In this document: positions 1 to 64,000 of the stretch, piece after piece
How positions within the stretch are numbered: the stretch's first letter is position 1
Layout: the number at the start of each line of letters is the position of its first letter
Assembly: GCA_037190965.1 (NCBI GenBank)
Contig: JBBCKI010000048.1
Coordinates: 10,297 to 74,296 of the forward strand
Length of the DNA stretch: 64,000 nt
DNA from: Chthoniobacteraceae bacterium
GTDB taxonomy: Bacteria > Verrucomicrobiota > Verrucomicrobiia > Chthoniobacterales > Chthoniobacteraceae
Direction of reading: 5' to 3'
Made by a program: the position numbers and the translations under genes
The notes under the pieces: model-generated
The model's input: only the letters and a program-made list of their open reading frames with translations
Database searches by the model: none
Told to the model about the DNA's origin: nothing

Positions 1-501
1 CTCAGCACGGGAAATTTCCGCGCCGCCGAGACGTCCGGCGCAACGGACCTTGATCCCCTGGGCGCCGAAATCCATCGTGGTCTGCACGGCCTTCTTCATC
101 GCGCGGCGGAACGAAATACGGCGCTCGATCTGGAGGGAGATGTTCTCCGCGACCAGCTGGGCGTCGAGTTCCGGGGTCTTGATCTCTTGAATGTCGATCT
201 TGACCTGCTTGCCACCCGACATGGAGGCGATCTCTTCGGTCATCCGCTCGATCTCGGTTCCTTTACGGCCGATCACGATCCCGGGGCGGGCCGTGTAGAT
301 CGTTACGCGGAGGCTGTTCCAGGCGCGCTCGATGACGATCTTCGCCACAGCGGCCAGGGCCAGTTTCTTTTTGACGTAGCCACGGATCTTGAGGTCCGTG
401 TGAAGGAATTCCGGGAAATCCTTGGGCGATGCATACCACCGCGAGCGCCAGTCCCGATTGAGGGCGAGGCGGTAGCCGATTGGATTAACTTTCTGACCCA
501 T
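1..501 (-). CDS. rpsC: 30S ribosomal protein S3 (N-terminal ~167 codons; 3-prime end beyond window edge)
   Basis: Hand translation of the reverse strand from ATG at 499-501 gives MGQKVNPIGYRLALNRDWRSRWYASPK..., the canonical S3 N-terminus. It lies 4 nt downstream of rplV. It is absent from the ORF track because the window edge truncates it. Confidence 0.9.
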   Translation of the reverse strand, partial: MGQKVNPIGYRLALNRDWRSRWYASPKDFPEFLHTDLKIRGYVKKKLALAAVAKIVIERAWNSLRVTIYTARPGIVIGRKGTEIERMTEEIASMSGGKQVKIDIQEIKTPELDAQLVAENISLQIERRISFRRAMKKAVQTTMDFGAQGIKVRCAGRLGGAEISRAE

Positions 502-505
502 AAAA

Positions 506-940
506 TTACTTGCTCTCCTGACTTGCTGCGCTCTTACGGGCCCGGGCCGGCTTGGCGGCTCCCGATTTTGCCCGCTTTCTGCTCTTGGCTTCGCGCGTTT
601 GAATTTCGATCTCGTCGGTGAGGATGATCCTGATGTGTGAGGAACGCTTCAGGATTGGACCGGCACTGCCACGAGCCTTCGGCTGCGACCGCTTCAAGGA
701 CGGACCTTCACCAACGGTGGCCTCCTTGACGACGAGCGTATCGACACGCAAGTTGGCGTTGTTTTCGGCGTTGGCGACTGCGCTCTTGAGCGTTTTCGCG
801 ACCAGCACGGCCGCTTTCTTCGGACTGAACGCAACGATGTCCAGCGCCGCCGCGACGGGCAGGCCCTGAATTTCGCGCGTCACCTCCCGAGCCTTGAAGG
901 CCGAAATGCGCGCATACTTGTATGTCGAATGAATCTGCAT
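506..940 (-). CDS. rplV: 50S ribosomal protein L22 with basic C-terminal tail
   Basis: The 144-aa ORF MQIHSTYKYARISAFKAREVTREIQGLPV...SHIRIILTD is L22-like and sits directly upstream of rpsC. The extra C-terminal segment is K/R/A-rich. Confidence 0.93.
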   Translation of the reverse strand: MQIHSTYKYARISAFKAREVTREIQGLPVAAALDIVAFSPKKAAVLVAKTLKSAVANAENNANLRVDTLVVKEATVGEGPSLKRSQPKARGSAGPILKRSSHIRIILTDEIEIQTREAKSRKRAKSGAAKPARARKSAASQESK

Positions 941-952
941 GTTAGTTGAAAT

Positions 953-1750
953 TTACCTGGCATCCACCCTAAGGCGGTCGCCGACTTTAATTTTGTTCTT
1001 CTCAGAGTCCAGACTTTGTATCACTCCACCGCAAATTTTTTCGCGAACGTCCACCACCCGGATCACCCCGATGTCATTTCCATCGCGAATGATTCGGAAG
1101 GGCATCCCCACTTTCACCCCATGGGCACTCCCGATATTGCCCACAACCAGTGACCACTCCTCTTTGATGCTGATCACCATCCCTTGGGTCAGGTCGGCCG
1201 GTGCCGAGTAAGGCTGGCCACTTCCCGGGATTCCGAGGGCCTCCGCCACACTGCGCATCCGGGCTTCCAACGCCAGGCGGGCCTCCGCATCTTCCGATGT
1301 GGCCCCTTTGGTGAAACGCAGCACCGCTTCGCTGAGTTGGACAAGCTCGTCGGCGAGCTTGTCTTTCTCGCTCTGCAGGAGCTGGAGATCGCGCACTCCT
1401 TTCAGAAGCCGCTGCTCGAGCTTGCGCTTGTCGCCGCTGAGTCCATCGACTCCGAGCGCCTCCATTCGCAACTTCAGCTCCGCCGCCTCTTTCCGGAACA
1501 CCTCGGCTTCGCTGTTGGATACAGCGAGGCTTTCGGTGAGCGATTTCACTGCGGTCTGTGCTTCGGAGAGTTGCTGCTTGAGAAGTTGATTCTCGGCAGC
1601 AACCGTCTGAAGCGTGACCTTCGCTTCCGTAAATTCTATGTCTAGATCTGAGAAAGAACTCTCCCCATTGGCGACTGGCCCCATTGCCAGCGCCAAAAGC
1701 ACCCCTCTTACGGCTTTCGCCGCTCCTGCCATTGTAGCAGGAAAACTCAC
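953..1750 (-). CDS. Secreted coiled-coil protein of unknown function embedded in the S10 operon
   Basis: A 265-codon ORF fills the rpsS-rplV gap exactly. Its GTG start overlaps the rpsS TAG by 1 nt (TAGTG), and its stop lies 12 nt before the rplV ATG. An alternative ATG is at 1732. It has a signal-peptide-like N-terminus (AKAVRGVLLALAMGPVANG), about 140 aa of heptad-rich coiled coil, and a beta-rich C-terminal segment of roughly 70 aa (NIGSAHGVKVGMPFRII...). Codon usage looks native. Confidence 0.7.
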   Translation of the reverse strand: MSFPATMAGAAKAVRGVLLALAMGPVANGESSFSDLDIEFTEAKVTLQTVAAENQLLKQQLSEAQTAVKSLTESLAVSNSEAEVFRKEAAELKLRMEALGVDGLSGDKRKLEQRLLKGVRDLQLLQSEKDKLADELVQLSEAVLRFTKGATSEDAEARLALEARMRSVAEALGIPGSGQPYSAPADLTQGMVISIKEEWSLVVGNIGSAHGVKVGMPFRIIRDGNDIGVIRVVDVREKICGGVIQSLDSEKNKIKVGDRLRVDAR

Positions 1751-2028
1751 TACTTGCTGACCTTGGCCGTGTGCGCTCCGTGCTTCTTGAACACACGCGT
1801 CGGGGAAAATTCCCCGAGTTTGTGACCAACCATGTTCTCGGTCACAAATACCGAGTTGAAAATCTTGCCGTTGTGCACCAGGAACGTATGCCCAACGAAA
1901 TCCGGCGTGATCATCGACCGGCGGGACCAGGTCTTGATCGGCTTCTTGACTCCGCCTTCGTTCATCTTGTCGATCTTTTCGAGCAGATGGAGGGCGACGA
2001 AAGGCCCTTTTTTCAGTGATCTTCCCAT
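1750..2028 (-). CDS. rpsS: 30S ribosomal protein S19
   Basis: [19 protein letters not shown]...[11 protein letters not shown] is canonical S19, and the gene lies downstream of rplB. Confidence 0.96.
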
Positions 2029-2040
2029 AAAATCTCGGCG

Positions 2041-2883
2041 TTACTTCTTGGCGTTGCGGCGCTGCACAATAAAGTTGTTGCTCTCCTTGTGCTTACGGCG
2101 GGTCTTGAAGCCCTTGGCGAGCTGACCCCATGGGCTCATCGGGTGGTGGCGTCCACCGCCGCCCTTCGACTTGCCCTGACCTCCACCCATCGGGTGGTCT
2201 ACCGGGTTCATCACCATACCGCGGACGTGCGGACGGCGTCCGAGCCAGCGGCTACGGCCCGCTTTGCCCGAGGAGACGTTCATGTGGTCAACGTTGCCGA
2301 CCTGTCCGATCGTCGCGTAAGCCGTTTCATGGATCTTGCGGATCTCACCGGAAGGCAACTTGACGAGGGCATAACCAGCTTCGCGGTTGCTGAGAACAGC
2401 CACCTGACCGGCGCTACGGGCGATCTGGCCGCCACGGCCGGGGATCAACTCGATATTGTGGATCGAAGAACCGAGCGGGATGCTCTTGAGAGGAAGAGCA
2501 TTACCGACTTCCGGTGCAGCCGTTTCCCCTGCGGAGACCTTGCGGCCGACGGTGAGACCCACTGGAGCGAGGATGTATGCCTTCTCGCCGTCTGCGTACT
2601 GGAGCAGCGCGATGCGGGCCGAACGGTTCGGATCGTACTCGATGCCAACCACTTCCGCGGCGATGTCGCGCTTGCTGCGCTTGAAGTCGATCAACCGATA
2701 CTTCTGCTTGTGCCCACCGCCGATGTGGCGGGAGGTCAAGCGACCGCGGTTGTTACGCCCGCCGGTCCGCTTCTTGGGAGCAAGGAGGCTTTTCTCGGGC
2801 TTGGATTTGGTGATCTCCTCGAAGGCCGGGAGCGCCTTGTAGCGCTGTGCCGGGGTCAAAGGACGGAAAGTTTTAAGTGCCAT
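2041..2883 (-). CDS. rplB: 50S ribosomal protein L2
   Basis: The 280-aa ORF carries the L2 motifs ([23 protein letters not shown]). Confidence 0.97.
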
Positions 2884-2930
2884 GGTCCGTTATTCTTGTT
2901 TGGCGGCTCTGAGAGAACCCGGTTAGGCCG

Positions 2931-3215
2931 TTAGGCCAGTTCGATCTTCTCCCCTTTCTTGAGAGTAACGATCGCCTTTTTCCAGTGCGCGGTCCGCCCG
3001 GCGTCGGCCCGACGTTCCCGGCGCTTCTTGCCGGCATAGTTCGCGGTGTTGACCGACGCTACTTTCTTGCCGAAAAGCTTCTCGATGGCCTGCTTGATCT
3101 GGAGCTTGTTGGCGCGAGGCGAAACGCGGAAGACATACTTGCCGAGTTTTTCGCTCAGGAGCGTCGCCTTCTCCGTCAGGACAGGCGTTTGAATCAATTG
3201 ATGCGGCTCGTTCAT
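2931..3215 (-). CDS. rplW: 50S ribosomal protein L23
   Basis: The 94-aa ORF (VLTEKATLL...YVFRVSPRANKLQIKQAIEKLF) is L23-like and lies between rplD and rplB. Confidence 0.94.
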   Translation of the reverse strand: MNEPHQLIQTPVLTEKATLLSEKLGKYVFRVSPRANKLQIKQAIEKLFGKKVASVNTANYAGKKRRERRADAGRTAHWKKAIVTLKKGEKIELA

Positions 3216-3823
3216 TACTGGATCCTTTCTGCCAACTTCGCGAGGGCGTCTTTGGTAATGACGATCTTCTTGAACGCGAGGAGGTTTTCGGTATTCACCT
3301 CACTGGCCGTAATCAGGCGCGTCGGCTGGACGTTGCGGGCGGCCTTAAAGGTGTTCTCGTCGAACTGGGTCGAGATGATCAGCGTCTTCTCAACTCCGAC
3401 GTTATCTTTCACCCAACCGATAAACTGTTTGGTCTTCGGCTCGGCGATGGCAAAGCTGTCAACGGTCAGAACATCACCGGCAATAATCCGGGAGCTGAGC
3501 GCTTTCTTGAGGGCGAGGCGGCGAACCGACTTCGTGACCTTCTTGGAATAGTCGCGGGGCTTTGGGCCGAAAACGACACCACCACCCACCCAGACGGGCG
3601 AGCTCTTGTAGCCGGCGCGGGCGCGACCCGTGCCCTTCTGACGCCAGGGCTTGGAACCGGATCCGCTGACATCCGCCTTGGTCTTGGTGTTGGCGGTTCC
3701 GCTGCGGCGGTTGGCCCGGAGGGCGACAACTACGTCATGCACCGCTTGGGTGCCGCGGCCGTTTTCAATCAAGGCGAGATTCGCCTTCTTGGCTGCATCA
3801 ATGGTGAGAACGGTAGCGCTCAT
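3215..3823 (-). CDS. rplD: 50S ribosomal protein L4
   Basis: The 202-aa ORF contains SKPWRQKGTGRARAG, the L4 signature. Its start and stop overlap the neighbouring genes. Confidence 0.95.
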   Translation of the reverse strand: MSATVLTIDAAKKANLALIENGRGTQAVHDVVVALRANRRSGTANTKTKADVSGSGSKPWRQKGTGRARAGYKSSPVWVGGGVVFGPKPRDYSKKVTKSVRRLALKKALSSRIIAGDVLTVDSFAIAEPKTKQFIGWVKDNVGVEKTLIISTQFDENTFKAARNVQPTRLITASEVNTENLLAFKKIVITKDALAKLAERIQ

Positions 3824-4473
3824 TACTTAGCCTCCGCGGGAAGGGGTTTTTTCTTGGCAGGGCGGACGATCACATAACCGCCGTTGCTGCCGGGAACTGC
3901 GCCCTTGATGAGCAAAACCTGTTCGGCTTCGCGCACCTGGACGATGGAAAGATTCTGGACGGTGATACGATCATCACCCATGTGACCGGGCATCCCCTGG
4001 TTTTTCCAGATACGGCCTGGGGTAGAGCGGTTGCCGATGGCACCCGGACGGCGATGCATCATCGAACCGTGCGAAGCGGGCTGTCCCTGGAAGCCGTGCT
4101 TTTTGACGACACCCTGGAAACCGTGGCCCTTGGAACGCCCAATCACGTCAACGATCTGACCGACCTGGAAGTGCGAAGCGGTAAGATTGAGTTCCCCTTC
4201 GACCTTATCGCCGTCGAGGAGGCGGAATTCCGCAACCCGCTTTTTGGCTTCGGAGCCTGCCTTCTTGAAGTGGCCCAACTCAGCCTTGTTCACGCGGGAT
4301 TCCTTCTGGGTATCAAACCCGACCTGGATGGCAGAGTAGCCGTCCTTTTCGAGAGTCTTAACCTGAAGAAGGGTGTTGCCGCCGACAGCGACGACGGTCA
4401 CGGGGGTTGAACGCCCCTTCTCGTCGTACACTCGGGTCATCCCGACTTTCTTACCTATCAGTCCGTATTTCAT
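3823..4473 (-). CDS. rplC: 50S ribosomal protein L3
   Basis: The 216-aa ORF MKYGLIGKKVGMTRVYDEKGRSTPVTVV... is L3-like. Confidence 0.96.
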   Translation of the reverse strand: MKYGLIGKKVGMTRVYDEKGRSTPVTVVAVGGNTLLQVKTLEKDGYSAIQVGFDTQKESRVNKAELGHFKKAGSEAKKRVAEFRLLDGDKVEGELNLTASHFQVGQIVDVIGRSKGHGFQGVVKKHGFQGQPASHGSMMHRRPGAIGNRSTPGRIWKNQGMPGHMGDDRITVQNLSIVQVREAEQVLLIKGAVPGSNGGYVIVRPAKKKPLPAEAK

Positions 4474-4499
4474 TGCGTCTATTGGTTCGTGAACACCGG

Positions 4500-4811
4500 T
4501 CAGATCTTGATGGTGATATCAACACCAGCCGGGAGGTTCAGCTTCTTGAGTTCATCTACCGTCTTTGCGGTCGGCTCGATGATATCCAGGAGGCGTTTGT
4601 GCGTCCGGATTTCGAACTGATCCATCGACTTCTTGTCGACGTGCGGGGAGCGGTTGACAGTAAATTTTTCGATCCGCGTAGGAAGCGGGATCGGCCCAGC
4701 CACCTTGGCGCCGGTGCGCTTGGCGGTCTCGACGATGTCCAGGGAGGACTGGTCGAGCGTCCGGTAATCGAAGGCTTTGAGCCGGATGCGAATTCGTTGG
4801 CCGTTGGTCAT
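4500..4811 (-). CDS. rpsJ: 30S ribosomal protein S10
   Basis: The 103-aa [21 protein letters not shown]...[14 protein letters not shown] is canonical S10. Confidence 0.96.
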
Positions 4812-4846
4812 AGAAATTTGCGGTTGCTAGCGTTGATCGAAACTTT

Positions 4847-6997
<2,151 letters not shown>

Positions 6998-7011
6998 GGC
7001 AATAAATTAAG

Positions 7012-7485
7012 TTAGAAGCGGAAGTGTGCGAACGCGCGATTGGCCTGTGCCATCTTGTGGGTGTCGTCGCGCTTTTTGATCGCGTTCCCCTGCCCGGCGG
7101 CGGCTTCCTTGAGTTCGTTGGCGAGAGCGTCAACCATCGGGATGCTCTTGCGCTTGCCGGCGAATCCGACGATCCATCGCATCGCGAGCGCCAACTGGCG
7201 GGCGGGCGGGACTTCCATCGGGACCTGGTAGGTCGCACCGCCGACGCGGCGGGATTTGACTTCGAGGCGCGGCTTGACGTTGTCGATCGCCTTGTTGAGC
7301 GTCTCGAGCGGATCAACCGCATCGGACCCCTCGCGGGTCTTCTCGATGGCGGTGTAAACAATCCGTTCAGCAACGGACTTTTTACCATCCTGCATGATCG
7401 TGCTGATCAACCGGGCAACCACTGGGCTACCGTAACGGCTGTCGAACTTCTCGGTTTTTTTGATGACTCTGCGGCGACGTGACAT
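7012..7485 (-). CDS. rpsG: 30S ribosomal protein S7
   Basis: The 157-aa ORF (DSRYGSPVVARLISTIMQDGKKSVAERIVY...) is S7-like. Confidence 0.96.
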   Translation of the reverse strand: MSRRRRVIKKTEKFDSRYGSPVVARLISTIMQDGKKSVAERIVYTAIEKTREGSDAVDPLETLNKAIDNVKPRLEVKSRRVGGATYQVPMEVPPARQLALAMRWIVGFAGKRKSIPMVDALANELKEAAAGQGNAIKKRDDTHKMAQANRAFAHFRF

Positions 7486-7506
7486 GGTGACGCTTTCTGA
7501 AGTTAA

Positions 7507-7926
7507 TTACTTGCGCTTCCCACCCTTGCCTTTGGCGGCGGCAGCTTCCTGACCGGGCTTCGGACGCTTGGCTCCGTATTTGGAGCGGGAACGACGGCGG
7601 CCGTCCACCCCGAGGGCGTCGAGCGTACCGCGGACGATATGATAACGAACGCCGGGAAGATCCTTCACACGACCGCCACGGACGAGCACGATGGAGTGCT
7701 CCTGAAGGTTGTGACCTTCACCGGGGATGTACGCGATGACTTCCTGACCGTTCGTCAACCGAACCTTGGCCACTTTACGAAGCGCGGAGTTGGGCTTTTT
7801 AGGCGTGCGGGTCATTACCTGCACACACACCCCACGGCGCTGTGGGCAATTCACGAGAGCCGGTGATTTGGATTTCACCGTCACCTGTTTGCGTCCCTTG
7901 CGGACAAGCTGGTTGATCGTTGGCAT
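7507..7926 (-). CDS. rpsL: 30S ribosomal protein S12 with short basic C-terminal extension
   Basis: [13 protein letters not shown]...[10 protein letters not shown]...GVRYHIVRG is canonical S12. The extra tail reads [16 protein letters not shown]. Confidence 0.96.
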
Positions 7927-8235
7927 TTCTATTAAAAATTTCCCTGGTTTACGGGACTAAAAACCCGCCTCTCAGTGGGCTTACCACGTCCACACTGGTT
8001 GCGGGGAGCGCGAACTGTAGACGAATCCAATCCCGGCGCAAGTAATTTTTCTGCGACGTGAGGACTTTTTTCGCCGCCCGGATAGCCGGGTCAGCCCAAA
8101 AGAATACGGGGAGGTGATGTCTACCCTAGTCGCCGTTTTATCGCAAGGGGTGTTTTCAGAAATTATGAAGCGAGACATCCCGGTATTTCAGGTTGCCGCC
8201 GGTCCGGTTCGGGTTCAGCGTACCGCAGCGCCGCC

Positions 8236-9273
8236 ATGAAATACCGCACTTATCCTGACACCGATCTTACCGTGAGCGAGGTCGGCTTTGGCCTCTGGAC
8301 CGTCTCGACCGGCTGGTGGGGAGACTACACCGACACCGAGGCTATCTCGCTGATGCACAAGGCATTAGACCTTGGAATCACCCTCTTCGACGCCGCCGAT
8401 ACCTACGGGAATGGCCGGAGCGAAGAGCTTCTCGCCAAGGCGTTTCCGAAGCAGCGGGACGAGGTCGTGATTGCCACGAAGATCGGCTACGATTTCGTCA
8501 ACTTCGGCGGCAGTGAGCGCCGTGGGCAACGCGAGATTCCTCACGATTTTTCGCCGGCAGGATTAACCCGCGCGACCGACGCCGCGCTCAAACGTCTCAG
8601 AACGGATCGCGTGGATTTGATGCAACTTCACAATATCCGAATGGAGCAGGTGGAAGACGATTCCGTTTGGGAAACCCTCGAATCGCTGCGAAAGGCCGGA
8701 AAGATTCGCCAGTACGGAGCGGCCATCGGCCCGGCGATCGGCTGGTTATACGAAGGAGTTCGCGCCATCGAGGAGAGAAACTTCGCCAGCCTCCAACATA
8801 TCTACAACATTCTGGAACAGCACCCCGGGCGCACCCTGCACCAAACCGCCGCCGAGACAGGCAAGAAAACGATGTTTCTGGTCCGCGTCCCTCACTCCAG
8901 CGGAATGCTGGAGGGCCATTATACTCCCGAAACTGTGTTTCCACCCAATGATCACCGGATCCACCGCCCGAAGAGCTGGCTCATCAACGGGTGCAGGAAG
9001 GTCGAGCAACTCCGCTTCCTGGAGAACAGCGAGCGCACCCTTGGGCAGGCAGCGCTCCAGTGGCTGCTGGCCGACACTCGCGTCGCCTCCACGCTCCCCA
9101 ATATCTACAACGAGGCGCAACTGACCGAGTTCGCAAAAGCTCCCGAATGTCCGCCCCTTACCGCCGACGACCGCGCCCGAATTGACGACCTCTATACGTC
9201 CCATTTCGGAATCGACGAGTCGCCGCCAAAGTATAAAGGGACCATGTCGCCCGGTGGCGGCGAGGTCGATTGA
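8236..9273 (+). CDS. Aldo/keto reductase family oxidoreductase
   Basis: The 345-aa ORF has an AKR-type N-terminus (LTVSEVGFGLWTV...GITLFDAADTYGNGRSEELLAKAF) and a VDLMQLHN motif. Confidence 0.88.
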   Translation: MKYRTYPDTDLTVSEVGFGLWTVSTGWWGDYTDTEAISLMHKALDLGITLFDAADTYGNGRSEELLAKAFPKQRDEVVIATKIGYDFVNFGGSERRGQREIPHDFSPAGLTRATDAALKRLRTDRVDLMQLHNIRMEQVEDDSVWETLESLRKAGKIRQYGAAIGPAIGWLYEGVRAIEERNFASLQHIYNILEQHPGRTLHQTAAETGKKTMFLVRVPHSSGMLEGHYTPETVFPPNDHRIHRPKSWLINGCRKVEQLRFLENSERTLGQAALQWLLADTRVASTLPNIYNEAQLTEFAKAPECPPLTADDRARIDDLYTSHFGIDESPPKYKGTMSPGGGEVD

Positions 9274-9384
9274 GGCGATTAGCCTCAAGACAACCAGGGG
9301 GGAGCAAATCGGCAGCTTTGCCGACATGAGCCGATCATGACACGGCGCTTGCAAAGAGGCTTTCCCCCACTGATAATTAAGAGG

Positions 9385-10155
9385 ATGAATCTGGACCTGA
9401 ACAATCTCCTCGAAGGCTGGCCGCACGAGCCCGGGCAGATCCGTGTTCGCAAAGTGTTGGGCAATGATGGACGCGAAAAGCTCCAGCTTCGGATCGATCT
9501 CGGACTTATCCAGATGGAACTGAATGGCCGACCTGATGGCCACCGCCCCCATGGCAGCGAATCGCTTCTCGAATGGCATAAGGAACGCGCAGAGGCAGCC
9601 GAAGCCAAAGGCGACTCTTTTACCCTAAGCCCGGAAGATTGTGCCGAGCTTCAGCACGAAGGCATCCAGTATTATCACCGTTATATCTCCTTCTTCCAGA
9701 TCGAGGATTACCCCGGTGTCATCCGTGACACCCAGCGCAACCTCGAACTCCTGAACTTCGTCGTCAAATACGCGGAGCGCGAGGAACTGGCGTGGCAGAT
9801 CGAGCAATTCCGCGCGTACCTCATCATGATGAACACGCGCGCCAAGGCTTCCATTGAACTGGACCGGAACGACTACACCGCCGCAATCCGCCAGATCGAG
9901 CGGGGCCGGGATAAGATTCTCGAAGCCTTGCAGGAGCAGGAGCGCCCCGAAGGGAGCCAAAACAGCGGGGAAATCCAGTTTCTGGAGCAATGGCTGGAAG
10001 AACTTCGAAACAAACGCCCGCTCTCCAAACTGGAAATGCTCCAACAGGAGATGGATCGAGCCATTGCCGCCGAGGCCTACGAGCGCGCCGCGGAGCTTCG
10101 CGACGCCATCAAGGCGGAACGCGACACCGCGTCTTCCTCTTCGCCGTCCAGTTAA
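9385..10155 (+). CDS. UVR-motif-containing protein of unknown function
   Basis: I placed the start at the ATG at 9385, which follows TAAGAGG. A C-terminal UvrB/UvrC-type motif is present (AAEAYERAAELRDAIKAER). The ORF track begins the frame at 9337. Confidence 0.75.
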   Translation: MNLDLNNLLEGWPHEPGQIRVRKVLGNDGREKLQLRIDLGLIQMELNGRPDGHRPHGSESLLEWHKERAEAAEAKGDSFTLSPEDCAELQHEGIQYYHRYISFFQIEDYPGVIRDTQRNLELLNFVVKYAEREELAWQIEQFRAYLIMMNTRAKASIELDRNDYTAAIRQIERGRDKILEALQEQERPEGSQNSGEIQFLEQWLEELRNKRPLSKLEMLQQEMDRAIAAEAYERAAELRDAIKAERDTASSSSPSS

Positions 10156-10203
10156 ACACGAGCTAGACACGCGGCCTTGTTTGATGGCAGGCTTCGCTTC
10201 CTC

Positions 10204-10617
10204 ATGAAGAGCCTGAAAAATATTTGCCCGCTGTTGCAAGTCGCAGACCTGGATCGTTCACGGGAGTTCTACACTCAAAAGCTGGGATTTCAGGAGACAT
10301 GGAAAGATCCGGGCGGCTTCACCATCCTTTGCCGGGATGAATGCCTTCTTTTCATCTCCCCCAAGCAGCGCGAAGTCGACCTGCGGAATGCGACGGCCCG
10401 CCTGACCAACGACGGTTACGCGAATTACGATCTCCACATCCACTGCTTCACGGGAAGCCTCGACGCGCTCTGGAAAGAATATAAAGAGGCAGGCGTGGAG
10501 ATGGGGGCCTCCTTTGTCAATGGCCCCGTCACCCGGGACTACGGAGTGAGGGATTTTGCGGTAATCGATCCCGACGGGTATGACCTCGTCTTTGGGGAAT
10601 CCATTGAACCCGCGTAG
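10204..10617 (+). CDS. VOC/glyoxalase-bleomycin resistance family protein
   Basis: The sequence MKSLKNICPLLQVADLDRSREFYTQKLGF...DPDGYDLVF shows a typical glyoxalase-fold pattern. The track ORF begins at 10177. Confidence 0.8.
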   Translation: MKSLKNICPLLQVADLDRSREFYTQKLGFQETWKDPGGFTILCRDECLLFISPKQREVDLRNATARLTNDGYANYDLHIHCFTGSLDALWKEYKEAGVEMGASFVNGPVTRDYGVRDFAVIDPDGYDLVFGESIEPA

Positions 10618-10648
10618 GCATAAGCCCTGCTACAGGAGGAAGTTGACC

Positions 10649-10729
10649 ATGCTCACTCTTTCTACGTTTGCCATTGCTGTCGGGTTTCTGTTCACCAGTG
10701 TCTGGTACGCCTGCAAAAGCGAGGACTGA
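10649..10729 (+). CDS. Candidate 26-aa hydrophobic micro-protein
   Basis: Hand-found ORF MLTLSTFAIAVGFLFTSVWYACKSED, with AGGAGGA 7-8 nt upstream of the ATG. It is a single predicted TM helix and falls below the size cutoff of the ORF track. Confidence 0.4.
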   Translation: MLTLSTFAIAVGFLFTSVWYACKSED

Positions 10730-10820
10730 TTAAAGATTCCATCACCCCTTGGGGATCCATCGGTTCCGTTTGCCATCGTGTGCCGGACAATTTCAGGGAT
10801 GGCCGTGGATGCAAAGATGT

Positions 10821-10919
10821 GGCATCGCGGAGTTCCGCCCTCCGATGATCGCGCGGGAAAGCGTCAGGCAAAATTGGCGCGGCAGCGCCCCTCGACGGAG
10901 GGCGAAGCTCTGCGACGCC
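10821..10919. repeat. Palindromic intergenic repeat, family C copy 1
   Basis: The inverted arms ggcatcgcggagttccgccctcc (10821-10843) and ggagggcgaagctctgcgacgcc (10897-10919) match at 19 of 23 positions. The same arms occur at 49503-49615. The element lies just downstream of the guaB stop. Confidence 0.8.
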
Positions 10920-10961
10920 GTGAACGCCGCAGGCGCTTGCCCTTGCCTTTCTCCTCAGCGG

Positions 10962-12536
10962 CTACCCGCCCACATTATTCCCCGTCTTGACCTCAATGAC
11001 ATCGTGCGTTCCCGATTCCCGCTGGCCTGCCGGGGTGACGCGGATGTAGCGCGCTTTCTCCCGCAACTGCGGCAACGTGGCGGCACCGAGGTAACCCATG
11101 CCGGACTGGATGCCCCCCACGAGTTGCGTGAGCACGGTGTCGATGGAAGCGGAAACCTCCTTGAGCGCCTCGACCCCTTCGGCCGCAACCTTCCGGGTGG
11201 TGTCGTTCTTTGAATGCCCGTAACGAGCGGCGGACCCTGCCTGCATCGCCGCGAGGCTACCCATGCCGCGATACTGTTTATAAAGCTTCCCGTTAATCTC
11301 CATGATCTGCCCGGGCGCTTCCGGGCAACCGGCCAGAAGGCCGCCACAGATCACCGCGTCAGCCAATGTCAACGCCTTCACGATGTCGCCGGATTTAGTG
11401 ACGCCGCCGTCGGCGATAATCCGCACCCCCTTTTTCTTCGCTTCCAAGGAGGCCACGTAAAGGGCGGTCAACTGGGGAATCCCCACCCCCGCGACGATTC
11501 GCGTGGTGCAGATGGACCCCGGGCCCTGCCCGACTTTGATCGCGCTGGCGCCGCACTCGGCCAGGAATTCAACCCCCGCGCCGCTGGTCACGTTCCCCGC
11601 GATAATGGGGAGATCCGGGTAAGTCTCGCGCACCAGGCGCACCGTCTCCCCAACCCCCTTGCTGTGGCCGTGCGCCGTCGAGACGGCGATGACATCCGCG
11701 CCGCGCTCCACCAATGCCCCGACATGCGCGCGGATGCGCTCCTTGTCGAGTTCGCCGGTGGAACTCCGCGTTGCGGAGACGGCAGCCCCGCAAACGAGGC
11801 GAAACTTGCTGTCGCGCGCCGGTTTTAACTGCGCGCTGTGCTCCTGCGTGATCCTCTCCACGTCGCTTAACGTAAAGAGACCGCGCAGGCGGTCCTCCCC
11901 ATCGACGACCAGGAGCTTGTGAATCCCGAGGTGTTCGGTGAAAAAGCGATCCGCTCGCGCGATCGGGTCATCGCCCAATTCATCGTGACGGAGGGTGTGC
12001 AGCGCGGAGCGCGGCGTCATCGCCTCGCTCACCAGTTTGGAGGCGTACCGTTGCTTGAGAACATGCCCCGGCAGCAGGCCCAGAAGCCGGTCGTGATCGT
12101 CCACCACCGGGAAGGTGCTGAAGGAAAAACGCTTCTCCTCGATCCGTTGCAGCACATCGCCGATGTATTGCCCGGGGGCGACCTTGATCGGCTCCTGAAT
12201 CAGCCCATGCACATGGTTTTTGACCCTACTGACCTCCGAGAGCTGCTGGCGCTCGGGCATGTTATAGTGGATCAAGCCAAGCCCGCCGCTCAGCGCCATC
12301 GAAATCGCCATTCGCGACTCGGTGACGGTGTCCATATCGGCGGAAACAATCGGGATCTTGAGCCGAAGCGAATCAGCCAGCGTGGTTTCGAGGTTCGCGT
12401 CGCGCGGCAGAACGTCGGAGTAGAGAGTCGCCAGCGAGACGTCGTCGTAGGTGAGGCCGACGCTGGAATTGTCGGCGAAAAATTCGGTGGCCGCTTTGTA
12501 GAATGCGGCGTCAGCGGAGGCGCGCACGGATGTCAT
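10962..12536 (-). CDS. guaB: IMP dehydrogenase (with CBS pair)
   Basis: The 524-aa ORF has the catalytic loop [21 protein letters not shown], the segment [17 protein letters not shown], and an internal CBS region. Confidence 0.95.
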
Positions 12537-12573
12537 GGCCTACAATGAAGGAGATTATCGCACCCTTGCAAGC

Positions 12574-12813
12574 TCACAAAGCGGGGAAGTGATCGCGCTC
12601 GTTCAGGCTTCCGCAACGAGGGCATCGGGGGAGCGGCTCCTCAGTCGGGTCCTCAAACTCGAACGCGCAAAGACTGCACCGAACACGATGCCGCAACGCC
12701 AGCCGCTCGCGGCGCTGCCGCTTCCACCCTCCCCAGATCCAAAGCCCGAACACCACGCTCAGGAAGAGAAAGAGATAGATGAAAATAAGGGTGGTAAGGC
12801 TGACCCGGATCAT
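12574..12813 (-). CDS. Small membrane-anchored zinc-ribbon protein
   Basis: The 79-aa ORF has an N-terminal TM helix (LTTLIFIYLFLFLSVVFGLWIWGGW) followed by CSLC-x15-CPRC. Its start overlaps the stop of the upstream gene by 4 nt. Confidence 0.6.
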   Translation of the reverse strand: MIRVSLTTLIFIYLFLFLSVVFGLWIWGGWKRQRRERLALRHRVRCSLCAFEFEDPTEEPLPRCPRCGSLNERDHFPAL

Positions 12814-13601
12814 GGAGCGGTGGAAGATGAGGTCGAGGGGATTGGAGCCGCGAAAGCGTCCGCCCCCCAGGTAAACGTGGCGAATCCCCAGACCACCTCG
12901 GGCGCTCCTTCCTGCCGGGAAAATTCGTGCCGCAGAAGAATCCTCTCGGCTTCCTCATCCAGCGCGCGGCTCCCGGAGCTTGCCTGCAAGAAGGTATAAA
13001 GGATCTCCCCCCGGTCGCCGATGCCGATCAGAAACACACTGGGCAGGAGACTTCCCTCGGCCCGGGTGGCAACGGCCATCGGCTCCCGCTTCCCGGCATC
13101 GCGCTGCTGCAATGCTTCGGAAAAAGTCAGTAAAGAAGGGGCCGCGCCCCGGGGTGTTTCGCGCGCGGCGGTCACCGGAGCCAAAAGCGTGAGCGGATCG
13201 TAGGCAGGCGGGTAAAAAGTAGACTCCGCCGCCGGTTCCGCCGGTTTCGGAAGCGTCTGCACCGTGGCGTAAGAGGGCAAATAGGCAATCTCCCCGAGCC
13301 CGGCAGGCAATGTCTCCTGAAGGCGCGGCGCCTTTGCGGGGTCCTGCGAATCGATCCACTCCAGCAATGCGGCATTGGCCGGAGAGGAAGGAGTGATCAA
13401 CGTCACCGATGCCGCAGGCGGCATCGTCGATGCCACGGGAGGGTAAACCACCTGAAACCCGTAAAAAGTCAGCGCATGCACCCCTACCGCGAGGACGAAC
13501 AAAAGCGGGAGCACAAACGAGGCATTCCGCTCCGGCCACTGGAAAATCAAGCGCCCTCGGGCCAATGGCGGAGGCGGCGATGAAGGGGATGACGGGGTCA
13601 T
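12810..13601 (-). CDS. TonB-like energy-transducer candidate
   Basis: The 263-aa ORF lies directly after exbD with overlapping stop and start. It has an N-terminal TM anchor, a Pro/Ala-rich middle region and a small C-terminal alpha/beta segment. No canonical TonB motif was verified. Confidence 0.5.
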   Translation of the reverse strand: MTPSSPSSPPPPLARGRLIFQWPERNASFVLPLLFVLAVGVHALTFYGFQVVYPPVASTMPPAASVTLITPSSPANAALLEWIDSQDPAKAPRLQETLPAGLGEIAYLPSYATVQTLPKPAEPAAESTFYPPAYDPLTLLAPVTAARETPRGAAPSLLTFSEALQQRDAGKREPMAVATRAEGSLLPSVFLIGIGDRGEILYTFLQASSGSRALDEEAERILLRHEFSRQEGAPEVVWGFATFTWGADAFAAPIPSTSSSTAP

Positions 13602-14011
13602 CGCTTCAGGGGCTGGGGAGCACTGGCGGCGATGGCCACGGAGAACCCGCGCTGCAGGCCGATGTTCATCACCTGGGTAACGATTTCATGGGGAGCGGAG
13701 CGATCCGCCCGGATAATGAGCGAGCGTTCCTTGATCCCGGCCTCGGAAAGCATTTCGTCGAGCTCCTGGGGCGTCACCTTTTTCTCCTGAAAGTAAATCA
13801 CCGGCACCGCCCCGGAGGCGATGCTGACAATCTGCGGATTCCGTTGCGGGCCGAGCACAAACGAAGTGAACGGCGGCGTGATGGAAATCCCCGGCTGCGA
13901 AACGAACGTCCCGCTCAACGTGACAAACGCCAGCACCAGCACCAGCACGTTCACCAACGGAACGAGAATGATATTCTGGGGGTTATGCCCGACGCTCCGG
14001 TGCAGTTTCAC
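13598..14011 (-). CDS. exbD: ExbD/TolR family biopolymer transport protein
   Basis: The 137-aa ORF has an N-terminal TM helix (VPLVNVLVLVLAFVTL) and ExbD-like periplasmic domain patterns. Confidence 0.85.
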   Translation of the reverse strand: MKLHRSVGHNPQNIILVPLVNVLVLVLAFVTLSGTFVSQPGISITPPFTSFVLGPQRNPQIVSIASGAVPVIYFQEKKVTPQELDEMLSEAGIKERSLIIRADRSAPHEIVTQVMNIGLQRGFSVAIAASAPQPLKR

Positions 14012-14023
14012 GAGATAAACCTT

Positions 14024-14692
14024 CTATTCCGCCACCAACGCGGCGGGATGGCGCGTGTCAAAGTCGATGATTCCATCCGCTTCGGGCGCTTTCTCGGTGA
14101 TCAGGTTCACGATCTCAATGCCACCGCGCTCCATGTCATGGATCAGAGAGTTCACCCGCGAGGAGAGAAAGGCGTACGCCAGCGAAGTCGGAATCGCGAC
14201 GACCAGCCCCGCCGCCGTCGTGAGCAGGCTTTTGTAGATCCCGGCGGAAACATCCATCGAAGTCGCCGACCCGGCCTGGCTGGAGAGCGCGACAAACGCG
14301 TCGATCAGCCCGGTGACCGTCCCGAGCAACCCCACGAGAGGAGCGACATAGGCGATGGTCGCCAGCATCGGGAGGAAACGCTCCAGCTTGGGCACCTCGA
14401 GTTGCCCGGCCTCCTGCACAATCTCCTTGAGTTCCGGGCGTCTGGCGTCGTGCCGGATAATCGCGGCGTGAATCACCCGCGCCACCGGCCCGGGCGTCCC
14501 CGCGCTTTCATGGAGAGCCTCGGCAAAATTGCGTCGCCCGATCAGATTGGCCAGCCCCCGAAGAAATTCGCCCACGCGGATCGTCGCACGGTGGTAGTAC
14601 ACCAGGCGTTCGAAAAAGAGAGTGATGGAGAGGATGCTGAGGAGCAACAGGAGCCACATCAGGGGCCCGCCCTTCTGCATATAGTCGATCAT
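14024..14692 (-). CDS. exbB: MotA/TolQ/ExbB proton-channel protein
   Basis: The 222-aa ORF has three TM segments and the conserved ATIAYVAPLVGLLGTVTGLI region. Confidence 0.88.
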   Translation of the reverse strand: MIDYMQKGGPLMWLLLLLSILSITLFFERLVYYHRATIRVGEFLRGLANLIGRRNFAEALHESAGTPGPVARVIHAAIIRHDARRPELKEIVQEAGQLEVPKLERFLPMLATIAYVAPLVGLLGTVTGLIDAFVALSSQAGSATSMDVSAGIYKSLLTTAAGLVVAIPTSLAYAFLSSRVNSLIHDMERGGIEIVNLITEKAPEADGIIDFDTRHPAALVAE

Positions 14693-14741
14693 GGAAGGAG
14701 TTTATACCCCCTGTTTTTGGCAATTGCAACGCAGGGATGCA

Positions 14742-14901
14742 GGGGGGGCAGCACAGGTAGTCCGCTCGCGCCGTCGAGCGCGGGCATCGCCTCCTGTGGC
14801 CCTGAAGGTCAATCCACAATTCAAAAAGCCTGTCCTGCGGGGATGGACGCAAAACGCGACTCTGGAAACGCATCCCGCGCTCGCGGCGAGAGCGGGCTAC
14901 C
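14742..14901 (+). repeat. MITE-like interspersed repeat, family A copy 1
   Basis: The 146-bp core (14756-14901) is bounded by roughly 29-bp terminal inverted repeats, ggtagtccgctcgcgccgtcgagcgcggg and cccgcgctcgcggcgagagcgggctacc. It contains the conserved internal box cctgtcctgcggggatggacgcaaaacgcgactc. It is preceded by G7 and gcagcac. Confidence 0.85.
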
Positions 14902-15005
14902 TGGCCGGTCCTTCAATTCGGTCACTTTTCCGTCCTGCGCCGAGAGGGAGATCGGAAGAACTCTTGCAAAACCGGGAATCTCCCCGGAGGCTGGGGCGTC
15001 TTATC

Positions 15006-16055
15006 ATGCCATCCATCCGCGAAATCATCCCCGCCCATCGCCCCCTGCTCATCCTGGCGCCGATGCAGGATGTAACCGACCTCCCCTTCTGGCGGGTGAT
15101 GCACCGGTACGGCGGCGCGGATCTTTATTATACGGAGTATTTCCGCGTCCACCGGGATTCCCAGCCCGAACGGCATATTCTGGCCGACATCGAAGGCAAC
15201 CCGACGGGCCGTCCCGTCATCGCCCAGATGATCGGGCAAGACATTCCCGCCCTGCTGCGAACCGCCGAGGCTCTCCAGAAGCGGAACATTCTCGGCATCG
15301 ACCTCAACCTCGGTTGCCCCGCCCCCATCGTCTGCAAAAAGAACGCGGGCGGCGGGCTGCTCAAACACCCCGAGCAGATCGACGAGATTCTCGCCGCGCT
15401 CCGGCCCGCGATCAGCCTGCAATTCACGGTAAAGACCCGCATCGGCTACGACGACCCGTCGGAGTTTGACCGGGTATTAGAGATTTTCGCCAAGCATCGC
15501 GTCGACGCCTTCACCGTCCATGGTCGAACCGTGCGGGAGATGTACCGGACGCGTGTTCACCTCGACCGGATCCGCCAGGCGGTGGAACGGCTCGATGCGC
15601 CGGTGTTCGCAAACGGCAATGTCCTCTCCGTCGGCTTGGCCCGGGAAACGCTCGCCCAAACGGGCGCCGCCGGGCTGATGATGGGGCGCGGAGCCATTCG
15701 CAACCCGTGGCTCTTCCAGCAAATTCGAGACGACGCCGAGGGGCGGCCCGTCTTCCAACCGACGCTCCGCGATCTGCGCGGCTACATCGACATCCTTTAC
15801 AAGGAGACGCGCCTGCCGCACCTCAACGAAGCCGCCAGCGTCTCCAAGATGAAGAAATATATGAACTTCATCGGCCAGGGGATCGGGCCCGAAGAGGCGT
15901 TCCTGCACTCCATTCGCCGCGCCACGACGGAACTGGAGTTCTTCGGTCTCTGCGATCAATACCTCAACACCGACGAACCATTTCCGGCGGAGCCGTCGCA
16001 GCGGGCACTGATCTGCACCCGCAGCGAACGACTGCCAGGCGCGATGGCCGGCTAA
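15006..16055 (+). CDS. dus: tRNA-dihydrouridine synthase
   Basis: I placed the start at MPSIREIIPAHRPLLILAPMQDVTD. The Dus motif DLNLGCPAPIV...AGGGLL is present. The track ORF (from 14691) reads through repeat A1 and is not credible upstream of 15006. Confidence 0.88.
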   Translation: MPSIREIIPAHRPLLILAPMQDVTDLPFWRVMHRYGGADLYYTEYFRVHRDSQPERHILADIEGNPTGRPVIAQMIGQDIPALLRTAEALQKRNILGIDLNLGCPAPIVCKKNAGGGLLKHPEQIDEILAALRPAISLQFTVKTRIGYDDPSEFDRVLEIFAKHRVDAFTVHGRTVREMYRTRVHLDRIRQAVERLDAPVFANGNVLSVGLARETLAQTGAAGLMMGRGAIRNPWLFQQIRDDAEGRPVFQPTLRDLRGYIDILYKETRLPHLNEAASVSKMKKYMNFIGQGIGPEEAFLHSIRRATTELEFFGLCDQYLNTDEPFPAEPSQRALICTRSERLPGAMAG

Positions 16056-16084
16056 ACCGGCTCGACCAGCGCGCCCGCAAAAAA

Positions 16085-16489
16085 TTACGAAGCGTAGTGG
16101 AACACCACGGGCTTTTCCACCTCGGGATGGAGGCTCTGATGGACCGGGCAGGTCAACGCGGCGCGCTCCAGCGGCTCGCTCTTTTCGACGCCTGCGGGGA
16201 ACCAGATTTCCGTGATGAGACGGGCGATCCGGCGCGGCGGCGTCTGCGTCATTTCCTTGGAAACCTCGATCCGCATCCCGCGCAAATCGATCTCGTGCCG
16301 CGCGGCATAGATCCCCATGACGGTCGCCATGCACGCTCCCATCCCGGTGGCAACCAAGTCGGTCGGCGAAAAGGACTCACCCCGCCCGTGGTTGTCAACC
16401 GGTGCGTCGGTTTCCAAAACCCGGCCGGACGGGCCGTGCGTGGCGGTACAATGAAGATCGCCGCCGTATTCGATGCCAATTTTTACCAT
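16085..16489 (-). CDS. OsmC/Ohr family protein
   Basis: The 134-aa ORF contains FSPTDLVATGMGACMATVM and a C-terminal ALTCPVHQSL, the OsmC family cysteine motifs. Confidence 0.85.
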   Translation of the reverse strand: MVKIGIEYGGDLHCTATHGPSGRVLETDAPVDNHGRGESFSPTDLVATGMGACMATVMGIYAARHEIDLRGMRIEVSKEMTQTPPRRIARLITEIWFPAGVEKSEPLERAALTCPVHQSLHPEVEKPVVFHYAS

Positions 16490-16552
16490 GGGCGATTCTA
16501 AACCCGAAAGCGGAAAGAGGCGCGAGAGGAATTGTGAACGGCCGTCGCGTTA

Positions 16553-17365
16553 TCAATGCGTCGCACCCTGCCAACCGTCGCCACACGGTCCGCCGCCATC
16601 CGCTGCCGGGACATGGCTGACCACTTCCCCCCGCATATTGAAGATGGGGTGGTAAAACTTGGAAATTTGCTCGGATGCGTCGTCGATATAATGGCCGATA
16701 AACGTCCTCCGGGAACGATCTGTCGTGCGGTTCGGGCCGGAACCGTGAATCAGATTACCGCCAAAGAACATCGTTTCCCCCCGTTTCACCGGAACCGCCA
16801 CCGGCTTTTCGTCGCGTGGAAACTTGGTGATATGGCTATCTCCGTAGTTCAGCCAGCGCTCCGCCCCCTCCTCGGGACAATAGATCCCCCTTTGATGGGA
16901 ACGGGGGACGACCCAGAGGCAGCCGTTATTGACGTCCGCGCTGTCGATGGCCGTCCACGCCGCGATGCAGGTCGCGGGCTTTGCAAGAAGATAGAAGTTG
17001 TCCTGATGCATCCCCTGCCCCTTCGCGCCCGGCGGCTTGTAATAATACATCGTCTGCGCCCCGAGCGCGGGCTTGCCCAGCAACCGCTCCAGGACGGCGG
17101 CCACCTTCGGGTTTACCAGCCACTCCAGCGCCTTGCGGCTGTAATGATGCGGATGCATGGCGCGCAACTGCCGCTGGGAAGGGTCAATCTCCTCGTACCC
17201 ATTCCCCCCATCGAAGACCTTCCCACCGACATGGCGGTATTCTTCGAAGAAATTCTCGATTTCCTGAAGCTCCGTTTCCGAAAAGAGACCGGAAACCACG
17301 CAATAGCCGAGTTCGGCAAACTGCGTCTCTTGAGCTGAATCCAGAGAACCCAATAGCGATGTCAT
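16553..17365 (-). CDS. Phytanoyl-CoA dioxygenase (PhyH) family Fe(II)/2-OG oxygenase
   Basis: The 270-aa ORF has the GMHQDNFY (HxD) motif and a distal NLIHGSGPN. Confidence 0.85.
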   Translation of the reverse strand: MTSLLGSLDSAQETQFAELGYCVVSGLFSETELQEIENFFEEYRHVGGKVFDGGNGYEEIDPSQRQLRAMHPHHYSRKALEWLVNPKVAAVLERLLGKPALGAQTMYYYKPPGAKGQGMHQDNFYLLAKPATCIAAWTAIDSADVNNGCLWVVPRSHQRGIYCPEEGAERWLNYGDSHITKFPRDEKPVAVPVKRGETMFFGGNLIHGSGPNRTTDRSRRTFIGHYIDDASEQISKFYHPIFNMRGEVVSHVPAADGGGPCGDGWQGATH

Positions 17366-17440
17366 ATGGCCTCAATGATGCCGGACGCGCCCGAAAAAGA
17401 GAATGGAACCCCCTCTCATAGACCTGTAATATCTTCCTGC

Positions 17441-18280
17441 ATGAGCTATCGGAACGCCACACCCCACCTCCCCGTCAGGGAACTCTACTGCGACGAATTC
17501 CGACGCGGCCCCCGTTACACCAACTGGCGGCCCGGCGGCAGTGGCGACTGGCTCCTGATCTACACGGAGGGCGGCAGCGGGCGGTTTGCTTCCCCATCAG
17601 GCCCGCTCGATACTCAGCCGGGAGACGCCGTTCTCTACGCCCCGCAAGATTCGCAGGACTACAGCACTGCCCCGGGAACGAGCGAATGGCATCTTCTCTG
17701 GGTCCACTTCACCCCGAAACCGCATTGGCACGCCTTGCTCCATTGGCCCGCTGGCCCGGGCGGAATCCGCCTTCTCCAGTTGGAAAACGGCGAAGTGCGC
17801 GAGCAGTTCCGCCTCTCCATGCGCCGGATGCACAAACTCTATCGGCGCGAAATCCCCGGCGCATTCGAACTTGCCGCCAACGCTCTGGAAGGAGCGCTGC
17901 TCTGGGCCGGTGTTTCCGCCTCCCGCGAACCGTGGCTGACCATGGACGCGCGGGTGAGAAAAGCGGTGGATCACCTCATCGCGCACCTGCGGGAACCGTT
18001 CGCGCTCGGGGATCTCGCGGCGCACTGCGGCCTCTCCGTCTCACGCCTTGCCGCGCTCTTCAAACAGGAGACCGGCACCTCCCCCCAGCAGTTTCTGGAA
18101 CGCCACCGGATGCAGCACGCCTCCCAACTCCTGCGCCTCACCAGCCTCACCATCGCGGAGATCGCCACTGAAGTCGGCTTTGAAGACCCCTTCTACTTCA
18201 CCAACCGCTTTCGCCGCTATGCGGGAACAAGCCCTTCACACTTTCGGGCAAACGGCCCCAACCCGTCCACAAACAAATAA
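17441..18280 (+). CDS. AraC family transcriptional regulator
   Basis: The protein has a cupin-like N-terminal domain and a C-terminal AraC HTH (IAEIATEVGFEDPFYFTNRFRRYAGTSP). I chose the ATG at 17441 so that a 75-bp divergent region is left with PhyH. The track begins at 17366. Confidence 0.85.
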   Translation: MSYRNATPHLPVRELYCDEFRRGPRYTNWRPGGSGDWLLIYTEGGSGRFASPSGPLDTQPGDAVLYAPQDSQDYSTAPGTSEWHLLWVHFTPKPHWHALLHWPAGPGGIRLLQLENGEVREQFRLSMRRMHKLYRREIPGAFELAANALEGALLWAGVSASREPWLTMDARVRKAVDHLIAHLREPFALGDLAAHCGLSVSRLAALFKQETGTSPQQFLERHRMQHASQLLRLTSLTIAEIATEVGFEDPFYFTNRFRRYAGTSPSHFRANGPNPSTNK

Positions 18281-18311
18281 AAAGCGGGGCAAGCCGGAAG
18301 GCTCGCCCCGC
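18271..18311 (-). terminator. Rho-independent terminator of adhesin paralog 1 (shared convergent site with araC)
   Basis: On the minus strand the RNA reads gcggggcgagcc-uucc-ggcuugccccgc followed by uuuuuauuuguuu. A paralogous copy lies at 21565-21603. Confidence 0.8.
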
Positions 18312-18340
18312 ATTACAAAACGCTTAATCTCTCGCGAAGC

Positions 18341-21220
18341 TTAGGCTACCCGCGATCCGCCATGCCGCTTCCTCCATCCCAGGAGCGCGCCCGCTCCAAG
18401 GACAAGCAGAGCCCAATTGCCGGGCTCGGGAACAACGGCGAACTCGCTATTGTGATTGATGACAGCCCAGACCGTCTTTTTCGAAACGTCGACTCCGTAG
18501 TATCCGAGAATAAAGTCGCTGCTTGCATCGAAGGCTTTCTCTCCGCGATTGAAGGCCGTTCCGCCGATGTTGCCATCGACCGCATTGACCCATTTGTTGG
18601 TCTCCGTATTCAACCAGCCAAGAATATTCCCGGCCGTGATGTCGGCAACCGTGATTTCAAGGACGAACATGTCCGTCTCCCCCGTGTTGCCATCAAGCAC
18701 CGAGACCCCGCTCAGGTGGAACACATTACCAAGGCGAAGATCATCATTGATTGCCAAGGAGCTTGCGGAAAAACTCCCTTCCAGCGTCGCTGCCCCCGAA
18801 CTGGTGCCCGCTGCAATCCTGGCCTTGGTGGTCACGCCACCAATGGAGCCGGTGAGATTCATGGAATTAGTCAGGCTTGCGCCGGACTCGATCCCGCGTT
18901 CGAAACTGCCGCCTTCCAGGGTGAGGGTGTTACCAAAATCAACGCCCGCGTTGATCGAAAGCGTCCCACTCTTGACGGTGACCGCTCCTGTGCCGAGAGC
19001 ATAATTGGCGCTGGCGACAAGACGCCCCGCTTCGAGCACAGTTCCACCACTGTAACTATTGCTGGCACTCAGAGTGAGAGAACCGACCCCCTGCTTGATA
19101 ATCCGTCCGGTTCCGCTCACAGAGTTAGCGACGGCAATATCGGAGCCGACGCCCGCCTGCACGATGAGCGTGCCGCTCGTCATGCTGACGTTGCCGGTAC
19201 CGAGAGCATCATTCGCGTTCACGACGATGCTACCCCCTTGAAGCGTCGTTCCGCCGCTATAGCTATTGCTGGCGCTTAGAGTCAGAGAACCGGCCCCTTG
19301 CTTGATCACCCTCCCGGTTCCGCTCACGGAAGAAGCGATGGATATATTGGAGCCCGACTGCGCCGTCACCATGAGCGTGCCGCTGTTGATGGCCACGCCA
19401 CCCGTCCCAAGAGCATGATCGGCGGTGACGGTCACGTTCCCCCCTTCGATAACCGTTCCGCCACTATAGCTATTACTGGCACTGAGGGTGAGAACCCCCG
19501 TTCCCTGTTTGATCAGCCCCCCACTCCCGCTCACCGAAGAGGTCACGGAAATGTTGAAGCCGTTGCTATCGATGTAAGCGCCGCCATTCCCGAAGGCGAC
19601 CTCCCCGTTGGAGAAACCTGAAATAAAAGTGCTCGATCCAGCCTGGGCGCGAACTATTCCACCGTCCAAAACCAAAGAGGCCGTTCCTGAGCTATTGTTC
19701 TTTTTGATCTGTGTCGCTTCCAGAACGGCGCGGTTGCCTGCGCTGCCGGAAAGCGTGAGAGTGCCATTACCGGTAGCAGAACCACTCAGGCTGACCACTT
19801 TCGCTTTGACCAGACCGCTAGAGATGTCCAGAGCCCCGGTACCGCCGTCGCCAACGGTCAAGGCGGCGGTCGTCACATTCACTGTCCCGCTGGAAACCGT
19901 CACGATTCCGTTACCGGTCGTGCCGGTTCCTATCGTCATTCCGTTCGCCGTGAGAACCCCTCCATTGAGCGCCATCGTAGCAGATCCGCTGCTTCCAACA
20001 TGCAGGGTTGCGCTCGTATTCCATGTTCCGTCGGACATCGTCACATCGCCCCTGCCGTCCTTGCCACTTCCAATGTAAACCGTGGTGGTTTGAACAGCCC
20101 CACCGCTCACTGTCATCGCCGCCGTCCCCGAATTTCCCAAAGACAAATAGCCGGGGTTGAAAGTGCCGCCCGTAACGGTGATGTCGGCACGAGTGTTTGC
20201 GTTGGGTGCCGCGTAAAAACTCGCGCTGGAAAAAGTTCCACCGCTCACCTCCAACGAGGCTTTGTTGGTTTGCCCAAAGTAGATCGTGCTTCCATTGAAA
20301 GCACCACTGCTGACCACCACCTCCCCCTCGCCGGTTCCGGCCCCAACATAAGTGGAACCGGTGGAAGAAACATACCCGCCATTGACCGTTAATGTCCCTT
20401 TACCCCTATTGCCGATGTACGGGGCGTTCAGGGTCAAAGTGCCGCTGGTAACGGTCACGGAGCCGACACCGGTGCCGCTGCCGCCGGAGGCACCGCCGAT
20501 TGAGGAGCCAGTGCCTGCGGCGGAAACATTGCCGCCATTGATAACCATCGAGCCGGTGCCGGAACTACCCACCGTCAAGGTGCCCGTCATGTCCCATGTT
20601 CCACCGGTGATCGAGGCGCTGCCGTTTGAGCCGCTACTATTTCCGATACTGCCACCAACGCTGGAAATGGAGCCACCGCTCATGTTGAGCACACCTTGTC
20701 CCTGATGACCAACGTACAACGTATTGCTGCTGGTCCAGGTGCCGCTCGTGATGGTGGCCGTACCGCTCCCTAGAGCGTCAAATCCCAAGTAAGCCGCACC
20801 TCCAGTAAGCTGGCCGCCCGAGAGCGCTAGCGTTCCCGCTCCCCCGGAAGTATTCCCGAGATAGAGACTACCATAGCTTCCAGTAACACCGCTCCCAACA
20901 GAGGCAACGCCCTTGTTGTTGATGATGGTCGAGCCGCTTGTAGTCGGCACAGTCCCGCCGCTCCAATTCGAGCCGGTACCCCAAGAAGCACTGCTTCCCG
21001 TCCATGACTTCTGGGCATATGCCGACGGCTGGGCGAAAAACATCCCCGCACTCAGGAGCGCCAGTGCACCCAAGTTTCTCGCGATGCGACTCACTTGACT
21101 TACCTCCCTGGACACAACGGGGCGATCGCCTGCAAGGTAAGTTGATGGACTGAAGTGGGCCTCTTCTTTGAATAAGAGGGCATGAGCAACGCTGGGGTTG
21201 GGTTGATTTTCGGTCTGCAT
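18341..21220 (-). CDS. Giant secreted beta-helical repeat protein (autotransporter-associated beta-strand/PATR-type repeats) with C-terminal PEP-CTERM anchor, paralog 1
   Basis: G/S/T-rich repeats occur throughout (GGTWDMTGTLTVG..., three 69-aa units SSVSGSGGLIKQGTGVLTLSASNSYSGGT...). The C-terminus VPEPGNWALLVLGAGALLGWRKRHGG is a PEP-CTERM signal. The start is set at the ATG conserved with paralog 2 (MQTEN). The track extends to 21295. Confidence 0.88.
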   Translation of the reverse strand: MQTENQPNPSVAHALLFKEEAHFSPSTYLAGDRPVVSREVSQVSRIARNLGALALLSAGMFFAQPSAYAQKSWTGSSASWGTGSNWSGGTVPTTSGSTIINNKGVASVGSGVTGSYGSLYLGNTSGGAGTLALSGGQLTGGAAYLGFDALGSGTATITSGTWTSSNTLYVGHQGQGVLNMSGGSISSVGGSIGNSSGSNGSASITGGTWDMTGTLTVGSSGTGSMVINGGNVSAAGTGSSIGGASGGSGTGVGSVTVTSGTLTLNAPYIGNRGKGTLTVNGGYVSSTGSTYVGAGTGEGEVVVSSGAFNGSTIYFGQTNKASLEVSGGTFSSASFYAAPNANTRADITVTGGTFNPGYLSLGNSGTAAMTVSGGAVQTTTVYIGSGKDGRGDVTMSDGTWNTSATLHVGSSGSATMALNGGVLTANGMTIGTGTTGNGIVTVSSGTVNVTTAALTVGDGGTGALDISSGLVKAKVVSLSGSATGNGTLTLSGSAGNRAVLEATQIKKNNSSGTASLVLDGGIVRAQAGSSTFISGFSNGEVAFGNGGAYIDSNGFNISVTSSVSGSGGLIKQGTGVLTLSASNSYSGGTVIEGGNVTVTADHALGTGGVAINSGTLMVTAQSGSNISIASSVSGTGRVIKQGAGSLTLSASNSYSGGTTLQGGSIVVNANDALGTGNVSMTSGTLIVQAGVGSDIAVANSVSGTGRIIKQGVGSLTLSASNSYSGGTVLEAGRLVASANYALGTGAVTVKSGTLSINAGVDFGNTLTLEGGSFERGIESGASLTNSMNLTGSIGGVTTKARIAAGTSSGAATLEGSFSASSLAINDDLRLGNVFHLSGVSVLDGNTGETDMFVLEITVADITAGNILGWLNTETNKWVNAVDGNIGGTAFNRGEKAFDASSDFILGYYGVDVSKKTVWAVINHNSEFAVVPEPGNWALLVLGAGALLGWRKRHGGSRVA

Positions 21221-21403
21221 GATAAGATTAGGGAAGCTGCGGCAAACTTCCTCGAAGCGAGGAGCGCCTCTCAAGACGACGAACCTCTTGATCAAAAGAC
21301 AATTAGTCCATAGTCCAGGTTCGATTGAAGAGATGACTTCAACAACACAGTCATTTGTACCTCATACTGAATGCTCCAACAATCGGCGCAGATCGTCTTT
21401 TAT

Positions 21404-21423
21404 TTGTAGGACTTTCCCTACAA
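21404..21423. promoter_or_regulatory. Candidate operator palindrome TTGTAGG-N6-CCTACAA upstream of adhesin paralog 1
   Basis: This is a perfect 7-bp inverted repeat inside a conserved block of about 45 nt. The block is also present upstream of paralog 2 (24680-24699). Confidence 0.45.
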
Positions 21424-21454
21424 ACACCTGAGCTCTCAAGCAGAGCGATCGCCC

Positions 21455-21491
21455 GAAGCAAAACAGCCGCCCGGATCGAGATCCGAACGGC
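21455..21491 (-). terminator. Terminator-like hairpin, paralogous copy of the ppdK terminator
   Basis: The sequence gccgcccggatcgagatccgaacggc is homologous to 25526-25557 and 24814-24843. On the minus strand it is followed by uguuuugcuuc. Confidence 0.5.
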
Positions 21492-21522
21492 ACCTTTGAT
21501 GGGAATGGACGGCGTGGTGAAC

Positions 21523-21565
21523 GGTGAGGATGCCTTCGGCAGCGATCATGCCACGGAGATCATCC
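21523..21565 (-). other. 43-nt fragment derived from the ppdK coding sequence
   Basis: 41 of 43 nt are identical to ppdK 26937-26979, the region encoding [14 protein letters not shown]. Similarity decays quickly outside the patch. Confidence 0.7.
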
Positions 21566-21603
21566 CAAATAAAATACGGGGCTAGCCGGAAGGCTCGCCC
21601 CGT
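21565..21603 (-). terminator. Rho-independent terminator of adhesin paralog 2
   Basis: On the minus strand the RNA reads acggggcgagcc-uucc-ggcuagccccgu followed by auuuuauuuggg. It is homologous to 18271-18311. Confidence 0.75.
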
Positions 21604-21633
21604 ATTACAAAAATGTTCAATCGCTGGCGAAGC

Positions 21634-24504
21634 TTAGGCTACCCGCGATCCGCCATGCCGCTTCCTCCACCCTAGAAGCGCACCCGCTCCAAGGACGAAC
21701 AACGCCCAGCTGCCGGGCTCGGGAATGACGGTGAACTCGCTATTGTGGTTGATAACAGCCCAGACCGTTCCTTTCGAAACGTCGATTCCGTAATACCCGA
21801 GAATGAAGTCGCTACTGGCATTATAGGCCTTGTCCCCGAGGTTAGTGGCCGTTCCACCGATGTTGCCATCGACCGCGTTGACCCATAGGTTGGTTTCCGC
21901 ATTCAACCAACCGAGGATGTTGCCGGCCGCAATATCGGCAACCGCGATTTCAAGGACGAATATATCCGTCTCGCCCGTGTTGCCATCAAGCACGGAAACC
22001 CCGCTCAGGTGAAACACGTTCCCGATGCGAATTTCATCGTTGATCGCCGCGGAGTTCGCGGAGAAGCTGCCATCCAGTGTCGTTGCCCCCGAGCTGGTAC
22101 CCCCCGCAATCCTGGCCCCGGTGGTGACGCCGCCGATGGAGCCGGTGAGATTCATAGAATCCACAAGGCTTGCTCCGGAGCTAATGCCACGCCTGAAATT
22201 ACCGTCCTCCAGGGTGACGTCATTATCAAAGTCAACGCCCGCCTGCACCGAAAGCGTGCCGCTCTTGACGGTGACCGCGCCTGTACCCAGAGCGTGATTG
22301 GCGCCGGCGACTACGCTACCCGCTTCGACGACAGTTCCTCCACTGTAGCTATTGCTAGCGCTCAGAGTCAGCGCCCCCGTCCCCTGCTTGGTCAGCCCTC
22401 CGCTTCCGCTAACGGACGCAGCGATGCCAATATCGGAGCCAAGTTCCGCCTGCACCGTAAGCGAGCCGCTCTTGAGAGTAACGTCGCCCGTGCCGAGGGC
22501 GTGATTGGCGCTGACGATAATGTCACCCGCTTCGAGAACCGTTCCACCGCTATAGCTATTGCTGGCGCTCAGAGTCAGCGCCCCCGCCCCCTGCTTGGTC
22601 AGCGCTCCGCTTCCGCTCACCGATGAGGTAATGGCAATATCGGAGCCGACTCCCGCCTGTACCGTAAGAGTGCCACTCTTGAGGGTGATGTCGCCCGTAC
22701 CGAGAGCATGATTGGCGCTGACGATAATATCACCCGCTTCGAGAACCGTTCCGCCACTGTAGCTATTACTGGCGCTCAGAGTCAGCGCCCCCGCCCCCTG
22801 CTTGGTCAGCGCTCCGCTTCCGCTCACCGATGAGGTGATGGCAATATCGAAGCCATTGCTATCGATGTAAGCTCCGCCATTCCCTATGGCGACTTCCCCG
22901 GCGGCAAAATTGGAGATAAAGGCGTTCGACGCGGCCCGGGCGCGAAGGACTCCGCCATCGAACGCAACGGAAGCCGTTCCTGCGCTGCTGCCCCTCTGGA
23001 CCTGCGTCGCCTCCAGAACGGCTCGGTTGCCTGCGCTGCCGGAAAGCTTCAGGGTGCCATTACCGCTGGAAGTACCCGCGACAATAACCGCCTGCGCGTT
23101 GACCAAACCGCCGGAAAGATCCAGAGTTCCTTTACCTTTGCCGGCAACGGTCAGGCCGGATGTTGTGACGTTCAGAGTCCCGCTGGTAACCGATACGGTT
23201 CCGTCGCCGGTGTCTTCCAGCCCGATCGTCATTCCAGTCGTCGTGAGAAGGCCGCCTTCAACCGCCATGGAAGCAGTTCCCCTGGTCCCAACGGCCATGG
23301 TTCCCGAGGTCCACGTTCCCCCGGTTAGACTGACGTCGGCGTTGGCGCCCGCGTTAGTACCGAAAGTGGTGCTACCTGTCGTGACAACCCCGCCGCTCAC
23401 CGTCATTGACGCCGCTCCATTTTGCCCAATGTGAGAAAGAGCAGTGCTGAATGTACCGCTCGAGACGGTTATATTAGCACTACCCTCCGCTCTGGAAGCC
23501 GCGTAAAATACGCCCGTGTTGTTGAGAAAGGTGCCGCCGCTCACTTCCAAAGAGCCTGCGCCGAAGTTTCCGACGGTAAAATTTGCACTCGAAGTAAAGG
23601 TACCACTACTAACGACCATCTTCCCCTCGTTCGCCCCAGCCGCAACAATAACGGCGCCGGTATTGCTAACGTACCCACCATTGATGGTCATTGTTCCTTT
23701 TCCCTGAGAACCGACTGTCATGCCCGAGGCTGAGGTCAAGGTGCCACTGGTGACGGTGACGGTACCGACACTAGTATTTGAAGAACCGATAACCAGAACA
23801 TAGCTGGTAACAGTGCCTCCATTGATCGCCATCGAGCCGGTACCGCTTTTGCCCACAATCAAGTTGCCAGACATTGCCCATGTCCCACCGGTAACCGAAG
23901 CACTGCCGTTTGCACCGGCCAAACTTCCGAAATCGACCATATTGCTGGAAATGCGACCACCGCTCAAGCTGACTACGCCCTGCCCTCCGTAGCCAAGAAA
24001 CGTAGAGCCAGTGGTAGTCCAGGTACCGCTCGTAACGGTTGCGGTACCGCTCCCCAAGGCATCATACCCCAAGTAAGAAGCAGCCCCAGACAGTTGGCCA
24101 CCCGTGATCGATATGGTCCCCGCCCCCCCGGATGTGTTCCCGAGGTGAAGATAGCTGTAGTTTCCAGTAACACCGGTCGCAACCGAAGCAACGCCTTTGT
24201 TATTAATCATGGTCGTGCCGCTTGCCGTCGGCACGCTTCCGCCGTTCCAGTTCGAGCCTGTACCCCAGGAACCGCTACTTCCCGTCCACGTCTTCTGAGC
24301 ATTGGCCGAAGGTTGGGCGAAGAGCAGGCCCGCTCCCACGATCGCCAGTGCGCCGACGTTTCTCGTAAGGCCACTAACCCATCTTCCCCGCACCGACACA
24401 ATCGGGCGGTTTTCCGCCAAGCAAGCTGATGATCTGGAGTGAGCCTCCTCACTGAGCAAGGAAGAAAAGGTAACGCTGGAGCTTGGAAGGTTCTCTGTAG
24501 ACAT
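21634..24504 (-). CDS. Giant secreted beta-helical repeat protein (PATR-type repeats) with PEP-CTERM anchor, paralog 2
   Basis: The architecture matches 18341-21220, and the N- and C-terminal thirds are highly similar to it. The C-terminus is IPEPGSWALFVLGAGALLGWRKRHGG. The start is set at the conserved ATG (MSTEN). The track extends to 24549. Confidence 0.88.
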   Translation of the reverse strand: MSTENLPSSSVTFSSLLSEEAHSRSSACLAENRPIVSVRGRWVSGLTRNVGALAIVGAGLLFAQPSANAQKTWTGSSGSWGTGSNWNGGSVPTASGTTMINNKGVASVATGVTGNYSYLHLGNTSGGAGTISITGGQLSGAASYLGYDALGSGTATVTSGTWTTTGSTFLGYGGQGVVSLSGGRISSNMVDFGSLAGANGSASVTGGTWAMSGNLIVGKSGTGSMAINGGTVTSYVLVIGSSNTSVGTVTVTSGTLTSASGMTVGSQGKGTMTINGGYVSNTGAVIVAAGANEGKMVVSSGTFTSSANFTVGNFGAGSLEVSGGTFLNNTGVFYAASRAEGSANITVSSGTFSTALSHIGQNGAASMTVSGGVVTTGSTTFGTNAGANADVSLTGGTWTSGTMAVGTRGTASMAVEGGLLTTTGMTIGLEDTGDGTVSVTSGTLNVTTSGLTVAGKGKGTLDLSGGLVNAQAVIVAGTSSGNGTLKLSGSAGNRAVLEATQVQRGSSAGTASVAFDGGVLRARAASNAFISNFAAGEVAIGNGGAYIDSNGFDIAITSSVSGSGALTKQGAGALTLSASNSYSGGTVLEAGDIIVSANHALGTGDITLKSGTLTVQAGVGSDIAITSSVSGSGALTKQGAGALTLSASNSYSGGTVLEAGDIIVSANHALGTGDVTLKSGSLTVQAELGSDIGIAASVSGSGGLTKQGTGALTLSASNSYSGGTVVEAGSVVAGANHALGTGAVTVKSGTLSVQAGVDFDNDVTLEDGNFRRGISSGASLVDSMNLTGSIGGVTTGARIAGGTSSGATTLDGSFSANSAAINDEIRIGNVFHLSGVSVLDGNTGETDIFVLEIAVADIAAGNILGWLNAETNLWVNAVDGNIGGTATNLGDKAYNASSDFILGYYGIDVSKGTVWAVINHNSEFTVIPEPGSWALFVLGAGALLGWRKRHGGSRVA
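22221..22841. repeat. Three in-frame 207-bp tandem repeats inside adhesin paralog 2
   Basis: The period is 207 nt, hand-indexed from caatatcgg at 22428, 22635 and 22842. Units 22428-22634 and 22635-22841 are nearly identical. Each encodes a 69-aa SSVSGSGALTKQGAGALTLSASNSYSGGTVLEAGD... module. Confidence 0.85.
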
Positions 24505-24679
24505 AATGTGGTTAAGGGAGTTGGGCGATCGTCCGTGGCGTGCGACCACCTCTTTGAAAGAGGCCGTGCCAATCAGAAGATCAGCAGTCCATCGCCGCTT
24601 ACAAAGATGATCTCAATGAAGCGCCCCCTTTTTACTTTGATTCAGCATCCCCCGACAGTCGGCGCATATCGTCATTTTT

Positions 24680-24699
24680 TTGTAGGACTTTTCCTACAA
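24680..24699. promoter_or_regulatory. Candidate operator palindrome TTGTAGG-N6-CCTACAA upstream of adhesin paralog 2
   Basis: This is the second copy of the 7-bp inverted repeat, embedded in the conserved block cggcgcaTatcgtcAttttTttgtagg. Confidence 0.45.
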
Positions 24700-24800
24700 G
24701 CCCGGATTAGTAGTGGCGAATGAGCACCCTGCGATGTGCGCTTTGGGAGAGGTGACCGCGGTCTGAGAGGGAGAGCCCCTCCGGTCCCACGCCGGTATTC

Positions 24801-24843
24801 GACGAAATAAAGAGAGCCGCCCGGATTAAAATCCAGACGGCTC
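24801..24843 (-). terminator. Terminator-like hairpin downstream of the decayed third adhesin copy
   Basis: The hairpin is gagccgcccggat-taaa-atccagacggctc. On the minus strand it is followed by ucuuuauuucg. It is homologous to the ppdK terminator. Confidence 0.55.
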
Positions 24844-24879
24844 CTTTTGATCGGAATTTGCGGAGAGGCACCCGGGGGC

Positions 24880-25513
24880 CTATGAGGCCTTTACGATAGA
24901 CCACCGCTGACGAAGGCCAAGGAATATGGCTCCTCCAAAGAAAAGCAGCGCCAAGGCACCCGGCTCGGGGATCGCGGCAAAGTCGCTGTTGTGGTTGATA
25001 ACCGCCCAAACCGTTCCGTTCGAAGATTGACTCCGTAATACCCAGTTAGTACCCAGTTAGTACCCAGCTAGTACCCAGTTAGTACCCAGCGTTACCGAGC
25101 TTGCTGAGATAGCTCCGCCACTTACCGTCATCGTGGCGCTCCCCGAGTTTGCCACGTAGAGGGTGGTAGCGCTGAAGGAGCCGCTTGTGACCGCGATGTC
25201 CGCAACACTGTTCGCCTTGGCGCCTGCGTACATGATGCCGGCGGCAAAGGTTCCGCCGCTCACTTCCAATGAGCCCTTGCCGGAATCGGCGAGGTAGACG
25301 ATTTGGTTGATGCTAAAGGTGCCGCTGCTTACAGCCAGCCTCCCCGAGCCGCTCGTTGTGGTTCCAACATAAATGGAACCGGTAGAGGAAACATATCCCC
25401 CATTGACGGTAAGTGCCCCTTTTCCATAATCGCCGATCGTTATGCACCTTCGAGCTCAAGGTGCCGCTCTTAACAGTCACTGTACCGGTACTATTATCCC
25501 TGCCGCCGAGAAA
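24880..25513 (-). pseudogene. Decayed third PATR/PEP-CTERM adhesin paralog (5-prime truncated, internally deleted, frameshifted)
   Basis: A PEP-CTERM end is present (SNGTVWAVINHNSDFAAIPEPGALALLFFGG...KAS stop at 24880-24882), but it is out of frame with the preceding GYYGV because of a 1-nt deletion. A mid-gene fragment (25091-25513) is homologous to LEVSGGTF...MTVSGGA of the intact paralogs and carries a further indel. The N-terminal third and the promoter are missing. Confidence 0.8.
25039..25090. repeat. 11-bp tandem repeat (tacccagttag, about 4.7 copies) at the pseudogene deletion junction
   Basis: Units start at 25039, 25050, 25061 and 25072, with a partial unit at 25083. The unit length is not a multiple of three. 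Confidence 0.85.
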
Positions 25514-25557
25514 GAAAGAAATAAAGGGGCCGCCCGGACCAAAGTCCGAACGACCCC
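25510..25557 (-). terminator. Rho-independent terminator of ppdK
   Basis: On the minus strand the RNA reads ggggucguucgga-cuuugg-uccgggcggcccc, a 13-bp stem that includes G-U pairs. It is followed by uuuauuucuuucuuuc. Confidence 0.75.
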
Positions 25558-25610
25558 TTCTGATGGGAATCTTAGCTAGTCTGTAGCCTGGTTACATTCC
25601 CGCTGGATCA

Positions 25611-28600
25611 CTAGGCAAGTGCCGCCTGGGCTGCCGCGAGGCGCGCGACGGGCACACGGTAAGGCGAGCAGCTCACGTAGGTGAGGCCCAGCTTGTGGCA
25701 GAACTTGACGGAATCGGGATCGCCGCCATGTTCGCCGCAGATGCCCAGCTTGATGCCGGGGCGGGCCTTGCGGCCCTTCTCGGAGGCGATCTCCATGAGC
25801 TGGCCGACGCCGGTCTGGTCGATCGTGGCGAAGGGGTTCTTCTTCACGATTTCCAGTTCCGCATAGTGCGGCAGGAACGAGCCCGAGTCGTCGCGGCTCA
25901 TGCCCAGCGCGGTCTGCGTGAGGTCGTTGGTGCCGAAGCTGAAGAACTCGGCGGTCCCGGCGATTTCGTCCGCCGTGAGCGCGCCACGAGGCACTTCGAT
26001 CATCGTACCGACGAGGTACTTGATCTTCACCTTCTGTTCCTTCTGCACTTCGTCAGCCACGCGGCGGACGATCTCCACCTGAATATCGAGCTCCTTCTTG
26101 AAGCCGACGAGCGGGATCATCACCTCGGGGTTCACCTTCACGCCGCTCTTCTGCACTTCGGCGGCGGCCTCGAAGATGGCGCGCGCCTGCATCTCGGTGA
26201 TCTCGGGGAACGAGATCCCAAGACGGCAGCCACGGTGGCCGAGCATCGGGTTCATTTCATGCAGCTCGTGAACGCGCTTGGCGATCTTCTCGGCGGGCAC
26301 TCCCAGCTTCTCGGCCAGCGCGCTCTGGGCGGCGTGGTCGTTGGGCAGGAATTCATGCAAGGGCGGATCGAGCAGGCGGATCGTGGCAGGCAGGCCTTTG
26401 AGCGCCTTGAAGATGCCCACGAAGTCGCCCTTCTGGAACGGCAGGAGGCGTTTGACCGCCGCCTTCCGGTCGTCGTCCTTGTCGGCGAGGATCATCTCGC
26501 GGACCACGTCGATGCGCTCGCCCTCGAAGAACATGTGCTCCGTGCGGGTGAGGCCGATGCCGCTCGCGCCGAAGGCGATTGCGTTCTCGACCTGTTCCGG
26601 CGTGTCGGCGTTCGTGCGGACCTGGAGCTTGGTGGCTTTCGCGCACCAGTCCATGAGCTGGACGAAGTTCTTGTAGGTGCCGCCCTTCTTGGCAATGGCG
26701 TCGTTCTCGATGAGGCCCTGGATGACTTCCGAGGCCGCCGTCTTGAGTTCGCCGGCGTAAACCGCGCCGCTGGTGCCGTCGATGGAGAGGTAGTCCTCGC
26801 CTTCGCGGAACACCTGGCCGTCCACGGTCATTGTCCGGGCAGTGTAGTCGACCACGATGGCCGCAGCGCCGCAGACGCAGACTTTGCCCATCTGACGGGC
26901 GACGAGCGCCGCGTGCGAGGAGACCCCGCCGCGAGCGGTGAGGATGCCTTCGGCGGCGATCATGCCACGGAGATCTTCCGGGGAAGTCTCCACGCGAACG
27001 AGGAGCACTTTCTCGCCCTTGGCCGCAGCGGCAGCCGCGCGGTCGGCGTTCACATAGATCTTGCCGGTGGCCGCGCCCGGGCCCGCAGGCAGGCCGGTGG
27101 CGATCACCTTGCTGTTCTTGACGGCGGTGCGATCGAAGATCGGCGCGAGCACCTGCTCAAGCTGGTCAGCCGGGACGCGATGCACGGCGGTCTTCCAGTC
27201 GATGAGCTTCTCCTTGACCATCTCGACAGCGAAGCGGACGGCGGCGACGCCGGTGCGCTTTCCGTTGCGGGTCTGGAGCATGAAGACAGTGCCGTCCTGA
27301 ATGGTGAACTCGAAGTCCTGCACGTCCTTGAAGTGGGTCTCCAAGGTCTTGCGGATGCGGTCGAGCTCGGCGTAAGCCTTCGGGAGCTGCTTCTTAAGGT
27401 CGGCGACGGGCTCCGGCGTGCGAACGCCCGCCACCACGTCTTCGCCCTGCGCGTTGATGAGGAATTCTCCGTAGAACACCTTCTCGCCGGTGGCCGGGTC
27501 ACGCGTGAAGGCGACGCCGGAACCGGAGTTTTCGCCGGTGTTGCCGAACACCATCGCCTGCACGTTGACGGCCGTGCCCCACTCGTGCGGGATGCCGTAC
27601 TTGCGGCGGTAGACGATCGCGCGATCGTTCATCCAGGAGCCGAACACGGCACCCACCGCGCCCTTGAGCTGCGCCCACGGGTCGTTCGGGAAGTCCTTGC
27701 CGGTACGCTCCTTAACGAGCTTCTTGAATCGGGCGACGAGTTCGCGGAAGTCGTCGGCGCTCAGCTGCGCGTCGGAGAGTTCGTGGTTGCCGTAGCGTTC
27801 GTCCTTAAGGTGCTCGATCACCGTTTCGAACGGTTCGTGATCTTCGCTCGGGAGCTTCTGCACGCCGAGAACGACGTCGCCGTACATCTGGATGAACCGG
27901 CGGTAGCAATCCCAGGCGAAACGCTCGTTCTTGGTGGCGGCGGCAACCGCCTGCACCGTCTCGTCATTGAGACCGAGGTTGAGAATCGTGTCCATCATGC
28001 CGGGCATCGAATCGCGCGCGCCGGAGCGGACAGCGACGAGCAGCGGCATCTTGGAGGTGTCGCCGAACTTCGTCCCCATGATCTTCTCCATGTTCTTGAC
28101 GCCGGCTTCCACCTGCCCCTGGAGTTCCTGGGGATAGGTGCGCTTGTTGTCGTAGAAATAGGTGCAGACTTCCGTGGTGATGGTGAACCCGGGAGGCACC
28201 GGCAGGTTGATGCGGGTCATCTCGGCGAGGTTCGCGCCCTTGCCGCCGAGCAGCGCCTTCATCGTTCCGTTCCCGTCGGCCTTGCCTGCGCCCCAGGTGT
28301 AAACGTACTTATTCTTGCGGGCAGTCGGCTTGGCTGCTGGCTTGGCGACCGGCTTGGCGGCTTTGACCGCTTTGACTGCCTTGGTAGCTGGCTTCACGGC
28401 TTTGGCTGCGGGCTTGGCTGCTGGCTTCACAGGCTTGACTGCCTTTACCGCTTTGACAGCCTTCACCGGCTTCACGGCCTTCGCCGCTTTGGCGGCCGGA
28501 GCTTTTTTGGCGGGAGCCGCTTTGGCGGCCGGTTTCACAGCCTTTGCTGGTGCCGCCTTCTTCGAGGCGACCTTCTTGGGAGCCGCCTTAAGAGCCTTCA

Positions 28601-28634
28601 CGGCCTTAGGGGCTGACTTCGTTTTTTTGGGCAT
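25611..28634 (-). CDS. ppdK: Pyruvate, phosphate dikinase with ~105-aa lysine/alanine/proline-rich N-terminal extension
   Basis: The canonical PPDK core runs from [31 protein letters not shown]. The catalytic His region [15 protein letters not shown] and the C-terminal [10 protein letters not shown] are present. Residues 1-105 consist of [10 protein letters not shown]-type repeats. Confidence 0.93.
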
Positions 28635-28667
28635 AATATTTCGTGGTTTCGAGGGTCCGGCCTTTGT

Positions 28668-28880
28668 CTAAGCCGGTGTGAGATTTTGTGCTTCCGTCAG
28701 CACTTTGGTGATGGCTCCGGTAAAGTCGCCAATCCCCGTGCTGGGGATGATGATGGTGTTGCGCCTTCCATGCGCTTCTTCGCAGATCCGCAAAAATTGT
28801 CCGCGATCATTCTCGCGGAACTCGACGGTAAGATGCTTCCGTTCAACCTGAAATTCTTGTTTGGCGATAACGTGGTCCAT
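28668..28880 (-). CDS. PUR-alpha/beta-like (DUF3276-type) single-repeat nucleic-acid-binding protein
   Basis: In the 70-aa ORF, the segment VERKHLTVEFRENDRGQFLRICEEAHGRRNTIIIPSTGIGDF follows the PUR repeat pattern. Compare the eukaryotic [21 protein letters not shown], quoted from memory. Confidence 0.65.
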   Translation of the reverse strand: MDHVIAKQEFQVERKHLTVEFRENDRGQFLRICEEAHGRRNTIIIPSTGIGDFTGAITKVLTEAQNLTPA

Positions 28881-29115
28881 GAAAAAGCTCTACATCCGGG
28901 GAGAACCAATCATCTCGTTTCGGGAAAAGTCGCCGCGCCATTCTTCCGCCGACCGGGAAGGGGTTTATCGAAATGTTGATTTGACAAAGAGAGCACGGGA
29001 AAGCCGCGAACTTTCTCACAGTTCACGAGAACCGTAAACAAGGAAAAATCGATGGCTGAGTTGTGCGGGATTGTGCGGGACGGCCAGGCGCCAAGCCAGA
29101 CCGCAAGCCGCTTAG

Positions 29116-32100
29116 TCATCGTTGCGAGGGGGCGTCTTCGAAATAAATGGCCGCCTCGTCTTCTCCCGGCATGACGTAGAGGGATTTGTGACCACCGACG
29201 ATTTCCTTTCCGTGGGGATAACGAACCATGAGAAAGACTTGCTGTGCAGGAGCATCGACAAACTCGAACCGGCCTTCCTGATCGGTCGTGAGTTCAGGGC
29301 TCGAAACTCCACTATTGTCGATGGTCCAGTTCAACCGGACGCCGGGGATTCCCGCCCCGGTGGATTTATCGAGGATCCGCCCGGCAACCCGCTTTCCATT
29401 TTTGAGGACCACCGGCTTCCCGCTCGAAAATTCAACCGGCGTTTCAGCGCGAAGATAACCGCCGCTCTCCGGTCGAAGAAAGAAGCGTTCCCCCGGTTCA
29501 TCGCCTCCGACCCACAATGTGACGCGGCCACTGGCATCCGTTTGAAGGGAATGATCGCCCGCGATCCGCTCAAAACCATCCTTGAAGATCGATGTTGAAA
29601 GGCTGATCCCCGAGGCCGGTCGCCCGTCTTCACCCACCACAAGGATCTCGTACTTTCTTGGCTCGGGCAGCGTCAGAATGACATCGCTGACGGGATTGCG
29701 GGCATTGATTCTGACAGGCTGGCTGATGACGAAACGGTTCCAGCAAGAAGCGACGACCTGATAACCCCTTCCACCAAACTCGATCGGTTTGGAAAGATAC
29801 CATTCCCTCGCATCCTCCGGAGATGCCCCGTTCTTGATCTCGATGCGGTCCCACTCGCTGTCCCCTTTCCGTCGCCCCCAGACAAAGACGGATTGCGCCA
29901 GCTCTCCATTTTTCTCCAGAACTTTCACCCGTATCATTCCTGCGGGCTTAACGGGAATCGTCAGAACGGTGGGGTCTGTCGTGGCCTGATACTCGGCTTT
30001 TTCATCAATCTTGCCCCCAAGCAACGTTGAATTGTTCAGCCGAAAGAGAGCAGTCCCCGGAAGCTCGAATTCCGCCTTACCCTCTTTGATGGGCACGTCA
30101 AAACCTCTCCACGCTTCCGTCTTTCCCGGCAGTGCCCAGTTGAGCCAGAAACTTCCCGTGGGGGCCGCGCCGCCTCGTCCGGTATCCAGATTGAGAACGA
30201 CCTTCACCTTCGCGGGCGGCTTGATTTTTGCATAGTCGATCGTGAACTCCGTGGTTTCTGCACTGAGTTCAGGCGAGTGACTCCAAAGGCCCAACATATA
30301 AATATCCACTGGCAAGGGGCGGAGCCCGCGCAGTTCAACCTCAGCGATACCCTCGGCGATGGGCATTGTCACACGCGCTGAATCTGAGCCGTTCTCGGAC
30401 GTTCTTTGACCATACTGAACCGTGATCTCCTTTTCGGGAACGTCCAGATTGATGATCTTGAGTTTCAACCGCCGCTCGCGAGGCAATCGCAACGTCAGGC
30501 TGTTTTCCTTGCCGGGGCTGATCCGAAATAGCGCCCCACGACGGAATGACGCGCCCGTCTCGTCGCGGATCGAAGCTTCCGCCTGCATTCCATAAATCAC
30601 TTTCGGATCCAGCCCATCCAGCGTCGCCTGCCCCCCGGCATCGGTCCGCAATCCAGTGTAGTTCCATTTTGGCCATGCGAGCCCGGCGTTATTGGGCCAC
30701 GCCTCGTTGATCCGAAGAGTAACGTCCTTGAGAGGAGTCCCGTCGAGTTCGTCGATGACGGTCAGCACAAATGGCGCTGTTCTTTTAAGCGCAAACTGAG
30801 GCGGTTCTGTTTGCGACCTCACCAGAAATCTCTCAATGCGGGCCGTCTGGTATCCCGGCGCGGAGATGCGAAGCTCTCCGAACCAGCGTTCGGGTTGATG
30901 CTTGAAATGAGCAAGGCCGTCAGCGTCAGTCGTCGAGCGCTGCTCCGAAATGCTCCATCCATAAGAGATCGCCACTTCCGCGCCGTGAATCGGCCTCGAC
31001 TCCGTATCCACACAACGCACCGCATAAACGATGCCGCGTTTGAGCACGACGGAAACATTCTCCGACGATCTTGTCAGTTCAAAGATTTCCGACGCGAACG
31101 CAAATTCCTCGGCTGTGACATAGAACCGCAGCAATCCATTGGGCAGCTCACCCTCGAACCTTCCATCGGCCAGGGTTTCTCCACGCGCGGTGGTCGAATT
31201 CGAGACGGGAAGCATTCTCCAAACGGCGCGCGGCACCGGTTTTCCCATCTCGTCCACGATGGTGCCGGAGAAGCGACGCATTTCCTGCCGCTCTTGCGAA
31301 GGATTTTGATAAACCCCGATCTGCCGCATGAACGGAGCCGCAAGGCGCTGAATCATCTCCACGCGCTCCTTGGCGGTTAACTGCTTGACGGCGAACCGCA
31401 CGCCCTGCCCTGCCGCCACGAAAAACAGCGCCACGAGACAGGCGACGGCTCCCGCGCCGAGCCAACCCGCCGGAGTGCGTGGAATATGGCCCGGGTTCAG
31501 AAGCCGCATCACCCGGTCGCGCAACCCGCTCCGCGACTTCTTTCCATCTCCGCTTATCGCCATTGCGGCCCCGACAGCCTCTCCTCCGGCGTTGCGAGTC
31601 CACCAGATCAGCGCCTCTGCATAAACGGCGGGATCGCTGCAAAAATGACTAGCCATCGCATCGCAGCAGGCTTCCCGTTCGCGACGCACGGTTCGATTGA
31701 GCGCCCAGACGAAAGGGTTGAAGAAGAGCAATGCCTCGGTGCCCATTTGCAGCAGGTTGATCAGGAGATCCCACCGGACCACATGCGCCACTTCGTGCGC
31801 CAACGCCGCGCGCAACACCTCGGGAGAAACGCCCGTCACAAGAGAGGCAGGCAACAGAATGACAGGCCGCGCTATTCCAACGACCACGGGAGAAAGAACG
31901 CGGTGGCAGGTTTTGAGCCGGATCGTCATCCGCGTTCCATAAGCCGCACAGACCTTGTCCAATTCCATGACCCAATCCGGATCTTTCACCAGCCTGGCTT
32001 CCCGGTGGAATTTCCGCGCGGAAGCAACCGAAGTGGCAATCCGCCAAAAGCCGATCGCCACGCCCGCCTGCCACACCATCAATAACCCGCTTTGCCACGG

Positions 32101-32421
32101 AAAGGCGGTGCGAGATACGGATAGGGACGAAACGGATGCGGGTTGGACCGTCGCCTGCAAGTCCGCATGAATACCGCCGGAAGCGTTCAAAGCGGGCGAC
32201 TCCCTTTTCAATTCAGATTTCCGTTCTTGGGCAACTTCCCTTTCCAACAAAGTCCAAGTCGCAAACCATGCGGTCGTCACCAGGCAAACCGCTCCAAGTG
32301 CCAACCGGTATCGCGCATTCGAGGCTCGCGCCGGAATGAATCGAAGAAGAAAAAATACAACCAGCCATGCCAATCCGCCCTGCCAGATCGAATGCAGCAA
32401 TGACGCGGATAGCGGATTCAT
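29116..32421 (-). CDS. BlaR1-like M56 peptidase signal transducer with large C-terminal beta-sandwich repeat region
   Basis: The N-terminal polytopic M56 domain carries HEVAHVVRWD (HExxH). About 770 further residues carry repeated G-x-V-x-D-x-x-G-x-P-x-x-G-A-x-V motifs of CarboxypepD_reg type. The start overlaps the blaI stop. Confidence 0.85.
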   Translation of the reverse strand: MNPLSASLLHSIWQGGLAWLVVFFLLRFIPARASNARYRLALGAVCLVTTAWFATWTLLEREVAQERKSELKRESPALNASGGIHADLQATVQPASVSSLSVSRTAFPWQSGLLMVWQAGVAIGFWRIATSVASARKFHREARLVKDPDWVMELDKVCAAYGTRMTIRLKTCHRVLSPVVVGIARPVILLPASLVTGVSPEVLRAALAHEVAHVVRWDLLINLLQMGTEALLFFNPFVWALNRTVRREREACCDAMASHFCSDPAVYAEALIWWTRNAGGEAVGAAMAISGDGKKSRSGLRDRVMRLLNPGHIPRTPAGWLGAGAVACLVALFFVAAGQGVRFAVKQLTAKERVEMIQRLAAPFMRQIGVYQNPSQERQEMRRFSGTIVDEMGKPVPRAVWRMLPVSNSTTARGETLADGRFEGELPNGLLRFYVTAEEFAFASEIFELTRSSENVSVVLKRGIVYAVRCVDTESRPIHGAEVAISYGWSISEQRSTTDADGLAHFKHQPERWFGELRISAPGYQTARIERFLVRSQTEPPQFALKRTAPFVLTVIDELDGTPLKDVTLRINEAWPNNAGLAWPKWNYTGLRTDAGGQATLDGLDPKVIYGMQAEASIRDETGASFRRGALFRISPGKENSLTLRLPRERRLKLKIINLDVPEKEITVQYGQRTSENGSDSARVTMPIAEGIAEVELRGLRPLPVDIYMLGLWSHSPELSAETTEFTIDYAKIKPPAKVKVVLNLDTGRGGAAPTGSFWLNWALPGKTEAWRGFDVPIKEGKAEFELPGTALFRLNNSTLLGGKIDEKAEYQATTDPTVLTIPVKPAGMIRVKVLEKNGELAQSVFVWGRRKGDSEWDRIEIKNGASPEDAREWYLSKPIEFGGRGYQVVASCWNRFVISQPVRINARNPVSDVILTLPEPRKYEILVVGEDGRPASGISLSTSIFKDGFERIAGDHSLQTDASGRVTLWVGGDEPGERFFLRPESGGYLRAETPVEFSSGKPVVLKNGKRVAGRILDKSTGAGIPGVRLNWTIDNSGVSSPELTTDQEGRFEFVDAPAQQVFLMVRYPHGKEIVGGHKSLYVMPGEDEAAIYFEDAPSQR

Positions 32422-32792
32422 TCCTTGGCCCTCCTTTTGTGTACCCGGATCATCCGTTCGATCTCGGAAAGCTCCGCTTCGCTAACATCGCCCGATTCCA
32501 AAAGCTGCATGAACACCGCCGAAGGCTTGCCGCCAAACACCTTCTGAACCATCTCTCCAAGATACTGCCCAAGGACGCTTTGCTTTGGATTGGCCGGTCT
32601 CCAACGATCCGTCAGCCCTTCCCTCTTTCGTTTGACCAGCCCCTTTCGATCCATGATTTGAAGGATCGAAAGAATGCTGGTGTAAGCCCGTTCCTTCTGA
32701 TCGGGCATATTCTCCAACACCTCCCTTGCCGTCGACGGACCACGCTCCCACAAGACCACAAGAATCTGCATCTCAAGTTCAGACGGCTTCAT
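32418..32792 (-). CDS. BlaI/MecI/CopY family transcriptional repressor
   Basis: The 124-aa winged-helix protein (LEMQILVVLWERGPSTAREVLENM...AYTSILSILQIMDRKGLVKR) is directly upstream of the M56 gene and overlaps it. Confidence 0.88.
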   Translation of the reverse strand: MKPSELEMQILVVLWERGPSTAREVLENMPDQKERAYTSILSILQIMDRKGLVKRKREGLTDRWRPANPKQSVLGQYLGEMVQKVFGGKPSAVFMQLLESGDVSEAELSEIERMIRVHKRRAKE

Positions 32793-32793
32793 A

Positions 32794-32823
32794 CTAATAA
32801 CTCAGTAGGTACTGAATTATTAG
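32794..32823. promoter_or_regulatory. Candidate BlaI operator (14-bp inverted repeat)
   Basis: In CTAATAACTCAGTA-GG-TACTGAATTATTAG the arms match at 13 of 14 positions. The palindrome ends 1 nt from the blaI start codon. Confidence 0.55.
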
Positions 32824-32912
32824 TAGGATGTCAACCGTGCCGTTTCAGCAGGCCGCTCATTCGGAGGCGAAAAGATGGCAGGCAGCTTGAGGGAAGGGCG
32901 CGCGCCAAACGC

Positions 32913-33014
32913 CAAAGCGGCGGGGGCGCCGCACTCCAAGGCGCTCTCGCGCCTGCATGGCGCACGACGGAACGCGGCAGCGTCTTGGAGTGCTGCGGTT
33001 TTCCGCAGCTTTCG
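32913..33014. repeat. Palindromic intergenic repeat, family B copy 1
   Basis: The arms aaagcggcgggggcgccgcactccaaggcgc and gcgtcttggagtgctgcggttttccgcagcttt form a long hairpin. The same arms occur at 52730-52832. The element is downstream of the rnr stop. Confidence 0.8.
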
Positions 33015-33126
33015 TGCGCAGGCCCCCCCTTCGAACTCAGTGGAAAACTCCAGGCGGACTCACCCCGTGAGTCCCTTCACCCAATCCAGTCTCGCCTGCA
33101 TCCACGGGAAATCACCGTATCTCGTT

Positions 33127-35433
33127 TCATCCCCGCCGCCTCTTTTTCATCCCGGCACGATCTTCTCTCCTGCCCTTGAAACCTTTCGCCCCTTTTAGCT
33201 CTCCACCCGCTTTCGGCGTTCTCACTCCACGTCCCTCTTTCTCCGGCGCAGGCTTGAAGTCGATCTGCTGTTTATAGACATCAACCTTGAGCACCGCCAC
33301 ACGGAGGCGTTCCCCAACGGCGTAAACCTTGTGCGTCTTCCGCCCGACAAAACGGAAGCGGACAGGATCGAACATATAGAAGTCACCCGAGAGCGCGGAG
33401 ACATGCACCAGCCCGGAGATCAGATACTCCGGCAATTCGATCACTAACCCATAGTTGCGAACATCGAGAATCACCGCTTCAAACTCGTCCTGCCGCGCGG
33501 CGGCGAGGGAGAAATATTCGATCTTCTTGAGCTTCACCGATTCGCGCTCGGCCTCTTCCGCCGTTCTCTCCGTCTGCGAAATATGCGCGGTTACCGAAGG
33601 GAGATCCGCCGCCGCGATCCGCTGACGCGCTTCGCCGATATGGCCCACCACCCGGTGCACGACGAGATCCGCATACCGTCGGATCGGGCTGGTGAAATGA
33701 GTATAGTTAACCTTCGACAACCCAAAGTGGCCCAGCGGCTCGACGCCGTACGCCGCTCGCTTGAGGCTCTTTAGAAATGCGATCTTCAACGCGTACTCTT
33801 CGGGCTGGCCCTTGATCGCTTCCAGTAGCCGCGCCAACTCGGCGCGCTGTTTGAGATCGCCGACCTTATAGTCGTAGTTCCTCACCAGCTCGCGAAATTC
33901 CGCCAACTTCTCCTCCGCCGGGTCCTCATGGACGCGGTAGACCGAAGGGTAGTTGCGCGACCGCGTTTCCTTGGCCACCGCTTCATTGGCAACGAGCATG
34001 AACTCCTCGATGAGCTGGTGCGAGATATCGTTCTCAATCTTCTCCAGCTTGACCGGGGTTCCCTGTTCGTTGAGCCAGACTTTGACCTCCGGGAAGTCGA
34101 GATCAAGCGACCCGGATTGAAAGCGGTTCTTCCGCAGGATCGACGCCAATTCCCACGCGAGCTTGATATTCTCCACCACGGCGGTCGGAATGACCTCCGT
34201 GCGATCCGGCACCGTCGCGGGCAGCGGCTCGGGCGTTTTGCCGGTGAGAATCGCGTAGGCCTGTTTGTATGTCAGCCGCGCGACGCTCCGGATCACGCTC
34301 TTGGAGAACCTTGCCTTCTTCATCTTGCCATTGCGGCTGAACTCAATGAAGGCGGAGCGGGTCAGGCGATCCACAGTCGGCTTTAATGAACAGATGCCGT
34401 TGCTCAGCCGCTCGGGAAGCATCGGGATCACGCGGTCCGCGAGGTAGACGCTATTACCACGCTGGAACGCTTCCTTGTCGAGCGCTGTCCCCGGCTGAAC
34501 ATAGTGAGAAACGTCGGCGATATGCACACCGACCCGCCATCCATCGCTAGTCTTTTCCACCTGGATCGCGTCGTCGAAATCGCGCGCGTCATCGGGGTCG
34601 ATCGTATAGATCAATTCCCCGCGCAGATCTTCACGCCGCGCGATCTCATGAGGCGGCACCGCCTCCGAAACCCCGTGCGCCTCCTTCACCACCTCGGAGG
34701 GAAACTCGACGGGGAGATGGTGCTTGCGGACGATGGATAGCATATCCACGCCGGGAGCCGAAGCCGGCCCGAGGACTTCGATAATCGCGCCTTCGGGATT
34801 GATGTGGCGCGAGGTCCATTCATCGAGCCGAACCACTACTTTGTCTCCCACGCGCGGCGGTGCAGGCAGCGGCGACTCACCGGGATGCACATAGACATCG
34901 TGGATGAACCGGGGATCGTCGGGGATGACGTAATGGAATTTCTTTGTCGTCTGGAGCGTGCCGACGATGGTGTCGGTGGCACGCTTGAGAATGCGAATGA
35001 CACGCCCCTCCCGCCGCTCTCCGGGCGCAGGACGGCGGCGGCCCCGCAAGGTTTCGACACCTTCCATCCCTTCATGAATAATGCGGGCGACCACGGTGTC
35101 ATTGGGCATCGCCGTCCAGGTGTTCTCTCCGGCGATATAGAGATCGGGCTGCCCCTTGCGTTCACTCAAGAGATGCGCGTTGCCGTTGGCGTGAATCTGG
35201 ATCACCCCTGTGACCAGCTGCGCCTCTTCGGGAAGCACATAGCGATCTTTGCGAACGCGGGCGATCTCGCCGCGTTGTTCGAGTTCCTTGAGAATGCCGC
35301 GAAGAAGGCTCCGGTCGTCCAAACCTAGCTTGAGCTTCTTGCTGATCTCGACTTTATCGAGCGGTTGGTAACGCGGTGAACGCATCAGCGCAAGAATGCG
35401 TTGAGCAATGATGGTGCTGGCGGGGGTGCTCAT
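33127..35433 (-). CDS. rnr: Ribonuclease R
   Basis: The 768-aa ORF has the RNB catalytic motif IDPDDARDFDDAI, cold-shock/S1 domains and a basic C-terminal tail. Confidence 0.93.
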   Translation of the reverse strand: MSTPASTIIAQRILALMRSPRYQPLDKVEISKKLKLGLDDRSLLRGILKELEQRGEIARVRKDRYVLPEEAQLVTGVIQIHANGNAHLLSERKGQPDLYIAGENTWTAMPNDTVVARIIHEGMEGVETLRGRRRPAPGERREGRVIRILKRATDTIVGTLQTTKKFHYVIPDDPRFIHDVYVHPGESPLPAPPRVGDKVVVRLDEWTSRHINPEGAIIEVLGPASAPGVDMLSIVRKHHLPVEFPSEVVKEAHGVSEAVPPHEIARREDLRGELIYTIDPDDARDFDDAIQVEKTSDGWRVGVHIADVSHYVQPGTALDKEAFQRGNSVYLADRVIPMLPERLSNGICSLKPTVDRLTRSAFIEFSRNGKMKKARFSKSVIRSVARLTYKQAYAILTGKTPEPLPATVPDRTEVIPTAVVENIKLAWELASILRKNRFQSGSLDLDFPEVKVWLNEQGTPVKLEKIENDISHQLIEEFMLVANEAVAKETRSRNYPSVYRVHEDPAEEKLAEFRELVRNYDYKVGDLKQRAELARLLEAIKGQPEEYALKIAFLKSLKRAAYGVEPLGHFGLSKVNYTHFTSPIRRYADLVVHRVVGHIGEARQRIAAADLPSVTAHISQTERTAEEAERESVKLKKIEYFSLAAARQDEFEAVILDVRNYGLVIELPEYLISGLVHVSALSGDFYMFDPVRFRFVGRKTHKVYAVGERLRVAVLKVDVYKQQIDFKPAPEKEGRGVRTPKAGGELKGAKGFKGRREDRAGMKKRRRG

Positions 35434-35586
35434 AGAGGTTCAGCGGGAAAAAGTGTTTTGGAATTACGAAGCCCAACCCAAAAGCTGCTTTGGACTTGCG
35501 CATCGCCTCCCTTGCAGAATGTACCACCCCAACTCGAAAGTTGGAAGCGGCATTGCACAGGGCAGACGCATCGGGTGCAGCGGCAA

Positions 35587-35747
35587 GGTAGTCCGCTCTC
35601 GCCGAGAGCGCGGGATCGATTGACGAGTCGCGTTTGGCGTCCATCCCCGCAGGACGGGCTGCTGCTTGTCGGGGCGGTCCCATGAAGCCACGGGAGCCAA
35701 ACCCCGCGCTCGGCGGCGCGAGCGGGCTACCGGTGCTGCCGCACCCC
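35587..35747 (-). repeat. MITE-like interspersed repeat, family A copy 2 (inverted orientation)
   Basis: The 145-bp core (35587-35731) has the same TIRs and internal box (ccatccccgcaggacgg) as copies 1 and 3. The flanking gtgctgccgcacccc corresponds to the leader of the other copies. Confidence 0.85.
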
Positions 35748-35774
35748 TCTGATTTGCGCGCTACGCCAGTCTCG

Positions 35775-38411
35775 CTACTTCCCGTCCTTCGACTCGGGCC
35801 GTACCACGGCCAGGATGGAAGGCGTGTCCGCAAAGTATTTTTGCGCGACCGCCTTCACTTCCTTCAGCGTGATCGCCTCGATCCGCGTCCGCAGGCGTCG
35901 GTAGTCATCGAAGCCCAGCCCGTAAAGCTCATCAAGGGCGCAAGCGTGCGCAAAGGCATCGTTGCTTTGATTGCGAATTTCCTGCTGCCCGAGCAGCTTT
36001 TCTTTCGCGCGGCGAAGCTCGTCCACCGTCAGCCCTTCCTTGGCCAGCTGGCTGATCTCATCGAGGAACTCGGCCTTGACCGCTTCCACCTTCGCGGGCG
36101 CGGTGCCCAAATAGAAAACAAACGGCCCGGGAACCAACCCCGCCAACTGGCTCGTGCCGACAAAATAGGCCAACCCCAGTTTTTCGCGGATGCGGATGAA
36201 GAAGCGCGAACCGAGATCACTGCTCGCTTCGTCGATCAACTCGAGGGCAAGACGATCCGGGCTATAAAGATCGGTGCCCCGATAGCCGATCATCACAATC
36301 GCCTGCGCCTTGTCTTTGAATTCCTCGACACTTTTCGCCTCGGTAAGCGGCGCCGGTTGCGGCAACTTCGCGAGCGCGGGCTCTCCCTTGGGGAGATTAC
36401 CAAGGGCCTTCTCCACCAGCGCCTTGACCTCGGCGGCCTTCACATCGCCGAAGACAGCGATGACCCCATTGCTTCCCGCGACATATTGCTGATGAAAAGC
36501 GGCGAGTTGATCGCGGTCCAGCGCCTTGACGCTTTCCACCGATCCATTGCCGCGCAAGCCATAGGGATGCCCCGGGTAGAGATTGCGCCTCAGGAGGTTA
36601 CGCGCCATCGTCGTCATCTCCTCCTCCTCGGCCTTGATGGAGGCAAGCTGCGCTTCCTTCTCGCGGGCAATCGCCTTTTCCGGGAACGCCGGATTGCGAA
36701 GCACATCCGCCAGAATCTCCAGCCCGGTGGCCAGATCGGGCTCCATGACCTTCACCGAAATGTTGAACGAGTTGTTCCCCGCCTCCGCGCCGATCCCGCC
36801 GCCGAGCGATTCGATTTCCTCGGCGATCTGTTCAGCGCTACGGGTTTTCGTCCCCTTGAGGAGCGTCCTCGAAAAAAGCTTGGTGATGCCGTTGGATTCC
36901 GTGTTCTCCACCAGCAGCCCGGCCTTGAAGGTCGCTACCATGGAAACGAGCGGCAACCGGGCATCTTCGCGAACGAGAAGCCGGAGGCCGTTGGAAAGCG
37001 TGAACTTCTGGATCTCCCCCGCCGCCAGCGGTGCCGCTTCCTGGGCCGCCGCCGCCAGCGAACCGACCGGGTTCAAGGAGGAGACCGTCAGGTTGCGATC
37101 TTCAAAGTAAGTCTGCAAAACGCGGGTGATATCGGCCACCGTCACTTTCTGCACCGCTTCAAGATAATCGCGGGTGAAGTCGAGGTTACGGATCAGCATC
37201 CAGTTCGTCCCGAGATCGGACGCCTTGCCGCGCGTGGTGGCGAGGCCGCTGAGATGTCCGGCGAGAGTCTGCTTCTTCGCCTTGGCGAGTTCCTCCGGCG
37301 TGATGCCGTCGCGTTTCAACTCTTCCAGGATCGCCAGCACCCCTTTTTGGACGGTCTCCCGTTTATCGGGGTCAAGGGTCGCATCGACGCCGAAAAGCCC
37401 AGGCTGCCCCGGGGTATAACACCAGGCGTGAATGGCATGGGCGGAGCCCTCCTCTTCACGCAGCTTGCGATAAAGGCGGCTGGAGCGCCCGCCCCCCAGC
37501 ACGAGCGCGAGAAGATCCAGCGCGGGCACGTCGGGATGGGTGACCTCCGGGATGTGCCACGCCATGTCGAGCCGGGTCAGCTCCGTCGGAAACTCCCGAT
37601 GCTCTTCGCGGCGGCCGAGTTGCATCGGCTCCTGCGGAATATAAACCGGAGCAATGGCCTGCCGGGGATATTTCTCGAAATAGGTCGCGATCTGTTTGTA
37701 GACCTCCTCGGCGTTGACATCGCCGACCACGACAAAAAAGAGGTTATTCGGCACGTACCGGGCCTTGTAATAGGCCATCACATCGTCGCGCGTCAGCGTG
37801 TTGTAGACGTCCAGATGCCCGATGACCGGATAACGGTAAGGGTGCTCGCGGTACGCGGTGGCAAAAAGTTTGCGCGAGCTCACCCGGTCCGGGTCATCCT
37901 CGCCCATGGCGAACTCGCGACGGATCACCTCCTGCTCCTTGACGTATTCTTCCGCCGGGAGCGTGGAGTTCATCATCGCGTCGGCAAGAATATCGATCGC
38001 CGTCGCGGTGCCCTTGGAGGGGAGATCGATCCAGTAGACCGTCCGCTCAAACGAGGTATAGGCGTTGATGTAACCGCCGAGATCCTGCACCGACTGCGCG
38101 ATCTCGTTCGGTTGGCGCGTGGTCGTCCCCTTAAAGAGCATGTGCTCCAAAATATGGGAGAGCCCCGCGCCGAGCTGTTTATCCTCGGTGATCGACCCCG
38201 TCTCGCACCACGCCTGCACGCTGGCTACCGGCGCGGAGTGATCTTCCTGCACGATCACCACAAGCCCATTGGGCAACGTCCATTGCCGCGCGGTCGTGGC
38301 GGGGAAAATGCCGGAGGCGGCAGCGGAAAGTTCAGGCTTGGCTTTTTGAGCTTCGGATAAAGTCGGCATGAGGAAAAAAACGGTCGCGAGCGCCGCAGAG
38401 ATGCCTTTCAT
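35775..38411 (-). CDS. Tandem M16 (pitrilysin/insulinase) family zinc peptidase, secreted
   Basis: The 878-aa ORF has a signal peptide, the HILEHMLFKGT (HxxEH) motif in the first half and a second, inactive-type M16 unit. Confidence 0.9.
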   Translation of the reverse strand: MKGISAALATVFFLMPTLSEAQKAKPELSAAASGIFPATTARQWTLPNGLVVIVQEDHSAPVASVQAWCETGSITEDKQLGAGLSHILEHMLFKGTTTRQPNEIAQSVQDLGGYINAYTSFERTVYWIDLPSKGTATAIDILADAMMNSTLPAEEYVKEQEVIRREFAMGEDDPDRVSSRKLFATAYREHPYRYPVIGHLDVYNTLTRDDVMAYYKARYVPNNLFFVVVGDVNAEEVYKQIATYFEKYPRQAIAPVYIPQEPMQLGRREEHREFPTELTRLDMAWHIPEVTHPDVPALDLLALVLGGGRSSRLYRKLREEEGSAHAIHAWCYTPGQPGLFGVDATLDPDKRETVQKGVLAILEELKRDGITPEELAKAKKQTLAGHLSGLATTRGKASDLGTNWMLIRNLDFTRDYLEAVQKVTVADITRVLQTYFEDRNLTVSSLNPVGSLAAAAQEAAPLAAGEIQKFTLSNGLRLLVREDARLPLVSMVATFKAGLLVENTESNGITKLFSRTLLKGTKTRSAEQIAEEIESLGGGIGAEAGNNSFNISVKVMEPDLATGLEILADVLRNPAFPEKAIAREKEAQLASIKAEEEEMTTMARNLLRRNLYPGHPYGLRGNGSVESVKALDRDQLAAFHQQYVAGSNGVIAVFGDVKAAEVKALVEKALGNLPKGEPALAKLPQPAPLTEAKSVEEFKDKAQAIVMIGYRGTDLYSPDRLALELIDEASSDLGSRFFIRIREKLGLAYFVGTSQLAGLVPGPFVFYLGTAPAKVEAVKAEFLDEISQLAKEGLTVDELRRAKEKLLGQQEIRNQSNDAFAHACALDELYGLGFDDYRRLRTRIEAITLKEVKAVAQKYFADTPSILAVVRPESKDGK

Positions 38412-38438
38412 AAGGCAAAAAACAGAAAAACCTACGTC

Positions 38439-38942
38439 CTACCCTTCTTTGCCGTCGCTCTTGGCGGCGACGCTCTTGCGCTTGGGCGCACGGGTGGGGA
38501 GCGAAGCAGGGACCACGGCCAACACCGGCTTTTCAGGCAGGTAAGGCTTCACGAAGGCTTCGTGGAAATCGTAGCAGTTCTTGAAATCCTCGATGCTGTC
38601 GGTCTCCGTTTTACCAAAGATCCCCGCGTTGATGAGGTTGAAAACCATATGCCCGACATCGGTGCATTCCTTGACGCCCCAGGTATCGAAGACCGTGGGC
38701 ACCATCGGGCCGAACTCCTGAATCGCAAACTGGCGCACTCCTTCGAGCAATTCCGGCCCCGTGACATGCCGGGAGAGATCGGACTTCTGTTTCTTCCGAC
38801 TTTTGATGGTGAAATCGAGAGCGTCCCGCAGGAAGAGATACGCCTCTTTATCGAAGCGTCTGTCTTCGGCGACAATCTGATCCAAGGCTTCCGCGAAACC
38901 GATTTTCTGCATAATAATTTGGATTTCAACGCGTTCCGTCAC
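38439..38942 (-). CDS. Conserved hypothetical protein (resembles the Planctomycete/Verrucomicrobia-restricted Minf_1886-type family; assignment from memory)
   Basis: The 167-aa ORF is directly upstream of the M16 gene. An alternative start is the ATG at 38912 (MQKIGF...). No enzymatic motif was recognised. Confidence 0.7.
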   Translation of the reverse strand: MTERVEIQIIMQKIGFAEALDQIVAEDRRFDKEAYLFLRDALDFTIKSRKKQKSDLSRHVTGPELLEGVRQFAIQEFGPMVPTVFDTWGVKECTDVGHMVFNLINAGIFGKTETDSIEDFKNCYDFHEAFVKPYLPEKPVLAVVPASLPTRAPKRKSVAAKSDGKEG

Positions 38943-39099
38943 CCGAGGCGTGCTTCCGCACCTCTCCCGCCGCCCCCACCTTCCGTGAGAGCCCAGGGCC
39001 CTCCCCTGGATGCCGGAACCAGCGCACTGTTATTCCGATCGTAATCGAAATCAACACTGCGCCCACGAGAATCGCCTCGCGATGGGTCAACCGAAACAT
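38926..39099 (-). CDS. Candidate 57-aa single-pass membrane protein
   Basis: Hand-found ORF MFRLTHREAILVGAVLISITIGITVRWFRHPGEGPG.... It overlaps the annotated GTG start of the downstream gene by 17 nt and is below the track cutoff. Confidence 0.3.
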   Translation of the reverse strand: MFRLTHREAILVGAVLISITIGITVRWFRHPGEGPGLSRKVGAAGEVRKHASGDGTR

Positions 39100-39274
39100 G
39101 CTGAAACCCCGGGAGCCTACGCGGAGGGAAGAGGAGCGTCAACTCTCCCGGAAGCCCCGGAGTTTGCGGGGCTCCCTTAATTCCTCTCGCCTCCCTAGGC
39201 CCTTCCCCTCTTCAGAGAGGCGCAATCTCCATTGCCGCTCCGAATCCCGTAGAAGAAAAAATGAAATCCTCTCA

Positions 39275-39302
39275 TTGACAACCGGCGATCACCCCCTAGG
39301 AT
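39275..39302 (+). promoter_or_regulatory. Candidate sigma-70 promoter of rpsU (TTGACA-16-TAGGAT)
   Basis: There is a perfect -35 hexamer at 39275-39280 and a TAnnnT -10 at 39297-39302. This would give a leader of about 130 nt. Confidence 0.35.
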
Positions 39303-39441
39303 TCCCCTTCGCGCTGGCCCAGTATTTACAGCAGCCGCGTCTGAAGAAATTCGAGAGCCACCACTCGAGGATCTGAAAAAAAATTAAAAAATTTAGCCCG
39401 ACTTAACCGTCTTTTAGACCAGGACCGAAAAGGAGAAAACC

Positions 39442-39636
39442 ATGCCAGAAGTTGTCGTTCGCAAAGGGGAACCCATCGACCGCGCATTGAAGCGTTTGAA
39501 GAACAAGCTCGATTCCGAAGGGGTGATGGAAGAAGTTCGCCGTCTGCGCGCCTTCGAAACCCCGACGCAAAAGACCAAGCGCAAAGCCAAAGCCAACGCC
39601 AAGCGCATGAAGATGAAGTTCCGCTTCAGCTCCTAG
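39442..39636 (+). CDS. rpsU: 30S ribosomal protein S21
   Basis: MPEVVVRKGEPIDRALKRLKNKLDSEGVMEEVRRLRAFETP is canonical S21. AAGGAG lies 8 nt upstream of the start. Confidence 0.93.
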   Translation: MPEVVVRKGEPIDRALKRLKNKLDSEGVMEEVRRLRAFETPTQKTKRKAKANAKRMKMKFRFSS

Positions 39637-39676
39637 CGTCCAAAAAATTTCGCGCATTTAGCTGCGCCCCCTACAA

Positions 39677-39722
39677 ACAGCCACTGCTTCGCGGATTCTG
39701 CGGGCAGTGGCTGTTTTTTTGC
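39677..39722 (+). terminator. Rho-independent terminator of rpsU
   Basis: An 11-bp stem (acagccactgc ... gcagtggctgt) is followed by a T7 tract. Confidence 0.8.
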
Positions 39723-39853
39723 AGAAATCGGATTGCGGAATGCGCGCCGGAGGCGCGGCAAAAGCTCACCCCTCGTTCCCAATCTCCAGATTGGGAACGC
39801 CCTTGTCTTCGAATCTTCGGTTCGTCCGCTTACGGGATTCCCAAGGCGTCCCC

Positions 39854-40477
39854 CTACCCCACCGCCAGATCCAACTCCGTCTGTCCCGGCTCGATCACCA
39901 GAAGCGGTGGCCGTCCCAGGAGGTTTGAGAGCATTTCTCTGTTCGTCGCCCCAGCGACATCCCCTGCGGGCTCCGTTTCGTTGAAAATGAACCCGGCAAA
40001 GGGAATCCCGCGCCGCTCGATGTCGCGCACGGTTAGGAGCGTGTGATTGATCGCGCCGAGCCTGTTTTTCACCACGACCGCCACGGGGAGGGCAAACTCC
40101 GCCGCGAGGTCGGCCACGAAAAAATCGCGCTCGATCGGCACGAGCCATCCCCCCACCCCTTCGACGATGAGCGAACGATGCCGCGCCCGGAGGGATTGGA
40201 ACACCTCCCGAATCAGGGCCAGATCGACCGGACGGTTCTCCACCATCGCGGCGGTATAGGGAGCCGCCGGGGTTCGAAACCAGACCGGGTTGATCACGTT
40301 GAGCGGCTCCTCGCCGTCGCAGGCGCGGTGCAGCACCTCCGCGTCCTCCCGGTCACCCGCGCAGATCGGCTTCATCGGCGCGGTGTCAAACCCCGCCCGG
40401 CGCAAGGCACGGACGAGAAGCGACGCGACGTGGGTTTTGCCCACGCCGGTATCGGTCCCTGTCAGGAAGAGATTCAT
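39854..40477 (-). CDS. bioD: Dethiobiotin synthetase
   Basis: The N-terminus MNLFLTGTDTGVGKTHVASLL carries a P-loop. The ORF is 207 aa, and its start overlaps the glmM stop. Confidence 0.88.
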   Translation of the reverse strand: MNLFLTGTDTGVGKTHVASLLVRALRRAGFDTAPMKPICAGDREDAEVLHRACDGEEPLNVINPVWFRTPAAPYTAAMVENRPVDLALIREVFQSLRARHRSLIVEGVGGWLVPIERDFFVADLAAEFALPVAVVVKNRLGAINHTLLTVRDIERRGIPFAGFIFNETEPAGDVAGATNREMLSNLLGRPPLLVIEPGQTELDLAVG

Positions 40478-41877
40478 ACGCCGATCTTTTCAAGGATCGC
40501 CCCGGCGATCCTGTCCGCGTGCGCGGAAATGTGCGTGTCGTCGCGCCCCTCGATCAGAAGCCGGATCTTCGGCTCCGTCCCCGAGTAGCGAAGCAGCACG
40601 CGACCTGCCCCCTTGAGTGAGGCTTCCGCCTCTTTGACCAGCGCGAGTACTTCGGGAAGCTGCTCCAAGGGACGCTTCTCGCGAACTTTGAGATTCCGTT
40701 GCGCTTGCGGGTACTTCCGCAGGCACTTCTTGAGTTCGCTGAGCGGGACGCCCGTTTCGGTCATGATCCGGAGGATCTGAAGCGCGCTCACGATCCCGTC
40801 GCCGGTGGTCGAATAATCGTTGAAGATCATGTGGCCGCTCTGTTCGCCGCCGACATTGTAACCGCCGCGCATCATTTCTTCGATCACGTAACGGTCGCCA
40901 ACCTTCGTGCGGATAACCCGCCCCCCGGCGCTGGAAAGCGTTTCGTCGAGGCCGAAGTTGCTCATGATCGTGGCGACCAGCGTGTTGCTGATCAGCCGCC
41001 CCTGCCGAAGCAGGTCGAGCGCGGCGATCGCCATAATCTCATCCCCGTCCACGACTTCGCCACTTTCATCGCACAACAGGACGCGATCCGCGTCGCCGTC
41101 GTGGCTGATTCCAACGCGCGCGCCGGTTTCCTTGACGAGCCGGGCGATCTCCTCGGGGTGCGTGCTGCCGCAGTTCGCGTTGATGTTACGACCGTTTGGC
41201 GCATTGTGAGCCACGATCAGATCGGCCCCCAACTCGCGAAGAATGCACGGGCTAGATTTGTAAGCGGCTCCGTTGGCGCAATCGAGGACGACCTTCATCC
41301 CCTCGAGCGTCAATCCTCGGGGGAAGCTCGCCTTGGCGTACTCGATGTAGCGGCCCAGGGCGTCGTCGATGCGCGTGGCGCGGCCAATGTTATCGGCGGT
41401 GGGGCGGATCGACTCGATCTCGCCGCTGAAAACCAAGTTCTCGATCTTCGCCTCGATGGCATCGTCGAGCTTGTAGCCGTCATGCCGGAAAAACTTGATC
41501 CCGTTATCCTCGTAAGGATTGTGCGAGGCGCTCAGGACAATCCCCGCGTCGGCCCGCAGCGAACGGGTGATATAGGCGACCCCGGGGGTCGGCAGCGGCC
41601 CGATTACGAGCACATCGACGCCGAGCGAGGTGATCCCCGCGACGAGCGCATTCTCCAGCATGTAGCCGGAAATCCGCGTGTCTTTGCCGATGACGATCTT
41701 GGGGCGCACGCCGTCGCGATGCGCGCGTGGCGCCAGAGTGGTGATGATGTGAGCGGCGGCACGGCCAAGCTTGAGCGCCGTTTCAGCCGTTACCGGCTCG
41801 ACATTGGCGACGCCGCGCACGCCATCGGTGCCGAAGATTTTACGGGGGAGTGAGGAAGGATTAGTGGTGGATGACAT
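40474..41877 (-). CDS. glmM: Phosphoglucosamine mutase
   Basis: The 467-aa ORF starts GTDGVRG and has the active-site motif SASHNPYEDNGIKFF. Confidence 0.94.
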   Translation of the reverse strand: MSSTTNPSSLPRKIFGTDGVRGVANVEPVTAETALKLGRAAAHIITTLAPRAHRDGVRPKIVIGKDTRISGYMLENALVAGITSLGVDVLVIGPLPTPGVAYITRSLRADAGIVLSASHNPYEDNGIKFFRHDGYKLDDAIEAKIENLVFSGEIESIRPTADNIGRATRIDDALGRYIEYAKASFPRGLTLEGMKVVLDCANGAAYKSSPCILRELGADLIVAHNAPNGRNINANCGSTHPEEIARLVKETGARVGISHDGDADRVLLCDESGEVVDGDEIMAIAALDLLRQGRLISNTLVATIMSNFGLDETLSSAGGRVIRTKVGDRYVIEEMMRGGYNVGGEQSGHMIFNDYSTTGDGIVSALQILRIMTETGVPLSELKKCLRKYPQAQRNLKVREKRPLEQLPEVLALVKEAEASLKGAGRVLLRYSGTEPKIRLLIEGRDDTHISAHADRIAGAILEKIGV

Positions 41878-42004
41878 CAGAATGGGCAGGATTATAGCTC
41901 CTCGACGTTGTATCGATGTTCTTTTTTATGAGAAACCAGAGGGTTGTCGCGATCAGCAGCGAGACGAGCTTCGCCCCCCAATTGTTCAGAATCAGATTCT
42001 TCAT
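41861..42004 (-). CDS. 47-codon YbbR/CdaR-like N-terminal membrane-anchor ORF (vestigial cdaR?) overlapping cdaA and glmM
   Basis: MKNLILNNWGAKLVSLLIATTLWFLIKKNIDTTS... resembles the CdaR N-terminus (compare B. subtilis MDKFLNNRWAVKIIALLFALLLYV, from memory). By hand count, GC3 in this frame is 27 of 37 codons against 13 of 37 for the cdaA frame over the same DNA. Confidence 0.45.
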   Translation of the reverse strand: MKNLILNNWGAKLVSLLIATTLWFLIKKNIDTTSRSYNPAHSDVIHH

Positions 42005-42779
42005 ACTTTTCGAGCAACAGCAGTTGGCCAAGACGGCGCTTAAAACTATCAGGGTCGAAGTTCCGTTCGACACGACCCCGGTGGCAAATGGAAACAATCC
42101 CCGTCTCCTCGCTCACGACGATGGTAATGGCATCGCTCTCTTCGGTGATCCCGAGTCCGGCACGATGCCGCAAGCCAAGGTTGCGATCCAGATCGTGGCG
42201 CTGGCTGATCGGGAAAACGCAGGCCGCCGCGAGCACGCGGTCGTTACGGATAATCACGCCGCCGTCGTGGAGGGGCGTTTTTGGATGGAAAAAAGTCACC
42301 AGCAACTCCGGCGATAGCTCGGAATCGACCTTCACACCGGTCTCGGCCATCGGGTGCAGATTGGTGTCGCGCTCAAGGGCGATCAGCGCGCCGAACTGCC
42401 GGTTGGAGAGTTCGAAGGCGGTCTCCGTCAGGAGCTCGATGGTTTCCCGGTTCTGGGTGACCGTTGCAAAAACATGCTGGCTCCCGAGCGCCGCCAGCGC
42501 CCGCCGCAGTTCCGGCTGAAAGATCACGACAAGGGCGATGGCGAGAAAGGCGGTGAACGAACGGATCAACCAGTAAATGACCTCCAACTGAAGGAGTTGC
42601 GAAATCAGCGTGAACGTCAGCAACAACCCGAGAAGCCCGGTCAGCACCTTGGCCCCGCGCGTGCCGCGGAAGTAAAGGTAGCTGTAGTAAATGACGACCG
42701 TCAGAATCGCGATCTCCAGCGGAGAGCGCCAGCTCTCCGCGATGAAGTCGAATACGCGGCTCAATCCGTCGGCAATCAT
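41892..42779 (-). CDS. cdaA: Diadenylate cyclase CdaA (membrane-bound DAC domain protein)
   Basis: The protein has three N-terminal TM helices and the DAC motifs TPLHDGGVII and LGLRHRAGLGITE. The last 37 or so codons have atypical low-GC3 usage. Confidence 0.9.
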   Translation of the reverse strand: MIADGLSRVFDFIAESWRSPLEIAILTVVIYYSYLYFRGTRGAKVLTGLLGLLLTFTLISQLLQLEVIYWLIRSFTAFLAIALVVIFQPELRRALAALGSQHVFATVTQNRETIELLTETAFELSNRQFGALIALERDTNLHPMAETGVKVDSELSPELLVTFFHPKTPLHDGGVIIRNDRVLAAACVFPISQRHDLDRNLGLRHRAGLGITEESDAITIVVSEETGIVSICHRGRVERNFDPDSFKRRLGQLLLLEKYEESDSEQLGGEARLAADRDNPLVSHKKEHRYNVEEL

Positions 42780-43618
42780 GGTGAAAGAATCGCGTCGGCC
42801 ACTCGAAGCGCCTCCACATTGGGTTTCACGTCATGAACCCGAAGCACCTGCGCCCCCAGTTCACGACCCAGGCTTGTCATCGCCACCGTGGGCCAGAGCC
42901 GCTGCTCAGGATCGCTGTTGTCGGTCAGCTTCCCAAGAAATGATTTCCGGGAAACTCCGAGGACGATGGGCCGTTCTGCCGCCCGCAAGTCTTCCAACCG
43001 CCGCAGCAGCATCAGATTGTGCGCCTGCGTTTTTCCAAAACCGATTCCCGGATCCAATGCGATGCACTCGGCAGCAATGCCCGCCCCGACTGCCCGCAAA
43101 TACCTTTGCCTGAGGAACTCCCTTACCTCCGGGATCAGGTCGCCGTACCATGGACCATCCTGCATATTTTTAGGGGTACCCTTCATGTGCATCAGGACAA
43201 TCCCAGCACCGCTCTCCGCAATAACCTTGAGCATCTCGGGATCGCGGAGCGCCGTGATGTCGTTGACGATCTCCGCACCCCGTTCCACGGCGGCGCGCGC
43301 CACGGCGGGCTTGTACGTGTCGATCGAGATGGCGGCTTTCAGGCGACCCTGGAGGAGTTCCAGAACCGGAATCACCCGGGCGAGTTCCTCCTCTTCCGAC
43401 ACGGGGTCCGAGCCGGGGCGGGTCGATTCCCCGCCAATGTCGATGATTTCCGCCCCCTCGGCCTCCATCTGCAAGGCATGTTCAACGGCCGCCTCAGGGG
43501 CCTTAGGGGAACCAAAACACCCCGCGTCAGAGAACGAATCGGGCGTCAGGTTGAGAATGCCCATGATCGCCCCGCGCGAGCGGAAGTCGAATTCGCGATT
43601 TTTGGTCTTCCAAATCAT
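42776..43618 (-). CDS. folP: Dihydropteroate synthase
   Basis: I placed the start at MIWKTKNREFDFRSRGAIMGILNLTPDSFSD (ATG at 43616-43618). The pterin-binding motifs are present. The track ORF extends to 43786. Confidence 0.9.
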   Translation of the reverse strand: MIWKTKNREFDFRSRGAIMGILNLTPDSFSDAGCFGSPKAPEAAVEHALQMEAEGAEIIDIGGESTRPGSDPVSEEEELARVIPVLELLQGRLKAAISIDTYKPAVARAAVERGAEIVNDITALRDPEMLKVIAESGAGIVLMHMKGTPKNMQDGPWYGDLIPEVREFLRQRYLRAVGAGIAAECIALDPGIGFGKTQAHNLMLLRRLEDLRAAERPIVLGVSRKSFLGKLTDNSDPEQRLWPTVAMTSLGRELGAQVLRVHDVKPNVEALRVADAILSP

Positions 43619-43753
43619 CGTTTCAAAGTTTCGAATTGAAGTCACGGTTCCCTGGCAGCCGCGCGAAAGGGGTCCGGTAGGTTTATTAAATTGAGGATCG
43701 AGGCGACTCAAGCGGCAACGGTCGTCTTTCCGTATCAAAACAGAACGAAGCTC

Positions 43754-44914
43754 ATGCACACAATCACCAATCAGCCTTCTTCTCACCGTAATTTTCCTCC
43801 ATTTAGCCTGACGCGCCTCCTAAAAACAGTTTTTGCGCCAAAAGCCGGTGAACGGATCTGCATTTTGATCGATCTCGCCGATCCTCGGGACGTCAAGGAC
43901 TTCGGCTTCCTCCGGAACCCTGCGCTGACCATCCAGCGCCATGCTTACGAGGATTTCTACCAGACCCTCAAAAACGGCGGCATGGCAGAGATGGGGCTCA
44001 CCGGGGGCGACTTCTACGCCTACGAAATCACCGGCGGCAGCAATCTCGACCTGCCGGACGCAGCCTTTGCCCCGGATGGCCGGGAACTCTCCCTTGAGCG
44101 GGACATTTACCCGAACTACGATCTCATCCTCTGCATCTCCACCTATTCGGCCACCGCGCCGCTGACCGCTTTTGCGAAAAAGTACGGCTTCCGGGGGGCG
44201 ACGCTCCACGGAGTCAACGCGATCATCCTCGGCTCCGGCCTCGCGGTCAATTACGACGAGGTGAGCCGCGACGCGGAGAAACTGCGCCTCGGGATGACCA
44301 AGGCCGACGCCGTGGAGATCGACTTTGACGTGGAAGGCCACCGCCACACCCTGCGCCTCGAACTCGCCGGGCAAGAGGCGCAGAAGAGCCACGGCCTCTG
44401 CCGGGGCGGCCCCGACGTTGCCAACCTCCCGGCGGGCGAAATCTACTACGTCCCCGCAGGCGCGGAGGGCGAGTTCCCGATGAAGTACGAAGACGGCACG
44501 CTCGGCCTGATGCGCGTCACCGGCGGGCGAATCGTGGAAGCCACGCTCATCAACGGCGACGCCAAAACCATCGAGGCACACAACGCCAAGCTGAAGAGCG
44601 ACCCCGTGACCGGCGAACTCGGCGAGCTCGGTTTCGGCACGCAGGTCCTCCCCGTCTCAGGCCGCGACATTCAGGATGAAAAGGTGCTCGGCACGCTCCA
44701 CGTCGCCACCGGCCGTAGCGATCATCTGGGAGGCAAACTGACGCCGGACCGTTTCGCCAACAAAATGAACGCCACCCACGACGACATCCTCTTCGCCCCG
44801 CACAAAACCCCCGAGGTCAACGTCACCCAGGCGCGGATGTTCAAAAACGGCGAAGTGAAGATCCTCATCGAGAACTTCGAACCTCGCTATATGCAGGAAT
44901 TGCTGGAGGCGTAG
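43754..44914 (+). CDS. Hypothetical protein, possibly M29 (aminopeptidase T/PepS)-like
   Basis: The 386-aa ORF starts at MHTITNQ. The C-terminal half (PAGEIYYVP...LGELGFGTQ...LHVATGRSDH) parallels the M29 motif order as I remember it. The function is uncertain. Confidence 0.7.
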   Translation: MHTITNQPSSHRNFPPFSLTRLLKTVFAPKAGERICILIDLADPRDVKDFGFLRNPALTIQRHAYEDFYQTLKNGGMAEMGLTGGDFYAYEITGGSNLDLPDAAFAPDGRELSLERDIYPNYDLILCISTYSATAPLTAFAKKYGFRGATLHGVNAIILGSGLAVNYDEVSRDAEKLRLGMTKADAVEIDFDVEGHRHTLRLELAGQEAQKSHGLCRGGPDVANLPAGEIYYVPAGAEGEFPMKYEDGTLGLMRVTGGRIVEATLINGDAKTIEAHNAKLKSDPVTGELGELGFGTQVLPVSGRDIQDEKVLGTLHVATGRSDHLGGKLTPDRFANKMNATHDDILFAPHKTPEVNVTQARMFKNGEVKILIENFEPRYMQELLEA

Positions 44915-44967
44915 AAATTCACGACTCTCGGATTAACGGCAGCCCAGCACCGTCCGCTGGCTGCCGA

Positions 44968-45140
44968 GGGGGGGGGGCCTTGGTGCGGCAGCACGGTAGC
45001 CCGCTCGCGCCGTCGAGCGCGGGTATCGGCTCCCGTAGCTTCATGAGGGCCTCATCCCAACACCGATAACCCGTCCTGCGGGGATGGGCGTCAAACGCGG
45101 CTCTTCGCCGATCCCGCGCTCTCGGCGAGAGCGGGCTACC
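44968..45140 (+). repeat. MITE-like interspersed repeat, family A copy 3
   Basis: The 146-bp core (44995-45140) is bounded by the TIRs ggtagcccgctcgcgccgtcgagcgcggg and cccgcgctctcggcgagagcgggctacc. It is preceded by a G10 homopolymer (44968-44977) and gcggcagcac. It marks the left edge of the lower-GC islet. Confidence 0.85.
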
Positions 45141-45791
45141 CGTCCCCCAAATCGATTGCGTTTCCGTCACGCATCCGATCGGGCGAAGCTCTGGCCCTTT
45201 CCTTGGTGCTCGCCATCTCTACTGGATTTTCAAGGGATGTTCGCTTTCAGGACCTTCAGATTAGCAGGCCAACAGAATGGACTATTGCTTCACCTGAGCG
45301 TTCGAATGCGTAGGCAGCTCGGTCGCGGAAACACTGATGCTTCGCAGTGCAGATGGCACCATGTAGATTACTGCTCAAAAGTTACCCCAGCGAATTTTCA
45401 ATCAGATAATGGAAGCAATGAAGAAGGAATTTGTCGAAATCGGCTTGGAAAGACGCAAAATGACAAGCTTACGGCATAGCTCGCTTTAATCAGTGGTTCC
45501 TTAGGCAATATTGCTGGCTACCCCTTCTCCATCTTTCAATTCCTCCGATTCCAATAACACTCCAGGGCTATTCAATTTCCAACATTACAGAGCTACTTCT
45601 CGCTTCTATTCACTTCAAAAACCGCGCGCAACTGCGTGGCAATCGCGAGGACGTTCCGCCAGCGCCCTCCCCTTTTGACCTTGACTATAGAGCGGGCAAA
45701 GTTGTGTAACGTACCCAGATTCATGGCGGAAGGAAGAAAGCCTCTTTCCACCAGGAAGGGAGCATCCCAAAAACGAAGGTTTGATAATAAT

Positions 45792-47855
45792 ATGAAAAGG
45801 AAGGCCAACAAAACGGATCGATGGAAACTACAGATGGGCGCGCAAGCAGTACGCCCCCCGCGAAGCACAAACTGGTTTAAGATGCTTCCGACTATCATCT
45901 TAAACATTGCCGCTGCTTCATCGGCAATGGCGTCTGCTTGGACAGGTGAAGGCACAAACAGCTATTTCGACAATCCCGTCAACTGGAGCAGCGGCGTCCT
46001 GCCTTCAAGCAATGGTGCTAGCGCGGTGTTTGATCGGCTCGCGAGTGTGGAATTCCGAGCATCCGGCGGAGCCTCCTCCCTTTTCATAGGCCAGTCCACG
46101 AGTTTTCTTCTCCAGGGGCGGACATTTTCGACCTCCTCTACCTATATTAATCAGAAAGCATTTTTTACCATAGATGGCGGAATGGCCTCTCTGGGTGACG
46201 TCAGCCTATCCGGCGGAATTACGGCAAAAGGCGCCGGAACGATCGTGTCCGCAGGTTCCATCCAAGGTGAAGGCTCCGGCGTAAGTATCTTGCAATTCAG
46301 CAATGGCGCTATTTTAAGCGCCGATTCTGTTTCCGGCGTAAAGTCCATCCAGTTTCTCTCCGGTGCCGTGGGCGACGTGGGAGGCCTTGGGCTTATGCAG
46401 GGGCAATCCCTGGTGGTAAGCGGGGCAGGAACAAGCCTTGGCGTTTCTTCTCTCTCCAACAATGGAGGCCAAGTTTCGCTTAGCGCCGGAGCGCAACTGA
46501 ACTCGACTGGATACAACGCAATTGGAAACCTCTCGGTTTCCGGAGCTGGAAGCCAATTTATCGGCGAATGGTTGACCGATGCCAGATCGGTCTCCATTAG
46601 TGATGGAGGCAGTCTTTCTGTCCTAGGTGTTGATTTCAGCTACGGTGGTCAACTTACTGTTTCCGGTCCGGGCAGCAGCCTTTCGAGCCGTCACCTTACC
46701 GGTTCGGTGGACATTAACATTTCCAATGGAGGCTCCATCACGGCAGTAGAAACTCAAAATCTGGGCAGCCTTTCGATTTCGGGTGGAAGTTCAAGCTACA
46801 AGAGTTCCAGTACAACCAGAATCAAGGATGTATTTTCCCTCCGTGATGGCGCCAGCATGTCGGTTCAGCAGTTAAATCTTTCGGGCGCCTCTTCCATCCA
46901 GAATGCTGTTCTGATCGCCAATCAAATTGATAACTCAGGTGCCCTGGAGATCCGGGAAAGCAGCATCGCTCCTCGCGACAAGGGCGGCGCATTCACCAAC
47001 TCCGGTTCCCTAACCGGAGATTTCGCCTCCGAATACCAGTTGAACAATTTCGGTCACGTATCCATCGAACGCGAGGATTCGATGGTGTTTCGAAGAGGCG
47101 GAAACTATTCCATCGGCTATATCAACGTACGCGGTTCGATGGAGTTCCTTGAATATTTCACCAATGACGGCACGATTGTGCTTTCCGGGTCGCTCCGGGC
47201 CAATGACTTGCTTACCAACCAGCGCACGATTGAAGTCAGCGGTACGGCCAGTATTGGGGGTGGAGATTTCTACAACAACACGTCGGGTTCGGTCGCCGTA
47301 CTCGGGCAGTCCAGGGTGAATTTCCTGGATGACGTCGTGAACGATGGCACGATCGCAATCGCCCTTGATTCAACGGCCGTTTTCCATGGGAGTTATTCCG
47401 GCAACGGTTCGATTACCGGTACGGGAACTTCGGTTTTGCTCGGCGATCTCCGCCCCGGCCATAGCCCCGGCAGTCAAACCTTCGAAGGCGATGTCGTTTT
47501 TGGAGATGATTTCAGCTACACCGTCGAAATTGGCGGGCTTACTCAGGGAAGCGAGTATGACGTCATCCACGTTGGCGGTCTTCTCACTCTGGATGGAACC
47601 CTCTCCATTTCGCTATTGAACGGCGTTTCCTTGAAACAAGGAGATACTTTCGAGATTCTAACCTTCGGAGCGATTGAGGGAGAGTTCGCCGCGTTTCAGG
47701 GCCTTACGTTTGAGGGCCTCTCTTTCGAAACCATCTGGGGCGCGAATAATTTGACGCTTATGGTGATTCCCGAGCCGAACGCGGCGACCCTGCTGCTCCC
47801 TGGCTTGGCTGGCGTCATCGCCTTCGGCTGGCGTCGTCGCTGGAAGCAATCTTAG
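45792..47855 (+). CDS. Secreted beta-helix-like repeat protein with PEP-CTERM anchor (distinct family from 18-25 kb paralogs)
   Basis: The C-terminus VIPEPNAATLLLPGLAGVIAFGWRRRWKQS is a PEP-CTERM signal. S/G-rich repeats (SVSGAGSQF, TVSGPGSSL, ...) are present. The start is ambiguous: ATG 45792 (MKRKANK) or ATG 45882 (MLPTIILNIAAASSAMA). GC3 is visibly lower, with TTA and ATA codons in use. Confidence 0.82.
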   Translation: MKRKANKTDRWKLQMGAQAVRPPRSTNWFKMLPTIILNIAAASSAMASAWTGEGTNSYFDNPVNWSSGVLPSSNGASAVFDRLASVEFRASGGASSLFIGQSTSFLLQGRTFSTSSTYINQKAFFTIDGGMASLGDVSLSGGITAKGAGTIVSAGSIQGEGSGVSILQFSNGAILSADSVSGVKSIQFLSGAVGDVGGLGLMQGQSLVVSGAGTSLGVSSLSNNGGQVSLSAGAQLNSTGYNAIGNLSVSGAGSQFIGEWLTDARSVSISDGGSLSVLGVDFSYGGQLTVSGPGSSLSSRHLTGSVDINISNGGSITAVETQNLGSLSISGGSSSYKSSSTTRIKDVFSLRDGASMSVQQLNLSGASSIQNAVLIANQIDNSGALEIRESSIAPRDKGGAFTNSGSLTGDFASEYQLNNFGHVSIEREDSMVFRRGGNYSIGYINVRGSMEFLEYFTNDGTIVLSGSLRANDLLTNQRTIEVSGTASIGGGDFYNNTSGSVAVLGQSRVNFLDDVVNDGTIAIALDSTAVFHGSYSGNGSITGTGTSVLLGDLRPGHSPGSQTFEGDVVFGDDFSYTVEIGGLTQGSEYDVIHVGGLLTLDGTLSISLLNGVSLKQGDTFEILTFGAIEGEFAAFQGLTFEGLSFETIWGANNLTLMVIPEPNAATLLLPGLAGVIAFGWRRRWKQS

Positions 47856-48248
47856 GGCAGAATCGAGTTCGCACGCAAGCGGGGTAGACTCTTCGGGCGT
47901 CGACCCGATTGAACACACGTCCGGGCAAAGCCGGTGTTCCGTTCCATGCTGGAACGGGAAGAATCGGCGGTTTCCGGTCTTTACTCCAAACGCTTGTACC
48001 GGTAATGTTTGGGTGTTCGGCAATAGTCGAATCGGGGTGTAAGAGCCCCGCCAAAGCGGTTCGGTATTGACCGGAACAATGCCGTCTTCTCGTCCTCAAA
48101 AAGGTCGGGGAGACGGCGACGCATGTCCAGGCTGTGGCCTCGCGCCACGGCTAAAGGTCGTCGTGGCTGTCTTTGGCGGTCTCTTAACTCCCCGACCACC
48201 TTGAGAAATCAAGGTGGTCGCTTTGTTAACCGCCCAGACGGACCGACC

Positions 48249-48923
48249 ATGAATGACGATCCCTTTATTCCCACCTCCGAAACCGTGACAGTTGCGCAGG
48301 GCTGTCAGGAAGAGATGCCCCTTGAAGCATTGTTCAGGATTTCGACCTGCTACGCGGGTATTGGCTCCAGAAACACCCCGCGTCCAGTCCTGATCCTTAT
48401 GGGCGAGATTGCCATGATGCTGGCCGACTACGGCTTGATTCTTCGGAGCGGAGGAGCCCCCGGAGCAGACACCGCCTTTGAAAATGGGTGCGATCGGAGG
48501 GGCAGAAAGAAGGAAATCTTCCTTCCGTGGAAAAGGTTCAATAATCACCCGTCCCCTTTCTTCGATCCTCCTGAAGACGCCCGGATACTCGCCTCCTTTT
48601 GCCATCCAAACTGGACGGCTTGCGGATCTACCGCTCGTAAGCTTCACGCCAGAAATTGCCAACAGGTGGTTGGTCTTCATCTGAACGACCCGGTGGATTT
48701 CGTCCTCTTGTGGGCTCCCGAAGAGAGCGGCCGGGTTAAAGGAGGCACGGCCACCGCCGTGAACCTCGCCCGACGAATGAAGATTCCGACCTTCAATTTG
48801 TGGGATGAATCCACCTATGAACGGTGGAAGGAAATGATAGCCACCCATCAGAGACGCCAGGAACTCCTCTGGCGCCGCATTCTTTCGTGGTTGGGAAATA
48901 GGGAAGGCGAGGACCATGACTGA
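48249..48923 (+). CDS. DprA/Smf-like SLOG-fold (Rossmann) protein
   Basis: The motifs YAGIGSRNTP ... LADYGLILRSGGAPGADTAFENG ... KGGTATAVNLARRMKIPTFNL parallel the DprA/SLOG nucleotide- or ssDNA-binding fold. I placed the start at MNDDPFIP, because the longer track ORF (from 48123) runs through a perfect hairpin. Confidence 0.7.
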   Translation: MNDDPFIPTSETVTVAQGCQEEMPLEALFRISTCYAGIGSRNTPRPVLILMGEIAMMLADYGLILRSGGAPGADTAFENGCDRRGRKKEIFLPWKRFNNHPSPFFDPPEDARILASFCHPNWTACGSTARKLHARNCQQVVGLHLNDPVDFVLLWAPEESGRVKGGTATAVNLARRMKIPTFNLWDESTYERWKEMIATHQRRQELLWRRILSWLGNREGEDHD

Positions 48924-48940
48924 TCCCTCACTCAAGCAGC

Positions 48941-49483
48941 ATGGATCATGTCCTTGATCTCCGTTTAAAATACTGGTGTCCGAGTCCTCATTTTTTGGCG
49001 AACACCAAGAATCAGGCACCGGCAATTGAACCAAAAGGTACTGAGATCGCCGCAAGATCGGCAAGATTGCCTGAAAGGGAGATATTGAACTCCGAAGTTC
49101 ACTCAATTGTTGAATGGACTCGACCCCTCTCCAATACTCTGGGAACCCATCTCGCCTAAGGCACAATGAAAGAATCTGATTAGAAGATTTTCAGCCGGGA
49201 GCTTTATCCGTCCGCGCGCACCCGGTATTCGCAAAAGACGCTTGATGATCTGGCAGCGCTCTCTGCGAATAGCGAAAAGGATCCTCACGAAAGATATCTC
49301 GATATTTCCGAGCTAATCCGAAAGAGAAATAAGGAAATCGCCCAGATATTCGCCAGTCTCTCACGTTCGAGTGCCTTTTTGGGGTTTCAAATTTACTCCC
49401 GAAACCTGATCACCGAAAATCAGTTGATGAAACTATCCCCGGAAACCCGCGCCAGTCTGCATTCACAAATTGAGAAAAGGTGA
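48941..49483 (+). pseudogene. Decayed ORF of ~180 codons interrupted by two in-frame stops
   Basis: Three open segments share one frame: 48941-49156, then TAA at 49157; ATG 49166-49180, then TAG at 49181; and 49184-49480. The offset 49166 minus 48941 is 225 nt. The last 99-codon segment has no ATG, GTG or TTG start near its 5-prime end. Confidence 0.5.
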
Positions 49484-49484
49484 G

Positions 49485-49629
49485 CCTTCGGCTGCAAGGA
49501 GTGCGGCGTCGCGGAGCTCCGCCCTCCGTTGGGGGGTGTTGCCACATCGGAAGAACCTCTCGCCCTGCGCGCGCTTGCCGCGCGGGAGAGGGAGGGCGGA
49601 GTTCCACGACGCCGCCTGTGGCCAAAGGC
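49485..49629. repeat. Palindromic intergenic repeat, family C copy 2
   Basis: The arms are gcggcgtcgcggagctccgccctcc (49503-49527) and ggagggcggagttccacgacgccgc (49591-49615), plus an outer stem gccttcggc.../...gccaaaggc. It is homologous to 10821-10919. It lies between convergent genes at the right edge of the islet. Confidence 0.8.
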
Positions 49630-49689
49630 CCTTTACTTCTTCTTCTCAACCACTCGTGGTTGTGCCGCCTTTTCGAGGTTGAAAGGAAA

Positions 49690-52632
49690 TCAGTGAAGAC
49701 CAAGCAGCGAAGCCAAGGCTGATATCGTCACCTGCCCTGCGACAGCACCCCCTGGCGTCAACTCCTCCCGGCCAAAAGACAGGCGGTAAGGATTAGCCGG
49801 TTTTCCTGCAAGGAATTCCTGACTTGCCTTGAAGGGATAAAGGGCCGTTGGCTTTTGGGCCGGGGTCCCCACCGAGGCCACCGCCTCCCAGATCATCTTG
49901 GGATCACTCACTTCTCTCAACGCCGAAGCGGAGCGCCCCTTTGGATTCAGCTTGAAGAGATGTACCGCAATCGCATCCCGCTCTGCGGCTGGAAGGCGAA
50001 CATGCGATGAGGCGCTGAGAAGACGCTTCCAGGCATTGAGATACTCGGGATCAAGCGCGACCGCCTTCCGATAGTGAGCCAGCGCTTCATCATAGCGCTT
50101 CTGCTCATCCCGCAGATAGCCAAGGAGGTAAAAGACCTGAGGCTTGTCCGGATTTTTCCGGCTCAAATCGGTAAAGATCGTTTCCGCGATCCCTTGCTGC
50201 TGCGTCCCTTCAAACGCCTGTTCGCAGCCAAAGCAATGACTCTCCACCCGTCCGAAGCTATCCGGCATCAATTCGTAAGCCCGCCGATAATGCTCTTCGG
50301 CTTCCTTCATCCTGCCGAGATTGAAAAGCTGCCGCGCAAGCCGCGATTGGATGCAATAGGCATCCGCAAAATGAGTCAGCGACTCCTGGTACATTTTTAC
50401 CGCCCGGCTCAGCAACCCCGCCTCGTAGAACCGATCAGCCTTCTCCGAAAGCCGAATTGCCTTCACAACGTTACGGTATAAAGCCACGTCCTTTGTATCC
50501 CCCCGGGCTTCGAGAATATCCGCCAGGATAGCGTAAGCGCGCATCCGGTCGTTGGGGCCCTGCTCCCCGTCGGACGGATCAATCGCGATGGCCTTGCGGA
50601 TCGTCGCCTCCGCTTCCGGTAGCCGCTTGGCATCCAATAGGAGTTTCGCCTTCCAGATCAACGGCCGTTCCTCAAAGGGATCCGCCGCAAAAAGGGCATC
50701 CAGCTTCGCCTCGGCTTCCGGTCCAGCCAGTTCCAATAGAAGTTCATAGCCACGATCGAAGCCAGGTCGATCCGTCAACGTCGCTTCGATAATGGGACGA
50801 GCCGCTGCCGCCTGACCGGTCTTGGCCAAAGCCGCTGCAACCAGGTACCCGACAGGAAAGTCTTCCTTCGCCGAACCCAAAGCATCCGTCTGCCTGGAAT
50901 AAATTGCAGCCAGATCCGCAACACCCCAATCGGGAGATTGATCCATGAGCGCAAGCACATCGCGATAGTTGCCGGATTGGTGATACAACGCCGCGAGACT
51001 TAGAAGTGCATCCTGACATCCATCGGGCGATGCATAGCCTCCGGAAGCGGCAGCTTTGTTCTGCTTGACCTTGCTCAGCAAATAGTCCGCCAGGACTTTC
51101 TCGGCAGCACCGTTTTTGCCTGCCGCAAAAAGAATTCCGGCAATCTGCTGATCGTTTTGGTCAGCGCTGCTGTCGAAAGCCGTCTTCTCGGCAGCACCGT
51201 CGGCACGCAAAATTGCCAGCCCCTCCTCCACCAACGCAGGCTTCTGCAAGACTAACCCGAGTTGAGCTAAACGAAGCGCTAACTCAGAACGCTTTTTACT
51301 AGCCTCCGATGGGCTTCCCGTCCCTTTTTCACCGGCCACCAAAGCCTTTCGGATCACCGCCAATCCTTCCTCCACCTGATCGGCGGCAAGCAGGGCATCG
51401 ATCAGAGCCTCATCCAACTCATTTCGCCTTTCCGGGGACAAAGTCTTCACGGCCACCCCCGCCCGGACTCGTTCCAACATCTTATCCGTCGCTCCGACCT
51501 TGGCAGAAAGCCCGATATAGAAACTCCAGAAAGGAAGATCCGGATTTTTGGAAAGGAGCTTATCAAGAAAATCGAAGGCCTGCTCGCCCCGCCCCGCCTT
51601 TACCAGGGCTGCAAGGGAAGGCCCCGCAATACCGCCCTCCGAGGGAAACTTTTCCGCAACGGCAAGCGCCTTTTCTGTTTCGCCCCGCGCAATCAAACCT
51701 ACTAGATAGTAAACCCTCGCCTCTCTTGCATCATAGTCCTGTTGACTGGAAATATCGGCGGGAAAGCGGCGCTCCAACGCCTCATAAAGCTCTCCGGCAT
51801 CGAGGGAGGCCGCCAGCGCCCATTGAGGACTTTTCAAAGCATCCACCCGCTCCAATGCGATTTTCCGGGCTAGTTCCAGCGTCTTATCCCCCTCCGAAAC
51901 GGAAAGTTTGACGTTCTCAGCCGTCAATGCCGTTCGGAGAACTTCTGCCGCGCGCTCTTCCCCCAGGATCGTGGCCAGATCCGGAACGGCAAAATCCATG
52001 GGATAAGACATCTTGTTCTTCTGGAGCCACTTCAGCTGCTCTTGAAGACTATTGAGAATTTGATTTGGATCATCCGATCTGTCGATCAGCGCCTGTCTCA
52101 AGAGATAAAGAAGTTGGGCGGATTGCCCTCCGTAACGAGGATCTTCCGTCTCGCCCGCAGCCTCCAAAGCCGAGAATTCCTTCTCAAACGCGGCGCGGTC
52201 GGACGTCAAGCTTGCCACGAGCATCCGAAGACCGATCTCGCGAACCGTCGCTTTCGCCTTCGCCGTAGGCCGCGCCAGGACTTCCTTTTTCAGAACATCC
52301 CAAGCTGCGGGCGGCGGAAGAGCGGCGATCAGCAATCTCCCTTCCGGCACATATCCAAACTGTTCTGTCAAAGACGCATGGGCATCGAAGAGACTCAGCC
52401 ATTCCTTGACGGCCGCTTCCACAGGGAGACCAGCCCCCTTCTTCTGCAAATCGCCCACCCGCCTCTTCCACAATTCGCGGGCGTCGGGTGGAAGAGCATC
52501 GCCGCCTTCAGCGGCAACCCGTTTCAAAATCGCCTCCGCTCCTTGGTAATGATCTGCCGCTCTCAATGGACAGAGCGACAACAACGTGACAGCGACAAGA
52601 TAGGGGGAAAATCGCGCGGCAACCGTGACCAT
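49690..52632 (-). CDS. Large secreted TPR-repeat protein
   Basis: The 980-aa ORF has a signal peptide (VAVTLLSLCPLRAADH). The C-terminal third holds recognisable TPR units (AEEHYRRAYELMPD, ALAHYRKAVALDPEYLNAW). Confidence 0.85.
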   Translation of the reverse strand: MVTVAARFSPYLVAVTLLSLCPLRAADHYQGAEAILKRVAAEGGDALPPDARELWKRRVGDLQKKGAGLPVEAAVKEWLSLFDAHASLTEQFGYVPEGRLLIAALPPPAAWDVLKKEVLARPTAKAKATVREIGLRMLVASLTSDRAAFEKEFSALEAAGETEDPRYGGQSAQLLYLLRQALIDRSDDPNQILNSLQEQLKWLQKNKMSYPMDFAVPDLATILGEERAAEVLRTALTAENVKLSVSEGDKTLELARKIALERVDALKSPQWALAASLDAGELYEALERRFPADISSQQDYDAREARVYYLVGLIARGETEKALAVAEKFPSEGGIAGPSLAALVKAGRGEQAFDFLDKLLSKNPDLPFWSFYIGLSAKVGATDKMLERVRAGVAVKTLSPERRNELDEALIDALLAADQVEEGLAVIRKALVAGEKGTGSPSEASKKRSELALRLAQLGLVLQKPALVEEGLAILRADGAAEKTAFDSSADQNDQQIAGILFAAGKNGAAEKVLADYLLSKVKQNKAAASGGYASPDGCQDALLSLAALYHQSGNYRDVLALMDQSPDWGVADLAAIYSRQTDALGSAKEDFPVGYLVAAALAKTGQAAAARPIIEATLTDRPGFDRGYELLLELAGPEAEAKLDALFAADPFEERPLIWKAKLLLDAKRLPEAEATIRKAIAIDPSDGEQGPNDRMRAYAILADILEARGDTKDVALYRNVVKAIRLSEKADRFYEAGLLSRAVKMYQESLTHFADAYCIQSRLARQLFNLGRMKEAEEHYRRAYELMPDSFGRVESHCFGCEQAFEGTQQQGIAETIFTDLSRKNPDKPQVFYLLGYLRDEQKRYDEALAHYRKAVALDPEYLNAWKRLLSASSHVRLPAAERDAIAVHLFKLNPKGRSASALREVSDPKMIWEAVASVGTPAQKPTALYPFKASQEFLAGKPANPYRLSFGREELTPGGAVAGQVTISALASLLGLH

Positions 52633-52729
52633 TTGCCCGTGTTAAACAATCACACTCAATATAGCCAGCCTTTTCAGGCAGCCGACGTTCGAAGGAAGTA
52701 TCAGCAGATCTAAACGCCACTTCCGCGAA

Positions 52730-52832
52730 CGAAAGCGGCGGGAAACCGCCGCACTCCAAGACGCTGCCGCGAGTCTCGGAGCGTTCTATGGCGCGCCAGC
52801 GTCTTGGGTGCGGTGGCTCGATACCGCTTTGG
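52730..52832. repeat. Palindromic intergenic repeat, family B copy 2
   Basis: The arms are cgaaagcggcgggaaaccgccgcactccaagacgctg and cagcgtcttgggtgcggtggctcgataccgctttgg. It is homologous to 32913-33014. Confidence 0.8.
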
Positions 52833-52861
52833 AACGAGACGCCGAGACTATTTGCCATGAC

Positions 52862-52906
52862 CGTCCAAAACGCAAACAAGCCGCAGGTTCCCCTGCGGCT
52901 TGTTTG
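52862..52906 (-). terminator. Rho-independent terminator of tsf
   Basis: A perfect 14-15 bp stem (caaacaagccgcagg-ttcc-cctgcggcttgtttg) is followed on the minus strand by cguuuugg. Confidence 0.7.
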
Positions 52907-52934
52907 TTGGAATTGATTCTCGAAAAACGAGGGC

Positions 52935-53558
52935 TTACTCCGCGGCGGGAGTGGCTTCGCCTTCGACGCCTTCGCCCACCATGTAGCGGGTGAAGCGGCG
53001 GATGATGATGTTCTCACCGAGTTCCGCGATCTTGCTCTTCACGACATCCTGGATGGTCATGTCGGGGTTCTTGATGAACGGCTGCTCGAGGAGAGCGACC
53101 GAGGCGCAGAATTTGTCGATCTTGCCGTCGACGATCTTCTCCACGATGTTCTCGGGCTTGCCTTTGACCTGGTCGCGGGCGATCTCGCGCTCACGAGCGA
53201 TCAGCGCCGGGGAGATTTCCTCACGGCTGATGCAGATCGGGCTGGCGGCGGCGATGTGAAGGGTGATGTCCTTGACGAAGTCGCGGAAGCTCTCGTTCTT
53301 CGCAACGAAGTCGGTTTCGCAGTTGATCTCGACGAGCACGCCCACCTTGCCCTGCATGTGAATGTAGGAGGCAATGGTGCCTTCCTTCGCGGCGCGGGAG
53401 GCTTTCTTCCCGGCGCTGGCAATGCCTTTCTTGCGGAGAATGTCTTCGGCCTTCTCGATGTCGCCACCGGATTCGGTAAGAGCGCGCTTGCAATCCATCA
53501 TGCCGGCGTTGGTCTTTTCGCGAAGGGTCTTTACGAGTTGAGGAGTAATTTCGCTCAT
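52935..53558 (-). CDS. tsf: Elongation factor Ts (short form)
   Basis: The N-terminus MSEITPQLVKTLREKTNAGMMDCKRALTESGGDIEKAEDILRKKG is the canonical UBA-like EF-Ts N-terminus. Confidence 0.94.
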   Translation of the reverse strand: MSEITPQLVKTLREKTNAGMMDCKRALTESGGDIEKAEDILRKKGIASAGKKASRAAKEGTIASYIHMQGKVGVLVEINCETDFVAKNESFRDFVKDITLHIAAASPICISREEISPALIAREREIARDQVKGKPENIVEKIVDGKIDKFCASVALLEQPFIKNPDMTIQDVVKSKIAELGENIIIRRFTRYMVGEGVEGEATPAAE

Positions 53559-53589
53559 AGAAAAATGATTAAAGGGTCAAAAGTAGGGT

Positions 53590-53627
53590 CAAAAAAGCGC
53601 AGCCGAAGAGAATCCCCTCGGCTGCGC
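53590..53627 (-). terminator. Intercistronic hairpin/attenuator between rpsB and tsf
   Basis: On the minus strand the RNA reads gcgcagccga-ggggauucucu-ucggcugcgc followed by uuuuuug. Confidence 0.55.
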
Positions 53628-53659
53628 GCACTGCTTCTCAGGTTTGACTGAAAAGGGTA

Positions 53660-54385
53660 TTACTCGGCGATCGCAGCCAGCGAGGCCGGCTCGGAAGCAG
53701 GCACGTGTCCGCCGCCCGAAACGAGGGCGTCGACCAGCTTCTGGAGGATCACGCGGATGGCGCGGATGGCGTCGTCGTTCCCGGCGATCGGGTAGTCGAT
53801 CAGGTCGGGGTTCGCGTTGGTGTCAACGATGGCAACAACGGGGATCCCAAGGCGGCGGGCTTCTGCCACGGCGATGGCTTCGCGCTGGGTGTCGATGACG
53901 ATCAACGCGTCAGGGAATTTCTCCATGTTGCGGATGCCTTCGAGGTTGCGGAAGAGCTTCTCGCCCTCACGGCGGACAGCGGCGATCTCCTGCTTGCCCA
54001 TCTTGGAATACTCGGCCTGCTTGTCGAGATTCTCGATGTACTTGAGGCGGCCGATGCTCTTGCGGATCGTCGCGAGGTTGGTGAGGGTGCCACCCAGCCA
54101 GCGCTGGTTGACGTAAAAGTGTCCGCAGGCCTGCGCGGCTTCTTTCACTGCTTCCTGCGCCTGCTTCTTGCAGCCGACGAAAAGCACTTTGCCTTTGCGC
54201 TCCGCCAACTCACTCAGGAACTGCGTGGCGGCCTGGAGCTGCTTGACGGTTTCACCGAGGTTGATGATGTAGATCGCGTTCCTCTTCTCGAAGATAAAAG
54301 GCTTCATCTTCGGGTTCCAGCGCTTGGTCTGGTGACCAAAGTGGACTCCGGCCTCGAGAAGTTCCGTCATTAATTCTGTCGACAT
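53660..54385 (-). CDS. rpsB: 30S ribosomal protein S2
   Basis: The 241-aa ORF LLEAGVHFGHQTKRWNPKMKPFIF... is canonical S2. Confidence 0.96.
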   Translation of the reverse strand: MSTELMTELLEAGVHFGHQTKRWNPKMKPFIFEKRNAIYIINLGETVKQLQAATQFLSELAERKGKVLFVGCKKQAQEAVKEAAQACGHFYVNQRWLGGTLTNLATIRKSIGRLKYIENLDKQAEYSKMGKQEIAAVRREGEKLFRNLEGIRNMEKFPDALIVIDTQREAIAVAEARRLGIPVVAIVDTNANPDLIDYPIAGNDDAIRAIRVILQKLVDALVSGGGHVPASEPASLAAIAE

Positions 54386-54494
54386 AACTTATTATTCTGC
54401 TTCCAAAAGGGCGCGTAGTATCTACGGCTCCTGCTTTGAACGCAAGGGGTAATTTTGAGGCCCTCTTTGGCTTAAAGGTGGCTCCAGCGTCCCT

Positions 54495-55088
54495 TCACGT
54501 TACGGTTGGTTTTTGGTTTTGGGTTGGTGGGTTCTCTGCGTGCGTTTCCGTCCACCTTGCCCAGAGCCAGCAAAGGTCTGAGAGGCGGTTTAGGTAACGC
54601 AAAATTTCCAAATTCAGGGTCGGGTCGGCTTCGTGCAGCCTCGTCACCTGCCTTTCGGCGCGGCGACAAACGGTCCTCGCCATATCGAGGGCGGCGCTTT
54701 CCACGGTCGCACCGGGGGTAGCCCAATGCTTGAAGCTGATCTGGTGGTTCTTCTCCAGATCGTCGATGGCGGCGGTAAGCCGGTCGACACTCTCTGCCGC
54801 GATGGAGCCGAAACCGGCTTTCGCATGGCGATCCCGGTCTTCCGGGGTCACGGCGATCTCGCCCATCAGGGTAATGAGTTCCTTCTGAATCCCGAGGATT
54901 GGCCGGGCAATGAATGCCTCGGCTTCGCTCCCCCCGGTCGCCGTCAGCGTGGCTCGCGCCATGCCGAGGGCTGCGTTGAGTTCATCCACCGCGCCGTTGC
55001 AGTCGATCCGAAGATCGCCCTTCGACACGCGCTTTCCGAAGAGGAGAGCGGTGGTGCCGTTATCACCGGTTTTGGTTGCGATGGACAT
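54495..55088 (-). CDS. PduO-type ATP:cob(I)alamin adenosyltransferase
   Basis: The N-terminus TKTGDNGTTALLFGKRVSKGDLRIDCNGAVDELNAALG is the family signature. The ORF is 197 aa. Confidence 0.88.
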   Translation of the reverse strand: MSIATKTGDNGTTALLFGKRVSKGDLRIDCNGAVDELNAALGMARATLTATGGSEAEAFIARPILGIQKELITLMGEIAVTPEDRDRHAKAGFGSIAAESVDRLTAAIDDLEKNHQISFKHWATPGATVESAALDMARTVCRRAERQVTRLHEADPTLNLEILRYLNRLSDLCWLWARWTETHAENPPTQNQKPTVT

Positions 55089-55091
55089 TTC

Positions 55092-55139
55092 TGAAAAAGA
55101 GAGCGGCGGCGTCTCGTGTTTCCGGGGACGCCGCCGCTC
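55092..55139 (-). terminator. Rho-independent terminator of rpoC
   Basis: A perfect 13-bp stem (gagcggcggcgtc ... gacgccgccgctc) is followed on the minus strand by ucuuuuucag. The T-tract ends 4 nt before the next start codon. Confidence 0.75.
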
Positions 55140-55150
55140 AAACTGGATCG

Positions 55151-59263
<4,113 letters not shown>

Positions 59264-59308
59264 AGGAATAGCAATGCGATTTGCTGGATTTGCGAACGGT
59301 TGCGGGGA

Positions 59309-63103
<3,795 letters not shown>

Positions 63104-63268
63104 AGGTGGTGCGTTGGAGTTGGGACCTTGTATTGGGACGTGCCGTGGAGCCTTATTAACCTTCTATCCTGACCTGTAACTCGCGGTGCCTCGGGAGAAA
63201 ACGGGAACTCGCGATCATGGGTACAACAAAACCTTCCCCCGCGCGAACGCGGGAAAAAGGAATAGGCT

Positions 63269-63303
63269 GAAAGTCGCGGGCCGTCAAACAGCCCGCGACT
63301 TTC
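63269..63303 (-). terminator. rplL-rpoB intergenic attenuator hairpin
   Basis: A perfect 13-bp stem (gaaagtcgcgggc-N9-gcccgcgactttc) is followed on the minus strand by agccuauuccuuuuucc. This is the position of the partial terminator known in the E. coli rplL-rpoB spacer. Confidence 0.6.
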
Positions 63304-63450
63304 AACCTCTGAGTACTGGATCGGTGAAACGCTGAGTTCAGAATACGCCGGGTCGAATAAAGAAAATGGGTTGGGACCCTATGACACAAATCGGCGTGCG
63401 GCAAGCAATTTTTTTGCCTACCGCACGCTCGAAAGTGCTTTTTATCGAAA

Positions 63451-63825
63451 TTACTTGATTTCGACCTTGGCTCCGGCCGCTTCGATCTTCTTCTTGATCT
63501 CTTCGGCTTCAGCCTTCGTCCCGCCTTCCTTGATTGCCTTGGGAGCGCCTTCAACGAGGGCTTTGGCTTCGGCGAGGCCGAGTCCGGCAACAGCGGCGCG
63601 GACTTCCTTAATCACGCCGATCTTGTTGCCACCCACGTCAGCGAGGATGACGTCAAAGGAGGTCTTCTCCTCGACAGGAGCGGCGGCGGCTGCCGGAGCG
63701 GCGGCGGCTGCAACAGGAGCAGCGGCGCTCACGCCCCACTTCTCTTCGAGGTTCTTGACGAGATCAGCAATTTCCAGAACGGTGAGACCGCTGAGCTGAT
63801 CGACGATTGCGTTGATATCTGCCAT
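63451..63825 (-). CDS. rplL: 50S ribosomal protein L7/L12
   Basis: The 124-aa ORF has an Ala-rich hinge and a C-terminal domain [34 protein letters not shown]. Confidence 0.96.
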
Positions 63826-64000
63826 AGTATTTTTTCGGTGTCGTCGTATCCCGGAGGCATCCGGATGTTTCAGGCAATCAGCCGATCACCCGACGAGGAA
63901 CCAGTTTTTGGGTTTTTTTGGATTTGCGGGGCCAACGACCGTATTGGTGGTCGACCCCGCAAAAGGATGTTGTGATCTTGGTTGTCCGATTAAGCGGCGG

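Follow-up and report, generated by a model that had tools for sequence, protein, structure and literature searches.

A predicted exported coiled-coil and beta-barrel protein encoded between rpsS and rplV in the S10 operon of Verrucomicrobiota

Few known gene orders are as stable as the S19-L22-S3 block. In the 64,000-nucleotide stretch of DNA analyzed here (the window), the junction between rpsS and rplV is filled by an open reading frame of 265 codons, here named X, and the questions raised are what kind of protein it encodes and what it does within a ribosomal operon. The gene order on the minus strand was rpsL, rpsG, fusA, rpsJ, rplC, rplD, rplW, rplB, rpsS, X, rplV and rpsC. Based on the open reading frames and on Pfam labels at syntenic loci, five genes of the S10 operon were identified upstream of X:

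4500-4811, minus strand: rpsJ
3823-4473, minus strand: rplC
3215-3823, minus strand: rplD
2931-3215, minus strand: rplW
2041-2883, minus strand: rplB

The junction itself consists of the following features:

1750..2028, minus strand: rpsS (S19), identified from its open reading frame, 80-99% identity to S19 in 80 loci and Pfam Ribosomal_S19 on the syntenic genes
953..1750, minus strand: gene X, GTG start, encoding a predicted exported coiled-coil and beta-barrel protein of 265 aa, from the open reading frame and sequence
941..952, minus strand: spacer of 12 nt between X and rplV, read from the sequence
506..940, minus strand: rplV (L22); its C-terminal tail is rich in Lys and Ala, and the syntenic genes match Pfam Ribosomal_L22
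1..501, minus strand: 5' part of rpsC (S3), which continues past the window edge

The GTG start of X (1750-1748) and the TAG stop of rpsS (1752-1750) have one base in common (TAGTG, 1748-1752), and the TAA stop of X lies at 955-953, with the ATG of rplV at 940. On re-reading of the coordinates, the filled junction, the single-base overlap and the 12-nt gap of the original prediction were found to be correct. An alternative in-frame start, ATG at 1732-1730, is located 18 nt downstream of the GTG and would give a product of 259 aa. The public gene call (P0001, 259 aa) matches this ATG; the nearest orthologues start where the GTG aligns. Outside X the window is ordinary chromosome. It also carries rpoB and rpoC (assigned by size and position), rpsB with tsf, and the str operon, and elsewhere genes for IMPDH, Dus, pyruvate phosphate dikinase, RNase R, an M16 peptidase and phosphoglucomutase, cdaA, folP, a BlaI/BlaR1-like pair and two large PATR-repeat proteins.

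The distribution of X was investigated using protein and genome searches. More than 4,400 homologues were matched in the protein database; the best 120 of these were of approximately 250-310 aa, showed at least 55% identity, were annotated as hypothetical and, where named, belonged to Verrucomicrobiota. When one genome of each GTDB species was scanned with two peptide patterns, at least 260 species with a relative were revealed, of which the best 80 loci were examined. All were from Chthoniobacterales (Chthoniobacteraceae, Terrimicrobiaceae and "Spartobacteria"), and the order L2-S19-X-L22-S3 was found in all 80, wherever the contig permits. The gap between S19 and X ranged from 0 to 50 nt and that between X and L22 from 0 to 100 nt, being exactly 0 in many. 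Three distant homologues (25-33% identity), found with a profile of outlying family members, were likewise each located between Ribosomal_S19 and Ribosomal_L22 genes.

Loci were also picked by L2 alone, with the L2 of one distant locus as query, which avoids choosing them through X. In each of the seven lineages obtained an open reading frame of 247-269 aa was present between S19 and L22. None of the seven had a Pfam match, and all of them matched the profile of the C-terminal barrel described below and shared the architecture of X. L2 identity to the window was 60-71% in six of these loci and 80% in the seventh (L087), against 71-95% within the 80 Chthoniobacterales loci; the greater divergence of L2 indicates that the arrangement reaches beyond Chthoniobacterales. 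Comparison of the junction across relatives, a check suggested with the original prediction, thus gave a syntenic homologue in 80, 3 and 7 verrucomicrobial loci. There is strong support for X having been fixed in the S10 operon since before Chthoniobacterales split from several deeper verrucomicrobial lineages.

Published transposon data bear on the same position in other members of the superphylum. In the TraDIS supplement for Verrucomicrobium spinosum, rplV is VSP_RS22555 and rpsS is VSP_RS22565, and the gene between them, VSP_RS22560, counted as essential (insertion index 0.0013; PMC12283558). Its position suggests that VSP_RS22560 is a homologue of X, and its essentiality may be a polar effect on the downstream ribosomal protein genes. 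In Planctopirus limnophila rpsS and rplV bear the consecutive tags Plim_0481 and Plim_0482, with no gene between (PMC12283558). Within the sample examined, X was seen only in Verrucomicrobiota.

Selection on X was estimated by the method of Nei and Gojobori, using pairs with dS of 0.05-1.5. The dN/dS ratio of X among orthologues was 0.20, which indicates purifying selection and not neutral drift, compared with 0.21 for L22, 0.145 for L2 and 0.05 for S19. Constraint was evident in the helical region (0.18) and in the C-terminal domain (0.14), and the ratio was relaxed in the N-terminal 30 residues (0.79) and in a linker (0.70). Distances between X sequences rose monotonically with the L2+S19 distance (Spearman 0.79, 3,916 pairs), and this tracking of ribosomal protein divergence fits vertical co-inheritance.

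These results decide on whether X is a gene at all. If the open reading frame were an artefact (a chance frame or an assembly error) or a recent foreign, mobile or defence insertion, its GC3 and CAI, which lie below those of the neighbours, and the weak PADLOC matches to LmuB and JetC would find an explanation. Such an origin is refuted by the synteny in 80 loci, by the purifying selection and by divergence that follows the ribosomal proteins, and X occupies the identical place in 90 independent assemblies, complete chromosomes included; the probability left to it is negligible. The PADLOC matches were confined to SMC-like coiled-coil segments, and an LmuB or JetC identity was rejected on that basis. 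A PHROGs search of X gave zero matches. X is thus strongly supported as a genuine, vertically inherited housekeeping gene. The claims that it is real, non-ribosomal and not a recent insertion agree with the dN/dS, with the more than 4,400 homologues and with a position kept in 90 independent loci, all of which point to an ancient gene.

The predicted protein begins with an export signal:

1664..1750, minus strand: signal-peptide-like N-terminus of X, residues 1-29 (MSFPATMAGAAKAVRGVLLALAMGPVANG, followed by E), with an n/h/c pattern in orthologues

A simple rule was applied which asked for a charged n-region, a hydrophobic h-region, small residues at -3/-1 and no lipobox. It was passed by 87 of 90 orthologues and by 2 of 89 internal segments of the same proteins; the rule is crude, and 55% of shuffled N-termini also passed it because their composition is hydrophobic. 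Lysine or arginine was present in the n-region of 83 of the 90, and a lipobox in one. The N-termini of the orthologues share a hydrophobic core of 10-15 residues and an AxA-like site, and their sequences are otherwise unrelated. In two loci (L017 and L030) the open reading frame as assembled is without the N-terminal signal region. The signal-peptide-like N-terminus of the original prediction was borne out, and X is strongly supported as a predicted exported (periplasmic) protein with a Sec-type signal peptide.

Since X lies well inside the S10 operon and its counterpart by position in V. spinosum appears to be essential, it might instead be a ribosome-associated factor, either cytoplasmic or tethered to the membrane, or a ribosomal protein specific to the lineage; its hydrophobic N-terminus would then be no export signal. 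Several observations make this very improbable. The n/h/c pattern is kept while its sequence drifts (dN/dS 0.79), as is usual in export signals. Because the positive charges lie ahead of the hydrophobic core, the body of X would end up outside the cytoplasm even if the anchor were not cleaved. The relatives of its C-terminal barrel are periplasmic proteins, and X is acidic to neutral, unlike the basic ribosomal proteins. No ribosomal protein family was matched by X in Pfam or NCBIfam.

Behind the N-terminus a long helical region and a variable linker were predicted:

1238..1651, minus strand: helical (coiled-coil) region, residues 34-171 (AF2 model; dN/dS 0.18)
1385..1540, minus strand: most conserved helical segment, residues 71-122 (per-column conservation in 331 family members)
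1184..1237, minus strand: variable linker, residues 172-189 (predicted disordered; pLDDT <70; dN/dS 0.70; length-variable in alignments)

The AF2 model, built with an alignment of 66 sequences, had a mean pLDDT of 84.9 and a pTM of 0.39. It contained helices at residues 34-98, 108-149 and 155-171, approximately 125 helical residues in all, in keeping with the long coiled coil first proposed from the sequence. Block means of pLDDT were 93-98 over residues 41-90 and 82-96 in the later helices. Conservation within the helices peaks at residues 71-100 and 111-122, where the motifs SLAxANxEAExFR...LRMEALG and LEQRLLKAVRDL flank G100 (97% conserved) and a variable loop at 101-110. Mean-field DCA for an antiparallel hairpin (331 members, Neff of approximately 200) gave no usable stripe and was dominated by gap artefacts of the signal peptide and linker. 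From the conservation around G100 and the high pLDDT of the helices we infer that residues 71-122 may form the tip of a helical hairpin.

The C-terminus of X is a compact beta domain:

965..1183, minus strand: FlgT_C/MreC-like beta-barrel, residues 190-262 (pLDDT 93-97; Foldseek; Pfam; dN/dS 0.14)

The beta-rich C-terminus of about 70 aa in the original prediction was thus modelled by AF2 as a barrel of approximately 73 aa. Residues G207, G211 and R236 are invariant, and the columns G215-M-P217, R222, G241 and D258 nearly so. In a Foldseek search of the PDB the barrel matched FlgT (8z5n_0, E 2.5e-4; 3w1e, E 3.4e-4) and MreC (2j5u_A of Listeria monocytogenes, E 6.1e-4; 7eft_A, E 3.2e-3; also 9a5z_B), with 107-187 aligned columns for the MreC structures, as well as the barrels that form the N-terminal "crown" in F1, V1 and type III secretion ATPases. 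The resemblance to MreC, originally held with low confidence, is therefore a match at the level of the fold. The window protein reached no Pfam family threshold; its score against FlgT_C (PF16538) was 11.1 bits (E 0.57) vs a gathering score of 27 bits. Among 44 diverse family members, FlgT_C was matched by 14 (E<=0.05, best E 4.7e-6) and MreC by four, all sub-threshold (best E 1.1e-3); one relative, P0298, has a precomputed PF16538 match. Searches of Pfam, NCBIfam and PDB with whole X gave only coiled-coil noise, a search of PDB sequences with the barrel profile only marginal matches to TsaP and MexC, and a PDB search with P0209, a relative with four such domains, nothing useful.

An exhaustive search with the barrel profile found 1,887 representatives (50% clustering) at E<=1e-3 and 323 at E<=1e-10. 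Among the 150 best matches listed, most had the architecture of X and few had others. The latter kind is illustrated by P0209, a lipoprotein with four tandem copies of the barrel (Pfam FlgT_C 27.3 bits, MreC 22 bits), and by P0266, a membrane-anchored coiled-coil protein with two. This tandem recurrence in other periplasmic proteins marks the barrel of X as a module of predicted periplasmic location, with FlgT_C and MreC as remote relatives.

Expression of X was considered from the layout and the codon usage of the operon. Positions 1 to 7600 contained, on the minus strand, no site resembling a sigma-70 promoter or an intrinsic terminator. Co-transcription with the ribosomal protein genes, as originally proposed, fits the tight packing and the absence of such sites, and X is likely to be co-transcribed with them. 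Translational coupling to rpsS through the TAGTG overlap is plausible, with the ATG 18 nt downstream as the alternative start. Across the 80 loci the ribosomal protein genes had essentially no Shine-Dalgarno sequence, and X a slightly better one (-4.9 vs approximately -2 kcal/mol), a difference with no clear bearing on coupling.

The CAI of X, calculated with the ribosomal protein genes of the window and fusA as the reference set, was 0.467, near the bottom of the window genes, compared with 0.61-0.75 in its ribosomal protein neighbours. Its GC3 was 0.65 vs 0.69-0.76 in the operon neighbours, and was lower than in the flanking ribosomal protein genes in 61 of 76 genomes. The codon usage, which had been called native, can be so described only in part, in view of this low CAI and GC3. 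The further proposal that X is expressed stoichiometrically with the ribosomal proteins is not supported; the weak codon adaptation speaks for lower translation. X would thus probably share the transcript and be translated below the ribosomal protein level, in the manner of secY.

A non-ribosomal, predicted exported protein has been held at this junction across a large part of the phylum under selection like that on L22, which implies that its position or its dosage matters. Based on architecture and position, we lean, by a small measure, towards X being a fixed housekeeping gene of the S10 operon that encodes a growth-coupled periplasmic scaffold. X would be carried on the S10 mRNA without spare sequence, and its supply would follow ribosome synthesis up and down, at a level set below that of the ribosomal proteins by its weaker codon adaptation. 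In the periplasm it would probably act as an oligomeric scaffold. In FlgT, TsaP, MreC and the ATPase crowns, barrels of this fold bind partners and assemble rings or polymers; by analogy, the barrel of X may serve for self-assembly or for binding a partner, and the conserved helical turn could provide a second specific contact. The partner would most plausibly belong to the machinery of cell-wall or outer-membrane growth, and envelope growth would in this way be tied to growth rate. The boldest form of the proposal, which we regard as rather doubtful, is that X is an essential periplasmic scaffold of MreC/FlgT type, so far seen only in Verrucomicrobiota, whose dosage is tied to ribosome synthesis by its location in the S10 operon and which activates or organizes peptidoglycan or outer-membrane synthesis in proportion to growth rate.

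A signal peptide, long helices and a small beta-barrel are also what would be expected of a periplasmic holdase of Skp/prefoldin type, with a barrel core and helical tentacles, made in step with protein synthesis for outer-membrane proteins. The growth-coupled operon position, like that of secY, and the rings formed by this barrel fold in ATPase crowns and FlgT would suit such a protein. We consider it quite improbable: neither the sequence searches nor the top 50 Foldseek matches gave Skp/OmpH or prefoldin, and the codon adaptation of X is low for an abundant chaperone. Moreover, conservation within the helices of X is highest around the turn, which suggests one specific partner and not promiscuous client binding.

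Should the boldest form of the scaffold proposal be true, envelope expansion would be genetically coupled to translational capacity; to our knowledge, direct coupling of this kind has not been described in bacteria. X is also a candidate lineage-specific envelope factor for PVC cell biology, a possible synteny marker for Verrucomicrobiota, and a natural case for the tuning of translation of a passenger gene inside a ribosomal protein operon. No curated family model for X was found in Pfam or NCBIfam, and no relevant description of a gene at the rpsS-rplV junction turned up in the literature searched. CT421.2 is a small nucleic-acid-binding protein, and for that reason it was set aside as an identity for X. 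This "PVC signature protein" is given no S10-operon placement in its paper (PMC3444138).

Among known systems, X is most like periplasmic scaffolds of the MreC, FlgT and TsaP type, yet by the membership criteria of MreC and of the flagellar H-ring protein FlgT it belongs to neither. It resembles MreC in being a predicted bitopic or exported protein of the envelope whose hydrophobic N-terminal segment is followed by a coiled coil and then by a beta-barrel, the last with a motif of the type G-x3-G-V-x2-G-M-P, and Foldseek gave E 6e-4 to the L. monocytogenes and 3e-3 to the E. coli MreC. These likenesses, the sub-threshold Pfam MreC matches in four of 44 members and in P0209 (22 bits), and the name "MreC" given to two family members by JGI pipelines would suit a divergent MreC paralogue, or a displaced MreC, that binds a class B PBP in the elongasome, activates it and merely has its gene in an unusual location. 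We hold this to be unlikely. The window protein falls below the PF04085 gathering score (28 bits), with no match even at E<=10, and the FlgT structures match its barrel at least as well as those of MreC. MreC carries two tandem six-stranded barrels, X a single one (residues 190-262, AF2). In MreC the tandem barrels follow the coiled coil, and the protein polymerizes (PMC8804602). Both proteins place a periplasmic coiled coil after an N-terminal membrane segment, but that of X looks cleavable, and its helical region of approximately 125 residues is far longer and has conserved motifs of its own. X was found between rpsS and rplV in 90 of 90 loci and not with mreB or mreD. In V. spinosum a canonical mreC (VSP_RS17760) is present beside mreB, and mreC has been reported in verrucomicrobia (PMC5147048).

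X can also be set beside FlgT and TsaP. The barrel of X has the fold of the FlgT C-domain, to which its best Foldseek matches belong (8z5n_0 and 3w1e), and FlgT_C was the Pfam family matched most often among its members. Both FlgT_C and the TsaP domains that resemble FlgT are modules that build rings in the periplasm (bioRxiv 10.1101/2020.05.29.123786). X differs from both in its added long helical domain and its location outside flagellar or pilus gene clusters, and it has neither the N and M domains of FlgT nor the LysM domain of TsaP.

With regard to its location, X resembles the other non-ribosomal passengers of the S10-spc-alpha cluster, namely secY, adk, map, infA and rpoA. The product of secY is an envelope protein, and the gene shares the transcript of the spc operon at a different level of translation. 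X is likewise non-ribosomal, fixed inside a ribosomal protein operon over long evolution and presumably co-transcribed. In Gammaproteobacteria and Bacilli, insertions analyzed in detail in this operon cluster were located at or near operon boundaries (PMC8046335). The passengers of the secY type are near-universal and belong to the spc and alpha operons, whereas X breaks up the S19-L22-S3 block within the S10 operon.

In one locus of a freshwater lineage (L087, positions 1-2500), the 5' end of the S10 operon was found to be altered, the region upstream of rplD lacking both rpsJ and rplC and carrying in their place an NTP-transferase gene and an unassigned 179-aa ORF. The block comprising S19, the 265-codon ORF (X) and L22 was nevertheless whole, and X thus remains beside the same genes despite rearrangement at the operon's 5' end. 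Two database entries (P0129 and P0179) have the C-terminal barrel of X joined in frame to L22. Errors in gene calling or frameshifts at the junction, where X and L22 are 0 nt apart, probably produced these fusions, which independently confirm that the two genes are adjacent.

In two long-read MAG chromosomes (L017 and L030) the X ORF starts 82 and 238 nt past rpsS, and carries no signal peptide; this reflects either an assembly frameshift or a true loss of export.

The L22 gene beside X was identified as follows.

506-940, minus strand, rplV (L22), 144 aa, C-terminal tail rich in Lys/Ala/Arg

The position of this tail is directly downstream of X. Tails of the same composition were also present in the L22 genes of the compared loci L001-L091, and L22 length is highly variable among relatives, with gene calls of 110 to 180 aa in L081-L091. 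In the genomes of 80 loci, Shine-Dalgarno complementarity was virtually absent from the ribosomal protein genes, with a median near -2 kcal/mol, an indication that initiation in this clade is SD-independent.

Other genes in the window were as follows.

9337-10155, plus strand, 272-aa ORF, no Pfam match at E<=1e-5
18341-21295, minus strand, PATR-repeat ORF, ~980 aa, autotransporter-like surface protein
21634-24549, minus strand, PATR-repeat ORF, ~980 aa, autotransporter-like surface protein
29116-32792, minus strand, BlaI-type repressor (124 aa) and BlaR1/M56 sensor-peptidase (1,101 aa)
43691-44914, plus strand, 407-aa ORF, no Pfam match at E<=1e-5
45636-47855, plus strand, 739-aa ORF, no Pfam match at E<=1e-5
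48096-49166, minus strand, 356-aa ORF, no Pfam match at E<=1e-5
49690-52632, minus strand, TPR-rich protein, 980 aa, between the 356-aa ORF and tsf/rpsB

The two ORFs with passenger-associated transport repeats (PATR) adjoin. The BlaI-type gene overlaps the start of the BlaR1/M56 gene, the product of which has extra CarboxypepD_reg, Big_1 and macroglobulin-like domains; the CAI of both genes (0.46-0.48) is low, as in X. The TPR-rich gene has a CAI of 0.47, and its GC3 of 0.61 is lower than that of any other gene in the window.

The barrel of X was also found in other database proteins, occurring in four tandem copies in a lipoprotein (P0209) and in two copies in P0266, where a membrane anchor and a coiled coil precede them. 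These copies suggest that the X barrel belongs to a larger family of periplasmic domains, related to FlgT_C, that has not been curated.

Follow-up and report, generated by a model that had tools for sequence, protein, structure and literature searches.

Why should an enzyme of central carbon metabolism carry, ahead of its catalytic core, a long tail resembling that of a histone? This question is raised by the ppdK gene found in the window, the whole stretch of 64,000 nucleotides of a Chthoniobacteraceae genome analysed here. The predicted product, pyruvate phosphate dikinase (PPDK, EC 2.7.9.1), is an enzyme that catalyses the reversible conversion of PEP, AMP and PPi into pyruvate, ATP and Pi. 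Polycationic tails of the histone H1 kind are known from DNA-handling proteins and from a few granule-positioning proteins, while no paper on tailed PPDKs was found in the literature searched. The tail was pointed out by a sequence-only reading of the window, whose claims are revisited below together with the distribution of the tail in other bacteria and its possible roles.

The ppdK gene and its product

The features discussed are collected in Table 1. Three Pfam domains make up the known PPDK architecture and all exceed their cut-offs: the nucleotide-binding ATP-grasp domain PPDK_N (PF01326, residues 127-410, 195 bits), the phospho-histidine swivel PEP-utilizers (PF00391, residues 541-623, 66.9 bits) and the PEP/pyruvate TIM barrel PEP-utilizers_C (PF02896, residues 655-1004, 268.6 bits). 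The catalytic phospho-histidine loop, GG.(T/S)SHAA.VAR, is present, neither H574 nor the residues on either side of it vary among 38 aligned homologues, and the active-site motifs MPGMMDT and TEHMFFE were also found. Moreover, solved PPDKs align with the protein from end to end (E = 0 to E = 1e-280) and the core shares 51-57% identity with distant bacterial PPDK genes. Judging from this core identity and from the structure matches, the product is a complete PPDK, predicted to be catalytically normal. The solved enzymes are 873-876 aa long and align only from query residue 108-119, which corresponds to their own residue 2-8, so that about 107 residues are extra.

Table 1. Position in the window of the ppdK gene, its parts and neighbouring or related features
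Feature	Position	Strand	Description or evidence
ppdK ORF	25611-28634	minus	ATG start, 1007 aa, complete PPDK
PPDK core, residues 109-1007 and stop	25611..28310	-	Three Pfam domains; structure matches; invariant catalytic loop
PPDK tail coding region, residues 1-108	28311..28634	-	Sequence, composition, AlphaFold, structure alignments
12- and 15-nt arrays in tail	28327-28362, 28402-28427, 28552-28589		Tandem Repeats Finder
Imperfect 9/18-nt tandem repeats in tail (KAV/KPV units)	28425..28497		Tandem Repeats Finder, 70-92% matches
ppdK ATG start codon, opening M-P-K-K-T-K-S	28632..28634	-	Motif conserved in relatives; A-rich codons; unpaired start
Spacer / 5' leader between PUR-like gene and ppdK	28635..28667	-	33 nt, A/C-rich
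PUR-repeat-like (PurA family) ssDNA/RNA-binding gene	28668..28880	-	70 aa, upstream of ppdK; PF04845
Ribosomal protein L22 with C-terminal basic tail	509-952	minus	

The N-terminal tail

The sequence-only reading had described a tail of about 105 residues, almost all of them K, A, P or V, and such a tail is indeed present, in the PPDK frame, with the core beginning at residue 109. Its 108 residues comprise 38 Ala, 33 Lys, 15 Pro, 13 Val, 3 Thr and 2 Ser, with no Asp or Glu, and bear a net charge of +34; there is a single Leu and no Ile, Phe or Trp. AlphaFold gives residues 1-106 a pLDDT of 30-35, without secondary structure. On this model and this composition, the tail is an intrinsically disordered polycation of the histone H1 or AlgP kind. 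Four KPAA, one KPVA, three AAKP and nine KAVK words were counted; the repeats are irregular, and Lys or Arg residues are mostly spaced 3-4 positions apart.

The assignment of the tail to the H1, Hc and AlgP type holds for composition, but not for membership of the H1 or Hc2 families. No match to HC2 (PF07382) or to the linker-histone profile was obtained, there is no globular winged-helix H1 domain in the tail, and a Pfam search with the tail alone, at E-values up to 10, gave a chance match only (Peptidase_S8_N, E = 3.4). The resemblance to H1 and Hc2 is compositional only, since Pfam finds nothing on the tail. As regards codon use, AAA accounts for 33% of the Lys codons in the tail vs 8% in the core, a relaxation which fits a young sequence, generated by slippage and under weak selection.

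When the complete 4.2-Mb genome was scanned in six frames, no more than nine ORFs showed a K/A/P-rich window of 30 residues. None of them is longer than the stretch in PPDK (about 114 aa), which is matched in length by one other only, a stand-alone H1-like protein of 110 aa; because such windows are so few, and that of PPDK the longest, the tail is more than a chance occurrence. When ORFs of 200 aa or more are considered, ppdK stands alone among the high-GC3 genes in having a Lys-rich tail at the N-terminus of its product. Several of the other proteins with K/A/P stretches are DNA-associated, namely RpoD, Ku and the stand-alone H1-like protein, which scores 11.5 bits against HC2 (E = 0.32; cut-off 40), and a further K/A/P-bearing protein, with two winged-helix-like repeats, is probably DNA-associated too. 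The basic tail ascribed to L22 was found as well, at the C-terminus of that protein; S12, also said to bear one, did not pass the filter used. Both PPK1 and PPK2 are encoded in the genome.

Start codon and upstream region

The PPDKs of relatives share the N-terminal motif M-[PA]-[KT]-K-x-K-[SK], and the ATG at 28634 is the likely start because its MPKKTKS opening is conserved in this way. Six in-frame GTG codons (codons 12, 33, 54, 57, 69 and 80) lie inside the tail. That the tail is at least partly translated, as had been argued from the lack of start codons next to the core, is borne out: the nearest in-frame alternative is the GTG at codon 80, still within the tail. The start-free run itself had been overstated by one codon, being 28 rather than 29 codons long, with the GTG 29 and not 30 codons upstream of K109.

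In 12 relatives, the codons after the ATG are A-rich and the leaders have no Shine-Dalgarno sequence. At the ppdK start the predicted mRNA fold leaves the bases unpaired, and the fold of this region is no less stable than those of shuffled sequences (z = 0.39). The conservation of the first 6-7 codons may thus reflect only the need for A-rich, unstructured initiation in leaders of this type. A scan of the 33-nt spacer for sigma-70 promoters and terminators revealed no promoter-like site, no terminator and no obvious Shine-Dalgarno sequence, bearing in mind that the promoter type of the host may differ.

The PUR-like protein encoded upstream scores 31.8 bits against PF04845 (cut-off 25). Its gene lies upstream of ppdK in the same way in 16 of 30 loci of the same order and in five more loci, three of them named Chthoniobacterales or Terrimicrobiaceae and two only Verrucomicrobia/Verrucomicrobiae; the arrangement is also found in a reduced genome of 0.9 Mb.

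Distribution and evolution of the tail

A survey of orthologs had been put forward as a way of refuting the tail, should it prove absent or frame-broken in close relatives. The outcome does not refute it: the tail is in frame in all but one of the 30 same-order loci, where it measures at least 16 aa and begins MP(K/T)KTKS or MATKSKS. Taken together with most PPDKs of the same class, these acid-free, Lys-rich N-terminal extensions span 15-105 aa (overall pattern M-[PA]-[KT]-K-x-K-S). Among 120 database homologues the tail measures 4-84 aa, and in a sample of 60 genomes of the phylum most PPDKs of the same class have tails of 13-36 aa, while a tail of about 113 aa was acquired independently by one lineage outside this class. 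As far as these comparisons of sequences go, the tail is no peculiarity of this genome but a class-wide trait, and that in the window is the long extreme, the longest seen in its class. Only 4-7 extra residues, or none, are present in a probable Akkermansia-type genus, at locus L023 and in many database homologues; hence catalysis, and perhaps fitness too, would not require the tail. Database gene calls already include such tails, an example being the NCBI-sourced record of 1007 aa for the same PPDK.

Within a single cluster of relatives at 90% identity, the length of the in-frame tail varies from 56 to 78 aa. Composition is much more constant: 98 tails totalling 4,593 residues contain 28.3% Lys, 2.7% Arg and 0.24% Asp plus Glu (12.9% in the core). 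This acid-free, Lys-rich composition is held in a genome of 59% GC, where base composition disfavours Lys codons; a single transition, moreover, turns AAG (Lys) into GAG (Glu). Read from these alignments, the length of the tail shifts fast by in-frame repeat slippage, while a Lys-rich, Arg-poor and nearly acid-free composition is held. Fusion of ppdK with the stand-alone H1-like gene was considered as an origin and set aside, in view of the continuous range of tail lengths (4-108 aa) and the local slippage repeats. Searching the genomes of 12 relatives with the tail only returned the self-match, since filtering for composition bias removes the tail.

N-terminal PPDK tails also occur in a Hyphomicrobiales clade (about 150 aa in Rhodoplanes), and C-terminal ones in Ignavibacteriales, Kapaibacterium, Aminicenantes and also some Verrucomicrobia. 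For the gene tree, in which PPDKs were the proteins surveyed, tail states were assigned by an automatic caller and corrected by eye before changes were counted: the N-terminal tails called at L135, L141 and L167 proved to be Arg-rich upstream frames, and the C-terminal one at L132 was false on inspection. At least eight changes of tail state are needed on this tree, in which tails are lacking from the PPDKs of the planctomycete sister lineages and from the rows of Bacteroidales and Bacillota. On the evidence of the tree, comparable PPDK tails arose independently in several phyla and at either end of the protein.

Possible roles of the tail

On balance, we incline to regard the tail as an intermolecular, sequence-independent electrostatic tether, by which the complete PPDK would be attached to a cellular polyanion; an intermolecular action is preferred because either end of the protein will do. 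The dimeric enzyme, with two tails (about +68), would be held on the nucleoid or an RNA-rich polysome zone, these being the most likely polyanions, with polyphosphate granules as a possible alternative, much as KPAA-type tails place AlgP, PhaF, FrzCD and Caulobacter Ppk1. A plausible benefit would be that PPDK sits where RNA and DNA synthesis and tRNA charging release its substrates PPi and AMP. More speculatively, and with rather little confidence, PPDK might be parked on the nucleoid/polysome phase, possibly with the putatively co-transcribed PUR-like protein, turning local PPi and AMP into ATP, a salvage step that would have evolved repeatedly. As an abundant dimer with two tails of +34 each, it might also be a metabolism-linked nucleoid-compacting protein.

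Other explanations have to be weighed against such a tether. The tail could be a largely neutral low-complexity expansion without any role for the enzyme, in which Lys codons selected for initiation act as the seed and slippage lengthens or shortens the sequence. The initiation context of ppdK, with its A-rich first codons, leaders lacking a Shine-Dalgarno sequence in 12 relatives and unpaired start, agrees with this account, as do the 9-, 12- and 18-nt repeats with their quick changes in length, the relaxed codon use and the many relatives that have MAKATKS or MGKT only. Drift at 59% GC, however, should add Arg, Glu and Asp, whereas acidic residues are nearly absent and Lys is ten times as frequent as Arg; a whole class has retained extensions of 15 aa or more, the C-terminal tails of other phyla escape the constraints of initiation, and no other large enzyme in the genome has such an N-terminal tail. 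We therefore consider neutral expansion unlikely. A related doubt concerns the start: if translation began at one of the six internal GTG codons, the tail would be reduced to a short remnant. Yet every one of these GTGs is a Val codon of the KAV/KPV repeats, different genera share the MPKKTKS opening at the ATG but not the interior of the tail, and in close relatives with few internal GTGs or none (none in L002) the frame is still unbroken from this ATG onwards; initiation at the last GTG would itself yield a tail of 29 residues and +10. A mis-called start is thus very improbable.

The tail might instead act on PPDK itself, as a solubility aid or 'entropic bristle', by controlling dimer or tetramer formation, or as a regulator responding to polyphosphate, nucleic acid or PPi. 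Its disorder and high charge would suit such a function, and there is a precedent in the histidine ammonia lyase of Trypanosoma cruzi, whose lysine-rich C-terminal region binds polyphosphate, by which the enzyme is inhibited (PMC8561398). Against it, tails occur at either terminus, they range from 15 to 150 aa and they have no conserved internal motif. In established PPDK structures the N- and C-termini lie far apart on different domains, so that one common intramolecular mechanism is unlikely, and this explanation appears improbable to us. Still less credible, and scarcely to be expected, is a signal for targeting to a microcompartment, the membrane or export: the extension is N-terminal on an otherwise cytosolic enzyme and microcompartments are a frequent feature of the Planctomycetes-Verrucomicrobia group, but the tail has no hydrophobic core and no amphipathic or predicted helix of the kind found in signal or encapsulation peptides, C-terminal versions exist in related lineages and no microcompartment genes were seen beside ppdK.

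With respect to the literature searched, what is new is a class-wide tail on a core enzyme of carbon and energy metabolism, and its repeated invention on PPDK. Should PPDK be placed on the nucleoid, RNA or polyphosphate by its tail, this would represent a simple and tractable form of spatial organisation of bacterial central metabolism without membranes, and would give a reason why an enzyme using PPi and AMP in particular gets tagged. For annotation, long extensions at the N-terminus of verrucomicrobial PPDKs should be taken as real and not be trimmed.

Comparison with known systems

Canonical PPDKs (Clostridium symbiosum 1KBL/1DIK, maize 1VBG, Flaveria 5JVJ, Trypanosoma brucei 2X0S) share the three domains and the catalytic His loop with the enzyme described here, but none of these solved proteins has a polycationic tail, and in the solved bacterial enzyme 2-8 residues precede the first beta-strand. 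Plant PPDKs have transit peptides, which are later removed. Chlamydiae and this organism both belong to the PVC group, and the chlamydial Hc1/Hc2 proteins, like the C-terminal domains of eukaryotic linker histones, are Lys/Ala/Pro-rich, disordered and acid-poor, as is the PPDK tail; the latter differs in being fused to an enzyme and in lacking a globular H1 domain.

Close parallels in general design are AlgP (AlgR3) and PhaF of Pseudomonas. In these, too, a folded domain serving a different purpose is joined to an extended, disordered stretch of Lys/Ala/Pro(/Val) repeats in which Lys recurs at intervals of 3-4 residues. The KPAA domain of AlgP binds DNA and places polyphosphate granules (PMC9239181), and the corresponding region of PhaF binds RNA (PMC12818456). 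These regions bind DNA, polyphosphate granules (AlgP) and RNA (PhaF) and position cargo in the cell. They are C-terminal, on a phasin or helical domain, while the PPDK tail is N-terminal on a metabolic enzyme of 900 aa; AlgP has 25 perfect KPAA units and the PPDK tail is less regular, low-complexity sequence being unable to show homology in any case.

FrzCD and Ppk1, neither of them a DNA protein, likewise end in a positively charged tail, by which they are directed, independently of sequence, to the nucleoid (FrzCD) or to sites linked to polyphosphate and the chromosome (Ppk1): the N-terminal tail of Myxococcus xanthus FrzCD binds the nucleoid (PMC5716589), and the 22-residue C-terminal tail of Caulobacter Ppk1 is a determinant of its localisation (PMC3806658). 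Both are short in comparison with the repeat-like 108 aa of PPDK, and the product of Ppk1 is itself a polyanion, while PPDK has no polymeric substrate. Finally, low-complexity Lys/Ala/Pro repeats similar to those of the PPDK tail are found in the PAKKA-type tails of actinobacterial Ku which are reported to differ in their number of repeats and to confer additional, non-specific affinity for DNA (PMC3553676). HupB and topoisomerase I have comparable tails. Unlike PPDK, these three proteins already act on DNA.

The PPDK gene and its N-terminal tail

The pyruvate phosphate dikinase (PPDK) encoded by ppdK carries, ahead of its core (residues 109-1007), a Lys-, Ala-, Pro- and Val-rich extension, which the sequence-only reading had put at about 105 residues and which is here confirmed at ~108 residues (A38, K33, P15, V13, T3, S2). 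Asp and Glu are absent from the extension, its net charge is +34, and its basic residues mostly lie 3-4 positions apart. The three PPDK domains are located by Pfam from residue 127 on, and PPDKs of solved structure, 873-876 aa long (Clostridium symbiosum, maize, Flaveria), begin aligning, at their own residue 2-8, with residue 108-119 of the query; the first ~108 residues are thus an addition to a complete enzyme. When 38 homologues are aligned, its catalytic loop does not vary, nor do dozens of active-site positions. AlphaFold2, with a 38-sequence alignment, gave residues 1-106 pLDDT values of 30-35 and no secondary structure, the first predicted strand being formed by residues 111-115 (YVYTW). 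The tail DNA contains imperfect tandem repeats of 9, 12, 15 and 18 nt. Its codon use is relaxed, AAA serving for 11 of 33 Lys codons (33%) versus 5 of 64 in the core (8%), with GCA/GCT and CCA also over-represented relative to the core, which could reflect a sequence made recently by slippage, or a 5' 'ramp' that slows translation.

Besides ATG 28634, the frame offers six possible starts, all GTG and each a Val codon of the tail repeats. Even from the last of these, codon 80, no fewer than 29 tail residues would be made, and the earlier claim that part of the tail has to be translated holds. The motif M-[PA]-[KT]-K-x-K-[SK] at the extreme N-terminus is kept across genera, while the tail interior is not, which points to ATG 28634 as the translation start; given this conservation and the position of the GTG codons within the repeats, it is unlikely that the start is mis-called. 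In 12 relatives the leader shows no obvious Shine-Dalgarno sequence and A-rich codons come after it, and for ppdK the predicted mRNA fold leaves the start unpaired. The public record of the same protein (P0121) is already 1007 aa long.

Features in the window and elsewhere in the same genome (G000; C, contig)
Feature	Position	Strand	Remarks
ppdK	window 25611-28634	-	ATG start, 1007 aa
PPDK tail coding region	window 28311-28634	-	
PUR-repeat-like gene	window 28668-28880	-	70 aa, directly upstream of ppdK, same strand
L22-like ribosomal protein	window 509-952	-	basic tail of ~30 aa at the end (…TREAKSRKRAKSGAAKPARARKSAASQESK)
Stand-alone H1-like protein	G000:C19:8068-8400	-	110 aa, nearly all K, A, P (MAIKAAPKKPASKAKAPAKK...)
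KdsB-like CMP-KDO synthetase (by inspection)	G000:C1:29643-30473	+	basic C-terminal tail, ~25 aa
RpoD (by inspection)	G000:C2:68147-70129	+	N-terminal K/A/P/S region, ~70 aa
Ku (by inspection)	G000:C35:3564-4766	-	basic C-tail
Two-winged-helix-like-repeat protein (by inspection)	G000:C68:15519-16325	-	repeats bridged by 65-aa K/A/P linker
Second, distant PUR-like copy	G000:C32:19897-20076		

Genomic context

When the whole 4.2-Mb assembly (59% GC) was scanned in six frames, only nine ORFs showed a K/A/P-rich 30-residue window, the longest tract being that of PPDK, with a stand-alone H1-like protein as its sole match; in ORFs of 200 aa or more, PPDK is alone among high-GC3 genes in bearing a Lys-rich N-terminal tail. 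The stand-alone protein, equal to the tail in size and composition, is a candidate H1/Hc2-like nucleoid protein, with an HC2 profile match of only E = 0.32. Several of the other K/A/P-bearing proteins are DNA-associated, namely RpoD, Ku, this H1-like protein and, probably, the winged-helix-like-repeat protein. The basic tail reported earlier for L22 is also present. The PPDK tail itself matched no Pfam family, HC2 included. The likeness in composition to H1, Hc1/Hc2 and AlgP tails noted earlier holds, and it is by composition only that the tail is H1-like.

The neighbouring PUR-like gene, predicted to encode an ssDNA/RNA-binding protein, ends 33 nt upstream of ppdK, and the spacer has no terminator-like site. 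The pair recurs in 16/30 order-level loci, in five more loci, of which three are named Chthoniobacterales or Terrimicrobiaceae and two only Verrucomicrobia/Verrucomicrobiae, and in a 0.9-Mb single-contig reduced genome (ppdK loci L001, L003, L004, L007, L008, L013-L015, L018, L019, L021, L025-L027, L029, L030, L048, L092, L096, L098-L100); it was not seen in Opitutaceae loci or in loci of other phyla.

Tails in Verrucomicrobiota

The sequence-only reading had raised the possibility that the tail is missing or frame-broken in close relatives, and this does not hold. A basic extension of 16-105 aa was found in 29 of the 30 order-level loci (16 families), the sole locus without it being L023 (MSTI-KYVY). 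In the best 120 database homologues the tail spans 4 to 84 aa (K 0.2-0.4, acidic residues almost nil), and 98 tails of 15 aa or more, pooled (4,593 residues), contain K 28.3%, A 27.8%, P 11.0%, R 2.7% and D+E 0.24%, versus 12.9% D+E in the PPDK core. Within one 90%-identity cluster the tail measures 56, 63, 64, 68, 75 or 78 aa, always in frame and with both ends conserved, and one same-family relative has a tail identical, residue for residue, to the one on a PPDK named Chthoniobacteraceae in the database, so that the window probably belongs to Chthoniobacterales. In a phylum sample of 60 genomes, PPDKs of the same class, which includes Opitutaceae, mostly have tails of 13-36 aa, except for one tail-less, probably Akkermansia-like genus of 2-3-Mb genomes (MSTNS...), and those of other classes mostly 2-10 extra residues; lineage G073, from another class, has an independent AKK-rich tail of ~113 aa. 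The window's tail is the verrucomicrobial, N-terminal, longest-in-class case.

In L048 (G032, the 0.9-Mb genome) the N-terminal extension of ~57 aa (MSKKTVTKNSAESFFTRADGERKLRAERLL...) has acidic and hydrophobic residues and has lost its K/A/P character, the PUR-like neighbour being kept. In L097 (uncultured Verrucomicrobiae, CAVYVH010000001.1) a basic tail (…QKTAAKKSAAKKSSAKATKYVY) lies in an open frame upstream of the core with no ATG, GTG or TTG; the start may be non-canonical, or the assembly in error. This PPDK also has a K-rich C-terminal tail.

Tails in other phyla

Among 80 named PPDK loci from a species-representative genome collection, canonical short N-termini were found in Bacteroidales, Bacillota, Planctomycetota, Desulfuromonadales and most Alphaproteobacteria, and basic N-terminal tails in one Hyphomicrobiales clade (Rhodoplanes, ~150 aa; Pseudolabrys; two uncultured genomes). 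The K/A/P/T-rich tail of Rhodoplanes sp. SY1 (L125, NZ_JBEOMB010000085.1) exceeds the window's, and its small clade is nested among tail-less alphaproteobacterial PPDKs. Basic C-terminal tails occur in Ignavibacteriales, Kapaibacterium, Aminicenantes (L108) and a few Verrucomicrobia, some of the latter being tailed N- and C-terminally. A FastTree phylogeny of 106 cores requires at least 8 changes in tail presence; the tails fall into at least 3 well-separated clades, and the Planctomycetes sister to the verrucomicrobial clade are tail-less. The tail is conserved across the class, with convergent cases in different phyla.

Proposed function and alternatives

A shared intramolecular role seems unlikely, since the tail can sit at either end, on different domains, lacks any conserved motif inside and ranges in length from 15 to 150 aa. 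The common denominator is a flexible polycation, whose simplest function would be that of a sequence-independent tether to a polyanion, and this is the most likely role by analogy. As partner we favour nucleic acid (nucleoid or RNA) over polyphosphate, which would be available given the PPK1 and PPK2 genes of the genome; a pyruvate kinase gene means that PPDK is not the sole route between PEP and pyruvate. Speculatively, the choice of PPDK may make sense in that the enzyme, when forming ATP, uses up exactly PPi and AMP, which transcription, replication and tRNA charging give off as by-products.

The cluster length variants, the pooled composition and the repeats indicate that slippage changes length with composition kept. 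Neutral slippage seeded in the A-rich initiation region would account for the conservation of the first codons, for short versions of the MAKATKS type and for the relaxed codon use. It would not explain the class-wide persistence, the C-terminal versions or an acid-free, Lys-over-Arg make-up across thousands of residues: in a GC-rich genome a Lys codon becomes Glu by a single transition, and without selection on charge such a make-up is difficult to account for. The tail may also have a regulatory or solubility role, which is compatible with others; the histidine ammonia lyase of T. cruzi binds polyP via a lysine-rich C-terminal region and is inhibited by polyP (PMC8561398). A targeting peptide is unlikely for a tail with no hydrophobic residues and no predicted helix.

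Comparison with known systems

No description of tailed PPDKs was found in the literature searched. The polycationic disordered tether is known, and its presence on a central metabolic enzyme, where we infer the tethering, appears to be new; the window adds the linkage of a tailed ppdK with a PUR-like gene. In AlgP, the KPAA domain binds DNA and is located on polyP granules, whose spacing requires it (PMC9239181); the homologous region of PhaF, as summarised in that article, tethers granules of PHA to the nucleoid; it also binds mRNAs (PMC12818456). FrzCD binds the nucleoid by its N-terminal basic tail (PMC5716589), and localisation of Caulobacter Ppk1 needs a 22-residue positive tail (PMC3806658). 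These four proteins are direct precedents for a polycationic tether such as that proposed for PPDK, whose partner we infer.

Follow-up and report, generated by a model that had tools for sequence, protein, structure and literature searches.

A probable domain-less CdaR descendant encoded out of frame at the 3' end of cdaA in Chthoniobacterales

c-di-AMP is an essential second messenger, and glmM is the third gene of the canonical cdaA-cdaR-glmM module. In the window analyzed here, a stretch of 64,000 nucleotides from a Chthoniobacteraceae bacterium, the middle gene seems to be missing. As an earlier note on this DNA had claimed, cdaA abuts glmM with no called cdaR between them: the gap from the cdaA stop to the glmM start is just 14 nt, and the YbbR domain (PF07949) had no match anywhere in the 97%-complete genome at E-values up to 10. 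What, then, became of CdaR in this lineage?

How CdaR controls the c-di-AMP synthase remains unsettled in the field. The protein comprises a transmembrane domain and four extracellular YbbR domains (PMC10636490) and is reported to bind the CdaA transmembrane region in Bacillota (PMC6368335, PMC10117814). The sign of its effect varies between Bacillota species, with CdaR acting as an activator in some and as an inhibitor in others (PMC10117814, Table 1). According to a passage in a preprint, B. subtilis CdaR has been proposed to sense the cell wall through its YbbR domains (bioRxiv 10.64898/2026.09.06.749708, citing Brogan et al. 2025). We report a 47-codon open reading frame (ORF) at the cdaA-glmM junction, here called mini-cdaR, which sequence comparisons make very probably a real, selected gene descended from cdaR.

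The cdaA-glmM junction and its small reading frame

The genes and segments concerned all lie on the minus strand:

42776..43786 (-): folP, dihydropteroate synthase, upstream (PF00809 Pterin_bind, 2.3e-83); 4-nt overlap with cdaA
41892..42779 (-): cdaA, membrane-bound diadenylate cyclase, 295 aa as encoded
41895..42005 (-): CdaA read-through tail, codons 259-295, YEESDSEQLGGEARLAADRDNPLVSHKKEHRYNVEEL, overprinting mini-cdaR in the other frame
41861..42004 (-): mini-cdaR, 47 codons, ATG 42004-42002, TAA 41863-41861; very probably a one-helix membrane protein and domain-less CdaR/YbbR descendant
41918..42004 (-): conserved core of the small protein, residues 1-29, MKNLILNNWGAKLVSLLIATTLWFLIKKN; short basic N-flank, hydrophobic helix at about residues 10-26 (41927-41977), then KK
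41864..41917 (-): variable Pro/Ser/Thr-rich C-terminal tail, residues 30-47, whose length and sequence vary among relatives
40474..41877 (-): glmM, phosphoglucosamine mutase, 467 aa, four PGM_PMM domains
39854..40477 (-): bioD-like, dethiobiotin synthase (PF13500 AAA_26, 6.8e-39); 4-nt overlap with the glmM stop

The cdaA product carries the DAC domain (PF02457, 1.5e-39, residues 120-236) and CdaA_N (PF19293, residues 21-90) and matches TIGR00159 with 228.5 bits over residues 18-247. The genes form the string folP-cdaA-mini-cdaR-glmM-bioD, with bioD last. A relative from the same genus has an identical order, in which only folP, cdaA, glmM and bioD are called; gene finders suppress the small gene because cdaA overlaps it.

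The earlier note had described a hidden 47-codon ORF reaching 113 nt into cdaA and 17 nt into glmM, and re-derivation of the coordinates returned exactly this frame. It is shifted by +1 relative to cdaA, the 113 shared nucleotides include the cdaA stop, and its last 17 nt, counting its own stop at 41861-41863, overlap the glmM start. The product has 47 aa (MKNLILNNWGAKLVSLLIATTLWFLIKKNIDTTSRSYNPAHSDVIHH). The hand-counted third-position GC (GC3) in that note was likewise exact on recount: of the 37 shared codons, 27 end in G or C when read in the small frame (0.73) and 13 when read in the cdaA frame (0.35), for comparison with 0.77 in the body of cdaA and 0.79 in glmM. No Shine-Dalgarno-like motif precedes the small-ORF ATG, and glmM likewise lacks one at normal spacing. 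The small-ORF start lies 113 nt within translated cdaA, where initiation should be hampered.

The small protein is predicted by AlphaFold2 to form a single helix (residues 3-36, with a pLDDT of 83-90 at residues 11-30), followed by a C-terminal tail of low confidence (pLDDT 49-55) that is probably periplasmic and disordered. Among relatives, K12, A19 and W23 are invariant and L16 nearly so, and their conservation defines one face of the helix. The flank before the helix is more basic than the one after it, a charge bias suggestive of an N-in, C-out orientation.

Descent from CdaR and distribution in the class

Pfam and NCBIfam scans returned no match for the 47-aa peptide, nor for a 78-aa version started at TTG 42097. 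The longer frame was considered as the gene and set aside, since conservation and the switch of the selected frame start at ATG 42004 instead. The library models miss the peptide because they span the YbbR domains without the anchor, and their silence is therefore no argument against homology. The HMM comparison proposed in the earlier note accordingly had a divided outcome: nothing was found with the library models, and our own small-protein profile matched CdaR N-termini. When this profile was run against 1612 six-frame ORFs, the best 15 matches were all N-termini of YbbR-domain ORFs (E 2e-7 to 0.02). Five whole genomes each gave a single significant match, the anchor of a YbbR ORF (E 9e-7 to 3e-4); composition may inflate the likeness of single membrane helices, and it is these per-genome E-values, together with synteny and intermediate forms, that carry the homology.

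Synteny and intermediates point the same way. All 30 full-length YbbR ORFs inspected lie directly after cdaA, and the motif K-x3-hydrophobic-x2-A-x3-aromatic recurs in 20 of 30 full-length CdaR anchors. In other classes of the phylum, open frames of 316-478 aa with a YbbR match follow cdaA. Within the class, the cdaA-glmM slot holds forms with two YbbR domains (216-231 aa) and with one (138-158 aa), and the domain-less forms share this slot with them. The earlier note had asked whether related junctions contain a full-length cdaR, which they do in other classes, and had offered as one of two explanations a minimal CdaR reduced to its helix; the profile matches to full-length anchors and the two- and one-domain forms bear this explanation out. 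Measured against what defines a CdaR, the small protein has the single N-terminal transmembrane anchor, its gene sits between cdaA and glmM in the window and in relatives, and its descent from a full-length cdaR can be followed through the reduction series in one slot. It has no extracytoplasmic YbbR domain (PF07949), as 47 aa are too short for a domain of 81 residues.

The small ORF is kept at the same position in 29 of 30 related cdaA loci, ranging from the same genus up to the same order. The exception, G013 (locus L028), has a cdaA without the small gene and without an adjoining glmM; the gene is therefore dispensable in at least one lineage. Across the class, it was detected in 80 of 151 sampled genomes. 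Relatives are encoded by 353 reference-genome stretches; among those listed most belong to Chthoniobacterales, including Candidatus Udaeobacter. The truncated form is spread over the whole order and occurs in additional orders of the class, that of Akkermansia among them, with total protein lengths of 46-89 aa, and the peptide sequence is kept between orders where the DNA sequence diverges. A search of 1.84 billion representatives gave 204 matches at E <= 0.001, and the 150 listed all measure 36-154 aa; full-length CdaR is out of reach of a 34-position profile at this database size. This search confirms a family of mini forms. A search of 5.8 billion yielded 8 clusters only, every one from contigs <1.5 kb.

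These distributions also bear on what the peptide acts on. It could be functional and yet no longer act on CdaA, having instead another membrane role or serving only to couple translation to glmM. The small protein has lost the sensor part on which the known role of CdaR depends, the small-gene stop lies 14-35 nt within glmM in close relatives, which is compatible with coupling, and the effect of CdaR on CdaA is inconsistent even in Bacillota (PMC10117814). We nevertheless consider such a role unlikely. In most related loci the small gene is followed by glmM. In Akkermansia and several other loci, no glmM occurs in the ~1.5 kb examined downstream, and the small gene adjoins cdaA in all 30 class loci inspected; the linkage is therefore to cdaA, not glmM. 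In class families without CdaA (f18, 0/11; f19, 0/5; f17, f21 and f64), the gene was not found among the sampled genomes. Moreover, the conserved helix face is common to full-length CdaR, and coupling to glmM alone would not constrain the amino-acid sequence.

Selection in the two overlapping frames

Over the shared bases, the small frame has a dN/dS of 0.27, against 1.1-1.5 for the cdaA frame. Pairwise variability at small-frame codon positions 1, 2 and 3 is 0.34, 0.21 and 0.50. Variability peaks at cdaA position 3 before the small ATG (0.62-0.69) and at cdaA position 1 beyond it (0.36-0.51); the latter corresponds to small-frame position 3. The selected frame switches exactly at the small-ORF ATG. 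The proposal that the small frame is the selected one, made earlier from base composition, thus agrees with both dN/dS and the position of this switch. cdaA codon 259 drifts among Y, N, D and H, all of which are NAT codons, so that the ATG of the small gene is preserved; it is present in 27 of 28 loci.

The same data describe the end of CdaA. The cdaA stop shifts between lineages, giving overlaps from -13 to +125 nt. The overlap is 23 nt in most loci of the genus Akkermansia and 107-125 nt in Chthoniobacterales; the long overlap that hides the gene is specific to the latter. In ten loci (L019, L022, L024, L026, L027, L071, L075, L084, L086 and L090), the overlap is just -13 to +38 nt and the small gene is still kept. 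The view that the last 37 or so CdaA residues are a product of read-through had also been put forward, with conservation of this tail in the cdaA frame named as a finding that would speak against it; the tail is not conserved in that frame, and dN/dS, the shifting stop and the frame switch at the ATG all support an unconstrained read-through tail. In the AlphaFold2 model of CdaA, the tail has a pLDDT of 30-37, within a model that is itself poor (mean 52.5, shallow alignment). Purifying selection in both overlapping frames was looked for and only the small frame gave a signal. Since the cdaA frame is unconstrained over the same bases, the conservation of the small ORF is not borrowed from cdaA. 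An apparent natural in-frame fusion of CdaA to the helix in locus L117 was rejected as an artefact of an upstream frame change in a long-read assembly.

This pattern argues against reading the small ORF as the non-functional relic of an old cdaR truncation that has persisted in the short, constrained stretch between cdaA and glmM. Such a relic would fit the absence of any remaining YbbR domain, the complete loss of the ORF in one lineage and the free variation of the tail past residue 30. It would not retain the ATG in nearly every locus, a low dN/dS with third-position wobble in its own frame, or invariant residues on one helix face over a whole order and further orders, and an unconstrained cdaA frame could not have lent it this conservation. 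We regard the relic as quite improbable. The earlier note had raised a related possibility as its second explanation, a fresh cdaR deletion scar. The occurrence of the form across the order and in other orders, together with the dN/dS of 0.27, refutes it.

Still harder to sustain is a programmed +1 frameshift near the end of cdaA, by which CdaA would acquire a fourth, C-terminal membrane helix. The small frame is indeed +1 relative to cdaA and starts exactly where CdaA homology stops, and the lack of a visible ribosome-binding motif would fit. However, the conserved region opens with an invariant ATG, and the selected frame switches there and not upstream. In five of the short-overlap loci (L019, L024, L075, L084 and L090), the cdaA stop precedes or abuts the ATG, and the frame offset, 1 in most loci, takes the value 0 or 2; these intervening stops and offsets make a shared frameshift mechanism impossible. 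The corresponding 50-aa product of Akkermansia is annotated as a separate protein, and no conserved slippery motif was seen upstream. Together, these observations leave the frameshift highly improbable. A nucleotide-level element for glmM (RNA structure, translational coupling or a regulatory leader) is the least credible reading, close to negligible: the segment lies directly upstream of glmM and overlaps its start, and S. aureus has internal promoters ahead of glmM (PMC6368335), but the three-base periodicity follows the small frame, in which synonymous changes are tolerated and the residues retained, orders whose DNA has diverged still share the peptide sequence, full-length CdaR proteins begin with the same motif, and a promoter scan of the mini-cdaR stretch found nothing.

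Presumed action on CdaA and relation to known systems

Taken as a whole, the evidence makes it likely that mini-cdaR encodes a selected, domain-less CdaR whose helix contacts CdaA and tunes c-di-AMP synthesis. In the proposed course of events, the extracytoplasmic YbbR domains of CdaR would have been lost stepwise in the class Verrucomicrobiae, leaving a protein of 46-89 aa that consists of the N-terminal signal-anchor helix and a short variable tail. The cdaA stop of Chthoniobacterales would have moved downstream, so that CdaA now reads about 37 unconstrained codons over the small gene. The peptide would be translated from its own invariant ATG inside the cdaA message and would insert N-in, C-out. 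The face formed by K12, L16, A19 and W23 may pack on the three-helix membrane domain of CdaA, by analogy with the reported binding of YbbR/CdaR to the CdaA transmembrane region in Bacillota. The peptide could thereby tune CdaA assembly or activity, acting within the CdaA-GlmM complex as a micro-subunit devoid of sensor domains. For this mechanistic part, helix-helix contact with CdaA as the means of tuning c-di-AMP synthesis, we have a cautious preference.

A further reading is more tentative, and we would not presently bet on it. The membrane helix, and not the YbbR domains, might be the part of CdaR that controls CdaA, with Verrucomicrobiae retaining that helix as a sensor-less micro-subunit, which would either govern how CdaA assembles in the membrane or signal the state of the membrane. 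Peptide synthesis in Chthoniobacterales might run inverse to cdaA translation, because ribosomes on the cdaA tail cross the small-gene start codon. If so, the peptide would be an unannotated and widespread c-di-AMP regulator in abundant soil bacteria (Udaeobacter) and in gut Akkermansia.

The class would represent a natural experiment in which all sensor domains were dropped and the helix kept under selection, and it suggests an independent function for the helix. This idea is directly testable with a peptide of 47-50 residues, and the Akkermansia version comes from a culturable organism. The locus also exposes a systematic gap in annotation: across Chthoniobacterales, an order to which some of the most abundant soil bacteria belong, cdaA hides the gene from gene finders, and about 37 residues of the annotated CdaA proteins probably have no meaning.

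The closest known counterpart is the CdaR of Bacillota (B. subtilis, L. monocytogenes and the S. aureus dacA-ybbR-glmM operon), which occupies the same slot between cdaA and glmM. The two have homologous signal-anchor helices at the N-terminus, conserved on the same face, and the charge bias of mini-CdaR suggests a like N-in, C-out orientation. They differ in size, 47 aa against about 320-450 aa with a long extracellular region, and in that mini-cdaR is concealed out of frame within the 3' end of cdaA. Lacking YbbR domains, mini-CdaR cannot sense the cell wall through them. Within the class, Akkermansia encodes a member of the same family directly after cdaA, a domain-less CdaR anchor of 50 aa (e.g. 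ACD04238.1) that bears the label 'hypothetical protein' or, in some sources, 'YbbR domain-containing protein'. Its gene overlaps cdaA by only 23 nt and has therefore been called and deposited, whereas the gene of Chthoniobacterales, with an overlap of 107-125 nt, goes uncalled.

Small membrane proteins with larger partners (KdpF with KdpABC, AcrZ with AcrB, MgtS with MgtA) resemble mini-CdaR in size, in their single helix and in a gene beside that of the partner, which for mini-CdaR is presumed. The conserved helix face suggests helix-helix packing as in these cases, a possible likeness of mechanism only: there is no sequence kinship, and mini-CdaR would be a reduced multidomain regulator, not a microprotein of stand-alone origin. 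Bacterial overprinted gene pairs likewise consist of two same-strand ORFs in different frames, here with 113 nt in common. Unlike typical pairs, this one carries a selection signal in one frame only. The overlap arose when the older, longer cdaA lost its stop and extended into the adjacent gene; no new gene was born inside it.

Gene layout at the cdaA-glmM junction

The earlier note held that no ordinary cdaR separates cdaA from glmM in the window, and the YbbR domain (PF07949) was indeed not found anywhere in the 97%-complete genome. The junction instead carries a 47-codon open reading frame, here called mini-cdaR, which overlaps cdaA by 113 nt and glmM by 17 nt; 14 bases lie between the cdaA stop and the glmM start.

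Genes around the junction (window positions)
39854..40477, minus strand: bioD-like gene, 3' of glmM, overlapping it by 4 nt
40474..41877, minus strand: glmM, four phosphoglucomutase domains
42004 to 41861, minus strand: mini-cdaR, ATG start, 47 codons, +1 frame relative to cdaA
41892..42779, minus strand: cdaA, 295 aa; CdaA_N membrane domain at residues 21-90, DAC domain at residues 120-236
42776..43786, minus strand: folP, upstream of cdaA, overlapping it by 4 nt

CdaA matched the equivalog TIGR00159 with 228 bits over residues 18-247, the alignment reaching position 243 of the 254-position model. Divergent from folP lies a 407-aa ORF (43691-44914, plus strand) with no Pfam match at E 0.001. 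No Shine-Dalgarno-like motif was found before the mini-cdaR ATG (42005-42034, minus strand); glmM likewise lacks one at normal spacing (41878-41900, minus strand), the sole GAGGAG nearby lying ~20 nt before its ATG, and initiation in this organism may not depend on such motifs. The exact window peptide was not found in any protein record, and in a same-genus relative folP, cdaA, glmM and bioD were called without the small ORF, which was probably passed over because so much of it overlaps cdaA in another frame. Among 5.8 billion protein clusters the peptide had only eight matches, all on 0.5-1.5 kb contigs on which cdaA is presumably cut off.

Conservation and selection in the overlap

We took cdaA loci from 30 genomes ranging from the same genus to the same order. 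Aligned across these relatives, the cdaA-glmM junction keeps the small ORF: tblastn found the peptide at the equivalent place in 29 of 30 loci, with ORF lengths of 46-89 aa and an ATG start in 27/28. The consensus, MK.LILNNW.AK..SL.LA..LWFLIKKN, is followed by a variable Pro/Ser/Thr-rich tail; K12, A19 and W23 never vary and L16 hardly does, and their i, i+4, i+7 and i+11 spacing puts them on one helix face. The lone locus without the gene (G013, L028 220-2325) encodes a 284-aa CdaA followed by a LacI-type regulator gene rather than glmM, apparently a local rearrangement that removed mini-cdaR. In two long-read MAGs (L097 2501-2863, L102 2501-2902), the small frame extends to 121 and 134 aa, Arg/Ala-rich past the conserved core, owing to loss of the stop or to an indel in the assembly.

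Several measures identify the small frame as the selected coding frame, as the earlier note had proposed. Its hand count of third-position GC over the 37 shared codons (27 in the small frame versus 13 in the cdaA frame) was exact on recount, and the cdaA body (0.77) and glmM (0.79) are as GC3-rich as it supposed. In a gap-free alignment of 22 loci, pairs of sequences differed on average by 0.34, 0.21 and 0.50 at the first, second and third codon positions of the small frame. Walking along the alignment in 15-nt blocks, cdaA position 3 was most variable 5' of the mini-cdaR ATG (0.62-0.69) and fell to 0.10-0.27 from the ATG on, where cdaA position 1 (position 3 of the small frame) became most variable (0.36-0.51); the switch lies at the ATG itself. 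Nei-Gojobori dN/dS was 0.27 in the small frame versus 1.1-1.5 in the cdaA frame, and amino-acid identity in the overlap 60% versus 40%. The CdaA codon over the first two ATG bases specifies Tyr, Asn, Asp or His, always as NAT, so that the ATG is kept while the CdaA residue is free to change.

The cdaA stop itself moves. The overlap measures 107-125 nt in most Chthoniobacterales, while some have 80-92 nt. It is 35-38 nt in four loci (L022, L026, L027, L071), 23 nt in most loci of the genus Akkermansia and -13 to +4 nt in six (L019, L024, L075, L084, L086, L090), and several of these loci also differ in frame offset. Mini-CdaR is thus conserved with or without overlap. Similarity to other CdaA proteins stops near residue 258, exactly where mini-cdaR starts. 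The last 37 CdaA residues thus read as a read-through tail, as previously suggested: relatives show no constraint in the cdaA frame and no fixed stop. An AlphaFold2 model gave the tail a pLDDT of 30-37 and no secondary structure, but the poor quality of the model overall (mean 52.5) leaves this with little weight.

Access to the small frame by a +1 frameshift fusion with CdaA is contradicted by the ATG, invariant but for one locus, by frame offsets that are unlike between lineages, and by cdaA stops preceding the mini-cdaR ATG in some of them. One apparent CdaA-helix fusion, in a long-read MAG (L117, about 1748-2500) whose upstream cdaA part lies in the small-gene frame, was ruled out by the usual frames at the junction; the frame change lies further upstream and is probably an assembly error. 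A nucleotide-level element would also conserve the stretch, but three-base periodicity and amino acids conserved across orders contradict it.

Descent from CdaR and distribution

The resemblance to CdaR that the earlier note saw went undetected by library models (Pfam, NCBIfam), whereas a profile built from the small proteins recovered it. YbbR domains occurred in 115 of 201 genomes sampled across the phylum, all in other classes, mostly in open frames of 316-478 aa, with cdaA directly upstream in the best 30 loci (30/30). We searched all 1612 six-frame ORFs of these 30 loci with an HMM of 28 small proteins, and the top 15 matches were all YbbR-containing frames, hit at their N-terminal anchors (E 2e-7 to 0.02; for example LAELLRRNWGGKLAALVLATVTWYGIQ). 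When five whole genomes were searched in six frames, each gave a single significant match, the anchor of its YbbR ORF (per-genome E 9e-7 to 3e-4), and the genome of the window gave only the small ORF. The motif K-x3-hydrophobic-x2-A-x3-aromatic occurs in 20/30 full-length CdaR anchors; no other long frame in the same loci has it within its first 150 residues.

Within the window's class, the cdaA-glmM slot is also occupied by two-domain (216-231 aa) and one-domain (138-158 aa) YbbR proteins, both kinds beginning with the same anchor.

Shortened CdaR forms in other orders of the class
L171-L177 (genomes G250, G273, G306, G281, G312, G267): CdaR with two or one YbbR domains

These forms are intermediates of CdaR reduction, and together with the anchor matches they identify mini-cdaR as what is left after CdaR lost its outer domains step by step. 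Of the two origins offered earlier, the minimal CdaR reduced to its membrane helix is the one upheld; a fresh deletion scar or dead relic is contradicted by the selection pattern and by the age of the domain-less form.

Of 151 sampled genomes of the class, the profile detected the anchor in 80, and 101 had CdaA above the TIGR00159 cut-off; families without CdaA (f18 0/11, f19 0/5, f17, f21, f64) gave no match, and in all 30 class loci inspected the match lay at the cdaA end. Some families (f60, including G237, G244 and G257; f61, f70 and f77, with G238, G254, G271, G277 and G289) lack CdaA above cut-off. They carry instead a short DAC-like match to model positions 169-240, within ~457-aa open frames, or a CdaA-like region of lower score (110-170 bits), within frames of 473-580 aa; these may be other diadenylate cyclase architectures. 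Within Akkermansia, 15/17 genomes carry the anchor, in a 50-aa protein (e.g. ACD04238.1) deposited as 'hypothetical protein' or, in some sources, 'YbbR domain-containing protein'. Reference genomes contain 353 stretches encoding a relative, the matches listed being mostly from Chthoniobacteraceae, Chthoniobacterales and Candidatus Udaeobacter, so that the window belongs with this order. A search of 1.84 billion representative proteins gave 204 matches at E up to 0.001, and all 150 listed were 36-154 aa long. Many have their conserved core only from residue 40-90 (P0044-P0052 and others), which indicates mis-called starts; gene finders probably placed these starts too early, within the part of cdaA where the small frame is open.

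Proposed role

The predicted fold of mini-CdaR is a single helix (residues 3-36). As in full-length CdaR, the flank on the N-terminal side of the helix is the more basic of the two, suggesting that the protein sits N-in, C-out. We infer that mini-CdaR would pack on the CdaA membrane domain via its conserved helix face and, though it lacks an outer sensor, could influence how CdaA assembles or how stable it is. The peptide may be functional and no longer act on CdaA; its linkage to cdaA, not glmM, speaks against this, and in Akkermansia no glmM was found in the ~1.5 kb fetched downstream.

Full-text searches found no description of a domain-less CdaR. The window adds the Chthoniobacterales arrangement, with ~79% of mini-cdaR buried out of frame in cdaA, and its analysis adds an unconstrained CdaA tail and the two- and one-domain intermediates. 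CdaR comprises a transmembrane domain and four extracellular YbbR domains (PMC10636490). Two-hybrid work, as cited in PMC6368335, has YbbR binding the CdaA transmembrane region and GlmM the catalytic domain, and the extracellular part of CdaR is a proposed cell-wall sensor (Brogan et al. 2025, cited in bioRxiv 10.64898/2026.09.06.749708). Compared with full-length CdaR, the mini form retains only the part that would contact CdaA.
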